Source: an uncultured delta proteobacterium
GTDB lineage: Bacteria; Desulfobacterota; Desulfuromonadia; Desulfuromonadales; BM103
Length of the DNA: 64,000 bases
Direction: 5' to 3'
Assembly: GCA_963715335.1 (NCBI GenBank)
Contig: CAVQRZ010000009.1
Coordinates: forward strand, 1-64,000
The notes under the pieces are model-generated. The model was not told the DNA's origin. It ran no database searches and was given only the letters and a program-made list of their open reading frames with translations. The position numbers were made by a program, and so were the translations under genes. Positions 1-64,000 of the stretch are shown one piece after another (the first letter of the stretch is position 1; every line of letters starts with the position of its first letter).

Positions 1-30
1 CGTCGCTCCTGTGATCGCTACTGTGAGCAC
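1..30 (-). CDS. N-terminus (truncated by window edge) of an NAD-dependent epimerase/dehydratase/SDR, probably CerR-like ceramide reductase
   Basis: Reverse strand from GTG at 30 reads (M)LTVAITGAT, the first beta-strand and start of a GxxGxxG Rossmann motif; directly downstream of the acyl-AMP ligase, as cerR follows the acyl-ACP synthetase in the Caulobacter locus. Only 10 codons visible. Confidence 0.5.
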   Translation of the reverse strand, partial: MLTVAITGAT

Positions 31-67
31 AACTGAAATCGTTTTGCGGAGAGTTCCAAGATTTTAT

Positions 68-1882
68 TTAGCGGGCAATATTTGCGAAGCGATAATCAGA
101 TGCATCCTCATGGCTTGAGCGATCTTCATGTCCGGACTCAATCCGCAGCAGGCGCTGTTCTGACTGCCGCTTCAGATAATCGCGTCGAGTGCCGGCACGG
201 GACAACTTGCCAGATGAGGTGCGGGGAAGGGTGTGCGCGGAGACGAGCTCGATCTTGCAGTCAATGCCCAATTCCTCCCGAACGACAGAAGCGATACGAG
301 CTGACAACTCACTCCGTTTGTTTTCATCCGTTTCACGGTACTGGACGACCATGACGGCAGTTTCTGAACCGTCCTCTGCCGATATGGATATGGCCGATGA
401 GTCACCGGGCCTGACTTCGGGCTGCTGCTCAGCAAGAAATTCGAGGTCCTGTGGCCAGATGTTGCGACCATTGATGATGATCATGTCTTTTTCGCGACCG
501 GTGATCACCAAAGTCCCATCGATCATGTAGCCAATATCGCCTGTGTTCAGCCAGCCGTCTTCGGAAAGAGCCTCTGCCGTCGCAACAGGGTCACCTAAAT
601 AACCGGTCATTACGCTTGGCCCGCGCACGTGGATTGTCCCACATTGCCGGTCCGGCAGGGTTTCACCGTGCTCGTTCCAGATTTGAATCTCATGACCGGG
701 CAGCGGAGCCCCGCAGTTGACCAGCTTTTTGGTGCGACGGTCCGGGTCCAGAATGTCGACAGCGGGGACGGCACACTGTTGCTCGGATAATTGATCGGCA
801 TCGACTTCATCGACGACAACCCCCAGCCCTGTCTGGGCGAAGGTGGCAGCGAGCGAGCACTCAGCCATACCGTAACTTGCCACAAAACTTTTGCCATTAA
901 AACCAAATGGGGCCAATTTTTCAACGAAGGCCTCCAGAACCTCGACACGAATCGTTTCGGCACCGACACCTGCTATCCGCCAGGCGCTGAGGTCGTATGC
1001 TGCCTTGTCATCATGGCGAAGTCGTCGTGTGCACAGCTCATAACCAAAGGGCGGGGCGAAGGAAATCGTTCCTCTATTGCTAGTCATCATGTTCAGCCAC
1101 AATCGTGGCCGCATGGCAAAATCGCGGGTAGAGAGAAAATCAACAGACAGCTGCGCAGCCATTGGTGCCAGAACAAACCCGATCAGCCCCATGTCATGGT
1201 AGTAGGGCAGCCAGGATACGCACCTGTCGCCGCTACGAACCTTAAGGCCATCTTTGAGTATCCCGGCGAGATTGTGCATCACTGCCGTCTCGCTGACCAT
1301 AACCCCACGCGGGAAGCGTGTACTGCCCGATGTGTACTGGAGATACGCCGTTTCTTCGGCTTGCAGCGGCAGCAGTTCGACGTCCTGTTCGGGGAGTTTG
1401 TCAAAAGTTCCGGGGTCACCGACGAGAGTCAGCTCCATGTCTTGAGCTGCCTCGATCAGAAAAGGCAGGAACTCAGATGGAGCCACCGCAATGGTTGACT
1501 GGCTTTTGTCCAGCAAGCCGCGTAATTGTTCGACGTAAGCATTGTGACCACCAAGATGAATCGAGGCGGGTAGGGGAACCGGTACATAGCCGGCGTATTG
1601 ACAGGCAAAAAAGAAGCGTGGGAAATCAGGATGAGTTTCCGCAACGATGGCAACCCGTGAGCCCCTGTCCAGCTGCAGACCACGCAGGCGTTTTGCCAGG
1701 GTCCGGGCTTCTCTCTGTAATTCAGTGTAGGTGAGAACCGTGCGGAGTTCTCCGCGACCGCTGTAGAAATTGAATCCGCTCGTCCCCGTAGCGGCGTAGT
1801 CCAACGCTTCTGCAAGGTTGGAAAAGTCCGCGGTACGAAGTGAAACCTTGCTTTCAGTTGGTGTCGGATTTAATGGATTCAT
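68..1882 (-). CDS. Fatty acyl-AMP ligase / acyl-ACP synthetase (adenylate-forming family)
   Basis: 604-aa ORF with AYLQYTSGSTRFPRG, SWLPYYHDMGL, SYGMAE, WLNTGDIG, GREKDMIIINGRN and PRTSSGKL motifs. Confidence 0.93.
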   Translation of the reverse strand: MNPLNPTPTESKVSLRTADFSNLAEALDYAATGTSGFNFYSGRGELRTVLTYTELQREARTLAKRLRGLQLDRGSRVAIVAETHPDFPRFFFACQYAGYVPVPLPASIHLGGHNAYVEQLRGLLDKSQSTIAVAPSEFLPFLIEAAQDMELTLVGDPGTFDKLPEQDVELLPLQAEETAYLQYTSGSTRFPRGVMVSETAVMHNLAGILKDGLKVRSGDRCVSWLPYYHDMGLIGFVLAPMAAQLSVDFLSTRDFAMRPRLWLNMMTSNRGTISFAPPFGYELCTRRLRHDDKAAYDLSAWRIAGVGAETIRVEVLEAFVEKLAPFGFNGKSFVASYGMAECSLAATFAQTGLGVVVDEVDADQLSEQQCAVPAVDILDPDRRTKKLVNCGAPLPGHEIQIWNEHGETLPDRQCGTIHVRGPSVMTGYLGDPVATAEALSEDGWLNTGDIGYMIDGTLVITGREKDMIIINGRNIWPQDLEFLAEQQPEVRPGDSSAISISAEDGSETAVMVVQYRETDENKRSELSARIASVVREELGIDCKIELVSAHTLPRTSSGKLSRAGTRRDYLKRQSEQRLLRIESGHEDRSSHEDASDYRFANIAR

Positions 1883-1922
1883 TTTTACTCAGTCATTTTA
1901 AGTATTTGATCTAGACAGCTTA

Positions 1923-1938
1923 CGCAATATTAATGCCA
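1923..1938 (-). promoter_or_regulatory. sigma54 (-24/-12) promoter of the acyl-AMP ligase operon
   Basis: Reverse complement TGGCATTAATATTGCG = GG-N10-GC, matching TGGCAC-N5-TTGC, about 40 bp upstream of the ATG. Confidence 0.7.
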
Positions 1939-2173
1939 ACCCTATAAACATCGCGTATTCTATATAAATGTGGATTTACTTGTCAATTTACAAATGCGTA
2001 ATGTTGCGGTTTTAACGCATTAATGTGGTTTTTCTGCAACGCTCTTGAGGGATTGCATAGTGGGGCGTGCGATAACTGAAGGGTGACTAAACGTCGATTA
2101 GACGTTGTCATTGTTTAATTTTTAATCAGGAGCTATCGATGTTGGCCGTATTGTGTCAATGTCATGCCGTGAA

Positions 2174-2605
2174 TCAACGGCAGAATATGTTTTTCAGAGT
2201 TTTCTGGATCTGCTGCTTCACAGCTTCTCCGACTTGATTGGCTTGACCCAGATCAGGCGGCCCCGGCCAGCCTGAGTCGGTAAACTCTGCATCCGCAAAA
2301 TTTTTTAAATCGGCGTATCGCGGCAGAATGTGGAAGTGCACATCCGGATCAACCATCATCAGCATCAGGTAATTGATCTTGTCGTATTTAAAACATTCCT
2401 TGAGGCCGGACTCTACGACGGTCGTTATAACTTTCAACTCTGCAAAGGCCTCGACGCTTATGCTGGATAATGCATCGGCGTCCTCCTTGCAGATGAGTAC
2501 AAGGGCTCCAAGGGTCGCCTGCTGCGGGCGTAGCAGTACCACCCAATGTTCATGTTCCCGGATCAGGGTGCCCGGGTAACCAAATTTTTCCATCGTTGCA
2601 TTCAT
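2174..2605 (-). CDS. HIT family nucleotide hydrolase
   Basis: 143 aa; KINYLMLMMVDPDVHFHILPRY is a variant histidine-triad motif (first His replaced by Asp). Confidence 0.85.
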   Translation of the reverse strand: MNATMEKFGYPGTLIREHEHWVVLLRPQQATLGALVLICKEDADALSSISVEAFAELKVITTVVESGLKECFKYDKINYLMLMMVDPDVHFHILPRYADLKNFADAEFTDSGWPGPPDLGQANQVGEAVKQQIQKTLKNIFCR

Positions 2606-2761
2606 CGAAACAGTCCTCCAGTGCTTATTCAGCCCTCTTGCTGATTTATGTTCCCAGCATTTTTAACATAAACACCTTACATGCTATCGGACTATCGAGT
2701 ATTATTCAATTCGCAGAACAGCCAATATTTTTGAAGTCGGGTAAACTTGTTGAGTCATTCA

Positions 2762-3931
2762 ATGCAAAAGCCGAGTGATAAAGAGAGTCAGAATCACGAG
2801 AGATTGCGGATTGTCCCGGTTTCGGGCCGCCGCATGACCAGCCTTTTCATCAAGATACCGTGGTCTCTTTATGCGACAGACCCCTGCTGGGTGCCGCCGT
2901 TGCTTGTCGAGAGGAAATGGCATCTTTCTGACAAAAACCCTTACTTCAAGCATGCCGAATTCCAGGCCTGGATCGCCTGGCGCGGCGACCGGATGGTCGG
3001 ACGCATCAGCGCGCAGGTTGACCAGCTGCATCTACAGCAGCACAATGATGCAACCGGTTTTTTTGGCTTCCTGGAGGCTGAGGACAATGCGGAGACTTTC
3101 CATGCCCTGTTCAAAACTGCCGAAGAGTGGCTGCGAGCAAAGGGCATGCAACGAATCCGTGGGCCGTTCAGCCTGTCAATCAACGACGAGTGCGGGTTGC
3201 TGGTTGAAGGGTTCGATCGCCCGCCACCGATTATGCTAGGGCATGCTTTGCCTTATTACGGTAAGCGCGTGGAAGAGCAGGGCTACGTCAAGGAGCAGGA
3301 CCTGCTGGCTTACCTGGCTGACCCGAAACTTGCCCACCAGCCGCACTTGGAACCTCTCACCAAACGCTTCTCGCGGCGCGTCAAGGTCCGTACGCTGCGT
3401 CGGGACCGTTTCGAGGAAGAGCTGGAAATCATCCGCGATATTTTTGAAGATGCCTGGTCGGAAAACTGGGGGTTCATTCCCTTTACGCCGGCCGAGTTCA
3501 CTGAGTTGGGGAAAAATCTTAAATTCCTGGTGGATCCCGAGTCGGTCAGTATCGCCGAAGTTGATGGTGAACCGGTGGCCATGATGGTCATGTTTCCCAA
3601 CCTCAATGAGATGATCAGGGATTTGAATGGCCGTCTGCTGCCGTTTGGCTGGCTGAAATTGCTCTGGCGTCTGAAAATTTCCGGCGCCAGGTCAGCGAGA
3701 GTCCCGCTGATGGGCGTCAGGCGCCGTTACCAGGGGACGATGCTGGGCGCAGCCCTGGCCCTGATGTCGATCGCCCCGATTCACGAGCATGCCTGCCGAA
3801 AAGGCATTGCTGAAGTGGACATGTCGTGGATTCTTGAGCAGAACAAGGGGATGCGAAAAATCATCGAGTTGCTGGGCTCCGATCCTTATAAGCGTTACCG
3901 GATCTACCAGAAGGATTTGAACGCAGGATGA
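2762..3931 (+). CDS. Double-GNAT N-acyltransferase (YghO-like), probable bacterial ceramide synthase bCerS
   Basis: GRISAQVD, GFFGFLEAED, RIRGPFSLSINDECGLLVEGF, DAWSENWGFIP, MSWILEQN, KRYRIY motifs; sphingolipid-locus context; start set at ATG 2762. Confidence 0.8.
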   Translation: MQKPSDKESQNHERLRIVPVSGRRMTSLFIKIPWSLYATDPCWVPPLLVERKWHLSDKNPYFKHAEFQAWIAWRGDRMVGRISAQVDQLHLQQHNDATGFFGFLEAEDNAETFHALFKTAEEWLRAKGMQRIRGPFSLSINDECGLLVEGFDRPPPIMLGHALPYYGKRVEEQGYVKEQDLLAYLADPKLAHQPHLEPLTKRFSRRVKVRTLRRDRFEEELEIIRDIFEDAWSENWGFIPFTPAEFTELGKNLKFLVDPESVSIAEVDGEPVAMMVMFPNLNEMIRDLNGRLLPFGWLKLLWRLKISGARSARVPLMGVRRRYQGTMLGAALALMSIAPIHEHACRKGIAEVDMSWILEQNKGMRKIIELLGSDPYKRYRIYQKDLNAG

Positions 3932-4740
3932 GATCGAAACAGCCTTTTTCAGTAGTCGTCCTCGCCGCAGACCGTGAACGGGCAGACCCGGTAGCGCAGT
4001 CTGCAGCTGTGAGCTGCAAAGCCCTGGCCCCGGTCTGTGGCCGTGAAATGGTTTTGCGTGTTCTCGACGCACTGGCAGAAGCTAAAGAAACGGGGCAACG
4101 GCTTTTGGTTGGGCCATCTGTCAAATCTGTTGGACAGAATGCGGAGCTCTCCGGGCTGGTCGACTCCGGACAGGTCAACTGGTTTGCGCCACAAGCGACA
4201 CCGAGCTTAAGCGCCTTTACTGTTTTGCAGTCGTTGCCAGCGGACATGCCGGTTCTGGTCACCACGGCCGATCACGCTCTGCTGACTGCGGAAATGGTTG
4301 ATTATTTCTGCATGGAGGCACGCACCAGCGGCTGCGACGTGCTGGCCGGCGTCGCCCGTTACGAGCTGATTGCCGAGGCTGTCCCCGGGACCCGGCGGAC
4401 CGTTACGAAGCTCAAGGACGGGGGCTACTGCGGCTGCAACCTCTTTGCCTTCCTGACGCCACAGTCCCGCAAGGCCGCGGATTTCTGGCGCAAAGTGGAA
4501 AAGGAGCGCAAGAAACCCCTGCGCATCATCAAGGTTATGGGGTGGATGACCGTACTGCGCTATCTTCTGGGTCAGCTGACCATGGAGCAGGCCCTGGGCA
4601 GTTTATCGCAAAGGATGGGCTTGCGGGTGGGGGTTGTCCGGATGCCTTTCGCCGAAGCGGCGATCGATGTGGACAAGGTCGAGGATTTACAGCTGGTCGA
4701 ATCGATACTGGTAGAAAGGCAGAAGGGGGCACCCTCTTAA
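3928..4740 (+). CDS. MobA-like NTP transferase (nucleotidyltransferase family)
   Basis: N-terminal VVVLAAD..DP...KALAPV.G..M, LVTTADHALLT, C-terminal AAIDVDKVEDL; ATGA overlap with upstream gene. Confidence 0.8.
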   Translation: MRSKQPFSVVVLAADRERADPVAQSAAVSCKALAPVCGREMVLRVLDALAEAKETGQRLLVGPSVKSVGQNAELSGLVDSGQVNWFAPQATPSLSAFTVLQSLPADMPVLVTTADHALLTAEMVDYFCMEARTSGCDVLAGVARYELIAEAVPGTRRTVTKLKDGGYCGCNLFAFLTPQSRKAADFWRKVEKERKKPLRIIKVMGWMTVLRYLLGQLTMEQALGSLSQRMGLRVGVVRMPFAEAAIDVDKVEDLQLVESILVERQKGAPS

Positions 4741-4900
4741 AAGACCCTCGTTGCAGAGCAGTCCTCGCGTTTATGCAATCCTGTTCAGGGGGTGACACGC
4801 AAACCACTTTTTTATATTTTCCTGCTGTGATAAAAGTTTGCTGGTTTTGTTTCCGTCGGGAAAACAACAAATTCAAAAAGGCTTTAAAGGTAAGGATCCA

Positions 4901-5344
4901 ATGAACAAAGAAAGAGTGGGCTACACAACCGGTGTTTTTGATTTGTTTCATATCGGTCACCTGAGGTTGTTACAAAGAGCTAAAAGTCGATGCGACCGAC
5001 TTATTGTCGGTGTGAGTACCGATGAACTGGTGCAGTCATATAAAAATAAAAAACCTGTCATCCCTTTCGAAGAAAGGAGTGAAATCGTCGCTGCATTGAA
5101 ATGCGTCGATGAGGTCGTTCCGCAAACGCATAGAGATAAGGTCGCGGCGTACCACAACATCAAATTTGATGTCATGTTCGTCGGCAGTGACTGGAAGGGG
5201 TCGGACCTGTTCGACAAGGTCGAGGCAGAGCTGGCTGAATATGGTGTCAATGTGGTTTATTTCGAATACACAAATAATGTTTCTTCAACGGCTTTGCAGT
5301 CGACGCTTCAGGCTATCTATGACGAAGAGGCCTCGGCAGGATAG
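4901..5344 (+). CDS. TagD-like glycerol-3-phosphate cytidylyltransferase
   Basis: GYTTGVFDLFHIGHL (HxGH), LIVGVSTDE, VGSDWKG, VSST; ATG 4901 after AAGGA. Confidence 0.85.
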   Translation: MNKERVGYTTGVFDLFHIGHLRLLQRAKSRCDRLIVGVSTDELVQSYKNKKPVIPFEERSEIVAALKCVDEVVPQTHRDKVAAYHNIKFDVMFVGSDWKGSDLFDKVEAELAEYGVNVVYFEYTNNVSSTALQSTLQAIYDEEASAG

Positions 5345-5413
5345 AATAGCTACAGGCGAGCAGTCTCCGTGATAACTTCCGCATGATTATCACCGCTATT
5401 TACAGGACCCGAA

Positions 5414-6484
5414 TTGCTTATCAACCGCTATTTGAACCGTGAGATTCTGAACCCGCTGGTGACCATCTGTACCGTTCTGGTCGTCATTTTTGCCGGCTAT
5501 TCTGCAACCCGCTACCTGCCCGATGCTGCCAACGGCCTGATGACGGGGGAAACTGTCCTTACCCTGGTCTTCCTCAAAATTCTAATCGCTTTGGAAGTCC
5601 TGGTCCCCGTTACGCTTTTCCTCTCGGTGATTACGGTTCTGGGTCGGCTGCATGCCGAATCGGAAGTCATAGCCATGCAGGCCAGCGGACTTTGCGAGCG
5701 CACCCTCATGAGTTCGGTTTTTCAACTCTCCTTTGTCGTCGCCCTGCTGGTTGCAGGACTCTCTCTTTATGCACGCCCCTGGGCTTACGAAAAAAGCTAC
5801 TGGTTGAAAGCTGACGCCGAGGCGAATTTCGATTTCTCGCGCCTCAAACCCGGACGTTTCCATGAAATTGGCGAGAATAAGTACGTCGTCTTCCTGGACA
5901 GCATCCATGAGAGCCAGGAGCGCGCAGAAGGCGTTTTTATTGAACAGCGCAATGCGTCTTCACGCAAGATAATCCTTGCCAAACAAGCCTGGCAGGAGAT
6001 AGACCCGGCAACAGGCGAGAAGAGCGTGGTTTTGCGCGATGGCTATCGCTACGAAATCTTGCCTGGCGTCGGCAAAACAAGCCTGTTCCGGTTTCAGGCC
6101 TTCCGACTGATTTTAAAGCCCAAAGAAATTGAATCGATTGGCTATCGGCGCAAGGCCGCATCAACGATGAGTCTCGTCGATTCACCCGTGGCAGAGGACA
6201 GGGCGGAATTTCAGTGGCGGGTCTCCACGGGGTTCTCGACGATTCTACTCGGATTGCTCGGGATTCCCTTGAGTCGCACGGCCCCACGCCGGGGCAAGTC
6301 TGCCAATATCTTCATGGGCGTGGTCATTTTTGCCATTTTTTACAATCTGACCGCCGTAGCCAAAACCTGGATGGAACAGGGGGTGGTCGGTTCGTTCCCG
6401 GGGATCTGGTGGCCTCATGTCCTGCTTGCGATTTTGCTGATTGTCCTGCTCAAACCTTTTGGGTCAGGCTTCCAGTCGCATTGA
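5414..6484 (+). CDS. lptF: LptF-family permease (second copy, probably sphingolipid transport)
   Basis: MLINRYLNREIL start, GRLHAESEVIAMQASG, AEFQWRVS, PRRGKS; multi-TM LptF/G architecture. Confidence 0.85.
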   Translation: MLINRYLNREILNPLVTICTVLVVIFAGYSATRYLPDAANGLMTGETVLTLVFLKILIALEVLVPVTLFLSVITVLGRLHAESEVIAMQASGLCERTLMSSVFQLSFVVALLVAGLSLYARPWAYEKSYWLKADAEANFDFSRLKPGRFHEIGENKYVVFLDSIHESQERAEGVFIEQRNASSRKIILAKQAWQEIDPATGEKSVVLRDGYRYEILPGVGKTSLFRFQAFRLILKPKEIESIGYRRKAASTMSLVDSPVAEDRAEFQWRVSTGFSTILLGLLGIPLSRTAPRRGKSANIFMGVVIFAIFYNLTAVAKTWMEQGVVGSFPGIWWPHVLLAILLIVLLKPFGSGFQSH

Positions 6485-6522
6485 CCCGGTCATAGCTCAA
6501 AAGAGGACGGTTTCCTGATTCC

Positions 6523-7594
6523 ATGAGAATGCTCGCTCGCTATATATCCTTCAGACTGGCGTTCGGCTGGCTGCTGGTTTTCCTGATCATGACGGCCCTG
6601 TTCTCGTTTCTCGAGCTGGTCGGCCAGCTCGACGATATCGGTGAGGGGAGCTACCAGGCTAAAGACGCCTTCCTGTACGTCGCTTACACCCTGCCAGGGC
6701 GAGTCCTCGGCCTGGCGGCGGTCAGTTCTCTACTGGGAGGGATTGTCGGTCTCGGCACCCTGGCCAACACCGACGAACTGCTGGCGATGCGGGCTTGCGG
6801 TTTTTCCGTATTTCGTATCGCGCGCGTAACTGCTGGGGGCCGGCAGTGTGATTATGCTATGCGTGCTCCTGCTGACCCAGTTTGTCGTGCCGCCACTCGA
6901 ACAGAAAGCCAAGATCAACCGTGAACTGGCTCTTTCCGGGGAAGGTTCGCTGCTCTCGACAGGTGGTTTCTGGACACGGGGCAGCGACAGCCGTTTCATC
7001 AACGTGCGTTCTTCAACGTCCGGTGTCGGCCTTGCCGATGTCAGCATTTACGATTTCGACGAGCAGGGCAGACCGACCCGTTATGTCGGCTCAGCCGAGA
7101 CAGAGATCGGCACAGACGGCCAATGGATCGGTCGTGACGCCAGAGAGATCAATTTTGCCGAAAAACGGATCACGGACCAGGTGGAGCCTTCTTTAGCCCT
7201 CGACGTTTTTCTTAATACCCGGCAGACCGACATTCTGAGTATCACGCCGGACATGCTGCCGCTGGACAAACTGTACCAGTATATTCAGGTCCTGCGGGAA
7301 AGGGGCCAGAACACCGATCAATTTGTCCTGGCGCTGTGGCAGAAAACGACCCTGCCGCTCAAGGTGGGAGCGATGATGTTTTTCTCCTTGCCCTTTGTGT
7401 TCGGCGTGGCGCGGGAGGCCAATCCCGGGCGAAGGGTGACGCTTGGCGCCATCATCGGGATTTCTTACTACTATTTCGATCAGGCCCTGGGCTATATGGG
7501 GCTTCTGCTCGGTATCCACGCGGCGTTCACAACCTTGCTGCCACTTGCGATCATCATTTTAATCGCCACCTGGCTGTTGTTAAGGGTTCCATAG
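6523..7594 (+). pseudogene. lptG: LptG-family permease split by a single frameshift near 6826-6845 (possibly a sequencing indel)
   Basis: ORF 6523-6924 has the LptG N-terminus (LARYI, GTLANTDELLAMRACG) and ORF 6848-7594 continues it (VVPPLEQKA, GFWTR, LALWQK); removing one base around GTAACTGCTGGGGGCC restores one ORF. Confidence 0.8.
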
Positions 7595-7613
7595 ACGGCT
7601 GTTTTACAGCCGG

Positions 7614-8606
7614 TCAGAAGTGCGGGAGCGTCAGGTTTTTTTCCTGCTCCCCGTCAAACTGTCCTGATTCTTCCGAATAGCTCCGGACCAGCATCTTCAG
7701 CTGCCAAACTTCATCATTCTGTTTGATCTCATAGAGGTTGTACTTGGCGCAACGTCCAGAGCGCGGATTCAGCTCCGATGCGGAAGGGACACCAACCACA
7801 GGAACCTTGCCGAAGGGGGTCTGCATCTCCGCAAAGGTCTCGGCATGCGTGTGTCCGTGCAGGACCAGCTCTGCTCCGTAATCGGCAATGACGTTTGCAA
7901 ATCCGCTGCTATCAACCAGACGCTTGCGCCATTTTATTGTCCCGGGTACCGGCGGGTGGTGGATCAGAACGACCCGCAACAGGCCTGCTTCGCCGGTTGT
8001 TCGCAGCAGGTTTGCCAGACCAACCAGTTGCGTTTTATCAAGGCTGCCGACAGCGAGAAAGGGGGGACTGGGCCGTGCCGAGCAAAGACCGATCAGGGCT
8101 ACCGGGCCGCGAATCCGCAGGCTGGGGAAAAAATCGGTCATTCGGGAATCGTTCTGCCGGTCGTCAGAGCTGAGGTATGGCGCCCAGCTCGAGAGGTTGT
8201 CAGACCACTTTTGGCCGACGTAGGCTTCGTGGTTGCCCGGTATCACGGTGACCTGGTCCGGTGGCCCCAGTTTCGCCAGCCATCGTGCGGCTTCGACAAA
8301 TTCATCGGGCAGGCCGAGATGTGTCAAGTCGCCGGTCACGGCGGTATGGTCGGGACGAGTTACCTTCAGGTCTTCAAGCAGAGCTTCGACAATGTCGAGT
8401 CGATGAACGATGCGTCGTTTGCGCCACCATGACAGGTAACCCAAGATACGCTTGTTGAGCAGTTGGTTGATCGTTGTGTTCTTGAGCGTGGTCAGGTGAA
8501 GATCGGATATGTGGGCCAGAGTGAAACTGGCTGTTGACGGCGATGTCACAGGTTGCGTGGCGCCTGCCGGACGGGCAGGCGATGTCTCTTTCTTTACTTC
8601 CGGCAT
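7614..8606 (-). CDS. Calcineurin-like metallophosphoesterase (CpdA-like)
   Basis: HISDLH, VTGDLT, IPGNHE, IHHPP, LHGHTH metal-binding motifs. Confidence 0.9.
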   Translation of the reverse strand: MPEVKKETSPARPAGATQPVTSPSTASFTLAHISDLHLTTLKNTTINQLLNKRILGYLSWWRKRRIVHRLDIVEALLEDLKVTRPDHTAVTGDLTHLGLPDEFVEAARWLAKLGPPDQVTVIPGNHEAYVGQKWSDNLSSWAPYLSSDDRQNDSRMTDFFPSLRIRGPVALIGLCSARPSPPFLAVGSLDKTQLVGLANLLRTTGEAGLLRVVLIHHPPVPGTIKWRKRLVDSSGFANVIADYGAELVLHGHTHAETFAEMQTPFGKVPVVGVPSASELNPRSGRCAKYNLYEIKQNDEVWQLKMLVRSYSEESGQFDGEQEKNLTLPHF

Positions 8607-8730
8607 GCAGGGAGTATATAGTACTGACTTCGTTTTTTCTACCGATCTTTATTCCGGACGGGACCCGTCTGCCAGCTCAAGCCAGGATGGCACAAACCTT
8701 CCGGGGAATCTATTCTCAAGGCTGTAATTT

Positions 8731-9924
8731 ATGTCTGTTTACGTACGGATTTTACAAGAAAGCTCCCTCAAATTATGGGGGTTGACCTCTCGCGAGCGTC
8801 TTGAACGCATGCTCACGAAGGCCGGAGTCCCTTGCGGTCCTCGAGACGACACTGCCGTTGCCGGTGAAGATTCCGTACTGTTGCTGCGCGGCGATTTTCT
8901 TTACGACCAGCGGATTGTCAAGAATATGGTCGACTCTGTCGGCATCGTCCTGGAAGTCGACGCGCCGGAAGGTGCCAGGCCGGTTGCCGCGCATGTCCCG
9001 GCCGAACTTGCCGACCATATGGAGGCCATCCTTGCTGACGGCAGTCGCCACGATTATCCGGAAGGCCTGAGTCGGCAGACTCCGGAGACGCTGGTCAGTG
9101 CCTACCTGATGGAATTGCGCAAGTTTGACGTACCATACCTCCTGCCGATCTCTGATAAAAGTCGCCGGAGCCTGGAAAAACGCCTCTTTGACGGCTCCTA
9201 CAAGGGGGTTACCGACCTGGTGACCAAGTGGCTCTGGCCGACCCCGGCCCGCTGGGCAACAGGGGTTTGCACCCGCTACGGCATCGTGCCCAACCAGGTG
9301 ACCAGCCTCAGCCTGATCCTGTCGGCATTGGCGGTGCTGATGTTCTACCAGGGCTTTTATGCGACAGGCCTGGCGATGGCCTGGTTCATGACTTTCCTCG
9401 ACACGGTCGACGGCAAGCTGGCCAGGGTCACTCTCAATTACAGCACTTTCGGCAACTTGTTTGATCACGCCATCGACCTGGTTTTCCCGCCGATCTGGTA
9501 TGTTGTCTGGGCCATGAGCCTGCAGGGTATCCCCGGTATGTCCACTGAGGTTGCGATCTGGATGGTGATGGCCGGCTACATTGCGGGCAGGCTGATCGAA
9601 GTTGTCTTCAAGCAGTTCCTGGAATCATCGGGGATCTTCTGCTGGCAGCCGATCGATTCCTGTTTTCGACTGATCACGGGACGCCGCAATCCAAACCTGG
9701 TCCTTCTGACCGTCAGCCTCTGCTTCGGCCGTCCGGACCTCGGCCTGTTGGCCGTGTGCCTGTGGACGGCCCTGTCGAGTGTCTTTTTGATTGCACGCCT
9801 GGCCATGGGGATCCAGGCCAGGATCACCTCGGGGCCATTGCGTTCCTGGTTCCTTGATGTCGACCCCTCGGACGAAACCCTGACCTTTATCCAAAGATGG
9901 TTTTGCCGTCGGCCTCAGAGTTAA
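8731..9924 (+). CDS. CDP-alcohol phosphatidyltransferase with N-terminal extension (similar in type to Caulobacter CCNA_01217)
   Basis: PNQVT and FLDTVDGKLARVT...GNLFDHAID = DxxDGxxAR...GxxxDxxxD signature. Confidence 0.88.
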   Translation: MSVYVRILQESSLKLWGLTSRERLERMLTKAGVPCGPRDDTAVAGEDSVLLLRGDFLYDQRIVKNMVDSVGIVLEVDAPEGARPVAAHVPAELADHMEAILADGSRHDYPEGLSRQTPETLVSAYLMELRKFDVPYLLPISDKSRRSLEKRLFDGSYKGVTDLVTKWLWPTPARWATGVCTRYGIVPNQVTSLSLILSALAVLMFYQGFYATGLAMAWFMTFLDTVDGKLARVTLNYSTFGNLFDHAIDLVFPPIWYVVWAMSLQGIPGMSTEVAIWMVMAGYIAGRLIEVVFKQFLESSGIFCWQPIDSCFRLITGRRNPNLVLLTVSLCFGRPDLGLLAVCLWTALSSVFLIARLAMGIQARITSGPLRSWFLDVDPSDETLTFIQRWFCRRPQS

Positions 9925-9930
9925 CCCGCT

Positions 9931-10941
9931 ATGAGTAACCCTTTCATGCCCGGCCCTGAACATGAACCAGATTATTACGGCAATGGGCATTGCCTGAAGG
10001 TTGGCGTAGTGACCAACCCCCGCAGCGGCGGCAATAAAAACGGGGGCAGGGGGGTACATACGCTTCTGAATCACTGGCCGGACGTCATGCATCGTGAGGC
10101 CTTTGATCCGGAGGGGATCTCAGCGGCGCTGTCCGATTTCTCCCGCAACGGTGTCGAACTGCTGGTTATTAACGGTGGCGACGGGACGGTCCAGGCCGCC
10201 TTGACAATCCTCGGCAACAAAAAGATCTTTGACCAGCCGCCACTGCTATCCCTGTTGTGCGCCGGTACCACCAGCATGCTGCCCAGGGATGTCGGTGTCG
10301 CCGGCAACCCGGCTCTTGCCCTGCGGCGAATCCTCGAATGGTCGAAATCGACGAACCAGGACCTTGTCATTCAGACACGCTCGATATTGCGGGTGCAAAC
10401 AGGCACAGAAGCCTTGTTCGGGATGTTCTTCGGCGCAGGGGCAATCTGCGAAGGCATCAGGCTTTTTCACAGTAAAGACAACCCCATGGGTCGGCGCGGT
10501 CAACTGATGCCGATGTTGACCATGGCGCGTCTTTTTCTGGCGATACTCTTTAACAACCAGGAGCAGGTGACGCCTTTTATAAACAGTGCCGGCATCAACG
10601 GCGGAGAGGCTGAGAAGAGAGCGGACCTGCTCGTCCTTGTCAGCACCCTTGACCGGCTGTTCCTCGGCATGCGCCCTTACTGGGGGACTGAAGAGGGCCC
10701 GTTGCGCTACACAGCCGTGAGCACAAATCCGAAAAAACTTTTAAGCACCCTCTTTTCACTGTTCGGTTCAGGTCGCAACCGACATGCGATACCGGAAAAT
10801 GGCTATTTGAGCCACAACGTTACGGCCGTGCGGCTGGATATGGAGGGTGACTTCACCCTCGACGGCGAATTGTACACAGCAGGGGCGGGCCCGGTCACGG
10901 TTTCATCAGCGGGCCCGGCCCTGTTCCTTTGTTCATGTTGA
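9931..10941 (+). CDS. cpgB: Diacylglycerol/sphingosine kinase family, CpgB-like ceramide kinase
   Basis: VVTNPRSG, INGGDGTVQ, AGTTSM, FTLDGELY DAGK motifs; position between CDP-alcohol transferase and Tam41-like gene as in the Caulobacter cpg genes. Confidence 0.75.
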   Translation: MSNPFMPGPEHEPDYYGNGHCLKVGVVTNPRSGGNKNGGRGVHTLLNHWPDVMHREAFDPEGISAALSDFSRNGVELLVINGGDGTVQAALTILGNKKIFDQPPLLSLLCAGTTSMLPRDVGVAGNPALALRRILEWSKSTNQDLVIQTRSILRVQTGTEALFGMFFGAGAICEGIRLFHSKDNPMGRRGQLMPMLTMARLFLAILFNNQEQVTPFINSAGINGGEAEKRADLLVLVSTLDRLFLGMRPYWGTEEGPLRYTAVSTNPKKLLSTLFSLFGSGRNRHAIPENGYLSHNVTAVRLDMEGDFTLDGELYTAGAGPVTVSSAGPALFLCSC

Positions 10942-10963
10942 TTGTGAACAATGAGTAATTATT

Positions 10964-11935
10964 GTGAATGATTACAGAGATATAAGCGCCTTTGACGAGA
11001 TCGTTGACCTGGTCGGTGCGCCGTCAACCGAAGAGCTGCCGCCCGGAGTCGTTGCGCTGGCTGACGCAGCCCGCGAGCTGCACGGCGATGCCGTCCTTGC
11101 GGTACTCTTTTACGGCTCCTGCCTGCGCACGGGGAACGTTCAGGACGGTCTCGCAGATCTTTACCTGCTGGTCGATAATTATCAAGCGGCATTCAACAGC
11201 CGCACCCTCGCTTTTTTCAACAAATCGTTGCCGCCCAACGTCTTCTATCTGGAAGTGCTGTTCGAGGGGCAAGTGTTGCGAGCCAAGTATGCCGTGCTCA
11301 CGCTTGCCGACTTTCGTCAAGGCACAGAGCACTGGTTTCACTCCTACCTGTGGGGCAGATTTGCCCAGAAAACCGGCATAATCTACGCTCAGGATGATTC
11401 TGTTGTACGCCAGGTGCATGAAGCCCTGGCTTGCGCAGTCATAAGATTCGTCGCTCAGTCGCTACCAGCAATGGAGACAACATTTACTGCACGTGACCTG
11501 TGGTCTAAAGGCCTTTCGTTTAGTTATCGAGCAGAGTTGCGCACCGAAGATTCGGAGCGGGCGGCTGAACGTCTGTTTGACGCCAACCCGGACTATTACC
11601 AGGCCTTGACCAGCGTTGTGCTTGAATCTTTACCCCTCAATATAACCGTCAACGACGCTGCAGGGACTCCTGGTTACCAGGTGGAACTCTCTGCACAGAC
11701 CAGACGTATCAATGGTTTCGCTTGGCGCACCAGGATCGTTCAAGGCAAGATCCTTTCGATCTTACGCCTTCTCAAGGGCTTTTTTACCTTTAAGGGCGGC
11801 ATAGACTATATCCTCTGGAAAATCGAGCGTCATTCAGGGGTTCGTGTCGAAGTCGGGCCAGCTTTAAGGCGTGTTCCACCGGTTGCGGTGATCGTTATTT
11901 TCTGGAGGTTGTATCGTCAGGATGCTTTCCGCTAG
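10964..11935 (+). CDS. Tam41-like nucleotidyltransferase (possible CDP-ceramide/phosphatidate cytidylyltransferase; CCNA_01219-like)
   Basis: VLFYGSCLR...LADLYLLVDNY pol-beta-type NTase motif, SYLWGRFAQK, SYRAELRTE, GGIDYILWKIERHSG. Confidence 0.65.
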   Translation: MNDYRDISAFDEIVDLVGAPSTEELPPGVVALADAARELHGDAVLAVLFYGSCLRTGNVQDGLADLYLLVDNYQAAFNSRTLAFFNKSLPPNVFYLEVLFEGQVLRAKYAVLTLADFRQGTEHWFHSYLWGRFAQKTGIIYAQDDSVVRQVHEALACAVIRFVAQSLPAMETTFTARDLWSKGLSFSYRAELRTEDSERAAERLFDANPDYYQALTSVVLESLPLNITVNDAAGTPGYQVELSAQTRRINGFAWRTRIVQGKILSILRLLKGFFTFKGGIDYILWKIERHSGVRVEVGPALRRVPPVAVIVIFWRLYRQDAFR

Positions 11936-12117
11936 TCTTTTTACAGCTGAAGCAAAATCCCGTGCTGAGCGGGAGCAGTCACATCAATACCCTTTTCCCA
12001 AAGCCCCTATTTCCTGGTAAAGCCCGCCTGGCTGTTGTCAATTCCGATAATGCGTATAAGCTTTTAATCATCGCGATCCCTTAGTATAAGAATTCCAACG
12101 ACCACGAAGGAGGTTCG

Positions 12118-13146
12118 ATGCACGCGTTGGTGAAAAAAGACCCTGTCCCTGGATTGAGCCTGGCAGAACAGCCGGAACCGGAGATCGGTATTAATGATGT
12201 GCTGATTAAGGTCAAGCGCAGCGCGATCTGCGGCACGGATCTGCATATCTATAACTGGGACGCCTGGGCGGAAAAGACGATCCCCGTGCCGATGGTGATC
12301 GGCCACGAGTTTGTCGGTGAGATCGTTGAGGTCGGCTCCAACGTCATCGATTTCTCGCCGGGGCAGATTGTTTCCGGCGAAGGACACGTTGTATGCGGTC
12401 GCTGCCGCAACTGCATGGCTGGAAAACGCCACCTGTGCGCCCATACCAGCGGGGTTGGGGTGGACAGACCAGGGGCCTTTGCCGAGTACCTGTCTTTACC
12501 TGTGTCGAATGTCTGGGTGCACCGCCCGAACATCGATCTGGAGGTGGCGACTCTCTTCGATCCGCTGGGTAACGCGGTGCATACGGCGTTGCAATACGAC
12601 CTGCTCGGCGAGGATGTGCTGATAACAGGCGCCGGGCCGATCGGCGTCATGGCGGCAGCTGTCTGTCGACACGCCGGCGCGCGCTACGTGGTGGTCACCG
12701 ATATCAACCCGAAGCGCCTGGAGTTGGCCAGAAGACTGGGGGCGACTTGCACGGTGGATGTGACCGGTGACACCATCGCCGGCGCGCAGCAGCGGCTGGG
12801 CATGGCGGAAGGCTTTGACGTGGGGCTGGAAATGTCAGGCAGCCCGGCGGCGTTTAAGGAGATGCTGGCCAACATGAAGCACGGCGGCAAGATTGCCATG
12901 CTCGGTATCCCGGAGAATGATATGACGGTCGACTGGAACACGGTGATCTTCAACATGCTGACCCTGAAGGGGATCTACGGCCGTGAGATGTATGAAACCT
13001 GGTACAAGATGTCGGTGATGGTGGAGTCGGGTCTGGACATCAGCCCGGTGATCACCCACCGCCTGCACTATACGGAGTTTGAAACGGGCTTTGCCGCCAT
13101 GCAGAGCGGCGAAGCATGTAAAGTGATTCTCAACTGGGACACCTGA
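12118..13146 (+). CDS. tdh: L-threonine 3-dehydrogenase
   Basis: [65 protein letters not shown]. Confidence 0.97.
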
Positions 13147-13190
13147 CACAACGGACCCAGCCAATCGGTGGGCGATGACGGAGTCGAGCA

Positions 13191-14375
13191 TTGAAAGATC
13201 AATTTTATGAACACTTAAGCGCCGAGCTGGACGGTATCGCATCGGCCGGTCTGTACAAGAACGAACGCCTCATCACCACACCACAGGGAGCTCATGTTGG
13301 CGTGCGCAGTGGTGGTGAGGTGCTCAACCTCTGCGCTAACAACTATCTCGGCCTGGCCCAACATCCAGAGGTGAACCTCGCCGCCCAAAAGGCGCTTGAG
13401 GAGTGGGGTTTCGGTATGGCGTCGGTGCGTTTCATCTGCGGCACGCAGACCCTGCACAAGGCGCTGGAAGAGGCGCTCAGTGACTTTCTCGGGATGGCCG
13501 ACACGATCCTCTACCCATCATGTTTTGACGCCAACGGCGGCTTGTTTGAGACCCTGTTGGCTGATGAGGATGCCGTTATCTCCGATGAGCTCAACCACGC
13601 CAGCATCATCGACGGCGTGCGCCTCTGCAAGGCGCAACGCTACCGTTACCGCAACAACAATATGGCCGATCTCGAAGATCAGCTCAAAGCGGCGGCAGGA
13701 GCGCGCTTCAAGCTGATCACCACCGACGGCGTCTTCTCAATGGATGGCTACATCGCCAAAATCGATGAAATCTGTGATTTGGCCGAACGGTATGATGCCA
13801 TGGTGCATGTCGACGATTCACACGCCACCGGATTTGTCGGCCACGGCGGTCGCGGCACGCACGAATATCGTGGCTGCATGGGACGGGTGGATATCATCAG
13901 CGGGACGCTTGGCAAGGCCCTTGGCGGCGCCAGCGGCGGCTTCACCAGTGCCCGCAAAGAGGTGGTCGATTTGCTGCGCCAACGCTCGCGGCCTTATCTC
14001 TTCTCCAATTCGGTGGCGCCACCGGCCGTGGCTGGCGCCCTGAAAGCCCTCGAACTGGTGAGTGGCTCCAGCCTGCTGCGCGAACAGTTGCAGGAGAATA
14101 CTGCGATCTTCCGTGCAGGGCTGGAAAAACATGGCTTTGAGTTGTTGCCGGGTGAGCACCCAATCGTTCCGGTCATGCTTCATGATGCTGCAACCGCGGC
14201 GAGATTCGCCGAGGCCATGCTGGCACAGGGAATTTACGTGGTGGCCTTTTCCTATCCGGTCGTACCGCAAGGGCAAGCGCGCATCCGCACCCAGATGTCG
14301 GCCGCCCTGACGCCGGATGATTTGACCTTTGCCATCGATGCCTTTGGCAAGGTGAAGCAAAAGCTGGGCTTCTAG
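13191..14375 (+). CDS. kbl: 2-amino-3-ketobutyrate CoA ligase (glycine C-acetyltransferase)
   Basis: [61 protein letters not shown]; follows tdh. Confidence 0.96.
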
Positions 14376-14411
14376 TCCGCCAATTCAGGAACAGCTGAGC
14401 GAGAAAGAGCC

Positions 14412-14531
14412 ATGAACGGTTTGGCAGGTCAAAGCTGCATACCGTGCAGGGCGGGAGCAGCGCTGGCGACGGCTGAAGAGATCGCGGCCAATGAACAGGG
14501 GTTGCAGAGACATTTCAGCTTCGTCAAATGA
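14412..14531 (+). pseudogene. Truncated remnant of pterin-4-alpha-carbinolamine dehydratase (PhhB-like)
   Basis: 39-aa ORF MNGLAGQSCIPCRAGAALATAEEIAANEQGLQRHFSFVK resembles the LA..xCxPCRxG...T.EEI N-terminus and L.R.F.F strand of the family; the rest is absent. Confidence 0.55.
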
Positions 14532-14653
14532 CGTAGGCGAGTGACAACTTCTGTTAACTTTGCCAAGGTCGTTCTAACCTTGATTTTAAAAAGCACTCTG
14601 CAAAGTTCAGTTTCAGCGTTGTTTTATAATAAAAATCGGTGCTCAATAAATTT

Positions 14654-14669
14654 TGGTACACTCTGTGCC
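14654..14669 (+). promoter_or_regulatory. Candidate sigma54 promoter upstream of riboswitch 1
   Basis: TGGTACACTCTGTGCC = GG-N10-GC about 45 bp before the aptamer, in an AT-rich intergenic region. Confidence 0.55.
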
Positions 14670-14715
14670 ATAAGTACACTTCTCAATGAATTGATCGTTG
14701 CAGATAACGATTAAG

Positions 14716-14804
14716 AATCTCCGATAAAGGCAAAGCTAGAGAAATCTAGTGACGCAAAGCTACGGGTCCTGACCATTCGGGATAGCCGGGTTGCCGAAGA
14801 GATG
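14716..14804 (+). ncRNA. c-di-GMP-I (GEMM) riboswitch aptamer 1, upstream of the Pal-like gene
   Basis: GGCAAA-GCTAGA-GAAA-TCTAGT-GACGCAAAGCTACGGGTCC...GATAGCCGGGTTGCCGAA with P1 ATCTC/GAGAT; G at the Vc2-G20-equivalent position. Confidence 0.93.
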
Positions 14805-14841
14805 AGTCACATTTCTTGGAATCCGGCTACAGAGGTATTCA

Positions 14842-14886
14842 AGAAGCGCTCATCTTCGGCAGAGGATGAGCGCTTCTCCTGTTTTT
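14842..14886 (+). terminator. Intrinsic terminator, expression platform of riboswitch 1
   Basis: AGAAGCGCTCATCTTC-GGCA-GAGGATGAGCGCTTCT stem followed by CCTGTTTTT. Confidence 0.8.
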
Positions 14887-14977
14887 GCGGCAGCCTTTCT
14901 CCGGTGAATGTCCTCAGTCGAATGTTTCGATTGTTAGTTTATCGGCTGTTATTACCTTTACAAAGGAGAGTGAAAAA

Positions 14978-15502
14978 ATGAACAAGACCATCGTAAATGC
15001 TATCGTGATGACCCTGTTTGGCGCCTTGATTGTTACTGGGTGCGCAAAGCCCGAAGTGGCTGATCCGATCAGTGATTCAAGCAAAGCCCCGTCACCTTCA
15101 ACAACGCAATCAAATCTTGCCGTGGAGTCGGTCATAGAAAAACAACCTGCCCAAACTGCTCCGGCCCCAATTGCTCTTGAACAGATCCGGTTTGCTTACG
15201 ACCAGGCGACTTTATCCGCACAAGCCCGTAACACCTTGTCTGCCAATGCGGCGATTCTGCAATTAGCGCCTGAGTTATTGGTCAGCATTGAAGGGCATTG
15301 CGATGATCGCGGGTCAGACGAATACAATCTGTCGCTTGGAGAGCGGCGCGCCCAGTCAGTCAGGGCTTACCTGGTGTCGCTCGGGATTGAAGCACAACGT
15401 CTGAAGACCATTTCCTATGGCGAGGAAAAGCCGCTCGATACGGCGAACAATGAAATGGCCTGGGCCAAGAACCGCCGGGCCGAATTCAAGTTGCTCAATT
15501 AA
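14978..15502 (+). CDS. pal: Pal-like peptidoglycan-associated OmpA-family lipoprotein
   Basis: Lipobox IVTGC; IRFAYDQ, IEGHCDDRGSDEYNLSLGERRA, SYGEEKP, AWAKNRRAEF; RBS AAGGAG; no tolB adjacent, so probably a paralog. Confidence 0.85.
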   Translation: MNKTIVNAIVMTLFGALIVTGCAKPEVADPISDSSKAPSPSTTQSNLAVESVIEKQPAQTAPAPIALEQIRFAYDQATLSAQARNTLSANAAILQLAPELLVSIEGHCDDRGSDEYNLSLGERRAQSVRAYLVSLGIEAQRLKTISYGEEKPLDTANNEMAWAKNRRAEFKLLN

Positions 15503-15622
15503 CCGCGATCACGTCCTGAAGAAGTCTTGACGGGACACATGGATTGATTTTTTGCATGGCGATCTCTACGGCAGGATCGACCATAATAGGAGCAATTTTT
15601 ATCGATTAAACCAACCAGAAAA

Positions 15623-15713
15623 CATATCTCCGACAAGGGCAAAGCCAGAGCAATCTGGTGACGCAAAGCCACGGGTCCTGACCGTTCAGGATAGCCGGGT
15701 TGCCGAAGAGATG
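15623..15713 (+). ncRNA. c-di-GMP-I riboswitch aptamer 2 (first of triple tandem)
   Basis: AGGGCAAA-GCCAGA-GCAA-TCTGGT-GACGCAAAGCCACGGGTCCTGA..TCAGGATAGCCGGGTTGCCGAAGAGATG. Confidence 0.93.
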
Positions 15714-15750
15714 AGGCACCATCTTGGGTCGGGCAGCAGGCCAGTTCCTT

Positions 15751-15786
15751 GAGCGCTCATCTTCGGTAGAAGATTGGGCGCTTTTT
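15751..15786 (+). terminator. Terminator of riboswitch 2
   Basis: GAGCGCTCATCTTC-GGTA-GAAGATTGGGCGCTTTTT hairpin with U tract. Confidence 0.8.
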
Positions 15787-15840
15787 CGTTTTGGGGCGCC
15801 AGGAAGGATTTTTCATCAGATAGACGTTCAATCACAAAAA

Positions 15841-15928
15841 CAGCTCCGAAAGGGCAAAGCCAGAGCAATCTGGTGACGCAAAGCTACGGGTCCTGACAGT
15901 TCAGGATGGCCGGGTTGCCGAAGAGATG
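15841..15928 (+). ncRNA. c-di-GMP-I riboswitch aptamer 3
   Basis: Same GEMM core; P1 CAGCTC/GAGATG with one mismatch. Confidence 0.92.
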
Positions 15929-15966
15929 AAGCACCATCTTGGATTCCGGCAGCAGGCCAGTTCCTT

Positions 15967-16002
15967 GAGCGCTCATCTTCGGCAGAAGATTGGGCGCTTT
16001 TT
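15967..16002 (+). terminator. Terminator of riboswitch 3
   Basis: GAGCGCTCATCTTC-GGCA-GAAGATTGGGCGCTTTTT. Confidence 0.8.
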
Positions 16003-16056
16003 CGTTTTGGGGCGCCAGGAAGGATTTTTCATCAGATAGACGTTCAATCACAAAAA

Positions 16057-16144
16057 CAGCTCCGAAAGGGCAAAGCCAGAGCAATCTGGTGACGCAAAGC
16101 TACGGGTCCTGACAGTTCAGGATGGCCGGGTTGCCGAAGAGATG
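16057..16144 (+). ncRNA. c-di-GMP-I riboswitch aptamer 4
   Basis: Identical by eye to aptamer 3. Confidence 0.92.
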
Positions 16145-16182
16145 AAGCACCATCTTGGATTCCGGCAGCAGGCCAATTCCTC

Positions 16183-16224
16183 GAGCGCTCATCTTCGGCA
16201 GAAGATTGGGCGCTTTTGTTTTTT
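16183..16224 (+). terminator. Terminator of riboswitch 4
   Basis: GAGCGCTCATCTTC-GGCA-GAAGATTGGGCGCTTTTGTTTTTT, about 80 bp before the adhesin ATG. Confidence 0.8.
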
Positions 16225-16303
16225 GGGCAGCGGGAAAAAACAGCGGCAGCGTCTGCAGAAGAATGAAACGGGTTTTACTCTTACCGAGGTCGTGTAACGG
16301 GAT

Positions 16304-19300
16304 ATGTTGTTGCTTAAGATCATATCGAAGGGCCGGATAAAGCTTACAACCGTGGTTTTGGGTGTTGGCTTGCTGCTCGTTGCCGCAGCGGTTCAGGCTG
16401 CGCCCTGCGATATCAAACCCGGCGCAGATCCTTTCATACGGCACGATTTGTCCAATAGTTACTGCGAGCTGTGTGGCTACGGCTACATAACGATCATTGT
16501 CACCAACCCCTACAATTTCACGCAAGACCCCCTTGATCCACTGGGCCCGCAAATTCCCGGAGCGGATATGACCGCGATGACCGTCGAGGAGAACCTCGGC
16601 ATCTCCGGCTTGAGCTATGCTGAAAACGCACCGAATCCGGTCATCTACCGGGTTAACAACGGCATCGCCCAGGCCGGCTTAGCCCCGGCGATAAACGGCT
16701 CCACGCTGACCTTCACCTCAACCCAGGTCCCGGCCCTTACGCTTTTGCAGGCCCGACAAGGAATCAATCGGTTCAATACCATCTCCATCAGGGTTGCCGT
16801 AAGTCGGTCGACTGATCCGGAAGAGCTGATTGATGCTGACCGCACCATCCAGGCAACCCTGCGATTCGACACGGATTCAGGCTGCAACGATTCACCGCAA
16901 ACTGACACGGACACACTGCCGTTGCGCGAACCGATTCCGCAAGTGACCAAAACCGGCTGGAATTACGATGCCGGCCAGCGACAGAACTCGGCGAGTAACC
17001 CCGTTTACGGCAACAATAATGATGATGTTGTCTGGCGCGTCCGGATCGACAACGGCGGTCTGGCCGGTCTGCAGCACCTGCGTTTCGACGACCTGATGCA
17101 ATCGGACAGCATGGTCATCAGTGACGTTTGTGCAACCGACGTGTCGGCCAACATTATTGCGGGCAATAATGGGGCAGGGACTGCATCAGGATGTACTCCT
17201 GCGAGTAATAGAATCAATAATTTCCTCGTTACCAACCCATTTGGTGACATGGGTCTGTCGTTCGATGGTTACGAAGTCGATGTTGCCGCAGGCGGCAGCA
17301 CTTCCATCTATCTGGTCGGCAAGATCACTGGCAGCGGGTCTTGCGAAACCAGCCGGACCAACACTGTTGATGACGTCAGGTGGGGATGCGAACAACCGCC
17401 AGGGACCGGCGGCATCACCCGGACTTCGACAGGCATCATCCCTGCGGACACCGCCACCTTCTACTCCCTGTATAACGATGATCATCCACTCCTGAGCGTG
17501 CAACGCCGCCTGACCGGAACCAACACCTCCCAACCGGTGGGCAGTAAAGGGACAATGACCATCATCATCCGCAACAACAGCGGCGGGAGTGTGAAAAATA
17601 TCCACCTTGCCGATGTGCTGCCAGTTGAGTATGTGGTTGACCCGACCTTTGCCCCGGAACTCAATGTCAACCCGGCCTACGGAGTGGATTACGACGGCAT
17701 GATCGACACGCTGGTCTGGACGAATGAGGCTCCGCTCGACACACCCCTTGCCAACATCGCTCCCGAATTTGACCTGACCAGCAATGGCGTGACCCACCCG
17801 CTATATACCGACCAGGTCAACATGCTGCGGCATGGCGACGTGGCGGTTGTTCGGTTCCGTGTCGTCCTGATCGAGTCTGATTATTATGACCGGAACGCCA
17901 ATCTTGACGTCAACCCTGAAGAGTACCCGGTCACCGGAACCGATCCGACTTACAAGACCCCGCTGAGCAATCAACTGACCGTCGACTTCGACCTGTTCTG
18001 CGCCGCCCAGGGCCACCAGACGCTGGTTTTGACCGGCAATGGTACCGGTAACCCGACCGGGGCGGAAATTCCTGCCTTTCCCGAAGACCTGGATATTGCC
18101 GTTGGCGGCGATGTCTTCATTCTGACCAACGACCCCGATCAACTCCTGACATTGCCGATTCTGGTGACCAACAACGGTGGCCATGATGCTGCTGATTACC
18201 AAGTCTTTGTCAGCTTCGGCGCCACCATGGAAGTCGTTGATCCGCCGGCCGGTTGCAGTCCTATCGCATTATCCGGCGACCCCAACCAACCTGAACCCTG
18301 GAAGGTCTGGGTCCAACCTGCGCCGATCCCGGCAACGGCAACCGTCTACCAATGCAGTTCGCCTGGCGTCATCCGGCCGAGAGACACGGTCACACTTGAG
18401 TTTGATGTCAGGAAGAGCCTTGTGCCGTCACGGATTGTCATCGACGACCTCAGTCTGCGCGCTGATGTGGTCGGCGAAATCATGCTGAGCGATGGTACGC
18501 CACTCTGGTTTCCTGCACCTTTGAATCGGCCTGACGGACAGCTTGATCGCGCCAACAACTACTCGATGGACGCAACCTGGGCGCGCGTGATCGGCTTTAA
18601 CCTGAAAAAGAGTCAGATCGGCACCTGCAATGAGAATAATCCGCCAAGCTTCGATGCCAACGGCTACGAGGAGGTGCAGATTGGCGAGGAGTGCCTCTTC
18701 CATATCGAAACCGGGGGCTGGTTCGGTTTCAAAACACCAGGATTCGCCTATATTGCGGTGCAGAATATTGACGTGACCGATGAAGTCCCTGACGGACAAG
18801 CGTACCTTTCCAGTACCGACCCCTACGTCCAGTCTACCTCCTTGATCGAAAATGTGACACTGAATCCGGTTGACCTGTCGGCCCTCGACGAGGGCTGGTT
18901 TGACTGGCGCTTCAATGTTCCCGATGACGAGCAAATCCGGGTGGCCGATGAATGGTTTGTCGTTGACACGAAAACGCGGCTGCTCAACAAACCGATCGAT
19001 CAGCGCCAATCGCCTAATTTCCACGCTGAGAATAGCCACAATGTCCTTAATTCGATGTTTGATGCGACCTTCAAGAATGACAATACCGGTCTGGTCGAGA
19101 AATATACCCTCGGCCCGAACACGATCGGATATCCCAACGAAGCGATCCGCCGCGTTGACCTTACCCTGACTGAACCGCTGATCACGCTGGTCAAGGAGGT
19201 GTGCAACGAAACCCTGTACGGTATCGGAGATTCTTGCAGTAAGTTCGTTGCCCTGACCAATGAAGGCGATGCCTACAGTTCATACGTTTATCGCATCACG

Positions 19301-22300
19301 CTGTACAACGAGGAGAGCTATGACGACGTGCAGCGTGCTCCAGCCTACGATGTCATCGTCACGGACCTGCTTGACGACAGCGACCTCGCCTACGTGCTCC
19401 CCTTTGACAGTGACGGCCTGGATAATGACGGCGATGACATAGACGATGGTGCCGACACGAACGGTGAGGGGACGAATCTCGATAACGAGGTCAAAAATGA
19501 TCAGCCGGCCGAGCTGACTTTCTCTTACACCCACAGTACTGCGTTGCAGCGGATTGATCCGGGCCAGTCGGTCGAACTTTACTACCGGGTCAATTACGAT
19601 GACGATGCGGCCCCGCTGCAGACCTTCACCAACACCGTTGAGGCGACCTACGACAGCCTCGCCGGCGACTTCGGCAACCAGAGCGATCCGCAACACCCCA
19701 ACAGTGACCTCGGCAGCGCGCGAGTCTACAACGCCGAACCGGTATCGGCGAGTGTGCAGATCGTTCCTCTCGCGACGCGACCGAAGAGCATCGTAAATTT
19801 GTCCAATACGCCACTTTTGGCGGTTCCCGGCACCCAGAACGTTTCCGTTGGTGAAGAGATCGAGTACCAGCTCAACACCCTGCTGCCGGTTGCCCTGTTG
19901 CGTAATTTTGTGATTCAGGATCAATTGCCGGCCGAATTGGTCTGTGCAGAAGCTCCGGAAATAGACCTTGATCAAGCACCTTATAGCGATGCCGGATTCG
20001 AACCGGGGGGCAAGATCAGGCCGACCTGTACAGATGATCTGGTCAAATGGGATTTTGGCAGTCAGCGCCTGACAAAAGGAATCGGTGACAGCCGCTACGA
20101 TTTTGCTATCCGTTTTATTGCCCGGGTTGTCAATTCCGATATCACCAACGACGACGAAGAGATCGCCAACGGTCACCCCGCGACCGCAACCACGGTTGAA
20201 TATTTTAACGAAGAACCCAGGCTGATCTCCTACGATTTCGGCCAGGTTGACGTTCTCGTGCGTGAACCGCTCATCGAACTGACCAAAGCGTTTAATGTTG
20301 CCGCAGCCGATGCCGGCGACACCCTGACCGTGACGGTGACGGCTGCCAATGCCGGAACAGCTCCAGCCTATAACCTGCGAGTGCTCGACGATCTGGAGGA
20401 TCTCGATCTGACCTACGTGGGGAATCTCGGTGGTGCCAATCGGCCCGATAACGTAGATATGATCACCCTGGGACCTAATCGGCCGATCTTCAGTTGGAAC
20501 GCACCCAACAATATCGAGGCAGGCGCTGATATCAATTTTACCTTCGAGGTCAGAGTCAACCAGGATGTACAGCCACTCGGGCTGGTAAGCAATACTGTCC
20601 AGGCAGACTGGACGTCGTTACCCGGTCAGGCCACTGCGCTCAACAGCAGCGGGTTGATTGGTGATGATGGCAGCACGATCGGCATGCGCATCGGCTCCCT
20701 GCCGAACAGCAACCACGAGATCAACGATTATGAAGCCTCAACCGACAGCCAGCTGGCTATTCCGCCTATTACATTAACCAAAACCGACCTAGAGCCGACG
20801 ACGATTCCCACCGTCGGCGTGCATAAGCGGTTCAGGCTCGAGATCGGCCTGCCGGAAGGTATCAGCAGTGGCGTGATCGTCAGCGACAGCCTCGATGCAG
20901 CCGGTTTGAGTTATGTCCTGGCCAACAATGCCGACGCTGATATCAGCTATACCTTCGAAGGAATTGCTTCGATCAACGGTCTGCCGCCCAGCGAGGCGGC
21001 ATTCAGGACATTCCCGGCAGATGGAACCAGTGGCGACGCCGTTTGGGACCTCGTCAGCGTGGTCACCCAAATCGAGGATGACACGACCATTAACGAAATC
21101 TCTCCGCTGATCCGCATCGACTATTCTGCCCGCATCAACAACGATCTGGTGACCGACGCCGGCGACACCCTGCAAAACGGCGTCGTCCTTAACTATCTGA
21201 ACGGTGAGACCGCGGAAACCGAAACGCTTACCGCCGAGACCGCCGAGGTGGTTGTCTCCGAACCGGGCCTGACTCTATCCAAAACTTTGGCGAATGTCAC
21301 AACGGGCAAGGATCCTGCCGATACGGCAACCCTCGACGATGTTCTTGAGTACCGGGTCGCCGCAATCAACACGGGCAGCACCAACTCGACAGCTTTCGAT
21401 GTCAACATCCTGGACAACCTGCCGGTCGGGTTGGTGCTGGACGACAGGTTTACCCCGACCGCAACCATCGACGGGGATGACGTCCCCGGTTTCATCGCCC
21501 TGCCGTCCGTCGCTGCGACCGGCACCCTGGTCTGGGGCAGGGACAACGGCGACAGCAGCCTGGATATTCCGGCCGGGCAAGTCCTGGTACTCACCTACAG
21601 GGTCATTGTTCTGGTCATACCCGATCCGACCGAACTTATCGAGAATGAGGTCTGGAGCGACTGGACCTCTCTTGAAGGCCTGAATCCCTATGAGCGCACC
21701 GGTGAAGGTTGTCCGATCGTCACTGCCCCGGATGATTACTGTGCCGGCCCGGCCTACGCAACCGTTACCGGCGTCCTGCCGGAAGTGGTGTTCCGCAAAT
21801 CGGTTGTCAACCAGACCACCGGGGACAATCCGGGCGTCACCGCCAGCCCCGGCGATACCCTGCTGTATCGTCTGCAGGTAACCAATATCAGTACCGTTGC
21901 AGGCGCGTTTTCCGTGACCGATGAACTTGACCGGCTCAACGATCCAGCCATTTTTGTGCCCGGAACATTAACCGTTATTGCCGGCCATCCTGGTGTTGAC
22001 GCCAGCGCCCCGAATGGCGGCGCCGCAGGCACCGGCCTGGTTGATATCCGCGACCTGTCCCTGGAGGGCGGCGAATCCCTGACCATTGAATTCACCGTAC
22101 AACTGGCGCCGGTGATCACCAACGGCACTCTGGTATTGAACCAGGCACAACTGCAACTGACCGGATCGGGGTTGGTCAACAGTGACGACCCCAATCTGTC
22201 CGGTGATGAGAATCCCACGCAGACCTTGATTTCATCTGCCCCGATCTGGCGCATCGAGAAAAGTGCGCTGGACATGACCGGCGTCTCGGAAGTCCTCTTT

Positions 22301-25300
22301 GCCGGCGACCTGTTGCGATACACCATTACGGTGAAGAATGTCGGTAGCGAAAATGCTACGGAGGTCATGCTGCGCGACCAGGTTCCGGCCAATACCACCT
22401 ACATCGCCGACAGCACAACTCTGAATGGTGCCCTTATTGTTGACCCGGCACCGGGCGCATCACCCCTGGAGACTGGCATCCTGATCAATGCCTCCGAGGA
22501 TCCGACCGCAGGGGTGATGCGTGCCGATGTCGCGGAGACTGCCGACAACGAGGCAACTATCACTTTTGACGTCCAGGTCAATGAGGACACCGCCAGCGGC
22601 ACGATCATCTCTAATCAGAGCTTTGTCACCGGAAACGGTATCGGCAGCGGTGCTTTCCCGGAGCAACCGTCCGACGACCCGGCAACCGCCACTGTCGACG
22701 ACCCGACTCTCAAGGTTGTCAGCAGCGTGGAATTCCTAAAGTCGGTGTTCAACGTAACCAGCAACCGGGACGGCGCGGCGGCAATTCCGGGGGACGTCCT
22801 CAGGTACAGGCTGGAAATCATCAATACCGGCACCATTGATCTCAATGATCTATCCCTGATCGACGATCTCGAAAGTCTCCAGCCTGAGGATCCCCAGTTC
22901 TTCGTTGCCGGAACTCTGGCGATAGCGTCGGTTCCTGACGGGGCCGATGATACGGCCACCGATCCTTTTGGTGGCAGCAAGGGTACGGGAATTGTTGGCG
23001 TAAGCGGTCTGAAAGTCCCTGCCGGCGAAACCCTGATGGTCGAGTTCACGGTCCAGCTCGCGCCAATTATCACCAGCGGCACGCTCGTGTTGAACCAGGC
23101 AGAGCTGCTCGTCGCCGGGCAAGCACTGCGATTAAGTGATGACGATGACCTGGCTGCAGTCGGCGATGAGGACCCCACCGCAACCTTGATCACGTCGGCC
23201 CCGCTCTTCGAGGTCCTGAAAACCTCGACCATTTTAAGTGGCGATCCAACAGTCCTGCTGGCTGGTGAGACGCTGCGCTACACCCTGACCATCAGGAATA
23301 TCGGCAATGAAGACGCGGTCGATGTTCGATTAGAGGATTATACGCCGGACAATACCAGCTACCTGGCCAACAGCACAGCCCTTAACGGAACCGGCATCGC
23401 CGATCCCGCCCCCGGCATCAATCCGCTGCACGACGGCATCCTGATCAACGCTCCCGCAGATGGTACGCCCGGGTTACTGCCTGCCGGGGTGGCATCGGAT
23501 GTAGCGATTAATGCGACGGTGACTTTTGACGTGGTCGTTGATGCTGATGCCATGACCGGCTTGATCATCGAAAACCAGGGTTTTGTTAAAGGCAGCGGGG
23601 CAGGTAGCGGTGAACAGCCGGAACAGCCATCCGATGATCCGGCAACGCCGGTCGCTGATGACCCGACCCGCAACGTGGTCGGCAACATGCCCCTGCTTTA
23701 CGCGCATAAGACTGTTGAGATTGCTGACGACAGCATCCCCCTGGGCATTGTCAATCCAGGCGATTTATTGCGTTACACCATTACCGTCAGCAACAGTGGA
23801 GCGGTTCCTGCCACGACGGTGCTACTCACCGATAACGTGCCGACCAATACCCGTTACATCGCCGACTCCCTGCGGCTTAACGGTGCGACTATCGGCTCCG
23901 ATGGCGGTGTTTTACCGTTGATCGCCGGTTTAGCGCTGAATTCTGATGACAATCCGGGCGAGGGCATTGTCTCCATCGGCGAGAGTGCCGAGATTACTTT
24001 CGAGGTCCAGGTCAATGCCGGGTTGGCAACCGGTACGCTGATCAGCAACCAGGGAACCGTCAGCAGCACGGAACTGGCTCCTGGGTTGACTGATGCTGAT
24101 GGCCTGCCGTCCAATGGCTATCAACCGACGATCGTTGTTGTTGGCGATGTTCAGCTGCTTAGCCTGACCAAGGATGTCACGGTCGTCAACGGCGGCAGCG
24201 CTGAACCAGGTGCTGAGCTGGCATACGAGATCCGGGTTACAAATATCAGTGGTCTGGCGGCCACCGGGGTGGTGGTCACCGACGACCTCAGTGCGCCCCT
24301 GGGAGACCTGATTAGCTACATTGACGGTTCGGCAACCTTGAACGGCCTGGCTGCCGGAGTCACATTTTCGGCCAATATTCTCAGAGCCGATTATGCTGCC
24401 ACCTATGGCGACCTGCAGCCAGGTGCCAGTTTCGTCATTCGATTCAATGTCTTGATCGACCCGACGCTCGCGCGCGGGACGACCATCACCAATACCGGCG
24501 TTGTCAGTTGGGACAGCCCGCAGCAAACCGCATCGGCGGAGGTCTCACTTGATGTGGGCGGCACGCCGGGAAGTGCAGCATTAAGTGGTTTTGTCTGGCA
24601 CGACACGAGCCTGGACACGGTCTACGACCTTGACAACGAACCCGGTCAGCAGGACTGGCGGATAGAATTATATCTTCAAGGCCAGCTGGTGACCACGGTC
24701 ACAACCGATGCAAATGGCCTTTACCAGTTCACCGGTCTGCTGCCCTCCGCCAGGACCAGCGGACTCTATGAAATCCGTTTCCTTTCACCGGATGCCGGGC
24801 TCAATACCTCCTCTCTTGGTTACACCGATTCACCATTCAATGATGGCCCTCAGCAGATCACCGAGATCAGTGTCAACGAAGGGGGCAATCTGCAGAACCT
24901 GAATCTGCCGCTCTGGCCCAACGGCACCATTTACGATTCTATTACGCGCAGACCGGTTTCCGGAGCGACGCTGACAATGCGCAACGCAACCAGCGGCCTG
25001 TCACTGCCGGAAGAGTGCTTCGATGATCTGCTCCAGCAAAACCAGGTCACGACCCGCAACGGCTTCTACAAGTTCGATCTGAATTTCGGCTCAGCCGAGT
25101 GCCGGGCCGGCGGCTCCTATCTGATTGAAGTCACTGCACCGGCCAGCGGCTACCTGGAGACCCCCTCGGTTATTATCCCGCCGACCAGTGACGCGACCAC
25201 GATGCCTTTTTCCGTGCCTGACTGTCCTGGCCGACCGGTCGATGCTGTGCCAGCGACTGCCGATTACTGCGAGGCCGTCGCCTCGGCTGATGTGCCGCCA

Positions 25301-26413
25301 TTCTCAATTAGCGCAAGGTCGGCCGGCACCATTCATTACCTGCATCTGGTCCTGAGTGACGGCAACTTGCCCGGTCATAGTCAAATCTTCAACAATCCGA
25401 TTCCCGTTGACCCTGAACTGGGTGGGGCCGTAGCCATTACCAAGACAGCGTCCCTGACCAACGTGACCAAAAGCACACAGGTTCCTTACACGATCGTCGT
25501 CACCAACATCTTCGGCGTACCGCTGAATGATCTCCGTATCGTCGACCAGTTCCCGGCCGGTTTCAAGTACGTCTCCGGCAGTGCTCTGGTCGATGGCAAA
25601 GCCTTTGAACCGGAGATCAATGATCGGGAATTGGTATGGGATGCCCTTGAACTGGACGTCAACCAGGTACTGACCATCAAGTTGCTGCTGGTGGTGGGTT
25701 CAGGGGTCTCCGAAGGCGAATACGTGAACCGTGCAATGGTCTTCAATACCGCCCTCGATACGCCGGTCTCGGGACAGGCGACTGCGACCGTGCGGGTCGT
25801 CCCCGACCCGGACTTCGATTGTACCGACGTGATCGGCAAAGTATACGACGATCGCAACCTGAACGGCCGACAGGACGATGGTGAGCCGGGCTTATCGGGT
25901 GTCCGCGTGGTGACTGCGCGCGGCCTGATCGCGTCCACCGACGAATTCGGCCGATATCACATCACCTGTGCGACGGTTCCGGATCAAGATCGCGGCAGCA
26001 ACTTCATCATGAAGCTGGACGACCACAGCCTGCCGAGCGGTTATCGTGTGGTCACTGAGAACCCGCGGGTGCAGAGGGCCACGCGCGGCAAGATGATGCG
26101 TTTCAATTTCGGCGCAACGGTTCACCGTGTGGTGACGATTGATATCGCCGATGGCGTATTCGAGCCCGATTCCACTCAGCTCCGGCTGCAGTGGCAGTCA
26201 AAAATCGATCAACTGCTGAAGGTGTTGAAAGATTCTCCATCGGTCCTGCGGTTGTCATACCTGGCGGATACCGAGAATGAAAGTCTGGTTCGCCGCCGGC
26301 TCAAGGCGATGAAACTGGAAACTGTCGAACGCTGGAACCAGGCTGATGGCGGTTACCGTCTGACAATAGAGACCGAAGTGTTCTGGCGACGCGGCAGTCC
26401 GGTCCGGAAGTAG
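16304..26413 (+). CDS. Giant (3369 aa) secreted DUF11/isopeptide-domain repeat surface protein with SdrD-B-like domains and a degenerate OmpA-like C-terminus
   Basis: Sec signal (..LLLVAAAVQA); many K(S/T)...PG(D/E).L.Y.I.V.N.G......V...D..P...Y...S...N repeats; LSGFVWHD..D and VIGKVYDDRNLNGRQDDGEPGLSGV SdrD-B-like starts; acidic, Thr/Gly/Pro-rich. Confidence 0.88.
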   Translation: MLLLKIISKGRIKLTTVVLGVGLLLVAAAVQAAPCDIKPGADPFIRHDLSNSYCELCGYGYITIIVTNPYNFTQDPLDPLGPQIPGADMTAMTVEENLGISGLSYAENAPNPVIYRVNNGIAQAGLAPAINGSTLTFTSTQVPALTLLQARQGINRFNTISIRVAVSRSTDPEELIDADRTIQATLRFDTDSGCNDSPQTDTDTLPLREPIPQVTKTGWNYDAGQRQNSASNPVYGNNNDDVVWRVRIDNGGLAGLQHLRFDDLMQSDSMVISDVCATDVSANIIAGNNGAGTASGCTPASNRINNFLVTNPFGDMGLSFDGYEVDVAAGGSTSIYLVGKITGSGSCETSRTNTVDDVRWGCEQPPGTGGITRTSTGIIPADTATFYSLYNDDHPLLSVQRRLTGTNTSQPVGSKGTMTIIIRNNSGGSVKNIHLADVLPVEYVVDPTFAPELNVNPAYGVDYDGMIDTLVWTNEAPLDTPLANIAPEFDLTSNGVTHPLYTDQVNMLRHGDVAVVRFRVVLIESDYYDRNANLDVNPEEYPVTGTDPTYKTPLSNQLTVDFDLFCAAQGHQTLVLTGNGTGNPTGAEIPAFPEDLDIAVGGDVFILTNDPDQLLTLPILVTNNGGHDAADYQVFVSFGATMEVVDPPAGCSPIALSGDPNQPEPWKVWVQPAPIPATATVYQCSSPGVIRPRDTVTLEFDVRKSLVPSRIVIDDLSLRADVVGEIMLSDGTPLWFPAPLNRPDGQLDRANNYSMDATWARVIGFNLKKSQIGTCNENNPPSFDANGYEEVQIGEECLFHIETGGWFGFKTPGFAYIAVQNIDVTDEVPDGQAYLSSTDPYVQSTSLIENVTLNPVDLSALDEGWFDWRFNVPDDEQIRVADEWFVVDTKTRLLNKPIDQRQSPNFHAENSHNVLNSMFDATFKNDNTGLVEKYTLGPNTIGYPNEAIRRVDLTLTEPLITLVKEVCNETLYGIGDSCSKFVALTNEGDAYSSYVYRITLYNEESYDDVQRAPAYDVIVTDLLDDSDLAYVLPFDSDGLDNDGDDIDDGADTNGEGTNLDNEVKNDQPAELTFSYTHSTALQRIDPGQSVELYYRVNYDDDAAPLQTFTNTVEATYDSLAGDFGNQSDPQHPNSDLGSARVYNAEPVSASVQIVPLATRPKSIVNLSNTPLLAVPGTQNVSVGEEIEYQLNTLLPVALLRNFVIQDQLPAELVCAEAPEIDLDQAPYSDAGFEPGGKIRPTCTDDLVKWDFGSQRLTKGIGDSRYDFAIRFIARVVNSDITNDDEEIANGHPATATTVEYFNEEPRLISYDFGQVDVLVREPLIELTKAFNVAAADAGDTLTVTVTAANAGTAPAYNLRVLDDLEDLDLTYVGNLGGANRPDNVDMITLGPNRPIFSWNAPNNIEAGADINFTFEVRVNQDVQPLGLVSNTVQADWTSLPGQATALNSSGLIGDDGSTIGMRIGSLPNSNHEINDYEASTDSQLAIPPITLTKTDLEPTTIPTVGVHKRFRLEIGLPEGISSGVIVSDSLDAAGLSYVLANNADADISYTFEGIASINGLPPSEAAFRTFPADGTSGDAVWDLVSVVTQIEDDTTINEISPLIRIDYSARINNDLVTDAGDTLQNGVVLNYLNGETAETETLTAETAEVVVSEPGLTLSKTLANVTTGKDPADTATLDDVLEYRVAAINTGSTNSTAFDVNILDNLPVGLVLDDRFTPTATIDGDDVPGFIALPSVAATGTLVWGRDNGDSSLDIPAGQVLVLTYRVIVLVIPDPTELIENEVWSDWTSLEGLNPYERTGEGCPIVTAPDDYCAGPAYATVTGVLPEVVFRKSVVNQTTGDNPGVTASPGDTLLYRLQVTNISTVAGAFSVTDELDRLNDPAIFVPGTLTVIAGHPGVDASAPNGGAAGTGLVDIRDLSLEGGESLTIEFTVQLAPVITNGTLVLNQAQLQLTGSGLVNSDDPNLSGDENPTQTLISSAPIWRIEKSALDMTGVSEVLFAGDLLRYTITVKNVGSENATEVMLRDQVPANTTYIADSTTLNGALIVDPAPGASPLETGILINASEDPTAGVMRADVAETADNEATITFDVQVNEDTASGTIISNQSFVTGNGIGSGAFPEQPSDDPATATVDDPTLKVVSSVEFLKSVFNVTSNRDGAAAIPGDVLRYRLEIINTGTIDLNDLSLIDDLESLQPEDPQFFVAGTLAIASVPDGADDTATDPFGGSKGTGIVGVSGLKVPAGETLMVEFTVQLAPIITSGTLVLNQAELLVAGQALRLSDDDDLAAVGDEDPTATLITSAPLFEVLKTSTILSGDPTVLLAGETLRYTLTIRNIGNEDAVDVRLEDYTPDNTSYLANSTALNGTGIADPAPGINPLHDGILINAPADGTPGLLPAGVASDVAINATVTFDVVVDADAMTGLIIENQGFVKGSGAGSGEQPEQPSDDPATPVADDPTRNVVGNMPLLYAHKTVEIADDSIPLGIVNPGDLLRYTITVSNSGAVPATTVLLTDNVPTNTRYIADSLRLNGATIGSDGGVLPLIAGLALNSDDNPGEGIVSIGESAEITFEVQVNAGLATGTLISNQGTVSSTELAPGLTDADGLPSNGYQPTIVVVGDVQLLSLTKDVTVVNGGSAEPGAELAYEIRVTNISGLAATGVVVTDDLSAPLGDLISYIDGSATLNGLAAGVTFSANILRADYAATYGDLQPGASFVIRFNVLIDPTLARGTTITNTGVVSWDSPQQTASAEVSLDVGGTPGSAALSGFVWHDTSLDTVYDLDNEPGQQDWRIELYLQGQLVTTVTTDANGLYQFTGLLPSARTSGLYEIRFLSPDAGLNTSSLGYTDSPFNDGPQQITEISVNEGGNLQNLNLPLWPNGTIYDSITRRPVSGATLTMRNATSGLSLPEECFDDLLQQNQVTTRNGFYKFDLNFGSAECRAGGSYLIEVTAPASGYLETPSVIIPPTSDATTMPFSVPDCPGRPVDAVPATADYCEAVASADVPPFSISARSAGTIHYLHLVLSDGNLPGHSQIFNNPIPVDPELGGAVAITKTASLTNVTKSTQVPYTIVVTNIFGVPLNDLRIVDQFPAGFKYVSGSALVDGKAFEPEINDRELVWDALELDVNQVLTIKLLLVVGSGVSEGEYVNRAMVFNTALDTPVSGQATATVRVVPDPDFDCTDVIGKVYDDRNLNGRQDDGEPGLSGVRVVTARGLIASTDEFGRYHITCATVPDQDRGSNFIMKLDDHSLPSGYRVVTENPRVQRATRGKMMRFNFGATVHRVVTIDIADGVFEPDSTQLRLQWQSKIDQLLKVLKDSPSVLRLSYLADTENESLVRRRLKAMKLETVERWNQADGGYRLTIETEVFWRRGSPVRK

Positions 26414-26512
26414 GGCCCCTCGATCACGGGGCATGGTACGCGGCCGGATAATGCATTTCGGCCGGATAGCACTTTGCGACATCTTGCAACCTTTTGCCGT
26501 AAATGGAAATCA

Positions 26513-29500
26513 ATGACCAAGCGCAGTCTTGCCATTTTGAGTTTGAGTCTGATTTTCGCAGCCGGGGCTGATGCCTCCGCGGTTGCGGAGTCGGACTCCC
26601 GTGGCTTCGGATCAGCAGTCGGGGTCCGGGATGCGGCAGCTTACGGCGCTTCAACCGAACGGCATCTGCCCCCCGATCGGCCATTGACTCCCTGGATCCT
26701 TGATCCTGCCGTGTTTGACGAGGATCAGGGCGACCAGGTTGAGCTGAGCCAGGTCGCTGCACCGGATGTCAAAACCGTCAAACTTGCCGATCTTATTCCG
26801 GCGATCCGTTTCCGCGAGGGCGAGTCGGAAATTCCCGAGGATTACCTGGTGCGTTTACGCGAGCTGCTTGAGAGCATGCAGGACCGCGCTAATGTTCGTC
26901 TTCACTTTGTCGGCCATGCTGACTCCCAGGTGCTTAGCGATTCTTTACAGGAGCTCTATGGCGACAATATCGGCCTGTCTCGGGAACGGGCGGGGACAAC
27001 TGCCGAATATTGCCAGAGGGCCTTGAACCTTCCTCCGGAGGCAATCTCCTATGAGGGCTTGGGTGACAGCCGCCCGATTGCCAGCAATGCAACCGAGGCC
27101 GGACGTGCCCTCAACCGTCGCGTTGAGGTAGAGGTCTGGTACGACGAAATCGGTGAAAAAATGGTCGACAAAGAAGTTATCGTCCCCCGCGAGGCGAGTC
27201 GCATCAAGGTTTGTCGAACCGAGACCGTATGTAAGTTGCGCTACCAGGAAGGACACGCGCATCGCGCCAGGGTCAAGAACCTGATTGCACCGCTGCATTA
27301 CGATGACGGCATGGTGAATATCCCGGAGCAGTTTCTGTTTCAGGTCAGGCAGGCCCGGGAAAGCCTTCAGGGCAAAAAAAATGTTCTGGTCAAGTTTATT
27401 GCTTACACCGACAACACACCACTGACGGGTCGACAGGAGCGTATCTACGGCAACCAGCTAGGCCTGTCGAAAGCCGTCTCCCGACGCGTTGCCCTTGCTG
27501 TTCAGGACGCACTGATGTTGACAAATGCAGATGTTGACAGTGAAGGGCTGGGAGCGTCGCGGCCGGTTGCAGCCAACGATACGCAACAGGGCAGGGCCCT
27601 GAACCGGCGGGTCGAAGTTGAGTTCTGGCACGATGATTCACTGCAGGACCTGCCAGACGAACCACAGATTTGCCCGGACGCCGCAGGGGCCGAAACCGTT
27701 ACCCGGGTTTACGATTCACCTTCGGGCGGGATCGCCCCGATCCTGTTTGAAGACGGCAAGCCGGTTATCCCACCCGGGGCCATCGATCGTCTGCGCCAGG
27801 CCATGGCCGAGGTCGCTGACAAGAGCAACGCGCGTCTAAAGTTCATCGGCTATACCAGCAACGAACGGCTCAACCGCCGCACCGCCGAGATTTATAATGA
27901 TGACATCGGTTGGTCGACGGTGCGTGCCCGCCGTACCCTGGTGGCAGTAAGCGACGAGATGGGACTGCCGGCAGAGCAGGCCGAATTCGAAGGCCGTGGC
28001 TACGTCCAGTCCGATGATGTGGTCAACTCCGGGTTTATTGAATCAGACATTTCGCGGGTCGAAGTGCAGGTCGTCTACGACGAACTGGTGTTGCTGGATG
28101 ACTACGAAGGGGTGGAGATCACCCGCCTGGTGCGCGAGGTCAAAACGGAGAACCCCTTTGCCCTCAACCTGATGCGCATCACGGTCGACGGCAAACCGCT
28201 CGACGATCCCGGCAAAAGCATCCAGGATGTCCAGCGCTGCACCGACGTTGCGCTGGACCAGGCTGAGGTCAGGTTCAAACTTGACAGCATCAACCTGGAA
28301 CCACGTCTGAATGTCACCGCCTGGCCGCGTTCCGTGCGTTATCGTGACGTCGAAGAAACGGCGTTCGCCGAGAACCGGGTCGAGTTCCGGATTTACACCA
28401 ACTATCGCAGCTTCATTGAGCGGGCGGAGGTCAGGATTTTCAAAGAAGTCCAGTCGGTTCGCGATCTGCCCCTGGCGGTCATTGATATAGACAGCTCCGG
28501 CCTGGCGCAGTGGCAGCCTGATTTTGAGGCCTATTCTGCGCCGGGGCTGACCTTGAAATACCTGGTTCGGGTTTACGATGCAAACGGGCAGTTCGATGAG
28601 ACGACCCCGCAGCCGCTGTGGGTGGTCGATCAGGTCGACCCGATCGTGGTCATGGCGAATCCGCACGCAGAACTTTTGGCCGGATACGGCGAGAGCCGTA
28701 TCGCCATCCGCAACATCCCACTGCAGGGCGGCACAGTACAGGCTCACGGTAAAGCGATCCCCGAAGGCCACGGCGTCTGGCTGGCCGGGCATGAGGTTCC
28801 GGTGGATGGCACAGGGCGTTTCATCGCCGAAGAAATCCTTCCGGGGGGGATGCATACCGTCGAGGTCGCGGTACTCGACACTGCCGGCAATGGTGACCTG
28901 TTCCTGCGTGACCTGGCATTGGCAAGAAACGACTGGTTTGCCGTGGGCATCGCCGACGTGACTCTCTCCGGCAACAAAACCAACGGTCCGGCCGACACGC
29001 TTTCCCCAGACAACAAGCGTTACCAGGAAGACGTCAGTCTCGATGGCCGCCTGGCTTTCTACACCCGCGGCAAACTCGACAATGACTGGTTGCTGACGGC
29101 GAGTGCAGACACCAGGGAAGCCCCTTTGGATGAGCTCTTTTCCAACTTCGTCGACAAGTCAACCGATGCACTGTTCCGGAGACTGGACCCGGACCACCAT
29201 TACCCCACTTTTGGTGACGACAGCACCGTGGAGGAGGATGCGCCAACCAGCGGCAAGTTCTATGTCAAGCTCAGCAATTACGAGAACTACGGTCTTTGGG
29301 GGAATTTCGAGGTCGGATACCTGGATACTGACCTGGCGCAAGTCGACCGTGACCTGTATGGCGCCAACCTGCATTACCAGTCACTTGATGCGACCGGCTT
29401 TGGTGAGCCGCGAGTCCTGCTGGACGGTTTCGGTGCGGACCCCGGAACCGTGGCCGGGCGTGAGGAGTTTCGCGGCACCGGCGGATCACTCTTTTACCTG

Positions 29501-31609
29501 CGCCAGCAGGACATCCTGATGGGGTCGGACAACTTGCGTATCGAAGTGCGCGACAAGGACTCGGGAATCGTCCTGGCTGTCACGAACCTGGCGGCGGACC
29601 TTGATTACGATATCGACTACATCCAGGGCCGCATCCTTTTGTCGAAGGTCCTGCCGACAACCGCGGATGACAACCTGCTGGTCAGCACCAATTCGATCAG
29701 CGGCAACCCGGTCTTTCTGGTGGCCCGCTATGAATACACACCCGGCTTCGATGATCCGGATACCCTGGTGACCGGCGGCCGGGCTCACTACTGGTTCAAT
29801 GACATGGTCAAACTTGGCGTGACCGCCAGCTGGGAAGAGGAAGCAGATATCGAAAGCCGCCTGGGGGGCTTTGATCTGACCCTGCGCAAATCATCCGCGT
29901 CATGGCTCAAACTCGAAGTTGGGCGCACCAGGGGCCCGGGTGTGAACACCGAGTCCTCCTACGATGGCGGCTACAGCTTCAGCCCCGCCGACTCTTTTAA
30001 CGATGAAGAGACAAAGGCGACGGCTTACCGGGCAGACGGCAGCGTCGGTTTCAGCGACATCATCGAAAGTTGGCGCGGCCGGGCGACCTTCTACCTGCAG
30101 GACCTCGGTGAGGGCTACTCGGCACCGGGGCTGTTGACGACGCAAGACCTCACCCAGTATGGCGGAACGGCTGAATTGCCGATTGCCAATCGCTGGCTGG
30201 TGCGTCTGAAAGTGGATCGGCTGGTTCAGGATAACGGGCTTGAGGCGGATCAGGGAGAAATAAATATCGATTATCAGATGAGTGAACATTGGACTTTGAG
30301 TTCGGGATTACGTGGCGATAACCGGCAGGACAACTCAGAGCTTGAACCGGCAACTCAGGATCAGGGCAAGCGAGCCGATGGCGTGGTTCAGTTGACATAC
30401 GATTCACATACGCGTTGGACGGCTTACGGTTTTGTGCAGGGAACCATTAAAGCGACCGGCGAACGAGAGACCAATGACAGGATCGGTGCCGGCGGCAGTT
30501 GGCGTCTGACCGATCGATTCAGTCTTAACGGTGAGGTCTCTGAAGGGGACCAAGGCACGGGGGTCAGTCTTGGGAGCGATTTCCTCTACAGTGATCGAAC
30601 CACAATGTATCTCAACTATGCACTGGAGAATGAGCGCACTGACAATGGCCTGCGCGCAAGGAAGGGCAAAATGATTTCCGGGGGCCGCACCCGTTATTCG
30701 GACAGTGCAAGCGTCTACGTGGAGGAGCAGTATTCCCATGGTGACATGCCCGCCGGCCTGGTGCATTCCGCCGGCGTCGACCTCGCGCCGACCGACCGGC
30801 TCAATATCAACGCGAATGTTGATCTGGGCACACTCACGGACCCGGTTACGGCCACTGATCTGAAACGCAAGGCGCTGGCGGCCAGCATCGGTTACGGTTT
30901 CGAGCGCCTGTCGCTCGTCAATGCCCTGGAGTATCGGGTGGACGAGACCGCACAAACAGATTCCAGCGATTCAAAACGGACCACCTGGCTGTTCAAGAGC
31001 AGTTTCAAGTTGCAACTTTCAGCCGATTGGCGGGCTGTCGGTAAATTCAACTATTCGAAGAGTGAAAGCTCGCTGGGAGATTCTTATGATGGTGACTACA
31101 CCGAAGCCGTTTTGGGGCTCGCCTATCGGCCGGTCCGCTTCGATCGTCTCAACCTGCTGCTCAAGTACACCTATTTCTACAATCTGCCGGCGATTGATAA
31201 CGAAGCTGCCAGCGATTCAGGTTTTATCCAGCGCAGCCATATCGGCGCGGTTGACTTGACGTATGAACTCTCGCCCCGCTGGACCCTGGGGGGTAAATAT
31301 GCCTTCCGGCTTGGTCAGATGGCTCTGGATCGAGACAACCGCGACTTCTTCGACAGCCGGGCCAACCTGTACGTGGTGCGTGCTGACTGGCATTTTCTCT
31401 ACCGCTGGGATGCGCTTGTCGAAGCCCGCATGCTTGATCTGCCCGACGCGGAAGATCGTCGCAGCGGGGTACTGGTGACGCTGTATCGCCACCTGGGCAA
31501 CCACGTCAAGGTAGGGGTCGGTTACAGCTTCTGTGATTTTTCGGATGATTTGACCGAACTGGACTACCGGCACCAGGGGGTATTCGTCAACCTGGTCGGG
31601 AAACTGTAG
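26513..31609 (+). CDS. Outer-membrane protein with three OmpA-like domains and a large C-terminal predicted beta-barrel
   Basis: Signal MTKRSLAILSLSLIFAAGADA; FVGHADS..LSRERA..GRALNRRVEVEV, AYTDN..GRALNRRVEVEF and a third degenerate unit FIGYTSN..SRVEVQV; C-terminal ~850 aa of amphipathic strands ending GVFVNLVGKL. Confidence 0.82.
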   Translation: MTKRSLAILSLSLIFAAGADASAVAESDSRGFGSAVGVRDAAAYGASTERHLPPDRPLTPWILDPAVFDEDQGDQVELSQVAAPDVKTVKLADLIPAIRFREGESEIPEDYLVRLRELLESMQDRANVRLHFVGHADSQVLSDSLQELYGDNIGLSRERAGTTAEYCQRALNLPPEAISYEGLGDSRPIASNATEAGRALNRRVEVEVWYDEIGEKMVDKEVIVPREASRIKVCRTETVCKLRYQEGHAHRARVKNLIAPLHYDDGMVNIPEQFLFQVRQARESLQGKKNVLVKFIAYTDNTPLTGRQERIYGNQLGLSKAVSRRVALAVQDALMLTNADVDSEGLGASRPVAANDTQQGRALNRRVEVEFWHDDSLQDLPDEPQICPDAAGAETVTRVYDSPSGGIAPILFEDGKPVIPPGAIDRLRQAMAEVADKSNARLKFIGYTSNERLNRRTAEIYNDDIGWSTVRARRTLVAVSDEMGLPAEQAEFEGRGYVQSDDVVNSGFIESDISRVEVQVVYDELVLLDDYEGVEITRLVREVKTENPFALNLMRITVDGKPLDDPGKSIQDVQRCTDVALDQAEVRFKLDSINLEPRLNVTAWPRSVRYRDVEETAFAENRVEFRIYTNYRSFIERAEVRIFKEVQSVRDLPLAVIDIDSSGLAQWQPDFEAYSAPGLTLKYLVRVYDANGQFDETTPQPLWVVDQVDPIVVMANPHAELLAGYGESRIAIRNIPLQGGTVQAHGKAIPEGHGVWLAGHEVPVDGTGRFIAEEILPGGMHTVEVAVLDTAGNGDLFLRDLALARNDWFAVGIADVTLSGNKTNGPADTLSPDNKRYQEDVSLDGRLAFYTRGKLDNDWLLTASADTREAPLDELFSNFVDKSTDALFRRLDPDHHYPTFGDDSTVEEDAPTSGKFYVKLSNYENYGLWGNFEVGYLDTDLAQVDRDLYGANLHYQSLDATGFGEPRVLLDGFGADPGTVAGREEFRGTGGSLFYLRQQDILMGSDNLRIEVRDKDSGIVLAVTNLAADLDYDIDYIQGRILLSKVLPTTADDNLLVSTNSISGNPVFLVARYEYTPGFDDPDTLVTGGRAHYWFNDMVKLGVTASWEEEADIESRLGGFDLTLRKSSASWLKLEVGRTRGPGVNTESSYDGGYSFSPADSFNDEETKATAYRADGSVGFSDIIESWRGRATFYLQDLGEGYSAPGLLTTQDLTQYGGTAELPIANRWLVRLKVDRLVQDNGLEADQGEINIDYQMSEHWTLSSGLRGDNRQDNSELEPATQDQGKRADGVVQLTYDSHTRWTAYGFVQGTIKATGERETNDRIGAGGSWRLTDRFSLNGEVSEGDQGTGVSLGSDFLYSDRTTMYLNYALENERTDNGLRARKGKMISGGRTRYSDSASVYVEEQYSHGDMPAGLVHSAGVDLAPTDRLNINANVDLGTLTDPVTATDLKRKALAASIGYGFERLSLVNALEYRVDETAQTDSSDSKRTTWLFKSSFKLQLSADWRAVGKFNYSKSESSLGDSYDGDYTEAVLGLAYRPVRFDRLNLLLKYTYFYNLPAIDNEAASDSGFIQRSHIGAVDLTYELSPRWTLGGKYAFRLGQMALDRDNRDFFDSRANLYVVRADWHFLYRWDALVEARMLDLPDAEDRRSGVLVTLYRHLGNHVKVGVGYSFCDFSDDLTELDYRHQGVFVNLVGKL

Positions 31610-31689
31610 CAAGGCGAAAACCGTCGTATTCACTAAAAGTTCTGAGCGACGGACAGTGCGAGATAACTTATGACTGGAAGGTTACGGAC

Positions 31690-32202
31690 ATGATCAAAAT
31701 TGTAAAAACGATCGTATTGGGAGTTCTCCTTTGTGCCTGGAGTTTCAACGTTTCTGGCCAGCAGGTCACCAGGGAACAGATCAAGGGTCTCGACGAACAG
31801 GTGCAGGAGATCAAGAGTGATGTCCTGTCGATTGCCGCGGAACTGAACCAGCTGGAGGAGAAGCTGCTCTATCCGTCGCAAACCCAGATCTCGATCTTCA
31901 TGGCCCTGGCAGAAGATGAGCAGTCGAGGCTCGACGCCGTGGAGGTCCTGCTGGACGGCAACCCGGTCGCCTATCACCTCTACACCTACCGGGAGCTTGA
32001 AGCCTTGCGCAGGGGTGGTGTTCAGCGCATCTATACCGGAAATATCAAAACCGGAGAGCATCAAGTTCGGGTGAAGCTGATTGGCGAGTCTGAAGGGAGT
32101 GCCTTCGAACGTTCAGAAGAATTCATGGTTCAAAAGGATGTGGGCCCCAGCATTGTGGAAATAAGCGTGGCTCACCAGGCAATAACCTTTAATGACAGGT
32201 AG
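31690..32202 (+). CDS. Secreted protein with coiled coil and small beta domain (conserved partner of the TPR cluster)
   Basis: Signal peptide; LDEQVQEIKSDVL..ELNQLEEKLLYP heptads; HLYT.RELEALRRGGVQRIYTGN. Confidence 0.7.
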   Translation: MIKIVKTIVLGVLLCAWSFNVSGQQVTREQIKGLDEQVQEIKSDVLSIAAELNQLEEKLLYPSQTQISIFMALAEDEQSRLDAVEVLLDGNPVAYHLYTYRELEALRRGGVQRIYTGNIKTGEHQVRVKLIGESEGSAFERSEEFMVQKDVGPSIVEISVAHQAITFNDR

Positions 32203-32205
32203 TCC

Positions 32206-34098
32206 ATGTTGCGGCTGGTAGTAATTCTGACAAGCCTATGGTTACTGGCGTCATCTGCGATGGCCGCCAGTACAACTGCACCGGAAGAGTTGGCGGATCT
32301 CTATTTTGGCGAGACCCTCTTTTACGCTTTCCAGGAAGATTGGTTCGATGCCATCGCCCGGCTCGACACCGAACTGGCGCAGCATCACGGACTCGATCAG
32401 CCCGAGCTCGACAGCCTTTTTCAGCATATCGGTCTGGCCGAGTTTGCTGTTGGCGACTTTGAATTGGCTTATCGTATGCACCAGCGCGCCGGGCGCGCCA
32501 TCACAGCGGTTATTAATGGCAATGTCGCGGCAGAAACCCGCAACGAAGCGATCTTCCGCCTGGCACGGATCTACTTTCAGAAAGATCAACCGGTCAACGC
32601 CCTGCATGCCCTTGAGCGCATCACCGGGGACGTCCCCGCAGCTATTCGCGATGACCTGGCGTTCCTGCGATCGCAGGTCCTTATGGCGACCGGCCGTTTT
32701 GCCGAAGCCGCAACAATTCTGACTGAACTGGAGGATGTCAAGGATCTGCAGGGCTTTGTCGGCTACAACCTCGGTATCGCCCTGATCAGGGATGGTCAGG
32801 AGCAGGCAGGTCGCCGTCAACTTGAGCTCAGCGGCCAGTTGATGAGTGATAACTCCTTGACCCTGGCGATCAGGGACAAGGCAAACCTCGTGCTCGGCGA
32901 CATGTTGCTGAAAGAAGAAGATTACGCCGGCGCCAAGCTGGTACTTGACCGGGTTCGCCTTGAGGGAGCGTTCTCCAACCGGGCATTGCTCGGTTCAGGG
33001 TGGGCCGATGCCTCAGTAGAAAACTTCGAACAGGCGCTGGTGCCATGGAGCCTGTTGGTCGGGCGCGAAGTGACCGATCTTGCGGTACAGGAAGCCATGC
33101 TCGCGGTTCCCTATGCCTATGGCAAGCTCGGGATCTATGGCAAGGCGGCGCTGATGTACGGCTCTGCCCTGGGCTCGTTCAAAACGGAAATCGCCAGGCT
33201 CGGCGCATCCATCAAAAGCATACGCGAGGGCAAATTCCTCAGCGCTTTGAAGCGGGAAGAACTGAAACAGGATTCCGCATGGGTCGTTAAGCTGCGCGAG
33301 CTGCCGGAGGCCCCGGAGACTTATTATCTCCTCGAATTGATGGCCGCGCACGATTTCCAGGAATCGCTGAAAAACTACCTGGACCTGGAGCAGCTGCGCA
33401 GGAAACTTGAGCGCTGGACGGAAGACCTGGACGCCTTCGAGGAGATCATTGCGATGCGCCGGGCTTATTATCAGCCGCTGCTTCCCGAGCTCGACGCCAA
33501 GTTCCGGCTGCTCGACACGCAGATGCGTCTGCGCCTGGAGCAGCGTGAGCGTATCGAACAGCGTCTGCAGGCCATGTTGGTTGCACCGCGTCCAGATTAC
33601 CTGGCAACCGCGGAAGAACGCATTTTCGGTGCAAAAATTGCCCGGCTTGAGCAGGCGCTGAATCCCGACAACCCGGCCATAACCGCGGCTGCCGAAGCCC
33701 GGCTCAGACGCCTGCGAGGGATTCTGGACTGGAACATCTATACCGATTATGACAGGCGCCAGACAGAAGCCCATACCAACCTTTACGCATTGAACAGGGT
33801 TATTGAACGCCTCAACCGGCAATACTCATCATTTGTACGCATTCGCCAGGTCGCCACGCAAAGCTACCAGGGTTACGCAGAAACGATCCGCCGGCAGCGC
33901 ATCCGCATCGCTGCAGCCAAGCAGCAGGTAACGATCCTGCTGGCCCGCCAGGGCCATCTGCTGGAAGCCATGGCGGTCAACGAACTGGTCGGTCGCCGCG
34001 AGCGGCTTGAGGCCTTCCAGGTCAAGGCCCGTTTCGCAATGGCGGACAGCTTTGACCGCGCCGCACGTGTGCAGGAACAACAAAGGGTGGAGCCATGA
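32206..34098 (+). CDS. Periplasmic TPR + coiled-coil protein (GltC-like)
   Basis: Signal ..SSAMA; TPR-like helices (AIFRLARIYFQK, YNLGIALI, RALLGSGWA); long C-terminal coiled coil. Confidence 0.75.
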   Translation: MLRLVVILTSLWLLASSAMAASTTAPEELADLYFGETLFYAFQEDWFDAIARLDTELAQHHGLDQPELDSLFQHIGLAEFAVGDFELAYRMHQRAGRAITAVINGNVAAETRNEAIFRLARIYFQKDQPVNALHALERITGDVPAAIRDDLAFLRSQVLMATGRFAEAATILTELEDVKDLQGFVGYNLGIALIRDGQEQAGRRQLELSGQLMSDNSLTLAIRDKANLVLGDMLLKEEDYAGAKLVLDRVRLEGAFSNRALLGSGWADASVENFEQALVPWSLLVGREVTDLAVQEAMLAVPYAYGKLGIYGKAALMYGSALGSFKTEIARLGASIKSIREGKFLSALKREELKQDSAWVVKLRELPEAPETYYLLELMAAHDFQESLKNYLDLEQLRRKLERWTEDLDAFEEIIAMRRAYYQPLLPELDAKFRLLDTQMRLRLEQRERIEQRLQAMLVAPRPDYLATAEERIFGAKIARLEQALNPDNPAITAAAEARLRRLRGILDWNIYTDYDRRQTEAHTNLYALNRVIERLNRQYSSFVRIRQVATQSYQGYAETIRRQRIRIAAAKQQVTILLARQGHLLEAMAVNELVGRRERLEAFQVKARFAMADSFDRAARVQEQQRVEP

Positions 34099-37000
34099 AC
34101 AGGTTGCAACTCTTTATTCTAGCCTTTTCGGCGATTATTGCCGCTTGTTCTCCGGTTAATCAGCACGGAACGATTGCTCAGCTGCGTGGTCAACGGGTCG
34201 AGATCACGGATCAAGAGATCACCGGCGGGATCGATGAGGCGATGGCAGGTTATCAGCAATTCCTGGCGGAGACGCAGGACCCGGTGCTGGCGCCAGAGGC
34301 GATTCGCAGGCTGGCCGATTTAAAGGTCGAGAAAGAGTATGGGCTCATAGAAGATCATCGGTCGGCAATCGACGACTCGCCGGCTTTGACCGCTCCGGAA
34401 GCCGGGATGCGTGCGGAGAGAAATCCGGAAGAAGGACCATCGGTACCGACGCAAAATGAAACCGAGGCAGCGTTTGAACAGCGCACGACGATCAACCCGC
34501 CTCTCGGCCTGGCAGACTCGGCAATAACCGGAGCCGGTCAGGCGATCGATGACCTGGCCAAGGCGGGACCGCTTGAGGCGATCAGCCTGTACCAGAAACT
34601 GCTCAGCGAATACCCTTTATACACGCGCAATGATCAAGTGCTGTACCAGATGTCGCGCGCTTACGAGGAGCTTGGCCGAATTGAAGAGGCCATGGAAGTC
34701 ATGGCGATTCTGGTCCGCGAGTTTCCGCAATCACCTTATCTTGACGAAGTACAATTCCGGCGCGCCGAATACTTCTTTACCCGGCGAAAGTACCTGGATG
34801 CAGAGGATGCCTACAGGAATATCGTTGATATCGGTGTCGGCTCAACTTTCTACCAGTTGGCCCTCTATAAACTGGGTTGGACATTCTATAAGCAGGAACT
34901 TTACGAAGATGCCCTGCATAATTTCATTGCCCTGCTCGATTACAAAGTTGCGCTGGGCTATGACTTCGAACAGACCGAAGACGAGCAGGAACAGAAACGT
35001 ATTGAGGACACCTTCCGGGTCATCAGCCTGAGCTTTTCCTATGATGGCGGCGCCGATACGGTGGTCGATTACTTCTCCGATTACGGCCATCGTCTTTACG
35101 AGGACAAAGTCTACAGCAACCTCGGTGAATACTATTTCGCCAAGCGCCGCTACAGCGATGCGGTTGCCACTTACGGCGCTTTCGTAAAGCGGAATTCGTT
35201 GCACAGAAAATCACCGCTGTTTCACATCCGCATCATCGAAATCAATACCGCCGGTGGTTTCCCCAGCCTGGTTATCGATGCGAAAAAAACCTTTGCTACG
35301 GATTACGGCCTGCAGGCCGACTACTGGCAACATTTTGAACCGGTTGAACGGCCGGAAGTCATCGCTTATCTGAAAACCAATCTTACCGATCTGGCGAACC
35401 ACTATCACGCGCTCTACCAGAAACCGAAACTGGCCGCTGAGAAACCGGTGAATCTTGCCGAGGCTCTGCACTGGTACCGTGACTTCCTCGACTCCTTCCC
35501 GAAGGAGGAAGAGACCCCGGCCATCAATTACCAGCTCGCCGATCTGTTGCTGGAAAACCGTTCCTATACTGAAGCGGCCGTGGAATATGAAAAGACGGCC
35601 TATGCATATGAACCGCATGAACAATCAGCCAAGGCCGGCTACGCGGCGGTTTACGCCTACCGTCAGCAGCTTGAGCTGACACCTGACCAGGACAGTCTTC
35701 CGTTCAAACAAGACGTTGTGCGCAGCTCGCTGACCTTTGCCGAGACCTTTCCAGAACATGAGAAAGCTGCCGTCGTCCTAGGCGCTGCAGCGGATGATCT
35801 GTACGACATGGGTGAGCACCGGCCGGCGCTGGCAGCGGCAGAAAAGCTTATCGGGGCATTCCCCGCGGCCGATGTGAACGTCAAACGTGCCGCCTGGATG
35901 GTGGTAGCGCATTCATCCTACCAACTTGAGCTCTATCGCGAAGCTGAAGCGGCATACGTCGAAGTCCTGGCGCTGCTGCCCGGCGACGACAAGTCGCGAG
36001 CGGCCTTGATCGACAACCTTGCGGCAGCAATCTACAAGCAGGGCGAAGAGGCCAGGGCGCAGGAGGATTACAGTACGGCGGCTGATCATTTTATGCGCAT
36101 CGGGGTGATGGCACCGACTTCGGGTATCCGGCCGACCGCCGAATATGACGCCGCTGCAGCACTGATCCAGTTCGAAGCCTGGGGTCGGGCGGCGACGGTC
36201 CTGACCGGGTTCCGTAACAACTTCCCGGGCCATGAATTACAGCCGGAGGTGACCAAGAAAATCGCCTACGTTTACAAGGAGGACGGAAAACTGTCGCAGG
36301 CGGCTGAAGAATACGAGCGGATCGAAACAGAGTCCGACAACATTGAGGTCCGCCGAGAAGCATTGCTGGTTGCGGCTGAGCTGCACGAACAGGCGAGTGG
36401 AAAGTCCCGGGCGCTGGTGGTCTATCAGCGTTATGTCGACTATTTCCCGAAGCCGGCCGGGATCAATTTGGAAACCCGCAATAAAATTGCCGAGATCCTT
36501 AAAGGCCAGCAGAAATGGGAAGCCTATCTGAATGAGCTCAGGCAGATCGTCGCGATTGATGCTGGCGCGGGTGAAGAGCGGACCGATCGAACCCGTTTCC
36601 TGGCGGCACAGGCGGCCCTGGTCCTGGCTCGGCCGAATTATGAACAGTTCGTTTCGGTCGAGCTGGTCATGCCGTTTGAAATAAACCTGCGCAAAAAGCA
36701 GAAACTTATGAAAACCGCGATCCAGGAATTCAGCCAGCTGTTCGATTACGAAGTCGGCGAAGTGACTGCCGCCGCAACTTTCTATCTCGCCGAGATTTAT
36801 GCTCATTTCAGTAAATCACTGATGGCATCCGAGCGCCCCGCCGGGTTGAACCCCATGGAGCGTGAGGAGTACGAACTGGCCATCGAAGAACAAGCTTACC
36901 CTTTTGAGGAGAAGGCTATCTCGGTACATGAAAGTAATCTCGAACTGATTTCCCTGGGCGTCTACAACGAGTGGATCGAGAAGAGCCTGCAGGAACTGGC

Positions 37001-37223
37001 CAGGTCAGTCCCCGCACGCTATGCACGGCCCGAGGAAAAGAGCACGGTCATCGCTTCGCCCGAGTCCTTCAGCTTCGAAATTGTCGGCCCTGCAGCGTCG
37101 ATTCCGGCGGAAGTCCAGTCACTGCCGACCGCTGAAATGCCAACTGATCAGGTTGCGCGCGACAGCAGCAAGGCCGGCGCATCTCAGGACACTGTTCCGG
37201 GAGAAGGGGAGGTGAAAGAGTGA
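34095..37223 (+). CDS. Large TPR lipoprotein (GltD-like)
   Basis: Lipobox IIAAC; many TPRs (YP.Y.RNDQVLYQMSRAYEE, EVQFRRAEYFF, ALYKLGWTFYK); C-terminal LEEQAYPFEEKAI-type motif (IEEQAYPFEEKAISVHE). Confidence 0.78.
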   Translation: MNRLQLFILAFSAIIAACSPVNQHGTIAQLRGQRVEITDQEITGGIDEAMAGYQQFLAETQDPVLAPEAIRRLADLKVEKEYGLIEDHRSAIDDSPALTAPEAGMRAERNPEEGPSVPTQNETEAAFEQRTTINPPLGLADSAITGAGQAIDDLAKAGPLEAISLYQKLLSEYPLYTRNDQVLYQMSRAYEELGRIEEAMEVMAILVREFPQSPYLDEVQFRRAEYFFTRRKYLDAEDAYRNIVDIGVGSTFYQLALYKLGWTFYKQELYEDALHNFIALLDYKVALGYDFEQTEDEQEQKRIEDTFRVISLSFSYDGGADTVVDYFSDYGHRLYEDKVYSNLGEYYFAKRRYSDAVATYGAFVKRNSLHRKSPLFHIRIIEINTAGGFPSLVIDAKKTFATDYGLQADYWQHFEPVERPEVIAYLKTNLTDLANHYHALYQKPKLAAEKPVNLAEALHWYRDFLDSFPKEEETPAINYQLADLLLENRSYTEAAVEYEKTAYAYEPHEQSAKAGYAAVYAYRQQLELTPDQDSLPFKQDVVRSSLTFAETFPEHEKAAVVLGAAADDLYDMGEHRPALAAAEKLIGAFPAADVNVKRAAWMVVAHSSYQLELYREAEAAYVEVLALLPGDDKSRAALIDNLAAAIYKQGEEARAQEDYSTAADHFMRIGVMAPTSGIRPTAEYDAAAALIQFEAWGRAATVLTGFRNNFPGHELQPEVTKKIAYVYKEDGKLSQAAEEYERIETESDNIEVRREALLVAAELHEQASGKSRALVVYQRYVDYFPKPAGINLETRNKIAEILKGQQKWEAYLNELRQIVAIDAGAGEERTDRTRFLAAQAALVLARPNYEQFVSVELVMPFEINLRKKQKLMKTAIQEFSQLFDYEVGEVTAAATFYLAEIYAHFSKSLMASERPAGLNPMEREEYELAIEEQAYPFEEKAISVHESNLELISLGVYNEWIEKSLQELARSVPARYARPEEKSTVIASPESFSFEIVGPAASIPAEVQSLPTAEMPTDQVARDSSKAGASQDTVPGEGEVKE

Positions 37224-37885
37224 ACGTCCCGTTTATGCAGAAGATAAACGCTCTGACGCTGATGATCGTTCTGACGCTGCTCGCCGGATGCACCACCGGT
37301 GTGACGGTCGAGCCTGAGACCGGAGCCTTGAGCCGACCCGTTGCCGATGGGTCGACAGTGTCGCGCTTCGAAAATGGTCGCAAAGGGTTCGTCCTTACGG
37401 AAACAGCAAACCTGAACGCGGCCTCACGCCATGACTTCGACCGTGCGGTCGAAGCGATGAGCCGTGGTGATTTCGACCAGGCTATTGAGTTGTTTAACCG
37501 GGTGCTCGATGTTTCACCGGGAATTACCGCACCCCACATCAATATCGCGATGGCTTACAGGAAAAACGACAAACCGACACCGGCTGAAGAGCACCTGAAA
37601 ACGGCCCTGGAACTGGTCCCGGGCCATCCGGTGGCGAGCAACGAGTACGGCCTGTTGCTGCGCCAGTCCGGTCGATTCGCCGAGGCGAGGGATATCTACG
37701 CAAAGGCGCTGACGAAGTTTCCGGAATATTATCCGGCCCGCAGGAACCTCGGGATTCTCTGCGATCTATATCTGAACGACCAAAAATGCGCCCTCGCCCA
37801 ATACGAGTTGTACAGCGAGGCCAGGCCTGACGATGAACAGGTCAAGCTGTGGATTTCAGAGCTGCGCCTGCGGCTCGGCCAATAG
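37220..37885 (+). CDS. TPR lipoprotein (GltE-like)
   Basis: Lipobox LLAGC; PHINIAMAY, ASNEYGLLLRQSGRFAEA, ARRNLGILCDLYL. Confidence 0.78.
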   Translation: MNVPFMQKINALTLMIVLTLLAGCTTGVTVEPETGALSRPVADGSTVSRFENGRKGFVLTETANLNAASRHDFDRAVEAMSRGDFDQAIELFNRVLDVSPGITAPHINIAMAYRKNDKPTPAEEHLKTALELVPGHPVASNEYGLLLRQSGRFAEARDIYAKALTKFPEYYPARRNLGILCDLYLNDQKCALAQYELYSEARPDDEQVKLWISELRLRLGQ

Positions 37886-37933
37886 CCAGATTGTTTTGTC
37901 GAACATGCAAGCAACTCTGAAGGGAAGCTGAAT

Positions 37934-38245
37934 ATGAAACAAAAACTTGTCATCTGTTTATGCATGGTCCTGCTGACGGCCGCTGCGGCAACAGCCGTAG
38001 AGCAGGGATCGGCTGAACGCAAGCCGGGGATAGATCAGGCGAAGGAACTTTCGGGCATGTCAATCGTCGGTAACGACGAAGCTCCGAAGTCACTGTATAT
38101 CGTGCCCTGGAAGAGCTCCGAAATCGGAGTCGAGACCAGCCTGGACATGATGTTGAATAAAGACGCCGTTCCGGTGGATCGGGACGTTTTCAAGAGACAG
38201 CTGGACTTCTATGAAGTCAGCACTGCTAACAGATCTGGAGGATAA
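37934..38245 (+). CDS. Small secreted protein (GltF-like)
   Basis: Signal peptide; SGMSIVGNDEAPKSLYIVPWK motif; position between TPR gene and ExbB. Confidence 0.6.
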   Translation: MKQKLVICLCMVLLTAAAATAVEQGSAERKPGIDQAKELSGMSIVGNDEAPKSLYIVPWKSSEIGVETSLDMMLNKDAVPVDRDVFKRQLDFYEVSTANRSGG

Positions 38246-38249
38246 AGTC

Positions 38250-38903
38250 ATGGAAAGTATTTATTCGGTTATTGGTTTTTTTCAAAAGGGTGGCCTGTTC
38301 ATGTACCCGATTCTGCTGGTTCTTACGGTCGGGATGGCGATCGCTGTCGAGCGTTGGATCCAATTGAGCCGCACCCGTAATGACAACCGTAAAATGTGGG
38401 CCCGGCTGCAGCCGATTCTGGTCGGTGGGGAGTTTGAGAAAGCACGGGAGATGGTCAACAAGGACAAATCTACGATTGCGCAGATGCTGTCGATGGGCCT
38501 GGCCCGTCAGGGTGCGGTCAGACGGCGTGAAGACATCGAGATCGCCATGGAAGAAAGCATGATGGAAATTATCCCGCAGCTGGAAAAGCGCACGCCGTAC
38601 GTCGGCCTGCTTTCGAATATCGCCACTCTGCTGGGGTTGCTCGGGACGATCATGGGCCTGATCGAGGCTTTTACTGCCGTTGCCAATGCGAACCCTGCCG
38701 AGAAGGCCGATCTGCTCTCAGCCAGTATCTCGGTCGCCATGAACACGACGGCCTTCGGTTTGATGGTTGCGATCCCGTTGCTGCTCACCCATGCCAAGTT
38801 GACTTCGACCACAGGTCAGATTGTCGACAGCCTGGAAATGGCTTCGGTCAAGGCATTGAACAGTATCTCAAACTTCAGCAAGCGCCAGCATCCGACAGGC
38901 TGA
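38250..38903 (+). CDS. MotA/TolQ/ExbB proton channel (AglR-like)
   Basis: GGLFMYPIL, ATLLGLLGTIMGLIEAF, ISVAMNTTAFGLMVAIP; RBS GGAGG. Confidence 0.92.
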   Translation: MESIYSVIGFFQKGGLFMYPILLVLTVGMAIAVERWIQLSRTRNDNRKMWARLQPILVGGEFEKAREMVNKDKSTIAQMLSMGLARQGAVRRREDIEIAMEESMMEIIPQLEKRTPYVGLLSNIATLLGLLGTIMGLIEAFTAVANANPAEKADLLSASISVAMNTTAFGLMVAIPLLLTHAKLTSTTGQIVDSLEMASVKALNSISNFSKRQHPTG

Positions 38904-38905
38904 TT

Positions 38906-39403
38906 ATGACCAGACGACAAAATTACCGGAAACGCAGGGGTCTGAGAGAAACTCCCGATCTGGATATAACCACGTTTATGAACCTGATGGTTATCCTCGT
39001 CCCGTTTCTGCTCATAAGTGCCGTATTCTCACGGGTCACGATCCTCGAGTTGAGCGTGCCGACGGCAGCCGGCGGGTCGGCGATCGTCAAGCCCAATTTC
39101 ACGATTGAGGTCGTTGTCAGACAGGCCGGGCTGGAGCTCGCCAACGGCTCGAATGTGGTCGCGGCAATACCTAACCAGGACGGCCGACACGATCTCGATA
39201 AACTGTCCGAGATCCTGGTCCGCCTGAAAAATGATTATCCGGAAAAAGAAGACGCGACGGTTTTGATGGAGCCGGACATCGAGTACGACCTGCTGATTCA
39301 GGTCATGGACAGGCTCCGGCAGATCGAAGTGACTGATGAGGCGAGTGAAGAGGTCCTGAAACGGGTACTTTTCCCACTGATATCGATCGGAGACGCGCCA
39401 TGA
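38906..39403 (+). CDS. ExbD/TolR-family protein (AglQ/AglS-like) with Asn at the conserved TM Asp position
   Basis: LDITTFMNLMVILVPFLL TM; C-terminal EPDIEYDLLIQVMD. Confidence 0.88.
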   Translation: MTRRQNYRKRRGLRETPDLDITTFMNLMVILVPFLLISAVFSRVTILELSVPTAAGGSAIVKPNFTIEVVVRQAGLELANGSNVVAAIPNQDGRHDLDKLSEILVRLKNDYPEKEDATVLMEPDIEYDLLIQVMDRLRQIEVTDEASEEVLKRVLFPLISIGDAP

Positions 39404-39894
39404 GGGACAGCAGACGCATCAGACGCATGGACCGCAACAGGAAAAAGCTGACGGGGTTAAACCTGACCTCGCTGATGGATGTGTTCACCATCCTGGTGTT
39501 TTTCCTGCTTGCCAACTCTTCCTCGAGTGAAGTTTTGACCTCGCCCAAGCAGATCAAGCTGCCCGACTCCGTGGTTGAAGCAAAACCAAGGGAAACGGTG
39601 GTCATCCTGGTCAGTCCGGAAGCCGTGATGATTCAGGGTGAAATGGTCGTCGATACATCAGAGCTGCTCGCCTCTACCAACAGTTCGATACCGGCGATTA
39701 CCGAGCGGCTGAGCCAGATTGAACGCAATATTATCGGGATAAGTACCAGGGAGATTGTCGAGAGCAAAGAGATCACCATCCTTGCCGATAAAACGATCCC
39801 CTTCCGGGTGCTTAAAAAAATAATGTCAACCTGTACGGGCTCCGGATACGGGAGGATTTCTCTCGCGGTCATCCAAAGGGCCTCGCAAACCTGA
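39400..39894 (+). CDS. ExbD/TolR-family protein (AglQ/AglS-like)
   Basis: LNLTSLMDVFTILVFFLL TM; ILADKTIPFRVLKKIMSTC..GYGRISLAV. Confidence 0.9.
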   Translation: MRDSRRIRRMDRNRKKLTGLNLTSLMDVFTILVFFLLANSSSSEVLTSPKQIKLPDSVVEAKPRETVVILVSPEAVMIQGEMVVDTSELLASTNSSIPAITERLSQIERNIIGISTREIVESKEITILADKTIPFRVLKKIMSTCTGSGYGRISLAVIQRASQT

Positions 39895-39905
39895 ACGGGA
39901 ATTCC

Positions 39906-41357
39906 GTGGATACTTCTTTATTGTCACAGGAATTAGAGCCTCTGAACGCACAGATCGAGTTGCTGCAGCGAGCTGTCGTGCAGTTGGAAGACGAATTGCG
40001 GGTTGTCGAAGCAGAGCTTGATACGTTTGCCATCGACCAACAGCACTTCGACCTTGTGCAGGAAGCCTGCAGTGCGCTTGAGAAACTGCAGGAACTGGGG
40101 GCAGGGGAACTCTTCTGGGATGGTCTGCCGGAGGGCGCAGACAGCACCGGGCACAGTGCAAGGCTGCGGTCTCGCATCGCCGCTTTCGAAGAGGGGACCC
40201 GGGGTATTCAAGAACAGCGTGAGTCTCTCCGGGAACAGATCGATCAGCATCTCGATACGCTTGATGTCCTGTTTGATGAAGTTCAGCAGGCCCATGCCCG
40301 CGAGGAGCGCCGTCAGGAAGAGTTTGTCATAGAGCGGGAAATAGTCTCTCTGCCATTCCGGCCGATGGTCATGCCCTGGGCCAAGGATATCGAGAGCGAG
40401 CGGCGTTTCCGTCGGACCCTGCTGGTCTCGATGTTCTGGAGCCTGGCGCTGGGGATCCTGATTCCCATGATCACGGTGCCGGTTCAGGACCGATATGAGA
40501 GCGTAATTGAAATCCCGGAGCGTCTGGCCATGCTGGTTAAACCGCCACCACCGCCGGTGCCATTACCGGAAAAGCCGCAGCAGCGTGAGGAAGTCAAACC
40601 GGACCAGAAAAAAAATGCTGAACCTGACAAAACAGCCAAACCCAAGAAGGCCTTGAAAAAGAATCGTCCGGAAACCAAGCCCGATGGCGGCGAGACCAAA
40701 GTCGCAAGGAAAAAAGCCGCAAACACCGGGGTCCTGGCTTTCAAGAGCAGCTTTGCCGACCTGATGGATGAAGTCCCCGTTGCGAAACTCGGCGCTGAAG
40801 CACGCCTGAAAAAGAACGACCCAAGGGTCCCGGGGCATTCCCGCGCCCAGCGTTCGCTGGTGGCGATGCAGGCCAAAGGTGGCAGCAGTGCAGGAATTCG
40901 CAACTACGAGGTCAGTCGCAATCTTGGCAATGGCGGGCAGGGCGGCGGCAGCGGCTACGGCAACGCAGGAGCGATCGGTGGTGTCGGGACGGCAAAAGTC
41001 GAGAGCGCCATGGCAGGGCTTGCGGAAGAAGCGGGCCGGCCGCTGAGTGACGGCCTCGGCGCGGCCAGAACCGACGAGGAAATCCAGATCGTTTTCGATC
41101 GTTACAAGGCAACGCTCTACCGGATCTACAACAAGGAACTGCGCAAGGATCCGACTCTGCGCGGCAAATTGCTGTTGCGATTGACGATTGAGCCGGGTGG
41201 AGAAGTGTCTTTTTGCGCAGTGGAATCAACGGATCTCGCTTCGCCTGATCTGGTCACCAGAATCGTCGACCGGGTCAAGAGGTTTAATTTCGGGCCAAAG
41301 GAAGATGTGCCACAGATCACTATTCTTTACCCGATTGATTTTCTGCCTGCAGGGTAG
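39906..41357 (+). CDS. TonB-like energy transducer with AgmX/PglI-type C-terminal domain (GltG-like) and N-terminal coiled coil
   Basis: ~150-aa heptad-rich N-terminus, single TM, Pro/Lys-rich then Gly-rich linker, RTDEEIQIVFD...YNKELRKDPTLRGKLLLRLTIEPGGEV...ITILYPIDF. Confidence 0.83.
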   Translation: MDTSLLSQELEPLNAQIELLQRAVVQLEDELRVVEAELDTFAIDQQHFDLVQEACSALEKLQELGAGELFWDGLPEGADSTGHSARLRSRIAAFEEGTRGIQEQRESLREQIDQHLDTLDVLFDEVQQAHAREERRQEEFVIEREIVSLPFRPMVMPWAKDIESERRFRRTLLVSMFWSLALGILIPMITVPVQDRYESVIEIPERLAMLVKPPPPPVPLPEKPQQREEVKPDQKKNAEPDKTAKPKKALKKNRPETKPDGGETKVARKKAANTGVLAFKSSFADLMDEVPVAKLGAEARLKKNDPRVPGHSRAQRSLVAMQAKGGSSAGIRNYEVSRNLGNGGQGGGSGYGNAGAIGGVGTAKVESAMAGLAEEAGRPLSDGLGAARTDEEIQIVFDRYKATLYRIYNKELRKDPTLRGKLLLRLTIEPGGEVSFCAVESTDLASPDLVTRIVDRVKRFNFGPKEDVPQITILYPIDFLPAG

Positions 41358-41473
41358 ATTTTGGTCGGGGTCATCCTGGATGGCCTCATGATCTTGGTCA
41401 CTTATGGGTGGGTGCTTGCGGGCGATGAAGCATGATTGGAGTTAATTTTAACCATCAATTCAGGAGAGACATC

Positions 41474-42247
41474 ATGGAAACCTTCAGTTATCAAATGACA
41501 TTACCGTCATGTACATTGGGTAAAGCGCTGCTGGTTGAGCTCGAGAAACGATTGCGCTTCGGTATCCCTATCCTCGCCCAGGAGGGCTTGCGGAAAATCT
41601 CCATGGGCCTTGGATTTGAAGATCATAAGAAGCTTGAACATTACATGATCATCGTCGAGTCGAAGAAAGAAATCCTTAATTTTAAATGTACCAAGGAGTT
41701 GCCTTTACCCTATTTCGAGCGCCAGCCCAAAAAGGTAAAAGTCGAGTACGATCTATGCGCGTCCAAATTCATAACAGTCCGAATCATCTTTACCCCTGAC
41801 GAACGTCCACGGGTTTACATGAAAACCCAGAATCAACAAGTCAAGAAAATGCTCCCCAAGATCGCCGACGGGCTGTGCGCAACTATCGAAGCATACGGTA
41901 ACCGCCATAAGGCTCTGCATAATCCTTTCGTCCAGTCACTGCCACTCTTGACCATCCCACTTATGGTGATGGCTTTCGGCATCTATAGCGAAATCGATCT
42001 CTTCCTGCTTTGCAGCAGCCTTGGCTGGCTCTGTCTGCTTATGCTGGGGTTAGTCAAGTCTTTGCCTCAACTGTTTCCGTGGGTGACCTTTGCATCAAAG
42101 CATCGTTTCAAGTTAAATCGCCTGCCGGTTCTGGCAAAGGTTTCTCTGCTCTCAGTCGCTGTTGCTTGCTACATTGCCATGGTCCTTCTGTATATGCCTC
42201 GTGCAAACAATGCGGACGCCATCATGTTGGCAAGCTTGTTCGGCTGA
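41474..42247 (+). CDS. Hypothetical membrane protein (three C-terminal TM helices)
   Basis: Long ORF, RBS CAGGAG before ATG 41474; hydrophobic C-terminal segments. Confidence 0.65.
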   Translation: METFSYQMTLPSCTLGKALLVELEKRLRFGIPILAQEGLRKISMGLGFEDHKKLEHYMIIVESKKEILNFKCTKELPLPYFERQPKKVKVEYDLCASKFITVRIIFTPDERPRVYMKTQNQQVKKMLPKIADGLCATIEAYGNRHKALHNPFVQSLPLLTIPLMVMAFGIYSEIDLFLLCSSLGWLCLLMLGLVKSLPQLFPWVTFASKHRFKLNRLPVLAKVSLLSVAVACYIAMVLLYMPRANNADAIMLASLFG

Positions 42248-42519
42248 CCCAAAGCCCTGCGACCCTGAATCCGGGCCGCCTGGCAGGCGCCCGACAAGAG
42301 CTGCCTGTCATAAAGGGTTTAAGATCTTGCCTGTCACTTAGAAATGGCACACTTCTGCGTCGGTACGGGATTCGGCTTTGGTGACGCCAACTGGCTGGTA
42401 GAACAGTAAGTGCTGAATCCTTTGATGTTTCTGAAAATTTTCTGGTTGAGATGTTTTTTGGCTTGTTTCCTGCTAAATACTCAGGTAACCGAAGCCCTCA
42501 TTGTGAAAAGGATAAAAAA

Positions 42520-43302
42520 ATGACAAAGAGTCAGAGTGTAAAACCATCAACCAACTTTACAAAACCTGCGGTGTCATTCGATGGATCGAAGAAGAAAATA
42601 CTCCTGGTTGACGATGTGAACTTGTTCATAGAGCTAGAAAAAACCTTTCTCCAGCGCAAGAAAGACTTCGAGATTCTGACTGCGAAAAGTGGCGAAGAGG
42701 CCTTAAGGATTGTCGAAGTTGAACGACCTGACCTTGTTTACCTGGACCTGCATATGCCGGGAATGAACGGCGATGAATGCTGCCGGCTGATCAAGGCCTC
42801 AGAGGGTGGCAAAAATACCCCGGTCGTTATGGTCACCTCAGATGGCGGCGAGGAGGTTAAATCCCGCTGCATCGCGGCGGGTTGCAACGAAATCATAACC
42901 AAGCCAATCAATCGGTCCTTTTTTCTTTCTTTTGCAAAAAGGTACCTCGATATTCACGAAAGGAAAGAGCCCAGGTATGCTTCACATATAAAAATAAAGT
43001 TTGGTCTGCAGAGGGATAATTTAGTGACCGACTATACGGTTAATTTCAATACCGGCGGTTTATTTACATCCTCGCCCAGATTGCTGCCGGTCGGCTCAAA
43101 ACTTTTTGTTGAATTCAGCTTGCCTGGGGATGACAAGATCATTTGTACCCAGGCCCGAGTCGCTTGGGCCAATGAAGGAGTGACCCCCCTAAAACGCGAT
43201 CTTCCTGTCGGTATGGGGATGGGCTTTGTCGGTATCAGTCTTGATGATAAGGGTGTCATCCGGCAATACATTGAGAATAATGCTCTCACCGCAGACTGGT
43301 AG
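42520..43302 (+). CDS. Response regulator receiver + PilZ domain protein
   Basis: ILLVDD, YLDLHMPGMNG, VVMVT, TKP receiver motifs; ERKEPR (RxxxR) and NFNTGGLF PilZ motifs, ARVAW...GMGMGF. Confidence 0.88.
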   Translation: MTKSQSVKPSTNFTKPAVSFDGSKKKILLVDDVNLFIELEKTFLQRKKDFEILTAKSGEEALRIVEVERPDLVYLDLHMPGMNGDECCRLIKASEGGKNTPVVMVTSDGGEEVKSRCIAAGCNEIITKPINRSFFLSFAKRYLDIHERKEPRYASHIKIKFGLQRDNLVTDYTVNFNTGGLFTSSPRLLPVGSKLFVEFSLPGDDKIICTQARVAWANEGVTPLKRDLPVGMGMGFVGISLDDKGVIRQYIENNALTADW

Positions 43303-43334
43303 AAAGATGCTCTCAAAACGTTTATAGCCAGCTG

Positions 43335-43775
43335 TCAGCTGCAGTTGTCTTTGCCATAACAGTTTCCGAAAAAATCTCCCGAGGCGATTACTGGCAACCC
43401 TTCTGTAGGCCGGTTATATATATAGACCCATGCCGTCAGCTTTTGGCCGGTGCTAAGGACTACTTCCTGCTTTACGCGAACATACTCCGTAGGTTCAGTG
43501 AAGCTTGGGCCACACTCTTCATACTGGTCCAGAGCAGATAATCCTTTGGCAGGCTCATGGAGGGAAAATACCTCACCTTTTACCTGCCGGGTTGGATCGT
43601 CTGAAGGCACGATGCCAGGGTAGTCATCGATTCTGTACAGTCGACCTTGATATGTTGCCTCGCCCACAAAAACCGCATAGCGAGCAAGGAGATGGTACAT
43701 CTCGCTTTCAGTATCTCTTCTCAGGGTTCCATATACGAACAAGTAGTCCAGCATTATTTCTTTTCCTTCAATCAT
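43335..43775 (-). CDS. Gamma-glutamylcyclotransferase family protein
   Basis: YLFVYGTLR, YPGIV, VKGEVF, LDQYEE, AWVYIY, IASGDF. Confidence 0.88.
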   Translation of the reverse strand: MIEGKEIMLDYLFVYGTLRRDTESEMYHLLARYAVFVGEATYQGRLYRIDDYPGIVPSDDPTRQVKGEVFSLHEPAKGLSALDQYEECGPSFTEPTEYVRVKQEVVLSTGQKLTAWVYIYNRPTEGLPVIASGDFFGNCYGKDNCS

Positions 43776-44090
43776 TACACTTCTGAACCGAGGGAAGACC
43801 AGCCCTCGAAGTCCTTTATTTTAGCTGAACTACAATAATAATGGCCACCAGGAATTGATCCTCGTGGCCATCGTTTTATTGATTAACGAGCGTCTGAAAT
43901 ATCTCTATCAATAACACGCATGTGTTGTCTGGATGTTGTGTATCAGGAGAAAGGCCCTGATCCGATTCATAATATTAAGGTCTTTTATGTTTTATTAAGT
44001 GGTGCCGTATTTGCTGTCGGATAAGTTTACAGTTCAATGCAGTAGCCGAGATTTGGCGAATAAAATACTGTAATTATTGTATAAAAAGTA

Positions 44091-44106
44091 CGGCATAATA
44101 ATTGCT
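44091..44106 (+). promoter_or_regulatory. sigma54 promoter upstream of the HEAT/PEP-CTERM cassette
   Basis: CGGCATAATAATTGCT = GG-N10-GC with TTGC, about 70 bp before ATG 44177. Confidence 0.7.
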
Positions 44107-44176
44107 GACTACTTAAGTCAGGTACTTTGAGTCATCATTTAAAAGCCCTCAAAGAGGGTATAGTCAAAAAATCAAT

Positions 44177-45082
44177 ATGACGATTTGTCGTTCAATAGTG
44201 AGACTGTCGGTTTTTATTACACTTTGTCTGGCTCTGTCTGTGGCTCATGGGGCTGTTGCCAAAGATGGGCCTACTGTCGACATCCGGTTCCAACAGGGGC
44301 TGATATCGGTGCAGAGCGAAAACGCCACCCTGGCCGAGGTGTTACGGGCCGTCGCCGGGGAAACCGGTATTCAGCTGCATATCCGCGATGAGGATTTCCA
44401 GCAGAAGAGTCCATGGTCTTTAGTCGACCGGCCTCTTCTGGAGGCGATCAGGCAGCTGGCAGGAACCCATAACATGGCGATTACCTTCGCAGACAGATCA
44501 AGCCAAGAGACAGCCAGACGGATTTCAAGTCTCTGGATTTTTGGCAACACGGCAGCATCACAGGCAGCACTTGAAGCTGCCATGGCCGTGGCGAGCCCCG
44601 ACACAGCTGAGCAGGTCCGAGCAAAAACCCATGAGGAGCTCAGCGATCCTGATCCGCTGGTCAGGCTCGGTGCGATCCAAAGGCTGGCCGACTCGCAAGA
44701 TCGGAATGATGTGATGATCCTGACCCGGGTCATGTTGGAAGATGATGACCCCGCGGTACGGGAACAGGCCCGTTCTGCCCTCGAAAAACTTACGGGCGAA
44801 GCCGCTGCTGTAACCGTTGAAAACGGTTTGGGCGACGCCGATTACCTGGTCCGGGCTGAGACCGTCCGTTTCCTGGCGCAGGCCGAACAGGGCCGCGTCA
44901 CCCCGAGCCTGGGGCAGGTCTTGTTCAGCGACCCGGACCCATTGATTCGCCTCGAAGCCGTACTGGCGATCGCACAACACCACGGCGAAGCGTCGCGGGC
45001 CTTTTTGCAGGTTGCGGCCAAGGATGAAGACAGCATGGTGAGAGAAGCTGCACTTTACGCCCTTTCTGAACAGGAAGAATAG
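44177..45082 (+). CDS. Secreted protein with STN-like N-terminal domain and HEAT repeats
   Basis: Signal peptide; ISVQSENATLAEVLRAVAGETGI (secretin/TonB N-like); repeated D.DP.VR..A...L units. Confidence 0.78.
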   Translation: MTICRSIVRLSVFITLCLALSVAHGAVAKDGPTVDIRFQQGLISVQSENATLAEVLRAVAGETGIQLHIRDEDFQQKSPWSLVDRPLLEAIRQLAGTHNMAITFADRSSQETARRISSLWIFGNTAASQAALEAAMAVASPDTAEQVRAKTHEELSDPDPLVRLGAIQRLADSQDRNDVMILTRVMLEDDDPAVREQARSALEKLTGEAAAVTVENGLGDADYLVRAETVRFLAQAEQGRVTPSLGQVLFSDPDPLIRLEAVLAIAQHHGEASRAFLQVAAKDEDSMVREAALYALSEQEE

Positions 45083-45141
45083 CTGTCATTATAAGTTTTA
45101 GATGCACAATACAGATCACAACCAGCCAAAGGAGGTACAAG

Positions 45142-45991
45142 ATGAATCTAAAAGCAATCAGGGGGCCGCTGGTCCTAATCTTGGGCCTGTTTCTCATGAC
45201 AGTCCTGGCCCCGGCTACGGCCACTGCGTTTACGGATTTAAACATTTCCGGCAGCATAACGTTTGATGACGGTAATACATTTGCCGATGACACGGTCACT
45301 GGATCGGGGAGCATGGACGTGTTTCAGGAGGAGTGCCATCTTCAACCACTTTTGATGGCAGCAGCGGCGTTTTACCGGTGACAATCCATTGACTGGGAAC
45401 CTGACCAATGTTGGCGACGGCTTTGGTGGTTCAGCCGAATTCTCTCGGGAGCGATTTCGCTGAATTTCTTACCGGGCTGGGATCTTGACCCTGAATCTCG
45501 GTAACAGTTCCGGAACTGACAGTCTTACAGGTCTAGTTTCCAGGTCGACTACGACAATAGGTCAACAGCAGTGGGCGGACGCCTATGGCCGCTCGGAGTT
45601 TTCTTGGCGGCACCAGTTTGGAGACGATGACGTTTTTGCAGACGTTCCTTGTCTCGGACACTCTTAACGGCAATGAGAATACAGATGGCTCTAGCGATCC
45701 GGTTTTGGTGGACTGCTCGACCGAGTCTGGGCTCCTTCTTTTTGATCTCATGCTTGCATCCGCTGACGAACTTCGAGCCTCTTTGGCTCTGGAACAGCTT
45801 GTTGGAGGAGTCTTTGATGATTCAGAACTGGTACGTCTTTGGCCAGCATCGACTCCTTCATCAGCATCACCGGAGTCGAAAACCTGACCGCTCCTCCAGC
45901 ACCGATTCCGGAACCGAGCACGGTGGCCCTTTTGGGCTTCGGCCTGGTCGGTCTGGGCATCATGGTCCACAGACGTCGCAAGAACTCTTAA
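45142..45991 (+). pseudogene. PEP-CTERM exosortase-target protein disrupted by several frameshifts
   Basis: Signal peptide ORF from 45142 (RBS AGGAGG) ends at 45381; in another frame ...PAPIPEPSTVALLGFGLVGLGIMVHRRRKNS-stop at 45991 is a canonical PEP-CTERM tail. Confidence 0.8.
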
Positions 45992-46003
45992 CACGTAAAG
46001 GAG

Positions 46004-46627
46004 ATGATTATGCTAAAAGGAATAAAAAAACTCACTCTGGGCGTTGCAGTGATCGCCCTTCTGGCCACGACCACGCTCTGGAGCGCACCTGCCCAGGCAT
46101 CGGAGCCTTTCATCGGCCAGATTATGATAGTCGGATTTAACTTCGCGCCGCGAGGCTTTGCCAGTTGTGATGGGCAACTGCTGCCCATCTCGCAAAATAC
46201 AGCACTTTTCTCACTTTTAGGGACCACTTTCGGCGGTGATGGACGCACCACCTTTGGTCTGCCTGACCTCAGAGGACGCACTGCGGTAGGCGTAGGGACT
46301 GGACCGGGAATCTCTACCATGTCTTGGGGAGAGAAAGCTGGAGTTGAAAATACCCTGTTAACTGTAGCTAATCTTCCATCCCACTCCCACAGCGTTTCCG
46401 TCAAGGGGACGGCGACAAGAGGTAATTCTGAGATTCCCACCGGCAACACTTGGGCCAGTCGCTCACGGGACAATGATTACAGTAATGCGACCCCTGTCGT
46501 TGAAATGAAAGCCGGTTCAGTATCAATTGGCAATACAGGTAATGGCACGTCATTTACCAACATGCAGCCATCCCTGGGGCTCTGGCATGTCATTGCCTTA
46601 GTAGGGATTTACCCGTCACGGAGCTAA
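46004..46627 (+). CDS. Phage tail-collar domain protein (MdpB-like) with N-terminal signal peptide
   Basis: SEPFIGQIMIVGFNFAPRG..CDGQLLPISQNTALFSLLGTTFGGDGRTTFGLPDLRGR, NMQPSL...IALVGIYPSR; preceded by KK-hydrophobic-AQA. Confidence 0.9.
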   Translation: MIMLKGIKKLTLGVAVIALLATTTLWSAPAQASEPFIGQIMIVGFNFAPRGFASCDGQLLPISQNTALFSLLGTTFGGDGRTTFGLPDLRGRTAVGVGTGPGISTMSWGEKAGVENTLLTVANLPSHSHSVSVKGTATRGNSEIPTGNTWASRSRDNDYSNATPVVEMKAGSVSIGNTGNGTSFTNMQPSLGLWHVIALVGIYPSRS

Positions 46628-46661
46628 AAGTTTTTGTGGCTGGATCGCTTGTTGTCAAAAA

Positions 46662-47649
46662 ATGAAAATAAAGATATTCCAAATACTTGCTCTGGTCCTG
46701 CTGTTGGTCGCCATTCCCTGTTACGGAATGGCGGCCAATAGCCGTTCAGACATGAAGCGTGCTGAAAAAGCTCTTGCTCAATCTGATTACCAGACGGCTT
46801 TTGCCATCTATCAGCGCTATGCGGTTGATGAGAAGGACCCCTTGGCGCAGTTCACCTTGGGGCTTTTCTACGAAAATGGCTGGGGGAAGCCGATAGATAG
46901 AAAAAAGGCCTGCGAATTGTATGAACAAGCGTCTGCAGGGGATATCCCTGCAGCCGCTCATCTTGCCGCTGAATGTGTCTTGGCCGGAGTTCACCGACCA
47001 TCTGCTCCAGACGATGCCGCAGCCCTGCTGGAACAGGCCGGCAATCAGGGACACTATCTTTCTTTCTGTTCCCTCGGCGAGCTGTATATGAAAGGTCAAG
47101 GCGTTGCCAAAGACCCTGCCAAGGGTCTGGAGTTTTGTGCGCAAGCAGCCAACCAGAATGTCCCCAAAGCGAAACTGCTAATGGGTCAATTCCTTTTGGA
47201 AGGTGATCCTGCAATCCGTAACTATGGAGAAGCGATCAATTGGTTCCAGGCGGCAGCTCAGGATGATTTGCCAGAAGCGCAATATTCTCTTGGCATCATG
47301 GCCCGCGATGGCCTCGGCATGGAGAAAAACCGCCAGGCGGCCATCAACTGGCTGGAACAAGCCGCCAGCCATGGTTATGCACCGGCCTACCTGCCGACGG
47401 GTCAACTCTACATCACCCCGCCACCCGGTGCCGAAGACCTTCAACCCCCGGCAGAAGAACTGGCCAAAGCCTATCTGTGGCTCTCGGCAGCCAAAGCAAG
47501 CTCTTCGCCCCAGGACCGAGATAGAGGCCGAAAAAGCCCTGCAGGACGTGCAGAAGATCATGCCGGCCAGCTGGGTGCCAGAGCTCGACCAGAAGGTCGC
47601 GCAACACCTCGCGGAATTCCCCCCGCAGCAGCAACCAGGCTTGAAATAA
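46662..47649 (+). CDS. Sel1-repeat secreted protein with a probable frameshift near 47505-47520
   Basis: AQFTLGLFYENGWG, LGELYMKGQGVAKD, AQYSLGIMARDGLG, AKAYLWLSAA; a plausible C-terminus (EAEKALQDVQKIMP..stop 47649) lies in another frame, while the given ORF runs into the convergent gene. Confidence 0.8.
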
Positions 47650-48813
47650 TCAGGCCCATTTCCTGGCAAGACGCATGACCGGCTTTTCAATGAGCAGGTA
47701 GGAAATCGTCGCCACCAGCAGGGACAGTCCCAGGCTGACGCTGCCAAACACTCCCCACTGCACGCTGATATCTATACCTTGCCCGCTCAGGTAGCGATAA
47801 ACCAGGTTCAGACAGGGCACATGGAACAGGTAGAGGCTGTAGGATATCAGTCCCAACCAGCGCAGGGGAGGACTGTCCAGCAGGCGTTTGGCATGGCGGC
47901 TGAAGGGGATGCAGAGGATCATCAGCGCCAGCAGCAGCGGCACACCGGGAAAACCGTAAGGGCCCGACGGCAATTGCAGGAACTCTTCCCAGCCGGTCAG
48001 GATCAGCACCAGCGCCCCGCCAAACAAACCCCATACGCCGATTTCGCAAAGCCACTGGAATTTTTTCTGTATCATCGATGCCTTTCGCTCCCGGATCCGC
48101 AGGTAGAGATACCCGGCCACAAGCCCCAGCAGGAACAGCGGCAGCTGCCCGGCAAGGGAATGGTAAAGAACGGCACCATTGGGTCGCAGCCAGATCAACC
48201 AGGGATTGGACGGCCAGAAGACCATCGCGTCAACTGTGCGCATCAGCCAGAAATGCAGCAGGTAGGCGGCCATGGCCATGGTCAGTATCAAAAGCACCCC
48301 TTTGCGGACCGACAGCTTGCGAATCAGCAGAAAGATCAACGGCAGCAGGAGGTAGAATTGCATCTCGACGGCGATGGTCCAGAATACCGGGTTGATGCTG
48401 AAGATGCTGAACTCGGCGAAATTGAACAGAAAGGTGTAATGCAGGGCGATATCGGCGCCCGCCCCGGGTACGCGCCAGAGGCCATCCATGTAGAGCAACA
48501 GGGTCAGGGCAACATAATAGGCCGGCAGAATTCTCGCCAGCCTCCTGACCGTATATTTCTTCAGGTCAGGCAACTTCTGGTTATCGGCCTTGGCCTGCCA
48601 GAACAGAACACTGAGCAGCAGCCCGCTCAAGGTGAAGAAAACCGAGACGCCGCGCTCGCCGTTGGCCAACAGGGTGGCTACGTCGACCGGCCCGATGAAC
48701 ATGTCGAACTGGACGTTCTGGTTGAGATGCACCCCGAAAACCGCCAGTGCGGCAAGGCCCCGCAGACCATCCAGGCCGCCGATGTGTTTGATCGAACTTC
48801 GTGAGCCCATCAT
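47650..48813 (-). CDS. Acyltransferase-3 (OafA-like) membrane O-acyltransferase
   Basis: LDGLRGLAALAV, GVSVFFTLSG, RRLARILPAYY, WTIAVEMQFYL, GLISYSLYLFH, SYLLIEKP. Confidence 0.92.
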   Translation of the reverse strand: MMGSRSSIKHIGGLDGLRGLAALAVFGVHLNQNVQFDMFIGPVDVATLLANGERGVSVFFTLSGLLLSVLFWQAKADNQKLPDLKKYTVRRLARILPAYYVALTLLLYMDGLWRVPGAGADIALHYTFLFNFAEFSIFSINPVFWTIAVEMQFYLLLPLIFLLIRKLSVRKGVLLILTMAMAAYLLHFWLMRTVDAMVFWPSNPWLIWLRPNGAVLYHSLAGQLPLFLLGLVAGYLYLRIRERKASMIQKKFQWLCEIGVWGLFGGALVLILTGWEEFLQLPSGPYGFPGVPLLLALMILCIPFSRHAKRLLDSPPLRWLGLISYSLYLFHVPCLNLVYRYLSGQGIDISVQWGVFGSVSLGLSLLVATISYLLIEKPVMRLARKWA

Positions 48814-49674
48814 AGTTACCCGTCAGATTACATCGATAAGATACCTCAATATAAGCCTCTCGGACGTTGGGGTCAAAGTGGATGAAATCTTTATTTGTAC
48901 TCTTAGTTTGACGATCAGGAAGAGGGGTAGGGTGTAGTAGCTTCTTGTGGTGGTCTAGACACAAACTGATGACCAGGATCTCTCAGCTATAAATGTTATA
49001 ATATCATATATATATCAATTACTTATGTTTGACAATTAATGTTTTAAATTAGGTATATAGTCCAGGGGATGGTGAATAAAAAATTATCAAAATGCCGAAA
49101 AGAGCAGTGTCCTTCACAAGGAGACGATCGCGGAATGAAGGCACTGTCAAAGTATGGCACGCTCTGAATGAATGTTCAAAAAAACACCGCAGCACTAACG
49201 GCCAGGCACAGTTGAGTAGAAAGGGCAGTTCGGTCAGAATCGCAATGCTTATCGAGATGATGAAATCGTGGTGCAATAGTGCAGAGCGGACTGATCCTGT
49301 GGTTGTCATTCTTTAAGGAGAGCCTTTGGTTATCAAGATTGGCTGAGGGTTACAACTGATTTACGGATCTTGCAGACATCTATGGATACTCACATCAACG
49401 TCAAATCCTGAATTACCTGTATGTGCAACTTGATGGAACTCTTGATGCTTATATGAAAGAGGTTTGAAATTAGATATTTTGCTGGCGCTGAAATTTGCCC
49501 TCTAAGCTGCGATCTCTATCCGGCGAAGGGGAAAGTATGGACATGATGGGAGTCGTTTGGCCTTTTTTTTGATCCAGGGCAGCATGAAGGGTTGATACCG
49601 ACTTTTATCACTTTCTATGCGCAGATTCAATTTTGGTCTTTGCCTATACGACTCATGCGTTTTCCATCCCCATA

Positions 49675-49702
49675 AGTTTACATAATATATATTATGCGAC
49701 GT
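49675..49702 (-). other. dif: dif site (XerCD chromosome dimer resolution)
   Basis: Reverse complement ACGTCGCATAA-TATATA-TTATGTAAACT matches the 11-6-11 dif layout (E. coli GGTGCGCATAA-TGTATA-TTATGTTAAAT); intergenic, AT-rich, at the gene-orientation switch. Confidence 0.9.
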
Positions 49703-50250
49703 TATGTGTAGATATGGCCGGAAATAGACAAAACATGATCGCCCTCTTCTTGAGCAGTCGATGAAGCAATAGCAGCCAGATCTGGACAACTGACTTGAGT
49801 CGACAACATCTCTTGATCCTGTTCGGAATCAAAAATAAACGAAAAAAGCTATAAAAAGACCATGCTTTGCCCTTCTGCAGATAAAGATCGTGGCTTGGAG
49901 GGCAAATTTGGACGTTAACCAAACTTCCACCTCTAATCTCCTTCATGCATGCAGCTTGAACTTCATCAGGCTCACCCTCTTCTATATATCCTCCAGGAGC
50001 ACATCGTTTAACTAAACGGTCTGTGTCTACCGGTAAATAGTTAAATTGACAGACATTGTCGAGCTTGGTCTTTGATCTTTTGAAAGAGGATGACAAGTCC
50101 AGTAACAGATAATGTCACATTGAATATCTTTGAAAAAGAACGTTTTATGATGGAAGTATTGCATATAAAGCTATGTATTCTGGTTATTTAGAATCTTATA
50201 GTTAAATTGAATTCGAGCAATATTGAGTTCACTGAAAGGTCGAGCTGAAC

Positions 50251-52362
50251 CTAGCATTTAACCACCAGCAGAGTGAGGTCGTCTTGCAGCGCCAGTGCAC
50301 CGCGGAAGCGGTTTTCCGCCGCAAGCACAGCGGAGAGAATATCTTCTGCTGATCCGGTCGCGTTGTTCGCCACGACCTCCTGCAGGCGTTCGATGCCGAA
50401 CATCTGGCCGTCGGCAGCGCGGGACTCCCAGATACCGTCAGTGCCGATCAACAGGATATCGCCGGTCTCAACCAGGTTCGGTCCCGAGCAGCCGAATTCG
50501 GCATCGGCGAGGATGCCGAGCGGAATGCCGGTGCTTGCCAACTCCTCAAATTGTCTGGTGCGCCAGTGATAATGAAAAGCAGGCCCGTGACCGGCTGAAA
50601 CCCAGCTGAAGGTTCTGGCCTCGGCATCCAGAATGCCGTAGAAAAGGGTCATGAACAGGTTGTCCGCGGTGTCCAGCTCGAGGTGGCGGTTCAGATCGGC
50701 AAGCAGGCCCCCTGGGTTTTGCAGGTCGGGCGTGGTCTGCGAGCGTAGAACGCTTCGGGCGGCAGCCATCAGCAGCGTCGAGCCGATGCCGTGACCGGTG
50801 ACATCGCCGACCACCACGGCCAGGCGCCGGCTGTCGATGGTGATGTAATCAAAGTAGTCGCCGCCGGTTTCGTCACAGTAGAAAGTTTTGCCGGCGATAT
50901 CGAACCCCTGCAGGAATGGGGCGGCCTCTGGCAGGAGCCGTTGCTGGATCTCCCTGGCGGCCAGTAACGACCGCTTCATCGTTTCGCGCTCCTGCAGATG
51001 AGGACCGACATCATTAAAGGCATCCCCCAGGGACTGCAGTTCGTCGCCGGTGTCGATCTGGACCTTGACCGAGTAGTCCCCTTCCGCAAGCCGGCTGGCC
51101 GCCTTGGCCAGCACCTTGATCGGCCGGGTAACGATCCGGGCGCGAAAGTATGCCGTCAGGACCACCCAGACAAACACGACCAGCAGCAGCAGGCTGCTGA
51201 TTTCAAGGGCCGAGACAATCTTGTCGCGCAGATAGTTCTCGACCTTGACCGATGGCGCATACAACAGGCTCACAGGAACGATGACCAGTGGAAACGGTTC
51301 CCCGGCGATTGCCGAACTGTAGGCGACCAGGCTGTCTTCTCCTCGCCAGCGCATCGCCCGGACCCCGCTCCGCCCGGCCAGGATATCCTGTTGCAGGGCA
51401 AGCAGGGGCTCCTGGTCGGGGGACTCAAAAGCTAGTTGCTCCGGCGGCCGCTGCCAGTCGGCGCTGGCACTCTGTTGATGGGCTCGTAACAGGATCTCAA
51501 CGGTGACTTTGCCGGAGGGGTCCGGGCGGAGCGTCGCAACCAGCGTTTCTGATGCCTCACGCCAGTTTTCGGGGATTTCCCAGTCGGCGAAGAACTGTTC
51601 GTAGGCGACATCGATGGCGGTGACGCCGGCAAAACTCCCGTCCGGCCGATACACCGGCTGAGACAGGGTCAGAATCGGCTTACCGGTTGTGGCGTCGGTG
51701 ACCACCTTGCGAACCTGGGCGCGATCCTGCCGGGCTTCGAGATACCAGCTGCGCTTACGCGGGTCATAGTCGGCCGGGTATCCGCCATGCCCCGGGTAGC
51801 TGCTGTGAATGCCGGTTTCCAGTGCGGTGTACTGCCAGTAAAAGAGCTCGGGACGAATCTGGTTGATCTGTCGGTAAACCTCGGTCAGGTGCGAGATCCG
51901 CGCCAGGTCGGCGTTGAGCTGTTGGTTGGGCTTTTCCGTCAGCAGCACGACCTGTTCCTGGTAGCTGATCAGCATTGGCTCAAAGGTGCCTGTCTGGGCA
52001 AGGCGTAAATGCCACTTGGACGGCTGCAAGCCGGGCGGCTCCGGGTCGAGGCGGTCATAGCTGGCAGCCAGGTAAACCGGAGCACTTTCGGCTGGCTGCG
52101 CCGCGAGTAATTGTTCAACTTCGCGGACCTGTGAGGTCAAAGCCAGCTGCAGGGTCTGTTGATCGCGCTGCAGAATCCGTCGGAAATCTGAGACTTTGCT
52201 GAGCAGAATCTGTTGGGCCGAGTCCTCGAGCAGGAGGCGGATGTCGCTCGTCAGCCGGTTGCCGAGGCGCTGCAGGACGTACTGGTTCAGCATGGCACTC
52301 AAGCCAAGTGGAACCAGCGCGATGACCAGGAGCAGGACCAGCAATTTTGCGCGGATTTGCAT
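50251..52362 (-). CDS. Cache-HAMP-SpoIIE (PP2C, RsbU-like) membrane sensor phosphatase
   Basis: YDPRKRSWY Cache motif, TRPIKVL..DELQSLGDAFN HAMP, GGDYFD, VGDVTGHG, GTDGIWE, QDDLTL. Confidence 0.92.
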   Translation of the reverse strand: MQIRAKLLVLLLVIALVPLGLSAMLNQYVLQRLGNRLTSDIRLLLEDSAQQILLSKVSDFRRILQRDQQTLQLALTSQVREVEQLLAAQPAESAPVYLAASYDRLDPEPPGLQPSKWHLRLAQTGTFEPMLISYQEQVVLLTEKPNQQLNADLARISHLTEVYRQINQIRPELFYWQYTALETGIHSSYPGHGGYPADYDPRKRSWYLEARQDRAQVRKVVTDATTGKPILTLSQPVYRPDGSFAGVTAIDVAYEQFFADWEIPENWREASETLVATLRPDPSGKVTVEILLRAHQQSASADWQRPPEQLAFESPDQEPLLALQQDILAGRSGVRAMRWRGEDSLVAYSSAIAGEPFPLVIVPVSLLYAPSVKVENYLRDKIVSALEISSLLLLVVFVWVVLTAYFRARIVTRPIKVLAKAASRLAEGDYSVKVQIDTGDELQSLGDAFNDVGPHLQERETMKRSLLAAREIQQRLLPEAAPFLQGFDIAGKTFYCDETGGDYFDYITIDSRRLAVVVGDVTGHGIGSTLLMAAARSVLRSQTTPDLQNPGGLLADLNRHLELDTADNLFMTLFYGILDAEARTFSWVSAGHGPAFHYHWRTRQFEELASTGIPLGILADAEFGCSGPNLVETGDILLIGTDGIWESRAADGQMFGIERLQEVVANNATGSAEDILSAVLAAENRFRGALALQDDLTLLVVKC

Positions 52363-52506
52363 AACGCCTCGTTTTGCAAATTATAACAGCAGGAGATTGT
52401 TTGCAAAGTCGTCTGCAACTTTTGGAGGTTTCCGAGGATCGACTCTGGGAATTCACAACAGGCAATAAAGAGATATTCAATAAACCGTTATCAGATAACC
52501 TGTAAT

Positions 52507-52534
52507 CGGGGGCACTTGTTTTCAAGTGTCCCCG
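52507..52534. repeat. REP-like palindrome copy 1
   Basis: CGGGGGCACTTG-TTTT-CAAGTGTCCCCG. Confidence 0.85.
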
Positions 52535-52766
52535 GCCCCTCATCGCCCTACTCTGCTGCAATTTTACAGGACATAAAATTGCAATTATTTTTTACCCCCA
52601 CTTGCGGACATACGTTGCTTGCTATATATTACTAAAACAGTCAGGTATGGGCATCAAACATAGTCCCGAAAAACGGGGCTGGTCTGAACATTTGACTCAA
52701 GTTGAATGAAGCAGAGCCCAATTGGACACCCATAACCACAACCTTACAAGCAAGATGGAGAATATT

Positions 52767-53591
52767 ATGTCTTTTCTAACCAGAGTTTGGCGTACCTTGA
52801 TACCCGTGATCCTGCTATCGTTTGCAGTGACACCAGCCATGGCCAATGAGCCCGGCACCCTGCAATGGTACGGTCAGGCCGCGTTTAAAATTACCACCCC
52901 GGGCGGCAAGATTATCGTCATCGATCCGTTCATCACCAAAAATCCGAAAACTCCTGCTGAACTCAAGGATCTCGCCAAGCTCGGCAAGGTCGACCTGATC
53001 CTGGTTACCCACGGTCACGGCGACCATCTTGGCGATACGGGAGAATTAGCCAAGTTGACCGGCGCCAAAGTCGGGGTGAATGCTGACATGGGAAGTACCA
53101 TGGATGTCCTGGGCATCGTGCCGGCGGAGCAGCTGATCCGCTTCAACAAGAGCGGTCCGATCAAGCCTCTCGAGGGCATTACCGTGACGATGGTGCATGC
53201 CGAACACAGCTCGAGCATCGTGCACAGCGATCCGGTGACCAAAGCCAAGAGTGTTCACAACGGCGGTGAGCCGGCTGGCTATATCATTGAACTCGAGAAC
53301 GGTTTCAAGCTCTACCATGCTGGTGATACGGGGATTTTCTCTGACATGCAACTGATCGGGTCCTACTACCAACCGAACCTGGCCCTGTTGCCGATTGGCG
53401 GCCATTTCACCATGGATCCGGCCCACGCCGCCTATGCGGCCAGGGACCTTCTCAAGAGCGGCCATGTCATCCCGATTCATTACGGCACCTTCCCGCCGTT
53501 GAAGGGCACTCCGGAAGAGTTGCAGGAGGCACTTAAAGGAAGTTCCGTCAAGGTGACTGTGATGCAGCCGGGCGATATATTGAAATTCTAA
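52767..53591 (+). CDS. Metallo-beta-lactamase-fold metal-dependent hydrolase (UPF0173-like) with signal peptide
   Basis: IDPF, THGHGDH, AEHSS, YHAGDT, LPIGGHFTM, IPIHYGTF; signal ending TPAMA; RBS GGAG. Confidence 0.88.
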   Translation: MSFLTRVWRTLIPVILLSFAVTPAMANEPGTLQWYGQAAFKITTPGGKIIVIDPFITKNPKTPAELKDLAKLGKVDLILVTHGHGDHLGDTGELAKLTGAKVGVNADMGSTMDVLGIVPAEQLIRFNKSGPIKPLEGITVTMVHAEHSSSIVHSDPVTKAKSVHNGGEPAGYIIELENGFKLYHAGDTGIFSDMQLIGSYYQPNLALLPIGGHFTMDPAHAAYAARDLLKSGHVIPIHYGTFPPLKGTPEELQEALKGSSVKVTVMQPGDILKF

Positions 53592-53622
53592 ACCAACCCG
53601 GTTGCTTCCGCGCCTGTAAGCA

Positions 53623-53652
53623 GAAAAGCCCGGCTGCATAGCCGGGCTTTTC
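53623..53652. terminator. Bidirectional intrinsic terminator between convergent genes
   Basis: GAAAAGCCCGGCT-GCAT-AGCCGGGCTTTTC. Confidence 0.85.
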
Positions 53653-53663
53653 ATTTGCTGTTA

Positions 53664-53691
53664 CGGGGACACTTGTTTTCAAGTGTCCCCG
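53664..53691. repeat. REP-like palindrome copy 2
   Basis: CGGGGACACTTG-TTTT-CAAGTGTCCCCG perfect inverted repeat. Confidence 0.88.
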
Positions 53692-53698
53692 CTTCGAT

Positions 53699-54520
53699 TC
53701 ATCGCCAGGTAATCGGTGGCGTTTTACGCTTGGGGATCCGGTGATAACGAAACTGCGGATAACCGAGCATCATCGCCCCACAGCATTGATGTCCTTCAGG
53801 CAGGTCCAGGGCCTGCTGCAGCGGTGGGAAAGTACTCGCAGCAGCATTAAAGTAACCCGCCCAACAGCCGCCAAGGTCCATGCCGGTTGCGGCCAGCTCC
53901 AGGTAGGTTAAAGCAATCGTGCAGCTGGTCAGGCTGACCTGATCATCTTTGGGTGCATGAGCAACCACCAGCACCGGAGCGCCACGCAGAACAACATCCT
54001 CGCCCTCTTCCAGCCTGCGCAGGGCATTATCAAGGTGGTAGGTCAAAGCGACCTCTTTCATGTTTTCCAGCATCCACCCCATCCACTGGCCAACCCCCCG
54101 GATCAGCTTGTTCAATTCATCACGATCGCTCAGCACCAGCCATGCCACCGTTTGCGTGTTATGTCCGGTCGGTGCAAAACGAGCCGTTTCAATCAGCTTT
54201 TGCACGGTTTCGCGAGGTACTGCTTGATCGCGGTAATTACGAATAGACCGGCGGCCCCGCAAGAACTGTTCACACTGCTCGGCAGATAACGACAGCTCCG
54301 GTTGCATGTCCGGGCACTCGGTTAATGGCATCTCGGCATGCAACAAGCTGCCGGTTTTGCAAACCGCAACGCAATGGCCACAGCGAATACAAAGTTTCTC
54401 CGCCGCATCAATCGGGGTCGGATATTCGCCCCTGGTGAAGGTGATTAGCTTGGCCGGACAAACCGCGCTACAGAAGCCATCTTTGTTGCAGGTTTGCTGG
54501 TCGATTTCGATAAAATTCAC
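53699..54520 (-). CDS. Nitroreductase with N-terminal 4Fe-4S ferredoxin domain
   Basis: CNKDGFCSAVCP, CIRCGHCVAVC, RRSIRNY, APTGHNTQ, LGGCWAG. Confidence 0.9.
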   Translation of the reverse strand: MNFIEIDQQTCNKDGFCSAVCPAKLITFTRGEYPTPIDAAEKLCIRCGHCVAVCKTGSLLHAEMPLTECPDMQPELSLSAEQCEQFLRGRRSIRNYRDQAVPRETVQKLIETARFAPTGHNTQTVAWLVLSDRDELNKLIRGVGQWMGWMLENMKEVALTYHLDNALRRLEEGEDVVLRGAPVLVVAHAPKDDQVSLTSCTIALTYLELAATGMDLGGCWAGYFNAAASTFPPLQQALDLPEGHQCCGAMMLGYPQFRYHRIPKRKTPPITWR

Positions 54521-54640
54521 GGCTTTTCTCCTTAGGCGCTGATTGCCGCAATGACTGGCAGCATAGCTCTTGATAGCTCAGTGGAAAGCTTCTAAGAGGA
54601 ATTGTAGCAATGATGAATACGAAGGGCAAATGACTTACAA

Positions 54641-54665
54641 GGGACACTTGATTTTAAGTGTCCCC
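54641..54665. repeat. REP-like palindrome copy 3 (degenerate)
   Basis: GGGACACTTG-ATTT-TAAGTGTCCCC. Confidence 0.8.
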
Positions 54666-54771
54666 GAATCCTGATCGTCTCACTGTACTCCCTTAAAAGA
54701 ATGTTATCAGAACATTAGAATTGCTATTATGACCCCAGAGTCACACCATCCGTCCTGTCCCGGAGATTGAT

Positions 54772-55173
54772 GTGAACCGCACGGCATTCGAACGACTGGT
54801 TGAAAAAACCCTGGCAACACTACCGACGGAGTACGCCGGCCGGCTGCACAACCTGGTCTTTTTGATCGAAGACTGGGCCGACCCCGCAACTCTTGCCGAG
54901 GTTGCTATCGACGATCCGGCCGAACTGCTCGGCTACTACAACGGCACGCCCTTGACCGAGCGGTCTCATGACCAAATCGATCCAGGACCCGATCGGATCA
55001 CTCTCTACCACGGAGCCATCGAACTGCAAGCCAGGTTGAGCGGGCTACCGATCCGCCAAGTGATCCGCGAAACTCTGTGGCACGAAATCGCCCATTACTT
55101 CGGCTTCAGCGAGGAAGAAATGGACCGTATCGAGGATTTCTGGGCGGATCAAAGTTTTCCGGAATCACGCTAG
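54772..55173 (+). CDS. Zincin-like metallopeptidase family protein
   Basis: LLGYYNGTPLTER, PDRITLY, HEIAHYFG (HExxH). Confidence 0.85.
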   Translation: MNRTAFERLVEKTLATLPTEYAGRLHNLVFLIEDWADPATLAEVAIDDPAELLGYYNGTPLTERSHDQIDPGPDRITLYHGAIELQARLSGLPIRQVIRETLWHEIAHYFGFSEEEMDRIEDFWADQSFPESR

Positions 55174-55254
55174 AGTTGTTGCAACGCGGAGTTTGGGGAC
55201 ACGCAAAATAGAGTGTTTCCTCGCTGGAAAGGCTGGAGTCACACGGCCCGGAAA

Positions 55255-55292
55255 GAAAGAATGCACCATCCAACTGGACGGTGCACTCTTTC
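55255..55292. terminator. Probable terminator between convergent genes
   Basis: GAAAGAATGCACCATCC-AACT-GGACGGTGCACTCTTTC imperfect hairpin. Confidence 0.6.
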
Positions 55293-55316
55293 ATCTCTCA
55301 GGTCGTATCGACGAGA

Positions 55317-55883
55317 TTACATAGGCATAGTGATACTGAATGCACCGAGTATCTCGCCGAGTGAGAAACCAACCGATTGATCTGCAGGGTACATTTCATT
55401 CAGTTTGGTTTTCAGATCGCTTGGTATTTGTTTGCCGTGGCAGGTCAGGCAGGGTTCGCCAACTGGAATGGCCTTCATGTAACGGAAGACTTGTTTCCCG
55501 TCAACAGTCAGAGCCTCATAATGTTCCATTTCTCCAACGGCCTCACCATTCCCCCTTCTCTCCTCAAATGACTGAAGGATTCCTTGCTCCCAATTGTCGG
55601 GGGCATTCTCAGGATTCCTATATTTGAGACTGGTCCTCGCGATTATCAGGTCTCTCCCTCGAGAGAGATTTTCTGCAATCCCAGGGGCTTTTTGGCTGCA
55701 GACGGATACGGCATTCAATGGGCCACCTTGTTTTAGGGAGGAAAGCAATTCGGCTTTGAGTTCGCCGCCAAATTGTTTGATAACCTGCCTGCTCTCGGTT
55801 AGGGGGTTATTCTCAACCGAAAATGCTTCTGTCACCATAAATGCCATTGTCAGAACAATCGCCAAGAGGCTGATTTTGTGCAT
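55317..55883 (-). CDS. DUF3365/Tll0287-like monoheme c-type protein
   Basis: Signal peptide; RTSLKYRNPENAPD.WE, FRYMKAIP, CLTCHG, LGAFSI. Confidence 0.85.
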   Translation of the reverse strand: MHKISLLAIVLTMAFMVTEAFSVENNPLTESRQVIKQFGGELKAELLSSLKQGGPLNAVSVCSQKAPGIAENLSRGRDLIIARTSLKYRNPENAPDNWEQGILQSFEERRGNGEAVGEMEHYEALTVDGKQVFRYMKAIPVGEPCLTCHGKQIPSDLKTKLNEMYPADQSVGFSLGEILGAFSITMPM

Positions 55884-56003
55884 AGCTCCCAACCTTTCAT
55901 TAAAGTAGCGCCTTCAAATCTGAATCCTGATTGATATCGGTAAAAAGAGGGCCGAGTTCCTTGCCGGCGTCGCCCCCCTGACGACTGCTGCGACCATATT
56001 CGA

Positions 56004-57374
56004 CTAGTAACTGACGTTGGTTTGTGCGGCCGCCATTTCGACACTGACAACCGGCGGTAGACGCTGTCCGGTTCGATTGAAAACTTCATCCAGAGAATGC
56101 TGCGTCATGGAACGGTACATGAGCCGCGAGGTAACCTGGTATTCGCCATTGTCGGGCAGCGGGATGCGATAGATTTCACTGTCCTTGCCATTGGCGGGGA
56201 TGCGCCTATCGTAACCGATGCCGTGAGCCAGCCAGCTCTTGCCCGTCAAATGACCCTCGGCATCTTTAAAGAGAACGCGGAAGAAGACCGCGTCCGGGTC
56301 GACGTGGTTTTTGTCGTCGACATGGCCCGAGCTGTAGACTATCTTGCCAGCGCTATCGACCACTTCAACCTGCAGCCACATAATACGAATATAGGTGGTG
56401 CCAGTGGGAATCTTGTGCCCGGCACCAACGTTGTGAACATCGACTGTCAGTTCCAGGGTTCCGTCATCTGTGATGTTATTGGCAAGCTCGATCTCTGCGG
56501 CGGCGCGCAGGAATTCGCGCGACATTTCGGCTTGTTCCTGATTCCCCAGTTCATCCTGAACATAAGAACTGCCGCCAATAAATCCATGGAAGGGAAGGTT
56601 CTCACGCCTTTTGCCCATGAGTGCGGCACGGCCAGGTCTCTTGGTGACACCAGGTGTAGGGGTCATGTGACAATCCTGACAGCGAATGCCCTGTTTGCCA
56701 TATTCGTTGTTCTTCCAGTCATCCCAGGTGTCTATGATGTGGGTCCCGGTCGCGGGATGAATGACCATGTGACAGGAGCCACAGAAGTCTGCTTTGGTAT
56801 GAATCTCGGTAAATTTCACCTCATGATAGAGTGATCGGCCATCACCACGAGGACCTCGTTTTACCGGGCCCGGTTCCGAAATATGACCCATATTGAACAT
56901 CTGCCCGACCCCGGAAACGGTGTGGCAAAAATCGCAGGAGATTCCCCGACGCGATGTGGCATCAAACTGGCTACCATCGGCGGGAGGCAGTAAGCCGGTA
57001 CGTGCCGCAATAGGCGCATGACAGGCGCCACACAAAAGGTCTGTGGCACCGTCCGTTTGCTGATGCGCCAGGATATAGTCGGGTTGATACCACTTGTCCT
57101 CCCAAGCATTGGCATGCATGGACTTTGACCATTCATTATAGATGTCGCGATGACATGATGAGCAGACCTTGGGGTCCTCAAAAGAACCTGGCTCAAATAT
57201 CTGGGGCATAATGTTTTCCGCCACGGCGGAGGGATTTTCCTCAGAGGGCTTCGGTGTCTCGCCAACGGCAACAGCCACAACCGCGTCTTCCTGATCCGGA
57301 GCGGGTGGAACTGCACAGCCCATAAAAAAATTAAAGAGGCATATCGATATCACAAAAGCGATAAAACATTTCAT
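56004..57374 (-). CDS. Pentaheme cytochrome c lipoprotein (cytochrome c554-like)
   Basis: Five CxxCH motifs (CSSCH, CGACH, CDFCH, CGSCH, CQDCH); lipobox FFMGC; NVGAGHKIPTG C-terminal domain. Confidence 0.9.
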   Translation of the reverse strand: MKCFIAFVISICLFNFFMGCAVPPAPDQEDAVVAVAVGETPKPSEENPSAVAENIMPQIFEPGSFEDPKVCSSCHRDIYNEWSKSMHANAWEDKWYQPDYILAHQQTDGATDLLCGACHAPIAARTGLLPPADGSQFDATSRRGISCDFCHTVSGVGQMFNMGHISEPGPVKRGPRGDGRSLYHEVKFTEIHTKADFCGSCHMVIHPATGTHIIDTWDDWKNNEYGKQGIRCQDCHMTPTPGVTKRPGRAALMGKRRENLPFHGFIGGSSYVQDELGNQEQAEMSREFLRAAAEIELANNITDDGTLELTVDVHNVGAGHKIPTGTTYIRIMWLQVEVVDSAGKIVYSSGHVDDKNHVDPDAVFFRVLFKDAEGHLTGKSWLAHGIGYDRRIPANGKDSEIYRIPLPDNGEYQVTSRLMYRSMTQHSLDEVFNRTGQRLPPVVSVEMAAAQTNVSY

Positions 57375-57592
57375 CTGTTCTCCCTTGGGCTACTCTATTA
57401 GATTCAGCTAATATTGAAATATACAGGAGGCCAGTGGATTGTCAAGACAACGAGGGAAGCATTAAAAACGATGGGCGATCCACAAGCACAAGTTCTTTTT
57501 ACAAACCGAAAGAACTCCACCTAAGGCACGTAACCTGGAACCGGCAGTTCAGCCAAAACGGTTGTTAGAATATTATGCGAACGTTGGCCATT

Positions 57593-57655
57593 GGGGACAC
57601 TCAAAAGGGACACTTGTTTTCAAGTGTCCCCGGCTGCTTGAGTGTCCCCGGCTCC
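57593..57655. repeat. Compound REP-like element
   Basis: GGGGACACTCAAAA-GGGACACTTGTTTTCAAGTGTCCCC-GGCTGC-TTGAGTGTCCCCGGCTCC, nested palindromes. Confidence 0.88.
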
Positions 57656-57660
57656 GGCCC

Positions 57661-58509
57661 CTATTCGGCTTTGACAATATGCACATCCCGTTGTGGGAAA
57701 GGGATACTGATTTGCGCTTCGATTAACGCTTTGTGGATCGCCAGGTTCACTCGGTAGAGCAGATTAAAGTACATTTTGGTCGGCACCCAGTAACGCAGGC
57801 CGATATTGATTGATGATTCCGCGAACTCTTCGATACCAATCTGCGGGGCCGGTTCCTGAGTAATCTCCTCAAAACCGGTCAAGACCTGTTGTAAAACTTC
57901 GATGGCTTGTTCCGGGTCATCCCGGTAAGAAATCCCCACGCTCGTCTCAATGACCCTGTTCTCAAATGAGTTCACCAGGATTTCGCCTACGATATGCTTG
58001 TTGGGGATGGTTATCTGTTCGCCATCCTCGGTGTCAAGCAGGGTCGCGGCCAGACGGATCTCATCCACTACACCTCTGACCCCCTGCACCGTGATGGTGT
58101 TGCCAACCACAAAGGGGCGAGTCAGAATCAGGGTCAGTCCGGCACCGTAGTTGGATAAAGGACCCGCGATGGCAAAGCTGCTACCAAAAGCCAGGGCACC
58201 TAGAGCGGCGATAAATGGCGCGATGGAAATACCAAACTTGCCAATGGCTATAATGATGACAAACATCATCACTATAAGTTTGACGCTGCTAGCGAGGAAT
58301 TTCGACAGCGTGATGTCGATATTGCGCTTTTCGCAGACCCGCAACACCAATCTCGACAGCCAGCCAGAAAGCTTGAGGCCGATAATCAGAATAATCAGCG
58401 CACCGACGATCTGGAAGCTGTACTGAATGCAGAACTCAACTACCACGTCGATGATCTTCTGCAGTATCTGGAGTTCTTCGCCGATCAACGCATTGGCTTC
58501 AGGATTCAT
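57661..58509 (-). CDS. mscS: Small-conductance mechanosensitive channel
   Basis: Three TM helices, LSNYGAGLTLILTRPFVVG, ITIPN, VGISY, IPFPQRDVH. Confidence 0.92.
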   Translation of the reverse strand: MNPEANALIGEELQILQKIIDVVVEFCIQYSFQIVGALIILIIGLKLSGWLSRLVLRVCEKRNIDITLSKFLASSVKLIVMMFVIIIAIGKFGISIAPFIAALGALAFGSSFAIAGPLSNYGAGLTLILTRPFVVGNTITVQGVRGVVDEIRLAATLLDTEDGEQITIPNKHIVGEILVNSFENRVIETSVGISYRDDPEQAIEVLQQVLTGFEEITQEPAPQIGIEEFAESSINIGLRYWVPTKMYFNLLYRVNLAIHKALIEAQISIPFPQRDVHIVKAE

Positions 58510-58570
58510 CTGAGTACCTCCCAGGTTCGTATGGAGTTAGACAAAGCGATCATTGATTAAGGGCTTTTGG

Positions 58571-58630
58571 TTTTGAGTGTCTCCGACTCCCAAGTGTCCC
58601 CGGCTCCTTAGGATAGGGATTGTGTCCCCC
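58571..58630. repeat. Degenerate REP half-sites
   Basis: TTTTGAGTGTCTCCG, CAAGTGTCCCCGGCTCC, GTGTCCCC. Confidence 0.65.
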
Positions 58631-58650
58631 GATTTACACTTGCTGATTGG

Positions 58651-60351
58651 CTATAGCCTCCCCGAACGGATGATGGAGATGACCAGCCACAAGCCGAGAA
58701 AGGCGGCGATGCCGAAGACGATGAAACCGAGGGCCGAAAAGCCGTAGAGGCTCGGCCCCACCTTCAGGGCATGCATGATCGCAGAACAGAGGAGCATGGC
58801 GCTGATGATCATCGCCATGACGATGCGGTTGATCGAGCGGTCGAAATCCTTGATGATCGGATCCAGCCCCTTGATGGTGATCTTGGTGTTGATATCATCA
58901 CGCAGCACCTTGCTGATAATCCTCTTCAGCTGCTTTGGCAGTATGGCCATGAATTCTGCGCCTTCGTGGAGATGTTTGATTGATTTTTTGGCGATCCGCT
59001 CGGGATTGGACTTTTCGGTCGCTGCCCGGTCGAGGTACGGACGGGAGGCGGTCACAATGTCGAACTCAGGATCAAGCATGGTGCCCATCCCCTGAATCAG
59101 GAGCATCGCTTTGTGGATCAAAAGCAGGTCTGACGGAATCTTCATCTTGTGTTTTATGATGACCTTCAGGACCGCGCCCAGGTATTCAGCAAAGTTTACT
59201 TCACTCAGAGGCAGGCCTTGCATGGGCTCGATAAAATCGGCAATGTCCTCCTTGAAATCCCTCCGGTAGGCATCGATGTCGATATCCTCGGGGATGAAGC
59301 CCATCTCTATGTGCTGGTCGATCAGCAGATCGAAATCCCGGGTGATGAAGGCCAGAAAGATGTTCACCAGGATCGCCTTCAACTCGTCGTTCACCGTGCC
59401 GCACATGCCGAAATCCATGAAGCCGAGACAGCCGTTCGACATGACCATCAGATTGCCGGGGTGGGGATCGGCGTGGAAGAAACCGTCCTCCAGCACACTC
59501 TTGAAATAGGCATCGACACCAACCTGGGCAACTTTTTTCCGGTCCACCCCCATGGCGGTGATCCCCTCCAGGTCATCGACTCTCACCCCGCGGATCCGTT
59601 CCATGACCAGCACCCGCTCGGTGGTGTAATCATGGTAGAGCAGAGGGATGTGGATCCCTTCGAAATCCTGAAACAGACGGCGCAGGCGGATACAGTTGCG
59701 CCCCTCCTCACGGAAGTTCAACTCCCTGCGGATGGTCCTCTGGAACTCCACCACGATCCCCACCGGGTTGAGGAAACGGCTATCCGGGATGTGGGCTTCC
59801 ATGAGGCGGGCCACGGTGAAGAGGATCTCGATGTCGGTTTGGATGGTGGTGGCGATGTCCGGTCTCTGGACCTTGACGATCACTTCGCTGCCGTCGAGCA
59901 GGGTGGCCGCATGGACCTGGCCGATCGAGGCAGCGGCCAGCGGCACCGGGTCAAAGTCGCGGAAGATTTCGGCATGCGGCCGTTTGAGCTCTTCTTCGAC
60001 GATGCGCAGGGCGATTTGAGCGGAGAACGGCGGAACCTGATCCTGCAGCAGCTGGAACTCGTTGGCGAACCGGATAGGCACCAGGTCAGGCCGGGAACCG
60101 ATGACCTGGGCCAGCTTGATAAAGGTTGGGCCGAGTTCGGTAAATGCCGTCCGCAGACGCTGCGGGGCATAGGGCCCGCGCAGGATCGTCGGCCAACTGG
60201 TGAATGAACCGAGGCGTCTGAAGAAAGGGATGAACCTTCCCAGGTGAATCTGGTCGATGAAGTTGCCGAAACCGTGTCTGATGAAGACATTGACTATTTT
60301 GCGGAGACGGCGGGCAATCCGGTAATTTTTCGACAGGTACAAAAAGCTCAT
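58651..60351 (-). CDS. ABC1/AarF/UbiB family atypical kinase
   Basis: LGPTFIKLAQ, PLAAASIGQVH, VKVQRP, FHADPHPGN, DFGM. Confidence 0.92.
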   Translation of the reverse strand: MSFLYLSKNYRIARRLRKIVNVFIRHGFGNFIDQIHLGRFIPFFRRLGSFTSWPTILRGPYAPQRLRTAFTELGPTFIKLAQVIGSRPDLVPIRFANEFQLLQDQVPPFSAQIALRIVEEELKRPHAEIFRDFDPVPLAAASIGQVHAATLLDGSEVIVKVQRPDIATTIQTDIEILFTVARLMEAHIPDSRFLNPVGIVVEFQRTIRRELNFREEGRNCIRLRRLFQDFEGIHIPLLYHDYTTERVLVMERIRGVRVDDLEGITAMGVDRKKVAQVGVDAYFKSVLEDGFFHADPHPGNLMVMSNGCLGFMDFGMCGTVNDELKAILVNIFLAFITRDFDLLIDQHIEMGFIPEDIDIDAYRRDFKEDIADFIEPMQGLPLSEVNFAEYLGAVLKVIIKHKMKIPSDLLLIHKAMLLIQGMGTMLDPEFDIVTASRPYLDRAATEKSNPERIAKKSIKHLHEGAEFMAILPKQLKRIISKVLRDDINTKITIKGLDPIIKDFDRSINRIVMAMIISAMLLCSAIMHALKVGPSLYGFSALGFIVFGIAAFLGLWLVISIIRSGRL

Positions 60352-60568
60352 CAGGTGATCCTTTGCATGGAGGCGGCTCGCTCTGGGCGCGGCTGCCGGA
60401 AAGTCTTCGAGGCAGGGTGCCGCCCTTGACTCAGGACATTTAACGGTTTGGTTTGTCCGATGTCAAGGTCTGAGCCCTTTTCCGGGCTATAATTGGCGAC
60501 GGCTGTTGCGATCTACCGGGAAAACACTAATATTGTACTTGTTTGCGACCACAAGGGAGGGCAACAGG

Positions 60569-61360
60569 ATGAGCCAGCAACGGCTTTACCACATCGGCTT
60601 CGGCCGCAAAGACCTCGGCGCGATGCCGCCGACCACCGCCCTGCTCTGCGGCGACCCGGAGCGGGCACGGCGCATCGCCATGCAGACCGACGGCGTCAAA
60701 TGCCTGGCGACGCTCTCGGAGAACCGCGGCCTGCACAGCTACCTGTGTGAAAACGCCGACGGTCGCAAGTTCGTCGCCAGCACCAGCGGCATGGGGGCGC
60801 CATCACTGTCGATCGTCGTCAACGAACTGGTCGCGGTCGGTATCCGCACCATCATCAGGGTCGGCACCAGCGGCGGCATCGGCCAAGAGGTCAAAGCCGG
60901 CGATCTGGTGATCTCCAGCGCCGCACTCTGCCGTCAGGGCGCTGCCCTTGATATCGCCCCGGCCGAGTTTCCTGCCGCCGCGGACCCCTATGTCACCGTG
61001 GCCTTGACCGGTGCGGCGAAAAAGCTCGGCATCGCTGCGCACCTCGGCGTTACGGCGAGCGTCGACACCTTCTACGAGGGACAGGAACGCAGCGACTCGG
61101 CCAACCCGCACCTGTTGCGCTGTCTGCACGGGATCAGTGAGGAGTACCGCCAGCTAAGGATTCTCAATTACGAGATGGAGGCCGGCACCCTGTTCAAAAT
61201 GGGCCTGGTTTATGGCTTTGCCGCAGGCTGTGTCTGTGCGGTGCTGGCTGAACGGTTGGTGGCGGAGTCTGTCGACCTGGCTGTCAAGCAGCAAGCCGAG
61301 CGAGATGCGGTACGGGTAGCACTGGGGGCTCTTCAGGATTTGGGGAACGGGGACACTTAA
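60569..61360 (+). CDS. Nucleoside (uridine) phosphorylase family
   Basis: YHIG, GDPERA, SGMGAPS, IRVGTSG, DTFYEGQER, NYEME. Confidence 0.88.
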   Translation: MSQQRLYHIGFGRKDLGAMPPTTALLCGDPERARRIAMQTDGVKCLATLSENRGLHSYLCENADGRKFVASTSGMGAPSLSIVVNELVAVGIRTIIRVGTSGGIGQEVKAGDLVISSAALCRQGAALDIAPAEFPAAADPYVTVALTGAAKKLGIAAHLGVTASVDTFYEGQERSDSANPHLLRCLHGISEEYRQLRILNYEMEAGTLFKMGLVYGFAAGCVCAVLAERLVAESVDLAVKQQAERDAVRVALGALQDLGNGDT

Positions 61361-61426
61361 AAGGGACACTTGTTTTCAAGTGTCCCCAGCTCAAAAGGGA
61401 CACTCAATTTTGAGTGTCCCCGGCTC
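61348..61426. repeat. Compound REP-like element overlapping the phosphorylase stop codon
   Basis: GGGGACACTTAAAA-GGGACACTTGTTTTCAAGTGTCCCC-AGCTCAAAA-GGGACACTCAATTTTGAGTGTCCCCGGCTC. Confidence 0.9.
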
Positions 61427-61465
61427 TGAGCTGGTGAAAAAGGGCGGTTTCCGGACAGAAACGAA

Positions 61466-61975
61466 TTAGCTGATACCCGCTTCTTCCTGCAGCAGAGACA
61501 CCCAGGCGGCCAGGCGCTGCTCGGTAAGCTGGTCCTGATTTTCGACATCAAGGGGCAGACCGAGGAAATAATCCCCTTCAACCGCGGCGGAGGCAGAGTA
61601 ATCGTAGCCTTTATCCGGCCATTTGCCGATGATGGTCGCTCCGGCCGCCACCGCCAGATCATGCAGTGCCTTCATCCCGTCGACAAAGGCATCGGGGTAA
61701 CCGACCTGATCTCCGACCCCGTACAAAGCGACCTTTGCCCCCTCCAACTGTGCCTCGCGCAGGCAGTCATAGGCGTCGTTCCAGTCGTTTTGCAGGCGAT
61801 CCCCCTCATCATGCCAGCTTGAAGTGCCGAGAATCAGCAGGTCACAGCTTTCCAGATCCGCCCGGGTTGCGTTGGCAATGGGATAAAGGCGTGCGGTGGT
61901 GATTCGCTCCGCAAGACGTTGCGCGATTAAGGCGGTATTGCCAGTGCTGCCGCCGTAAAATATTCCGATTTTCAT
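61466..61975 (-). CDS. fldA: Long-chain flavodoxin
   Basis: IGIFYGGSTGNT, LILGTSSW, YGVGDQVGYPDAFVDG, FLGLPLDVENQ. Confidence 0.92.
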   Translation of the reverse strand: MKIGIFYGGSTGNTALIAQRLAERITTARLYPIANATRADLESCDLLILGTSSWHDEGDRLQNDWNDAYDCLREAQLEGAKVALYGVGDQVGYPDAFVDGMKALHDLAVAAGATIIGKWPDKGYDYSASAAVEGDYFLGLPLDVENQDQLTEQRLAAWVSLLQEEAGIS

Positions 61976-62069
61976 GATGACTCCTTTATCGACGAAGATA
62001 AAATCAATTTAAAACGTTAACCAGTTTGACATGTTAGCATATCAGCGCGGTCAGAGTGGAGTGGGATCA

Positions 62070-62125
62070 GGGAACGGGGACACTTAAAAGGGACACTTGT
62101 TTTCAAGTGTCCCCGGCTCCGGCTC
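62070..62125. repeat. Compound REP-like element
   Basis: GGGAACGGGGACACTTAAAAGGGACACTTGTTTTCAAGTGTCCCC, identical to the start of the 61.35-kb copy. Confidence 0.9.
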
Positions 62126-62148
62126 TAGATGGGCTCCCATTTTTCGAA

Positions 62149-63297
62149 TCAATACCCGGTCAACTCAACATAGCCGACACCACCGAGCGGACTGTCACGC
62201 TGCGTGCCTTGCACAGAGACCGCACCTTCCCAGTAGCGCACGGTTGTCTGCAACTCCTGGTCAGCCAGAACCGGGGTTATGTCCAGGCTGATGCCTTGTT
62301 TGACCATGTCCAGCCTCCATTTGGCCGGATACCTTGCGCCGCTCTTGTCACTCTGCCAATGCTCAAGCACCTTGATTTGCAGATCACCTGGCTGCAATCT
62401 CCGGGTCGCTCCGTCTGCCTCGACCAGGACTCCGCTGCTCAAAGGATCGGGCGTACCGTCCTGCAAACGAAGCTGGTAATACATCAACTCGCGGCCGTCA
62501 TCGAATTGCAGACTGAACCAGTCCCAGCCAATCTGGTCTTCGCCCAGGGCACTCGTGCTCCACTCGCGATCCAGCCAGCTGGTGCCGGCAACCTGAAAGG
62601 GTTCCCCCGCAATCACAATCCGCCCGGAGGTCGCCAAACGGGTCATGGAATAGTAGTAAGACGCATTGCCGGGCTGAGCGCTTTTTTGACTCAGCCCGTT
62701 CTGGCCCTGCAAAACGATCGGCTTGGCACTCTGCAAATGCAAATCGATCGCGACGTCATCTTCGCTGGCGGAAAGCCTCATCGGCAAAGGTTCGCCCTGC
62801 CCGCCCTCGACACGCCAGTCTTCCAGCCAGACCTGGAAAGGTTCGGCCTGGGCTCCGGCCAGCCCCAAAGAGTCGCGGCTAAAGCGCTCAAAATAATAAA
62901 ACCGCCCGCTGACCGGGTCAGTCAGGGCGAAGTGGCCCATGTAGACCTGGTTGGTCGCCCAGCTGGACGCCCGCTGCGGCGGCTCGGGCGTCAATGCGGT
63001 CCGGAAAAAGGTCAACTGGTAGCCGAAACGGCGCTGGTTTGCGGAGAGCAGGTTGCCCGTGTAGTACCACCATTCGGTTTTGAAGCGGGGGTGCGGACCA
63101 TGATCGAGCGGGAAGCGGAACTGCCGCGGCCGGTCGGCTCGCGCATAGTCCCCCGCCTCGGCACCGCCCAGCAGCTGATCGACGCTCAGCGCCTGCCCCG
63201 GCTTGGTCTCGGCAGGCGCTTGCCCTGCCAGGCAGAGAAGGCCGGCCGCGGCCAGCGCGCAGCCCAGAACCAGAGAGATGAAGAGCCGTGTATTCAT
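62149..63297 (-). CDS. CrtC/AttH-like lipocalin-fold secreted protein
   Basis: FPLDHGPHP.FKTEWWY.TG, SYYYS, SWLDREWS, GWDWFSLQ, YWEGAV, GYVELTGY. Confidence 0.9.
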   Translation of the reverse strand: MNTRLFISLVLGCALAAAGLLCLAGQAPAETKPGQALSVDQLLGGAEAGDYARADRPRQFRFPLDHGPHPRFKTEWWYYTGNLLSANQRRFGYQLTFFRTALTPEPPQRASSWATNQVYMGHFALTDPVSGRFYYFERFSRDSLGLAGAQAEPFQVWLEDWRVEGGQGEPLPMRLSASEDDVAIDLHLQSAKPIVLQGQNGLSQKSAQPGNASYYYSMTRLATSGRIVIAGEPFQVAGTSWLDREWSTSALGEDQIGWDWFSLQFDDGRELMYYQLRLQDGTPDPLSSGVLVEADGATRRLQPGDLQIKVLEHWQSDKSGARYPAKWRLDMVKQGISLDITPVLADQELQTTVRYWEGAVSVQGTQRDSPLGGVGYVELTGY

Positions 63298-63300
63298 GAG

Positions 63301-64000
63301 CTACTCGTAGCGCATCGCCAGCGCCGGCGAGGTCCGCGCCATGCGCCAGGCCGGGTAAATGCCCGCAGCGAGTGCGGCAAGCACGGACAGGGCCAGCGCC
63401 TGGAGCAGGACGCCGGGATCGATGGAGATGGCCATGCTCCAGCCGAAGGAGCGCTGGTTGATGACCAGGATCAGGGCCAGGGCCTGCAAGATGCCAAGGG
63501 GCAAAGCGAGCAGCCCGGCGATCAGGCCGACAATGCTCGTCTCGGCGATGACCAGGCGCCACAGCTGCTGCGGCGTCAAGCCGTTCGCGCGCAGGACCGC
63601 CAGCTCCCTGGCCCGCTCTATCTGCATCGCCATCAGGGCATTGAGGATGCCGATGAAGGCCACCAGCACCGCCAGCATGCGCAGGACCGAAGTGACGGCA
63701 AAGGTGCGGTCGAAGGTCGCGAGCGAGGCTTCACGCAGGCCCCGGTTGGAATAAACCATGACCTGCTGCTTCCCCGCTGCGGCGCGCCTGAGCTGCTCGG
63801 CAATGCGCTCTGCATCATAGCCGTCTTCAAGATAGGCGGCCAGGGCATCGACCTGATCATCAAGCCAGTATTTCTGGTAGAGGTGACGGCCCATGGTGAT
63901 GCGTCCGCGGTCGGAGCCGTAGTCGGTGAAGACGCCGGCGACCAGGAAAGACCGCTCGCCCTGGTCGGTGCGCAACGAGATGCTGTCGCCCTGCGCGAGG
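63301..64000 (-). CDS. FtsX/MacB-like ABC transporter permease (AttFG-like), truncated by window edge
   Basis: FDRTFAVT..L, ERARELAVLRANG, INQRSFGW, YPAWRMAR..PA.AMRYE. Confidence 0.88.
   Translation of the reverse strand, partial: LAQGDSISLRTDQGERSFLVAGVFTDYGSDRGRITMGRHLYQKYWLDDQVDALAAYLEDGYDAERIAEQLRRAAAGKQQVMVYSNRGLREASLATFDRTFAVTSVLRMLAVLVAFIGILNALMAMQIERARELAVLRANGLTPQQLWRLVIAETSIVGLIAGLLALPLGILQALALILVINQRSFGWSMAISIDPGVLLQALALSVLAALAAGIYPAWRMARTSPALAMRYE

Follow-up and report, generated by a model that had tools for sequence, protein, structure and literature searches.

A triple-tandem c-di-GMP-I riboswitch with a probably co-transcribed fourth unit upstream of a giant surface-protein gene and an Agl-Glt-like cluster

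A stretch of 64,000 nucleotides from an uncultured delta proteobacterium (the window) contains a triple-tandem c-di-GMP-I riboswitch directly upstream of a gene for a giant exported protein, and a fourth, related unit lies further upstream before a Pal-like gene. We favour the reading, at a probability of roughly 0.55, that the three units and the likely co-transcribed fourth are independent transcription switches, which turn a 26-kb surface cluster ON at high c-di-GMP. The triple arrangement itself is already known from Bc3-5 and from a survey of this riboswitch class, which counted 347 doublets and 12 triplets (PMC9481103), and the present array is a further case of it; the platform and the target cluster, however, differ from those of Bc3-5.

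A first-pass annotation, made from the letters alone, had assigned the array to the c-di-GMP-I class, had placed three complete aptamer and terminator units before the giant gene and a fourth before pal, and had expected four matches to the Rfam c-di-GMP-I model. A search of the 64-kb window at the gathering threshold returned exactly four matches of the c-di-GMP-I clan and nothing else, all on the + strand, starting at 14720, 15629, 15844 and 16060 (spacing 909, 215 and 216), with 61.5–66.3 bits against RF03167 (cut-off 59, E 2e-13 to 4e-12) and 70–75 bits against RF01051 (cut-off 35). The pocket bases were placed by motif position, following the Vc2 numbering. The aptamers show P2 with a GNRA loop, P3 and, in 4/4 units, the bases G20, A47 and C92, which are the pocket contacts of c-di-GMP-I aptamers (PMC5888326). 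A GC-rich hairpin followed by a T-run, a predicted terminator, lies 3' of every aptamer (4/4). The class, including its c-di-GMP-type G20, and the layout of three units plus one both stand. With at least two complete units of aptamer and platform in one leader, the array is a tandem riboswitch. The annotated host, a Gram-negative deltaproteobacterium, agrees with the relatives found in Desulfuromonadia, and the genome (G000) holds 18 such aptamers in total. The features of the locus are:

14653..14669, + strand: sigma-54-like promoter motif (GG-N10-GC), the predicted start of a transcript with pal and the giant gene
14720..14799, + strand: unit 1 c-di-GMP-I aptamer (Rfam), with G20 at 14729, A47 at 14756 and C92 at 14794
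14800..14887, + strand: unit 1 platform, with anti-aptamer strand 14810-14829, spacer hairpin and predicted terminator 14842-14887
14978..15502, + strand: gene for a Pal-like OmpA lipoprotein of 174 aa (TIGR02802, 132 bits against a cut-off of 125; PF00691)
15629..15708, + strand: unit 2 aptamer (Rfam), with G20 at 15638 and C92 at 15703
15709..15792, + strand: unit 2 platform, with anti-aptamer strand 15720-15742 and predicted terminator 15752-15792
15844..15923, + strand: unit 3 aptamer (Rfam), with G20 at 15853, C92 at 15918 and an outer P1 of just 3 bp
15924..16008, + strand: unit 3 platform, with anti-aptamer strand 15935-15958 and predicted terminator 15968-16008
16060..16139, + strand: unit 4 aptamer (Rfam), with G20 at 16069, C92 at 16134 and an outer P1 of just 3 bp
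16140..16224, + strand: unit 4 platform, with anti-aptamer strand 16151-16174 and predicted terminator 16184-16224
16304..26413, + strand: gene for a giant exported protein of 3369 aa, a putative adhesin (DUF11 repeats, SdrD_B, isopeptide-forming domain)
26474..31609, + strand: gene for a 1711-aa protein with OmpA-type peptidoglycan-binding domain(s), from domain matches
31690..42247, + strand: Agl-Glt core-complex-like genes, from domain matches and gene order

Local folding of the terminator hairpins gave −28 kcal/mol for unit 1 and about −20 kcal/mol for units 2 and 4, and the stem of unit 3 is identical to that of unit 4. Among the four hairpins, a strict terminator scan listed only that of unit 1; the stems of units 2–4 contain a one-base bulge. 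The unit 1 terminator may be the weaker one, since CCTG sits between its stem and T5. Each terminator is a hairpin separate from the aptamer, the hairpin that takes the aptamer strand (the anti-aptamer hairpin) has no U-run, and none of these units builds its terminator out of the 3' strand of the aptamer, the design of Bc3-5 and pilM. Four mutually exclusive helices are predicted, i.e., the aptamer, the anti-aptamer hairpin, a spacer hairpin together with an antiterminator, and the terminator. In the anti-aptamer hairpin, the 25 nt after the aptamer would fold back onto P3, C92 and P1, and in the antiterminator, the aptamer tail would pair with the 5' arm and loop of the terminator and thereby take the pocket base C92. 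The spacer columns CAUCUUGG and CCGGC are mostly 80–100% conserved, and the next stretch 30–70%.

The anti-aptamer hairpin was evaluated in 43 homologous units picked on aptamer and tail only, i.e., not on the motif under test. In the ligand-free ensemble, C92 pairs with the spacer in 43/43 of them (41% with shuffled spacers), and at least five anti-aptamer pairs form in 38/43 (26% with shuffled spacers), counts that come from related and thus not independent sequences. In a loop-anchored set of 70 units, for which 7 of 126 units without a spacer or P1 anchor were dropped, the hairpin forms in 65/70. When the pocket is held, a partial antiterminator of at least five pairs forms in 70/70; at equilibrium without ligand, the full antiterminator wins in 63/70, including units 1 and 2, but not units 3 and 4, in which it is not favoured (2.0 and 0.3 antiterminator pairs, respectively, in the ligand-free ensemble). 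The median barriers calculated over 69 units are 1.8 kcal/mol from the anti-aptamer hairpin to the terminator, 18 kcal/mol from the anti-aptamer hairpin to the full antiterminator and 14 kcal/mol from the full antiterminator to the terminator, and the barrier from the pocket-compatible partial antiterminator to the terminator is 5.3 kcal/mol. The anti-aptamer helix of unit 2 is weak (z −0.8; barrier to the full antiterminator 6.6–9.6). Complementarity between loop and pocket is perfect in just 7/45 aptamer-picked units (2 rows mis-anchored), a set used here because loop conservation in the loop-pattern set is fixed by the search pattern itself. In a fixed-register count, the pairing of the tail with the terminator arm scored 0.678 vs. 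0.642 ± 0.010 in partner shuffles (125 units, related sequences), only slightly above chance because registers differ among subgroups. In a rough, uncalibrated co-transcriptional simulation, termination without ligand was 25% for unit 1 and 98% for unit 3, and termination with ligand was 100% for both, an OFF-like outcome for unit 1. A second version of the simulation was set aside, as its pruning lost the bound state and runs ended misfolded. All of these values come from an energy model without tertiary contacts, pseudoknots, ligand or polymerase, uncalibrated on a switch of known sign.

The folding predictions suggest the following mechanism. Without ligand, the strand just past the aptamer would fold onto P3, C92 and P1 to form the long anti-aptamer hairpin, which would hide the antiterminator strand, and the terminator would form. 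With ligand bound, the aptamer would outlast the window in which the anti-aptamer hairpin can form, the freed strand would fold into the spacer hairpin, and the aptamer tail would then pair with the 5' arm of the terminator. To hold, this antiterminator would have to extend further, through the loop, and capture C92 from the ligand, which is the weakest step of the proposal. Passage through three or four such units would multiply the fold-change and cut the leak, while the response curve would be sharpened modestly. The first-pass annotation had gone further and proposed near-digital control, which is an overstatement: the computed apparent Hill coefficient of three independent one-site switches is 1.26, with a 10–90% range of 32-fold as against 81-fold for one switch, and four such switches would reach 1.30 and 29-fold. 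The gain from tandem units is thus expected to lie mainly in the multiplied fold-change and the reduced leak; with lacZ, Bc3-5 gave 3.4-fold vs. 1.2-fold for one unit (PMC4759541).

On the folding models, the sign of the switch is probably ON, and an OFF sign, as in the Cd1 riboswitch, is somewhat unlikely. c-di-GMP is generally linked to adhesion, which forms part of the weighting towards ON. Termination of the ligand-free RNA would imply read-through of the bound form, and with it an ON switch. The conserved anti-aptamer hairpin, with its low barrier to the terminator and high barrier to the full antiterminator, counts for ON, and the opposite sign leaves it unexplained; the lack of a favoured ligand-free antiterminator in units 3 and 4, the nearly complete ligand-free termination of unit 3 in simulation and the rarity of perfect loop-pocket complementarity point the same way. 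Among known systems, Bc3-5 is an ON switch (PMC4759541), and in G. sulfurreducens, all GEMM-Ib-controlled genes are reported to drop on the loss of cGAMP (PMC6456294). If the same array instead had the opposite sign, which we hold to be the less probable case, expression of the cluster would be expected when c-di-GMP is low: the full antiterminator would form without ligand, bypassing or displacing the anti-aptamer hairpin, and bound c-di-GMP would protect C92, such that the partial antiterminator alone forms and is displaced by the terminator. The stable read-through fold argues for this sign, because its C92 is paired with the terminator loop and no ligand can be held, as in the OFF switch Cd1 (PMC9262584). 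So do the barrier of 5.3 kcal/mol out of the partial antiterminator as against 14 for the full form, the complete with-ligand termination of units 1 and 3 in the rough simulation, the equilibrium preference for the full antiterminator in most units, the weak anti-aptamer helix of unit 2 and the slight excess of tail pairing over shuffles. In addition, units of a different spacer type precede cytochrome lipoproteins, which we infer to be like Geobacter PgcA, and Ig/FN3 proteins, and such gene types are cGAMP-ON and c-di-GMP-opposed in Geobacter (PMC6456294).

c-di-GMP is the predicted ligand based on G20, since a G in the specificity position is associated with a preference for c-di-GMP (PMC9481103); G20 occurs in 125 of 136 distinct homologous units, and an A at this position, the mark of cGAMP-type GEMM-Ib aptamers, was found in none of the four units (G in 4/4). 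The Rfam sub-label is misleading in this respect: the G20 units of a relative (G015) scored best as the -UAU family, and the -GGC/-UAU labels were rejected as ligand calls. A physiological role of 3',3'-cGAMP as the ligand, either in place of c-di-GMP or beside it, is very improbable in view of G20 in all four units and in most homologues, and would fit either sign. However, cGAMP signalling probably exists in this genome, and cross-binding is therefore possible: among 16 GGDEF matches, 2 of 14 domains inspected by eye carry Ser for the Asp of GHxxGD with the GGDEF motif intact, one of the 18 aptamers has A20 (G000:C33:46611), and both dinucleotides have been reported as ligands of the omcS riboswitch (PMC6456294, which also describes this Ser as the Hypr signature). 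The two domains, possible cGAMP synthases, are:

G000:C22:90011-90472: Hypr-like GGDEF domain
G000:C1:227566-228036: Hypr-like GGDEF domain

As for the copy number, the third copy might be an assembly artefact of the 216-bp repeat, since the blocks 15729-15944 and 15945-16160 are identical at 214 of 216 bases, no record spanning three units was found in 8 sequencing runs (8 of 22 listed), all contigs being covered, and contamination of the bin is 6.87%, with some contigs duplicated. We consider this extremely improbable, because the homologous loci of relatives carry 1–4 units, and four further triples of this platform are among them. One, an independent triple in G015 (spacing 218/218, 89% identical), immediately precedes a giant gene of 71% identity, and the others lie in G179, G209 and G237. 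Every unit also has its private differences (units 3 and 4 match at 165/170 bases, units 1 and 2 at 135/171). One record of 247 nt (X6-8; 1 gap, no mismatches) covers 15972-16217, i.e., the junction of units 3 and 4, and an RNA run (X20) holds just a piece of a relative, 90–95% alike.

The co-transcription of the fourth unit is suggested by the promoter and terminator scans. With the sigma-54 consensus as the search motif, TGG-N9-TGC occurs just once on the + strand between 14400 and 16310, at 14654, upstream of unit 1. The strict sigma-54-like motif was found in 6 of 74 upstream regions of first units vs. 0.03 in shuffles, 60–72 nt before the unit; the loose form was found in 24 of 74, a count without shuffle comparison, and is by itself at chance level in the 3.8-kb locus. 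The loose form also precedes the triple of G015, whose locus has no pal. The genome encodes an RpoN domain, and a sigma-70 scan returned 0 sites with 1.4 expected. Between the pal stop and unit 2, the terminator scan gave no match, and the hairpin present there has no adjacent U-run, in agreement with the earlier remark that no clear terminator separates the two. The lone sigma-54-like motif before unit 1 and the lack of a canonical terminator after pal fit one transcript through all four switches, which is plausible from these motifs. Between the sigma-54-like site and unit 1 lies a 10-bp perfect hairpin at 14693-14711 (ATCGTTGCAG-ATAA region, GATCGTT...AACGATT), which is kept in several relatives. 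Two other arrays have a tRNA gene ~45 nt before their first riboswitch (L026:14472-14544 and L165:1221-1293) and may be read from the tRNA promoter, as no sigma-54-like motif lies upstream.

From the giant gene onward, 25.9 kb are closely packed, neighbouring genes being separated by −35 to 80 nt. The giant protein has a signal-peptide-like start (by eye) and matches PF01345 (E 6e-46), PF17210 and, above cut-off, TIGR01451 and TIGR04226. Its earlier description as an adhesin is a guess from its domains (DUF11, SdrD_B and isopeptide). The genes at 31690..42247 encode a 170-aa ORF, three TPR proteins (630, 1042 and 221 aa), a 103-aa ORF, one ExbB/TolQ (PF01618), two ExbD/TolR (PF02472 twice), a GltG-like protein with an AgmX/PglI C-terminal domain and a 271-aa ORF. 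The GltG-like protein reaches 57 bits against NF033768 (cut-off 40), matches the GltG model at E 4e-12, far below its cut-off, shows no match to an FHA domain, and was recovered from 14 of the 61 genomes in which it was sought. The 221-aa protein matches the GltE model at E 2e-6, below cut-off, and the 630- and 1042-aa TPR proteins match no Glt model at E 0.1, the atlas giving TPR clusters only. A homologue search with the ExbB protein listed close relatives named ExbB/TolQ.

Based on these matches, the 26-kb cluster resembles the Agl-Glt core complex, which PMC3169522 describes as gltC, D, E, G, aglR, Q, S and one extra gene in Geobacter, gammaproteobacteria and Fibrobacter, with a function outside gliding bacteria that it called unknown in 2011. 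Each of the two sets contains one ExbB/TolQ, two ExbD/TolR, three TPR proteins and a GltG-like protein beside a small additional gene; the sizes are 630/1042/230/165/164 aa here vs. 673/1191/245/162/194 aa in M. xanthus, and the counterparts of GltC, GltD and AglR are candidates. Unlike that core, the present one is preceded by the giant DUF11 protein and the large OmpA-domain protein behind riboswitches, neither protein being mentioned in the description given in PMC3169522. The array would tie an Agl-Glt-core-like cluster to c-di-GMP and to a giant surface protein, giving it an expression condition and a candidate cargo. A gene for a receiver and PilZ protein (42451-43302) follows after a gap of 203 nt, and also follows a second copy of the locus in the same genome; it is a possible link to c-di-GMP at the protein level.

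We note several likenesses and differences to known riboswitches. The first-pass annotation rightly named Bc3-5 of Bacillus thuringiensis CT-43 (PMC4759541) as a precedent: it likewise has three near-identical units in series in one leader, with their own terminators and a G at the specificity position. However, in Bc3-5, the ligand-binding C, P1 and a portion of P3 are taken up into the terminator itself, whereas the terminator here is separate and lies ~45 nt downstream, with the anti-aptamer hairpin, spacer hairpin and antiterminator in between. Moreover, the host here is Gram-negative, a fourth unit probably lies upstream, and the sign is predicted from folding alone. Cd1 (flgB, Clostridioides difficile; PMC9262584) shares the long platform, the separate terminator and the pairing of the pocket C (C87 in Cd1, C92 here) within the antiterminator, but it is a single unit, and the account in PMC9262584 describes no proximal-spacer hairpin invading P3 and the pocket. 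The GEMM-Ib riboswitches of Geobacter, e.g., those before omcAHG and pilM (PMC6456294, PMC9262584), come from the same class of organisms, share the aptamer fold and include tandems before surface-protein operons, but they are cGAMP-selective, whereas the present units carry G20; in pilM, the terminator is exclusive with the aptamer, in contrast to the separate terminators here. A literature search covering few subscription papers returned no description of the present platform or of riboswitch control of the Agl-Glt core complex; the supplements of two surveys (PMC9481103, PMC12452182) may list such arrays.

A broader joint reading, in which a lineage-wide 'capture or hand-off' platform is combined with the Agl-Glt core as the export and display machine of the giant protein, is quite unlikely as a whole. 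If it is true, the ligand acts briefly, blocking the anti-aptamer hairpin before being expelled by the antiterminator, and a Cd1-like OFF design has been turned into an ON switch. The stack of 1–4 copies would then be a tunable series gating the giant DUF11 protein and the Agl-Glt core, and the motor ancestral to Myxococcus gliding would have a function in the proton-driven export or display of the giant protein. Some 70 naturally occurring variants of a single platform combine the anti-aptamer hairpin with the pocket-invading antiterminator, so that one measurement of the sign would fix it for the lineage and test transient ligand action.

The relatives show how the array varies. Of 390 genomes in the class, 103 contained a match to a pattern built on the aptamer alone, and among the matches listed (150 of 198, plus 10 genomes searched again), tight triples occur in six genomes (G000, G015, G141, G179, G209 and G237, that of G141 with a different spacer type). 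Three genomes (G237, G248, G280) have four units within about 1.0–1.6 kb. In G006, pal lies between one unit and a following pair, in G003 between two single units, and G033 has a single matched unit before the giant gene. Altogether, 74 distinct arrays have this platform (46 single, 23 double and 5 triple), copy numbers that are under-counted because the pattern misses degenerate units. The annotation's statement that triples are rare is too strong for this lineage, with tight triples in at least six genomes of the class; tandem c-di-GMP riboswitches are enriched in Thermodesulfobacteriota (PMC12452182). In a short, partly unresolved tree of 55 units from 22 chosen loci, the nearest neighbour of a unit is usually in its own array, suggesting that triples probably either originated several times through local duplication or were homogenised; units 2 and 3 form a supported pair (99/98), and unit 1 falls with the units that stand before pal in relatives. 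Copy number (1–4) would accordingly vary among relatives via local duplication.

Further units were observed elsewhere. A 33-kb contig of the same genome (G000:C16, − strand) holds a second locus copy with pal, two units and the genes from the giant gene through the receiver-PilZ gene at 70% DNA identity, which may be a contig of another organism or a paralogue, since contigs are duplicated at 92–96% and contamination is 6.87%. A unit-1-like switch with a piece of pal lies at a contig end (G000:C2:322-1050). Three more G20 units (G000:C21:61107, 61679 and 62026; spacing 572 and 347) have the same terminator but a different spacer. In this type, also seen in L040/L191, the spacer UUUUGCC is predicted to pair with the 5' side of the aptamer in 19/19 units, and the units precede Ig/cadherin/FN3 proteins or cytochrome lipoproteins. 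Arrays on the side of the Geobacterales, another order of the same class (L184:6740-7110, L185, L186, L187, L189) have a conserved ORF of ~53 aa between the array and the last unit, beside a conserved hairpin element with a U-run, for which Rfam gave no family at threshold (best Leu_leader, 23 bits vs. 50). Finally, at four loci (L046, L086, L092, L098), lone units that have a short spacer and keep the loop complementarity, two of them with A20 and all without the anti-aptamer hairpin, stand before stand-alone receiver-domain genes (receiver domains checked by Pfam for L046 and L092), and these units are predicted to be OFF switches.
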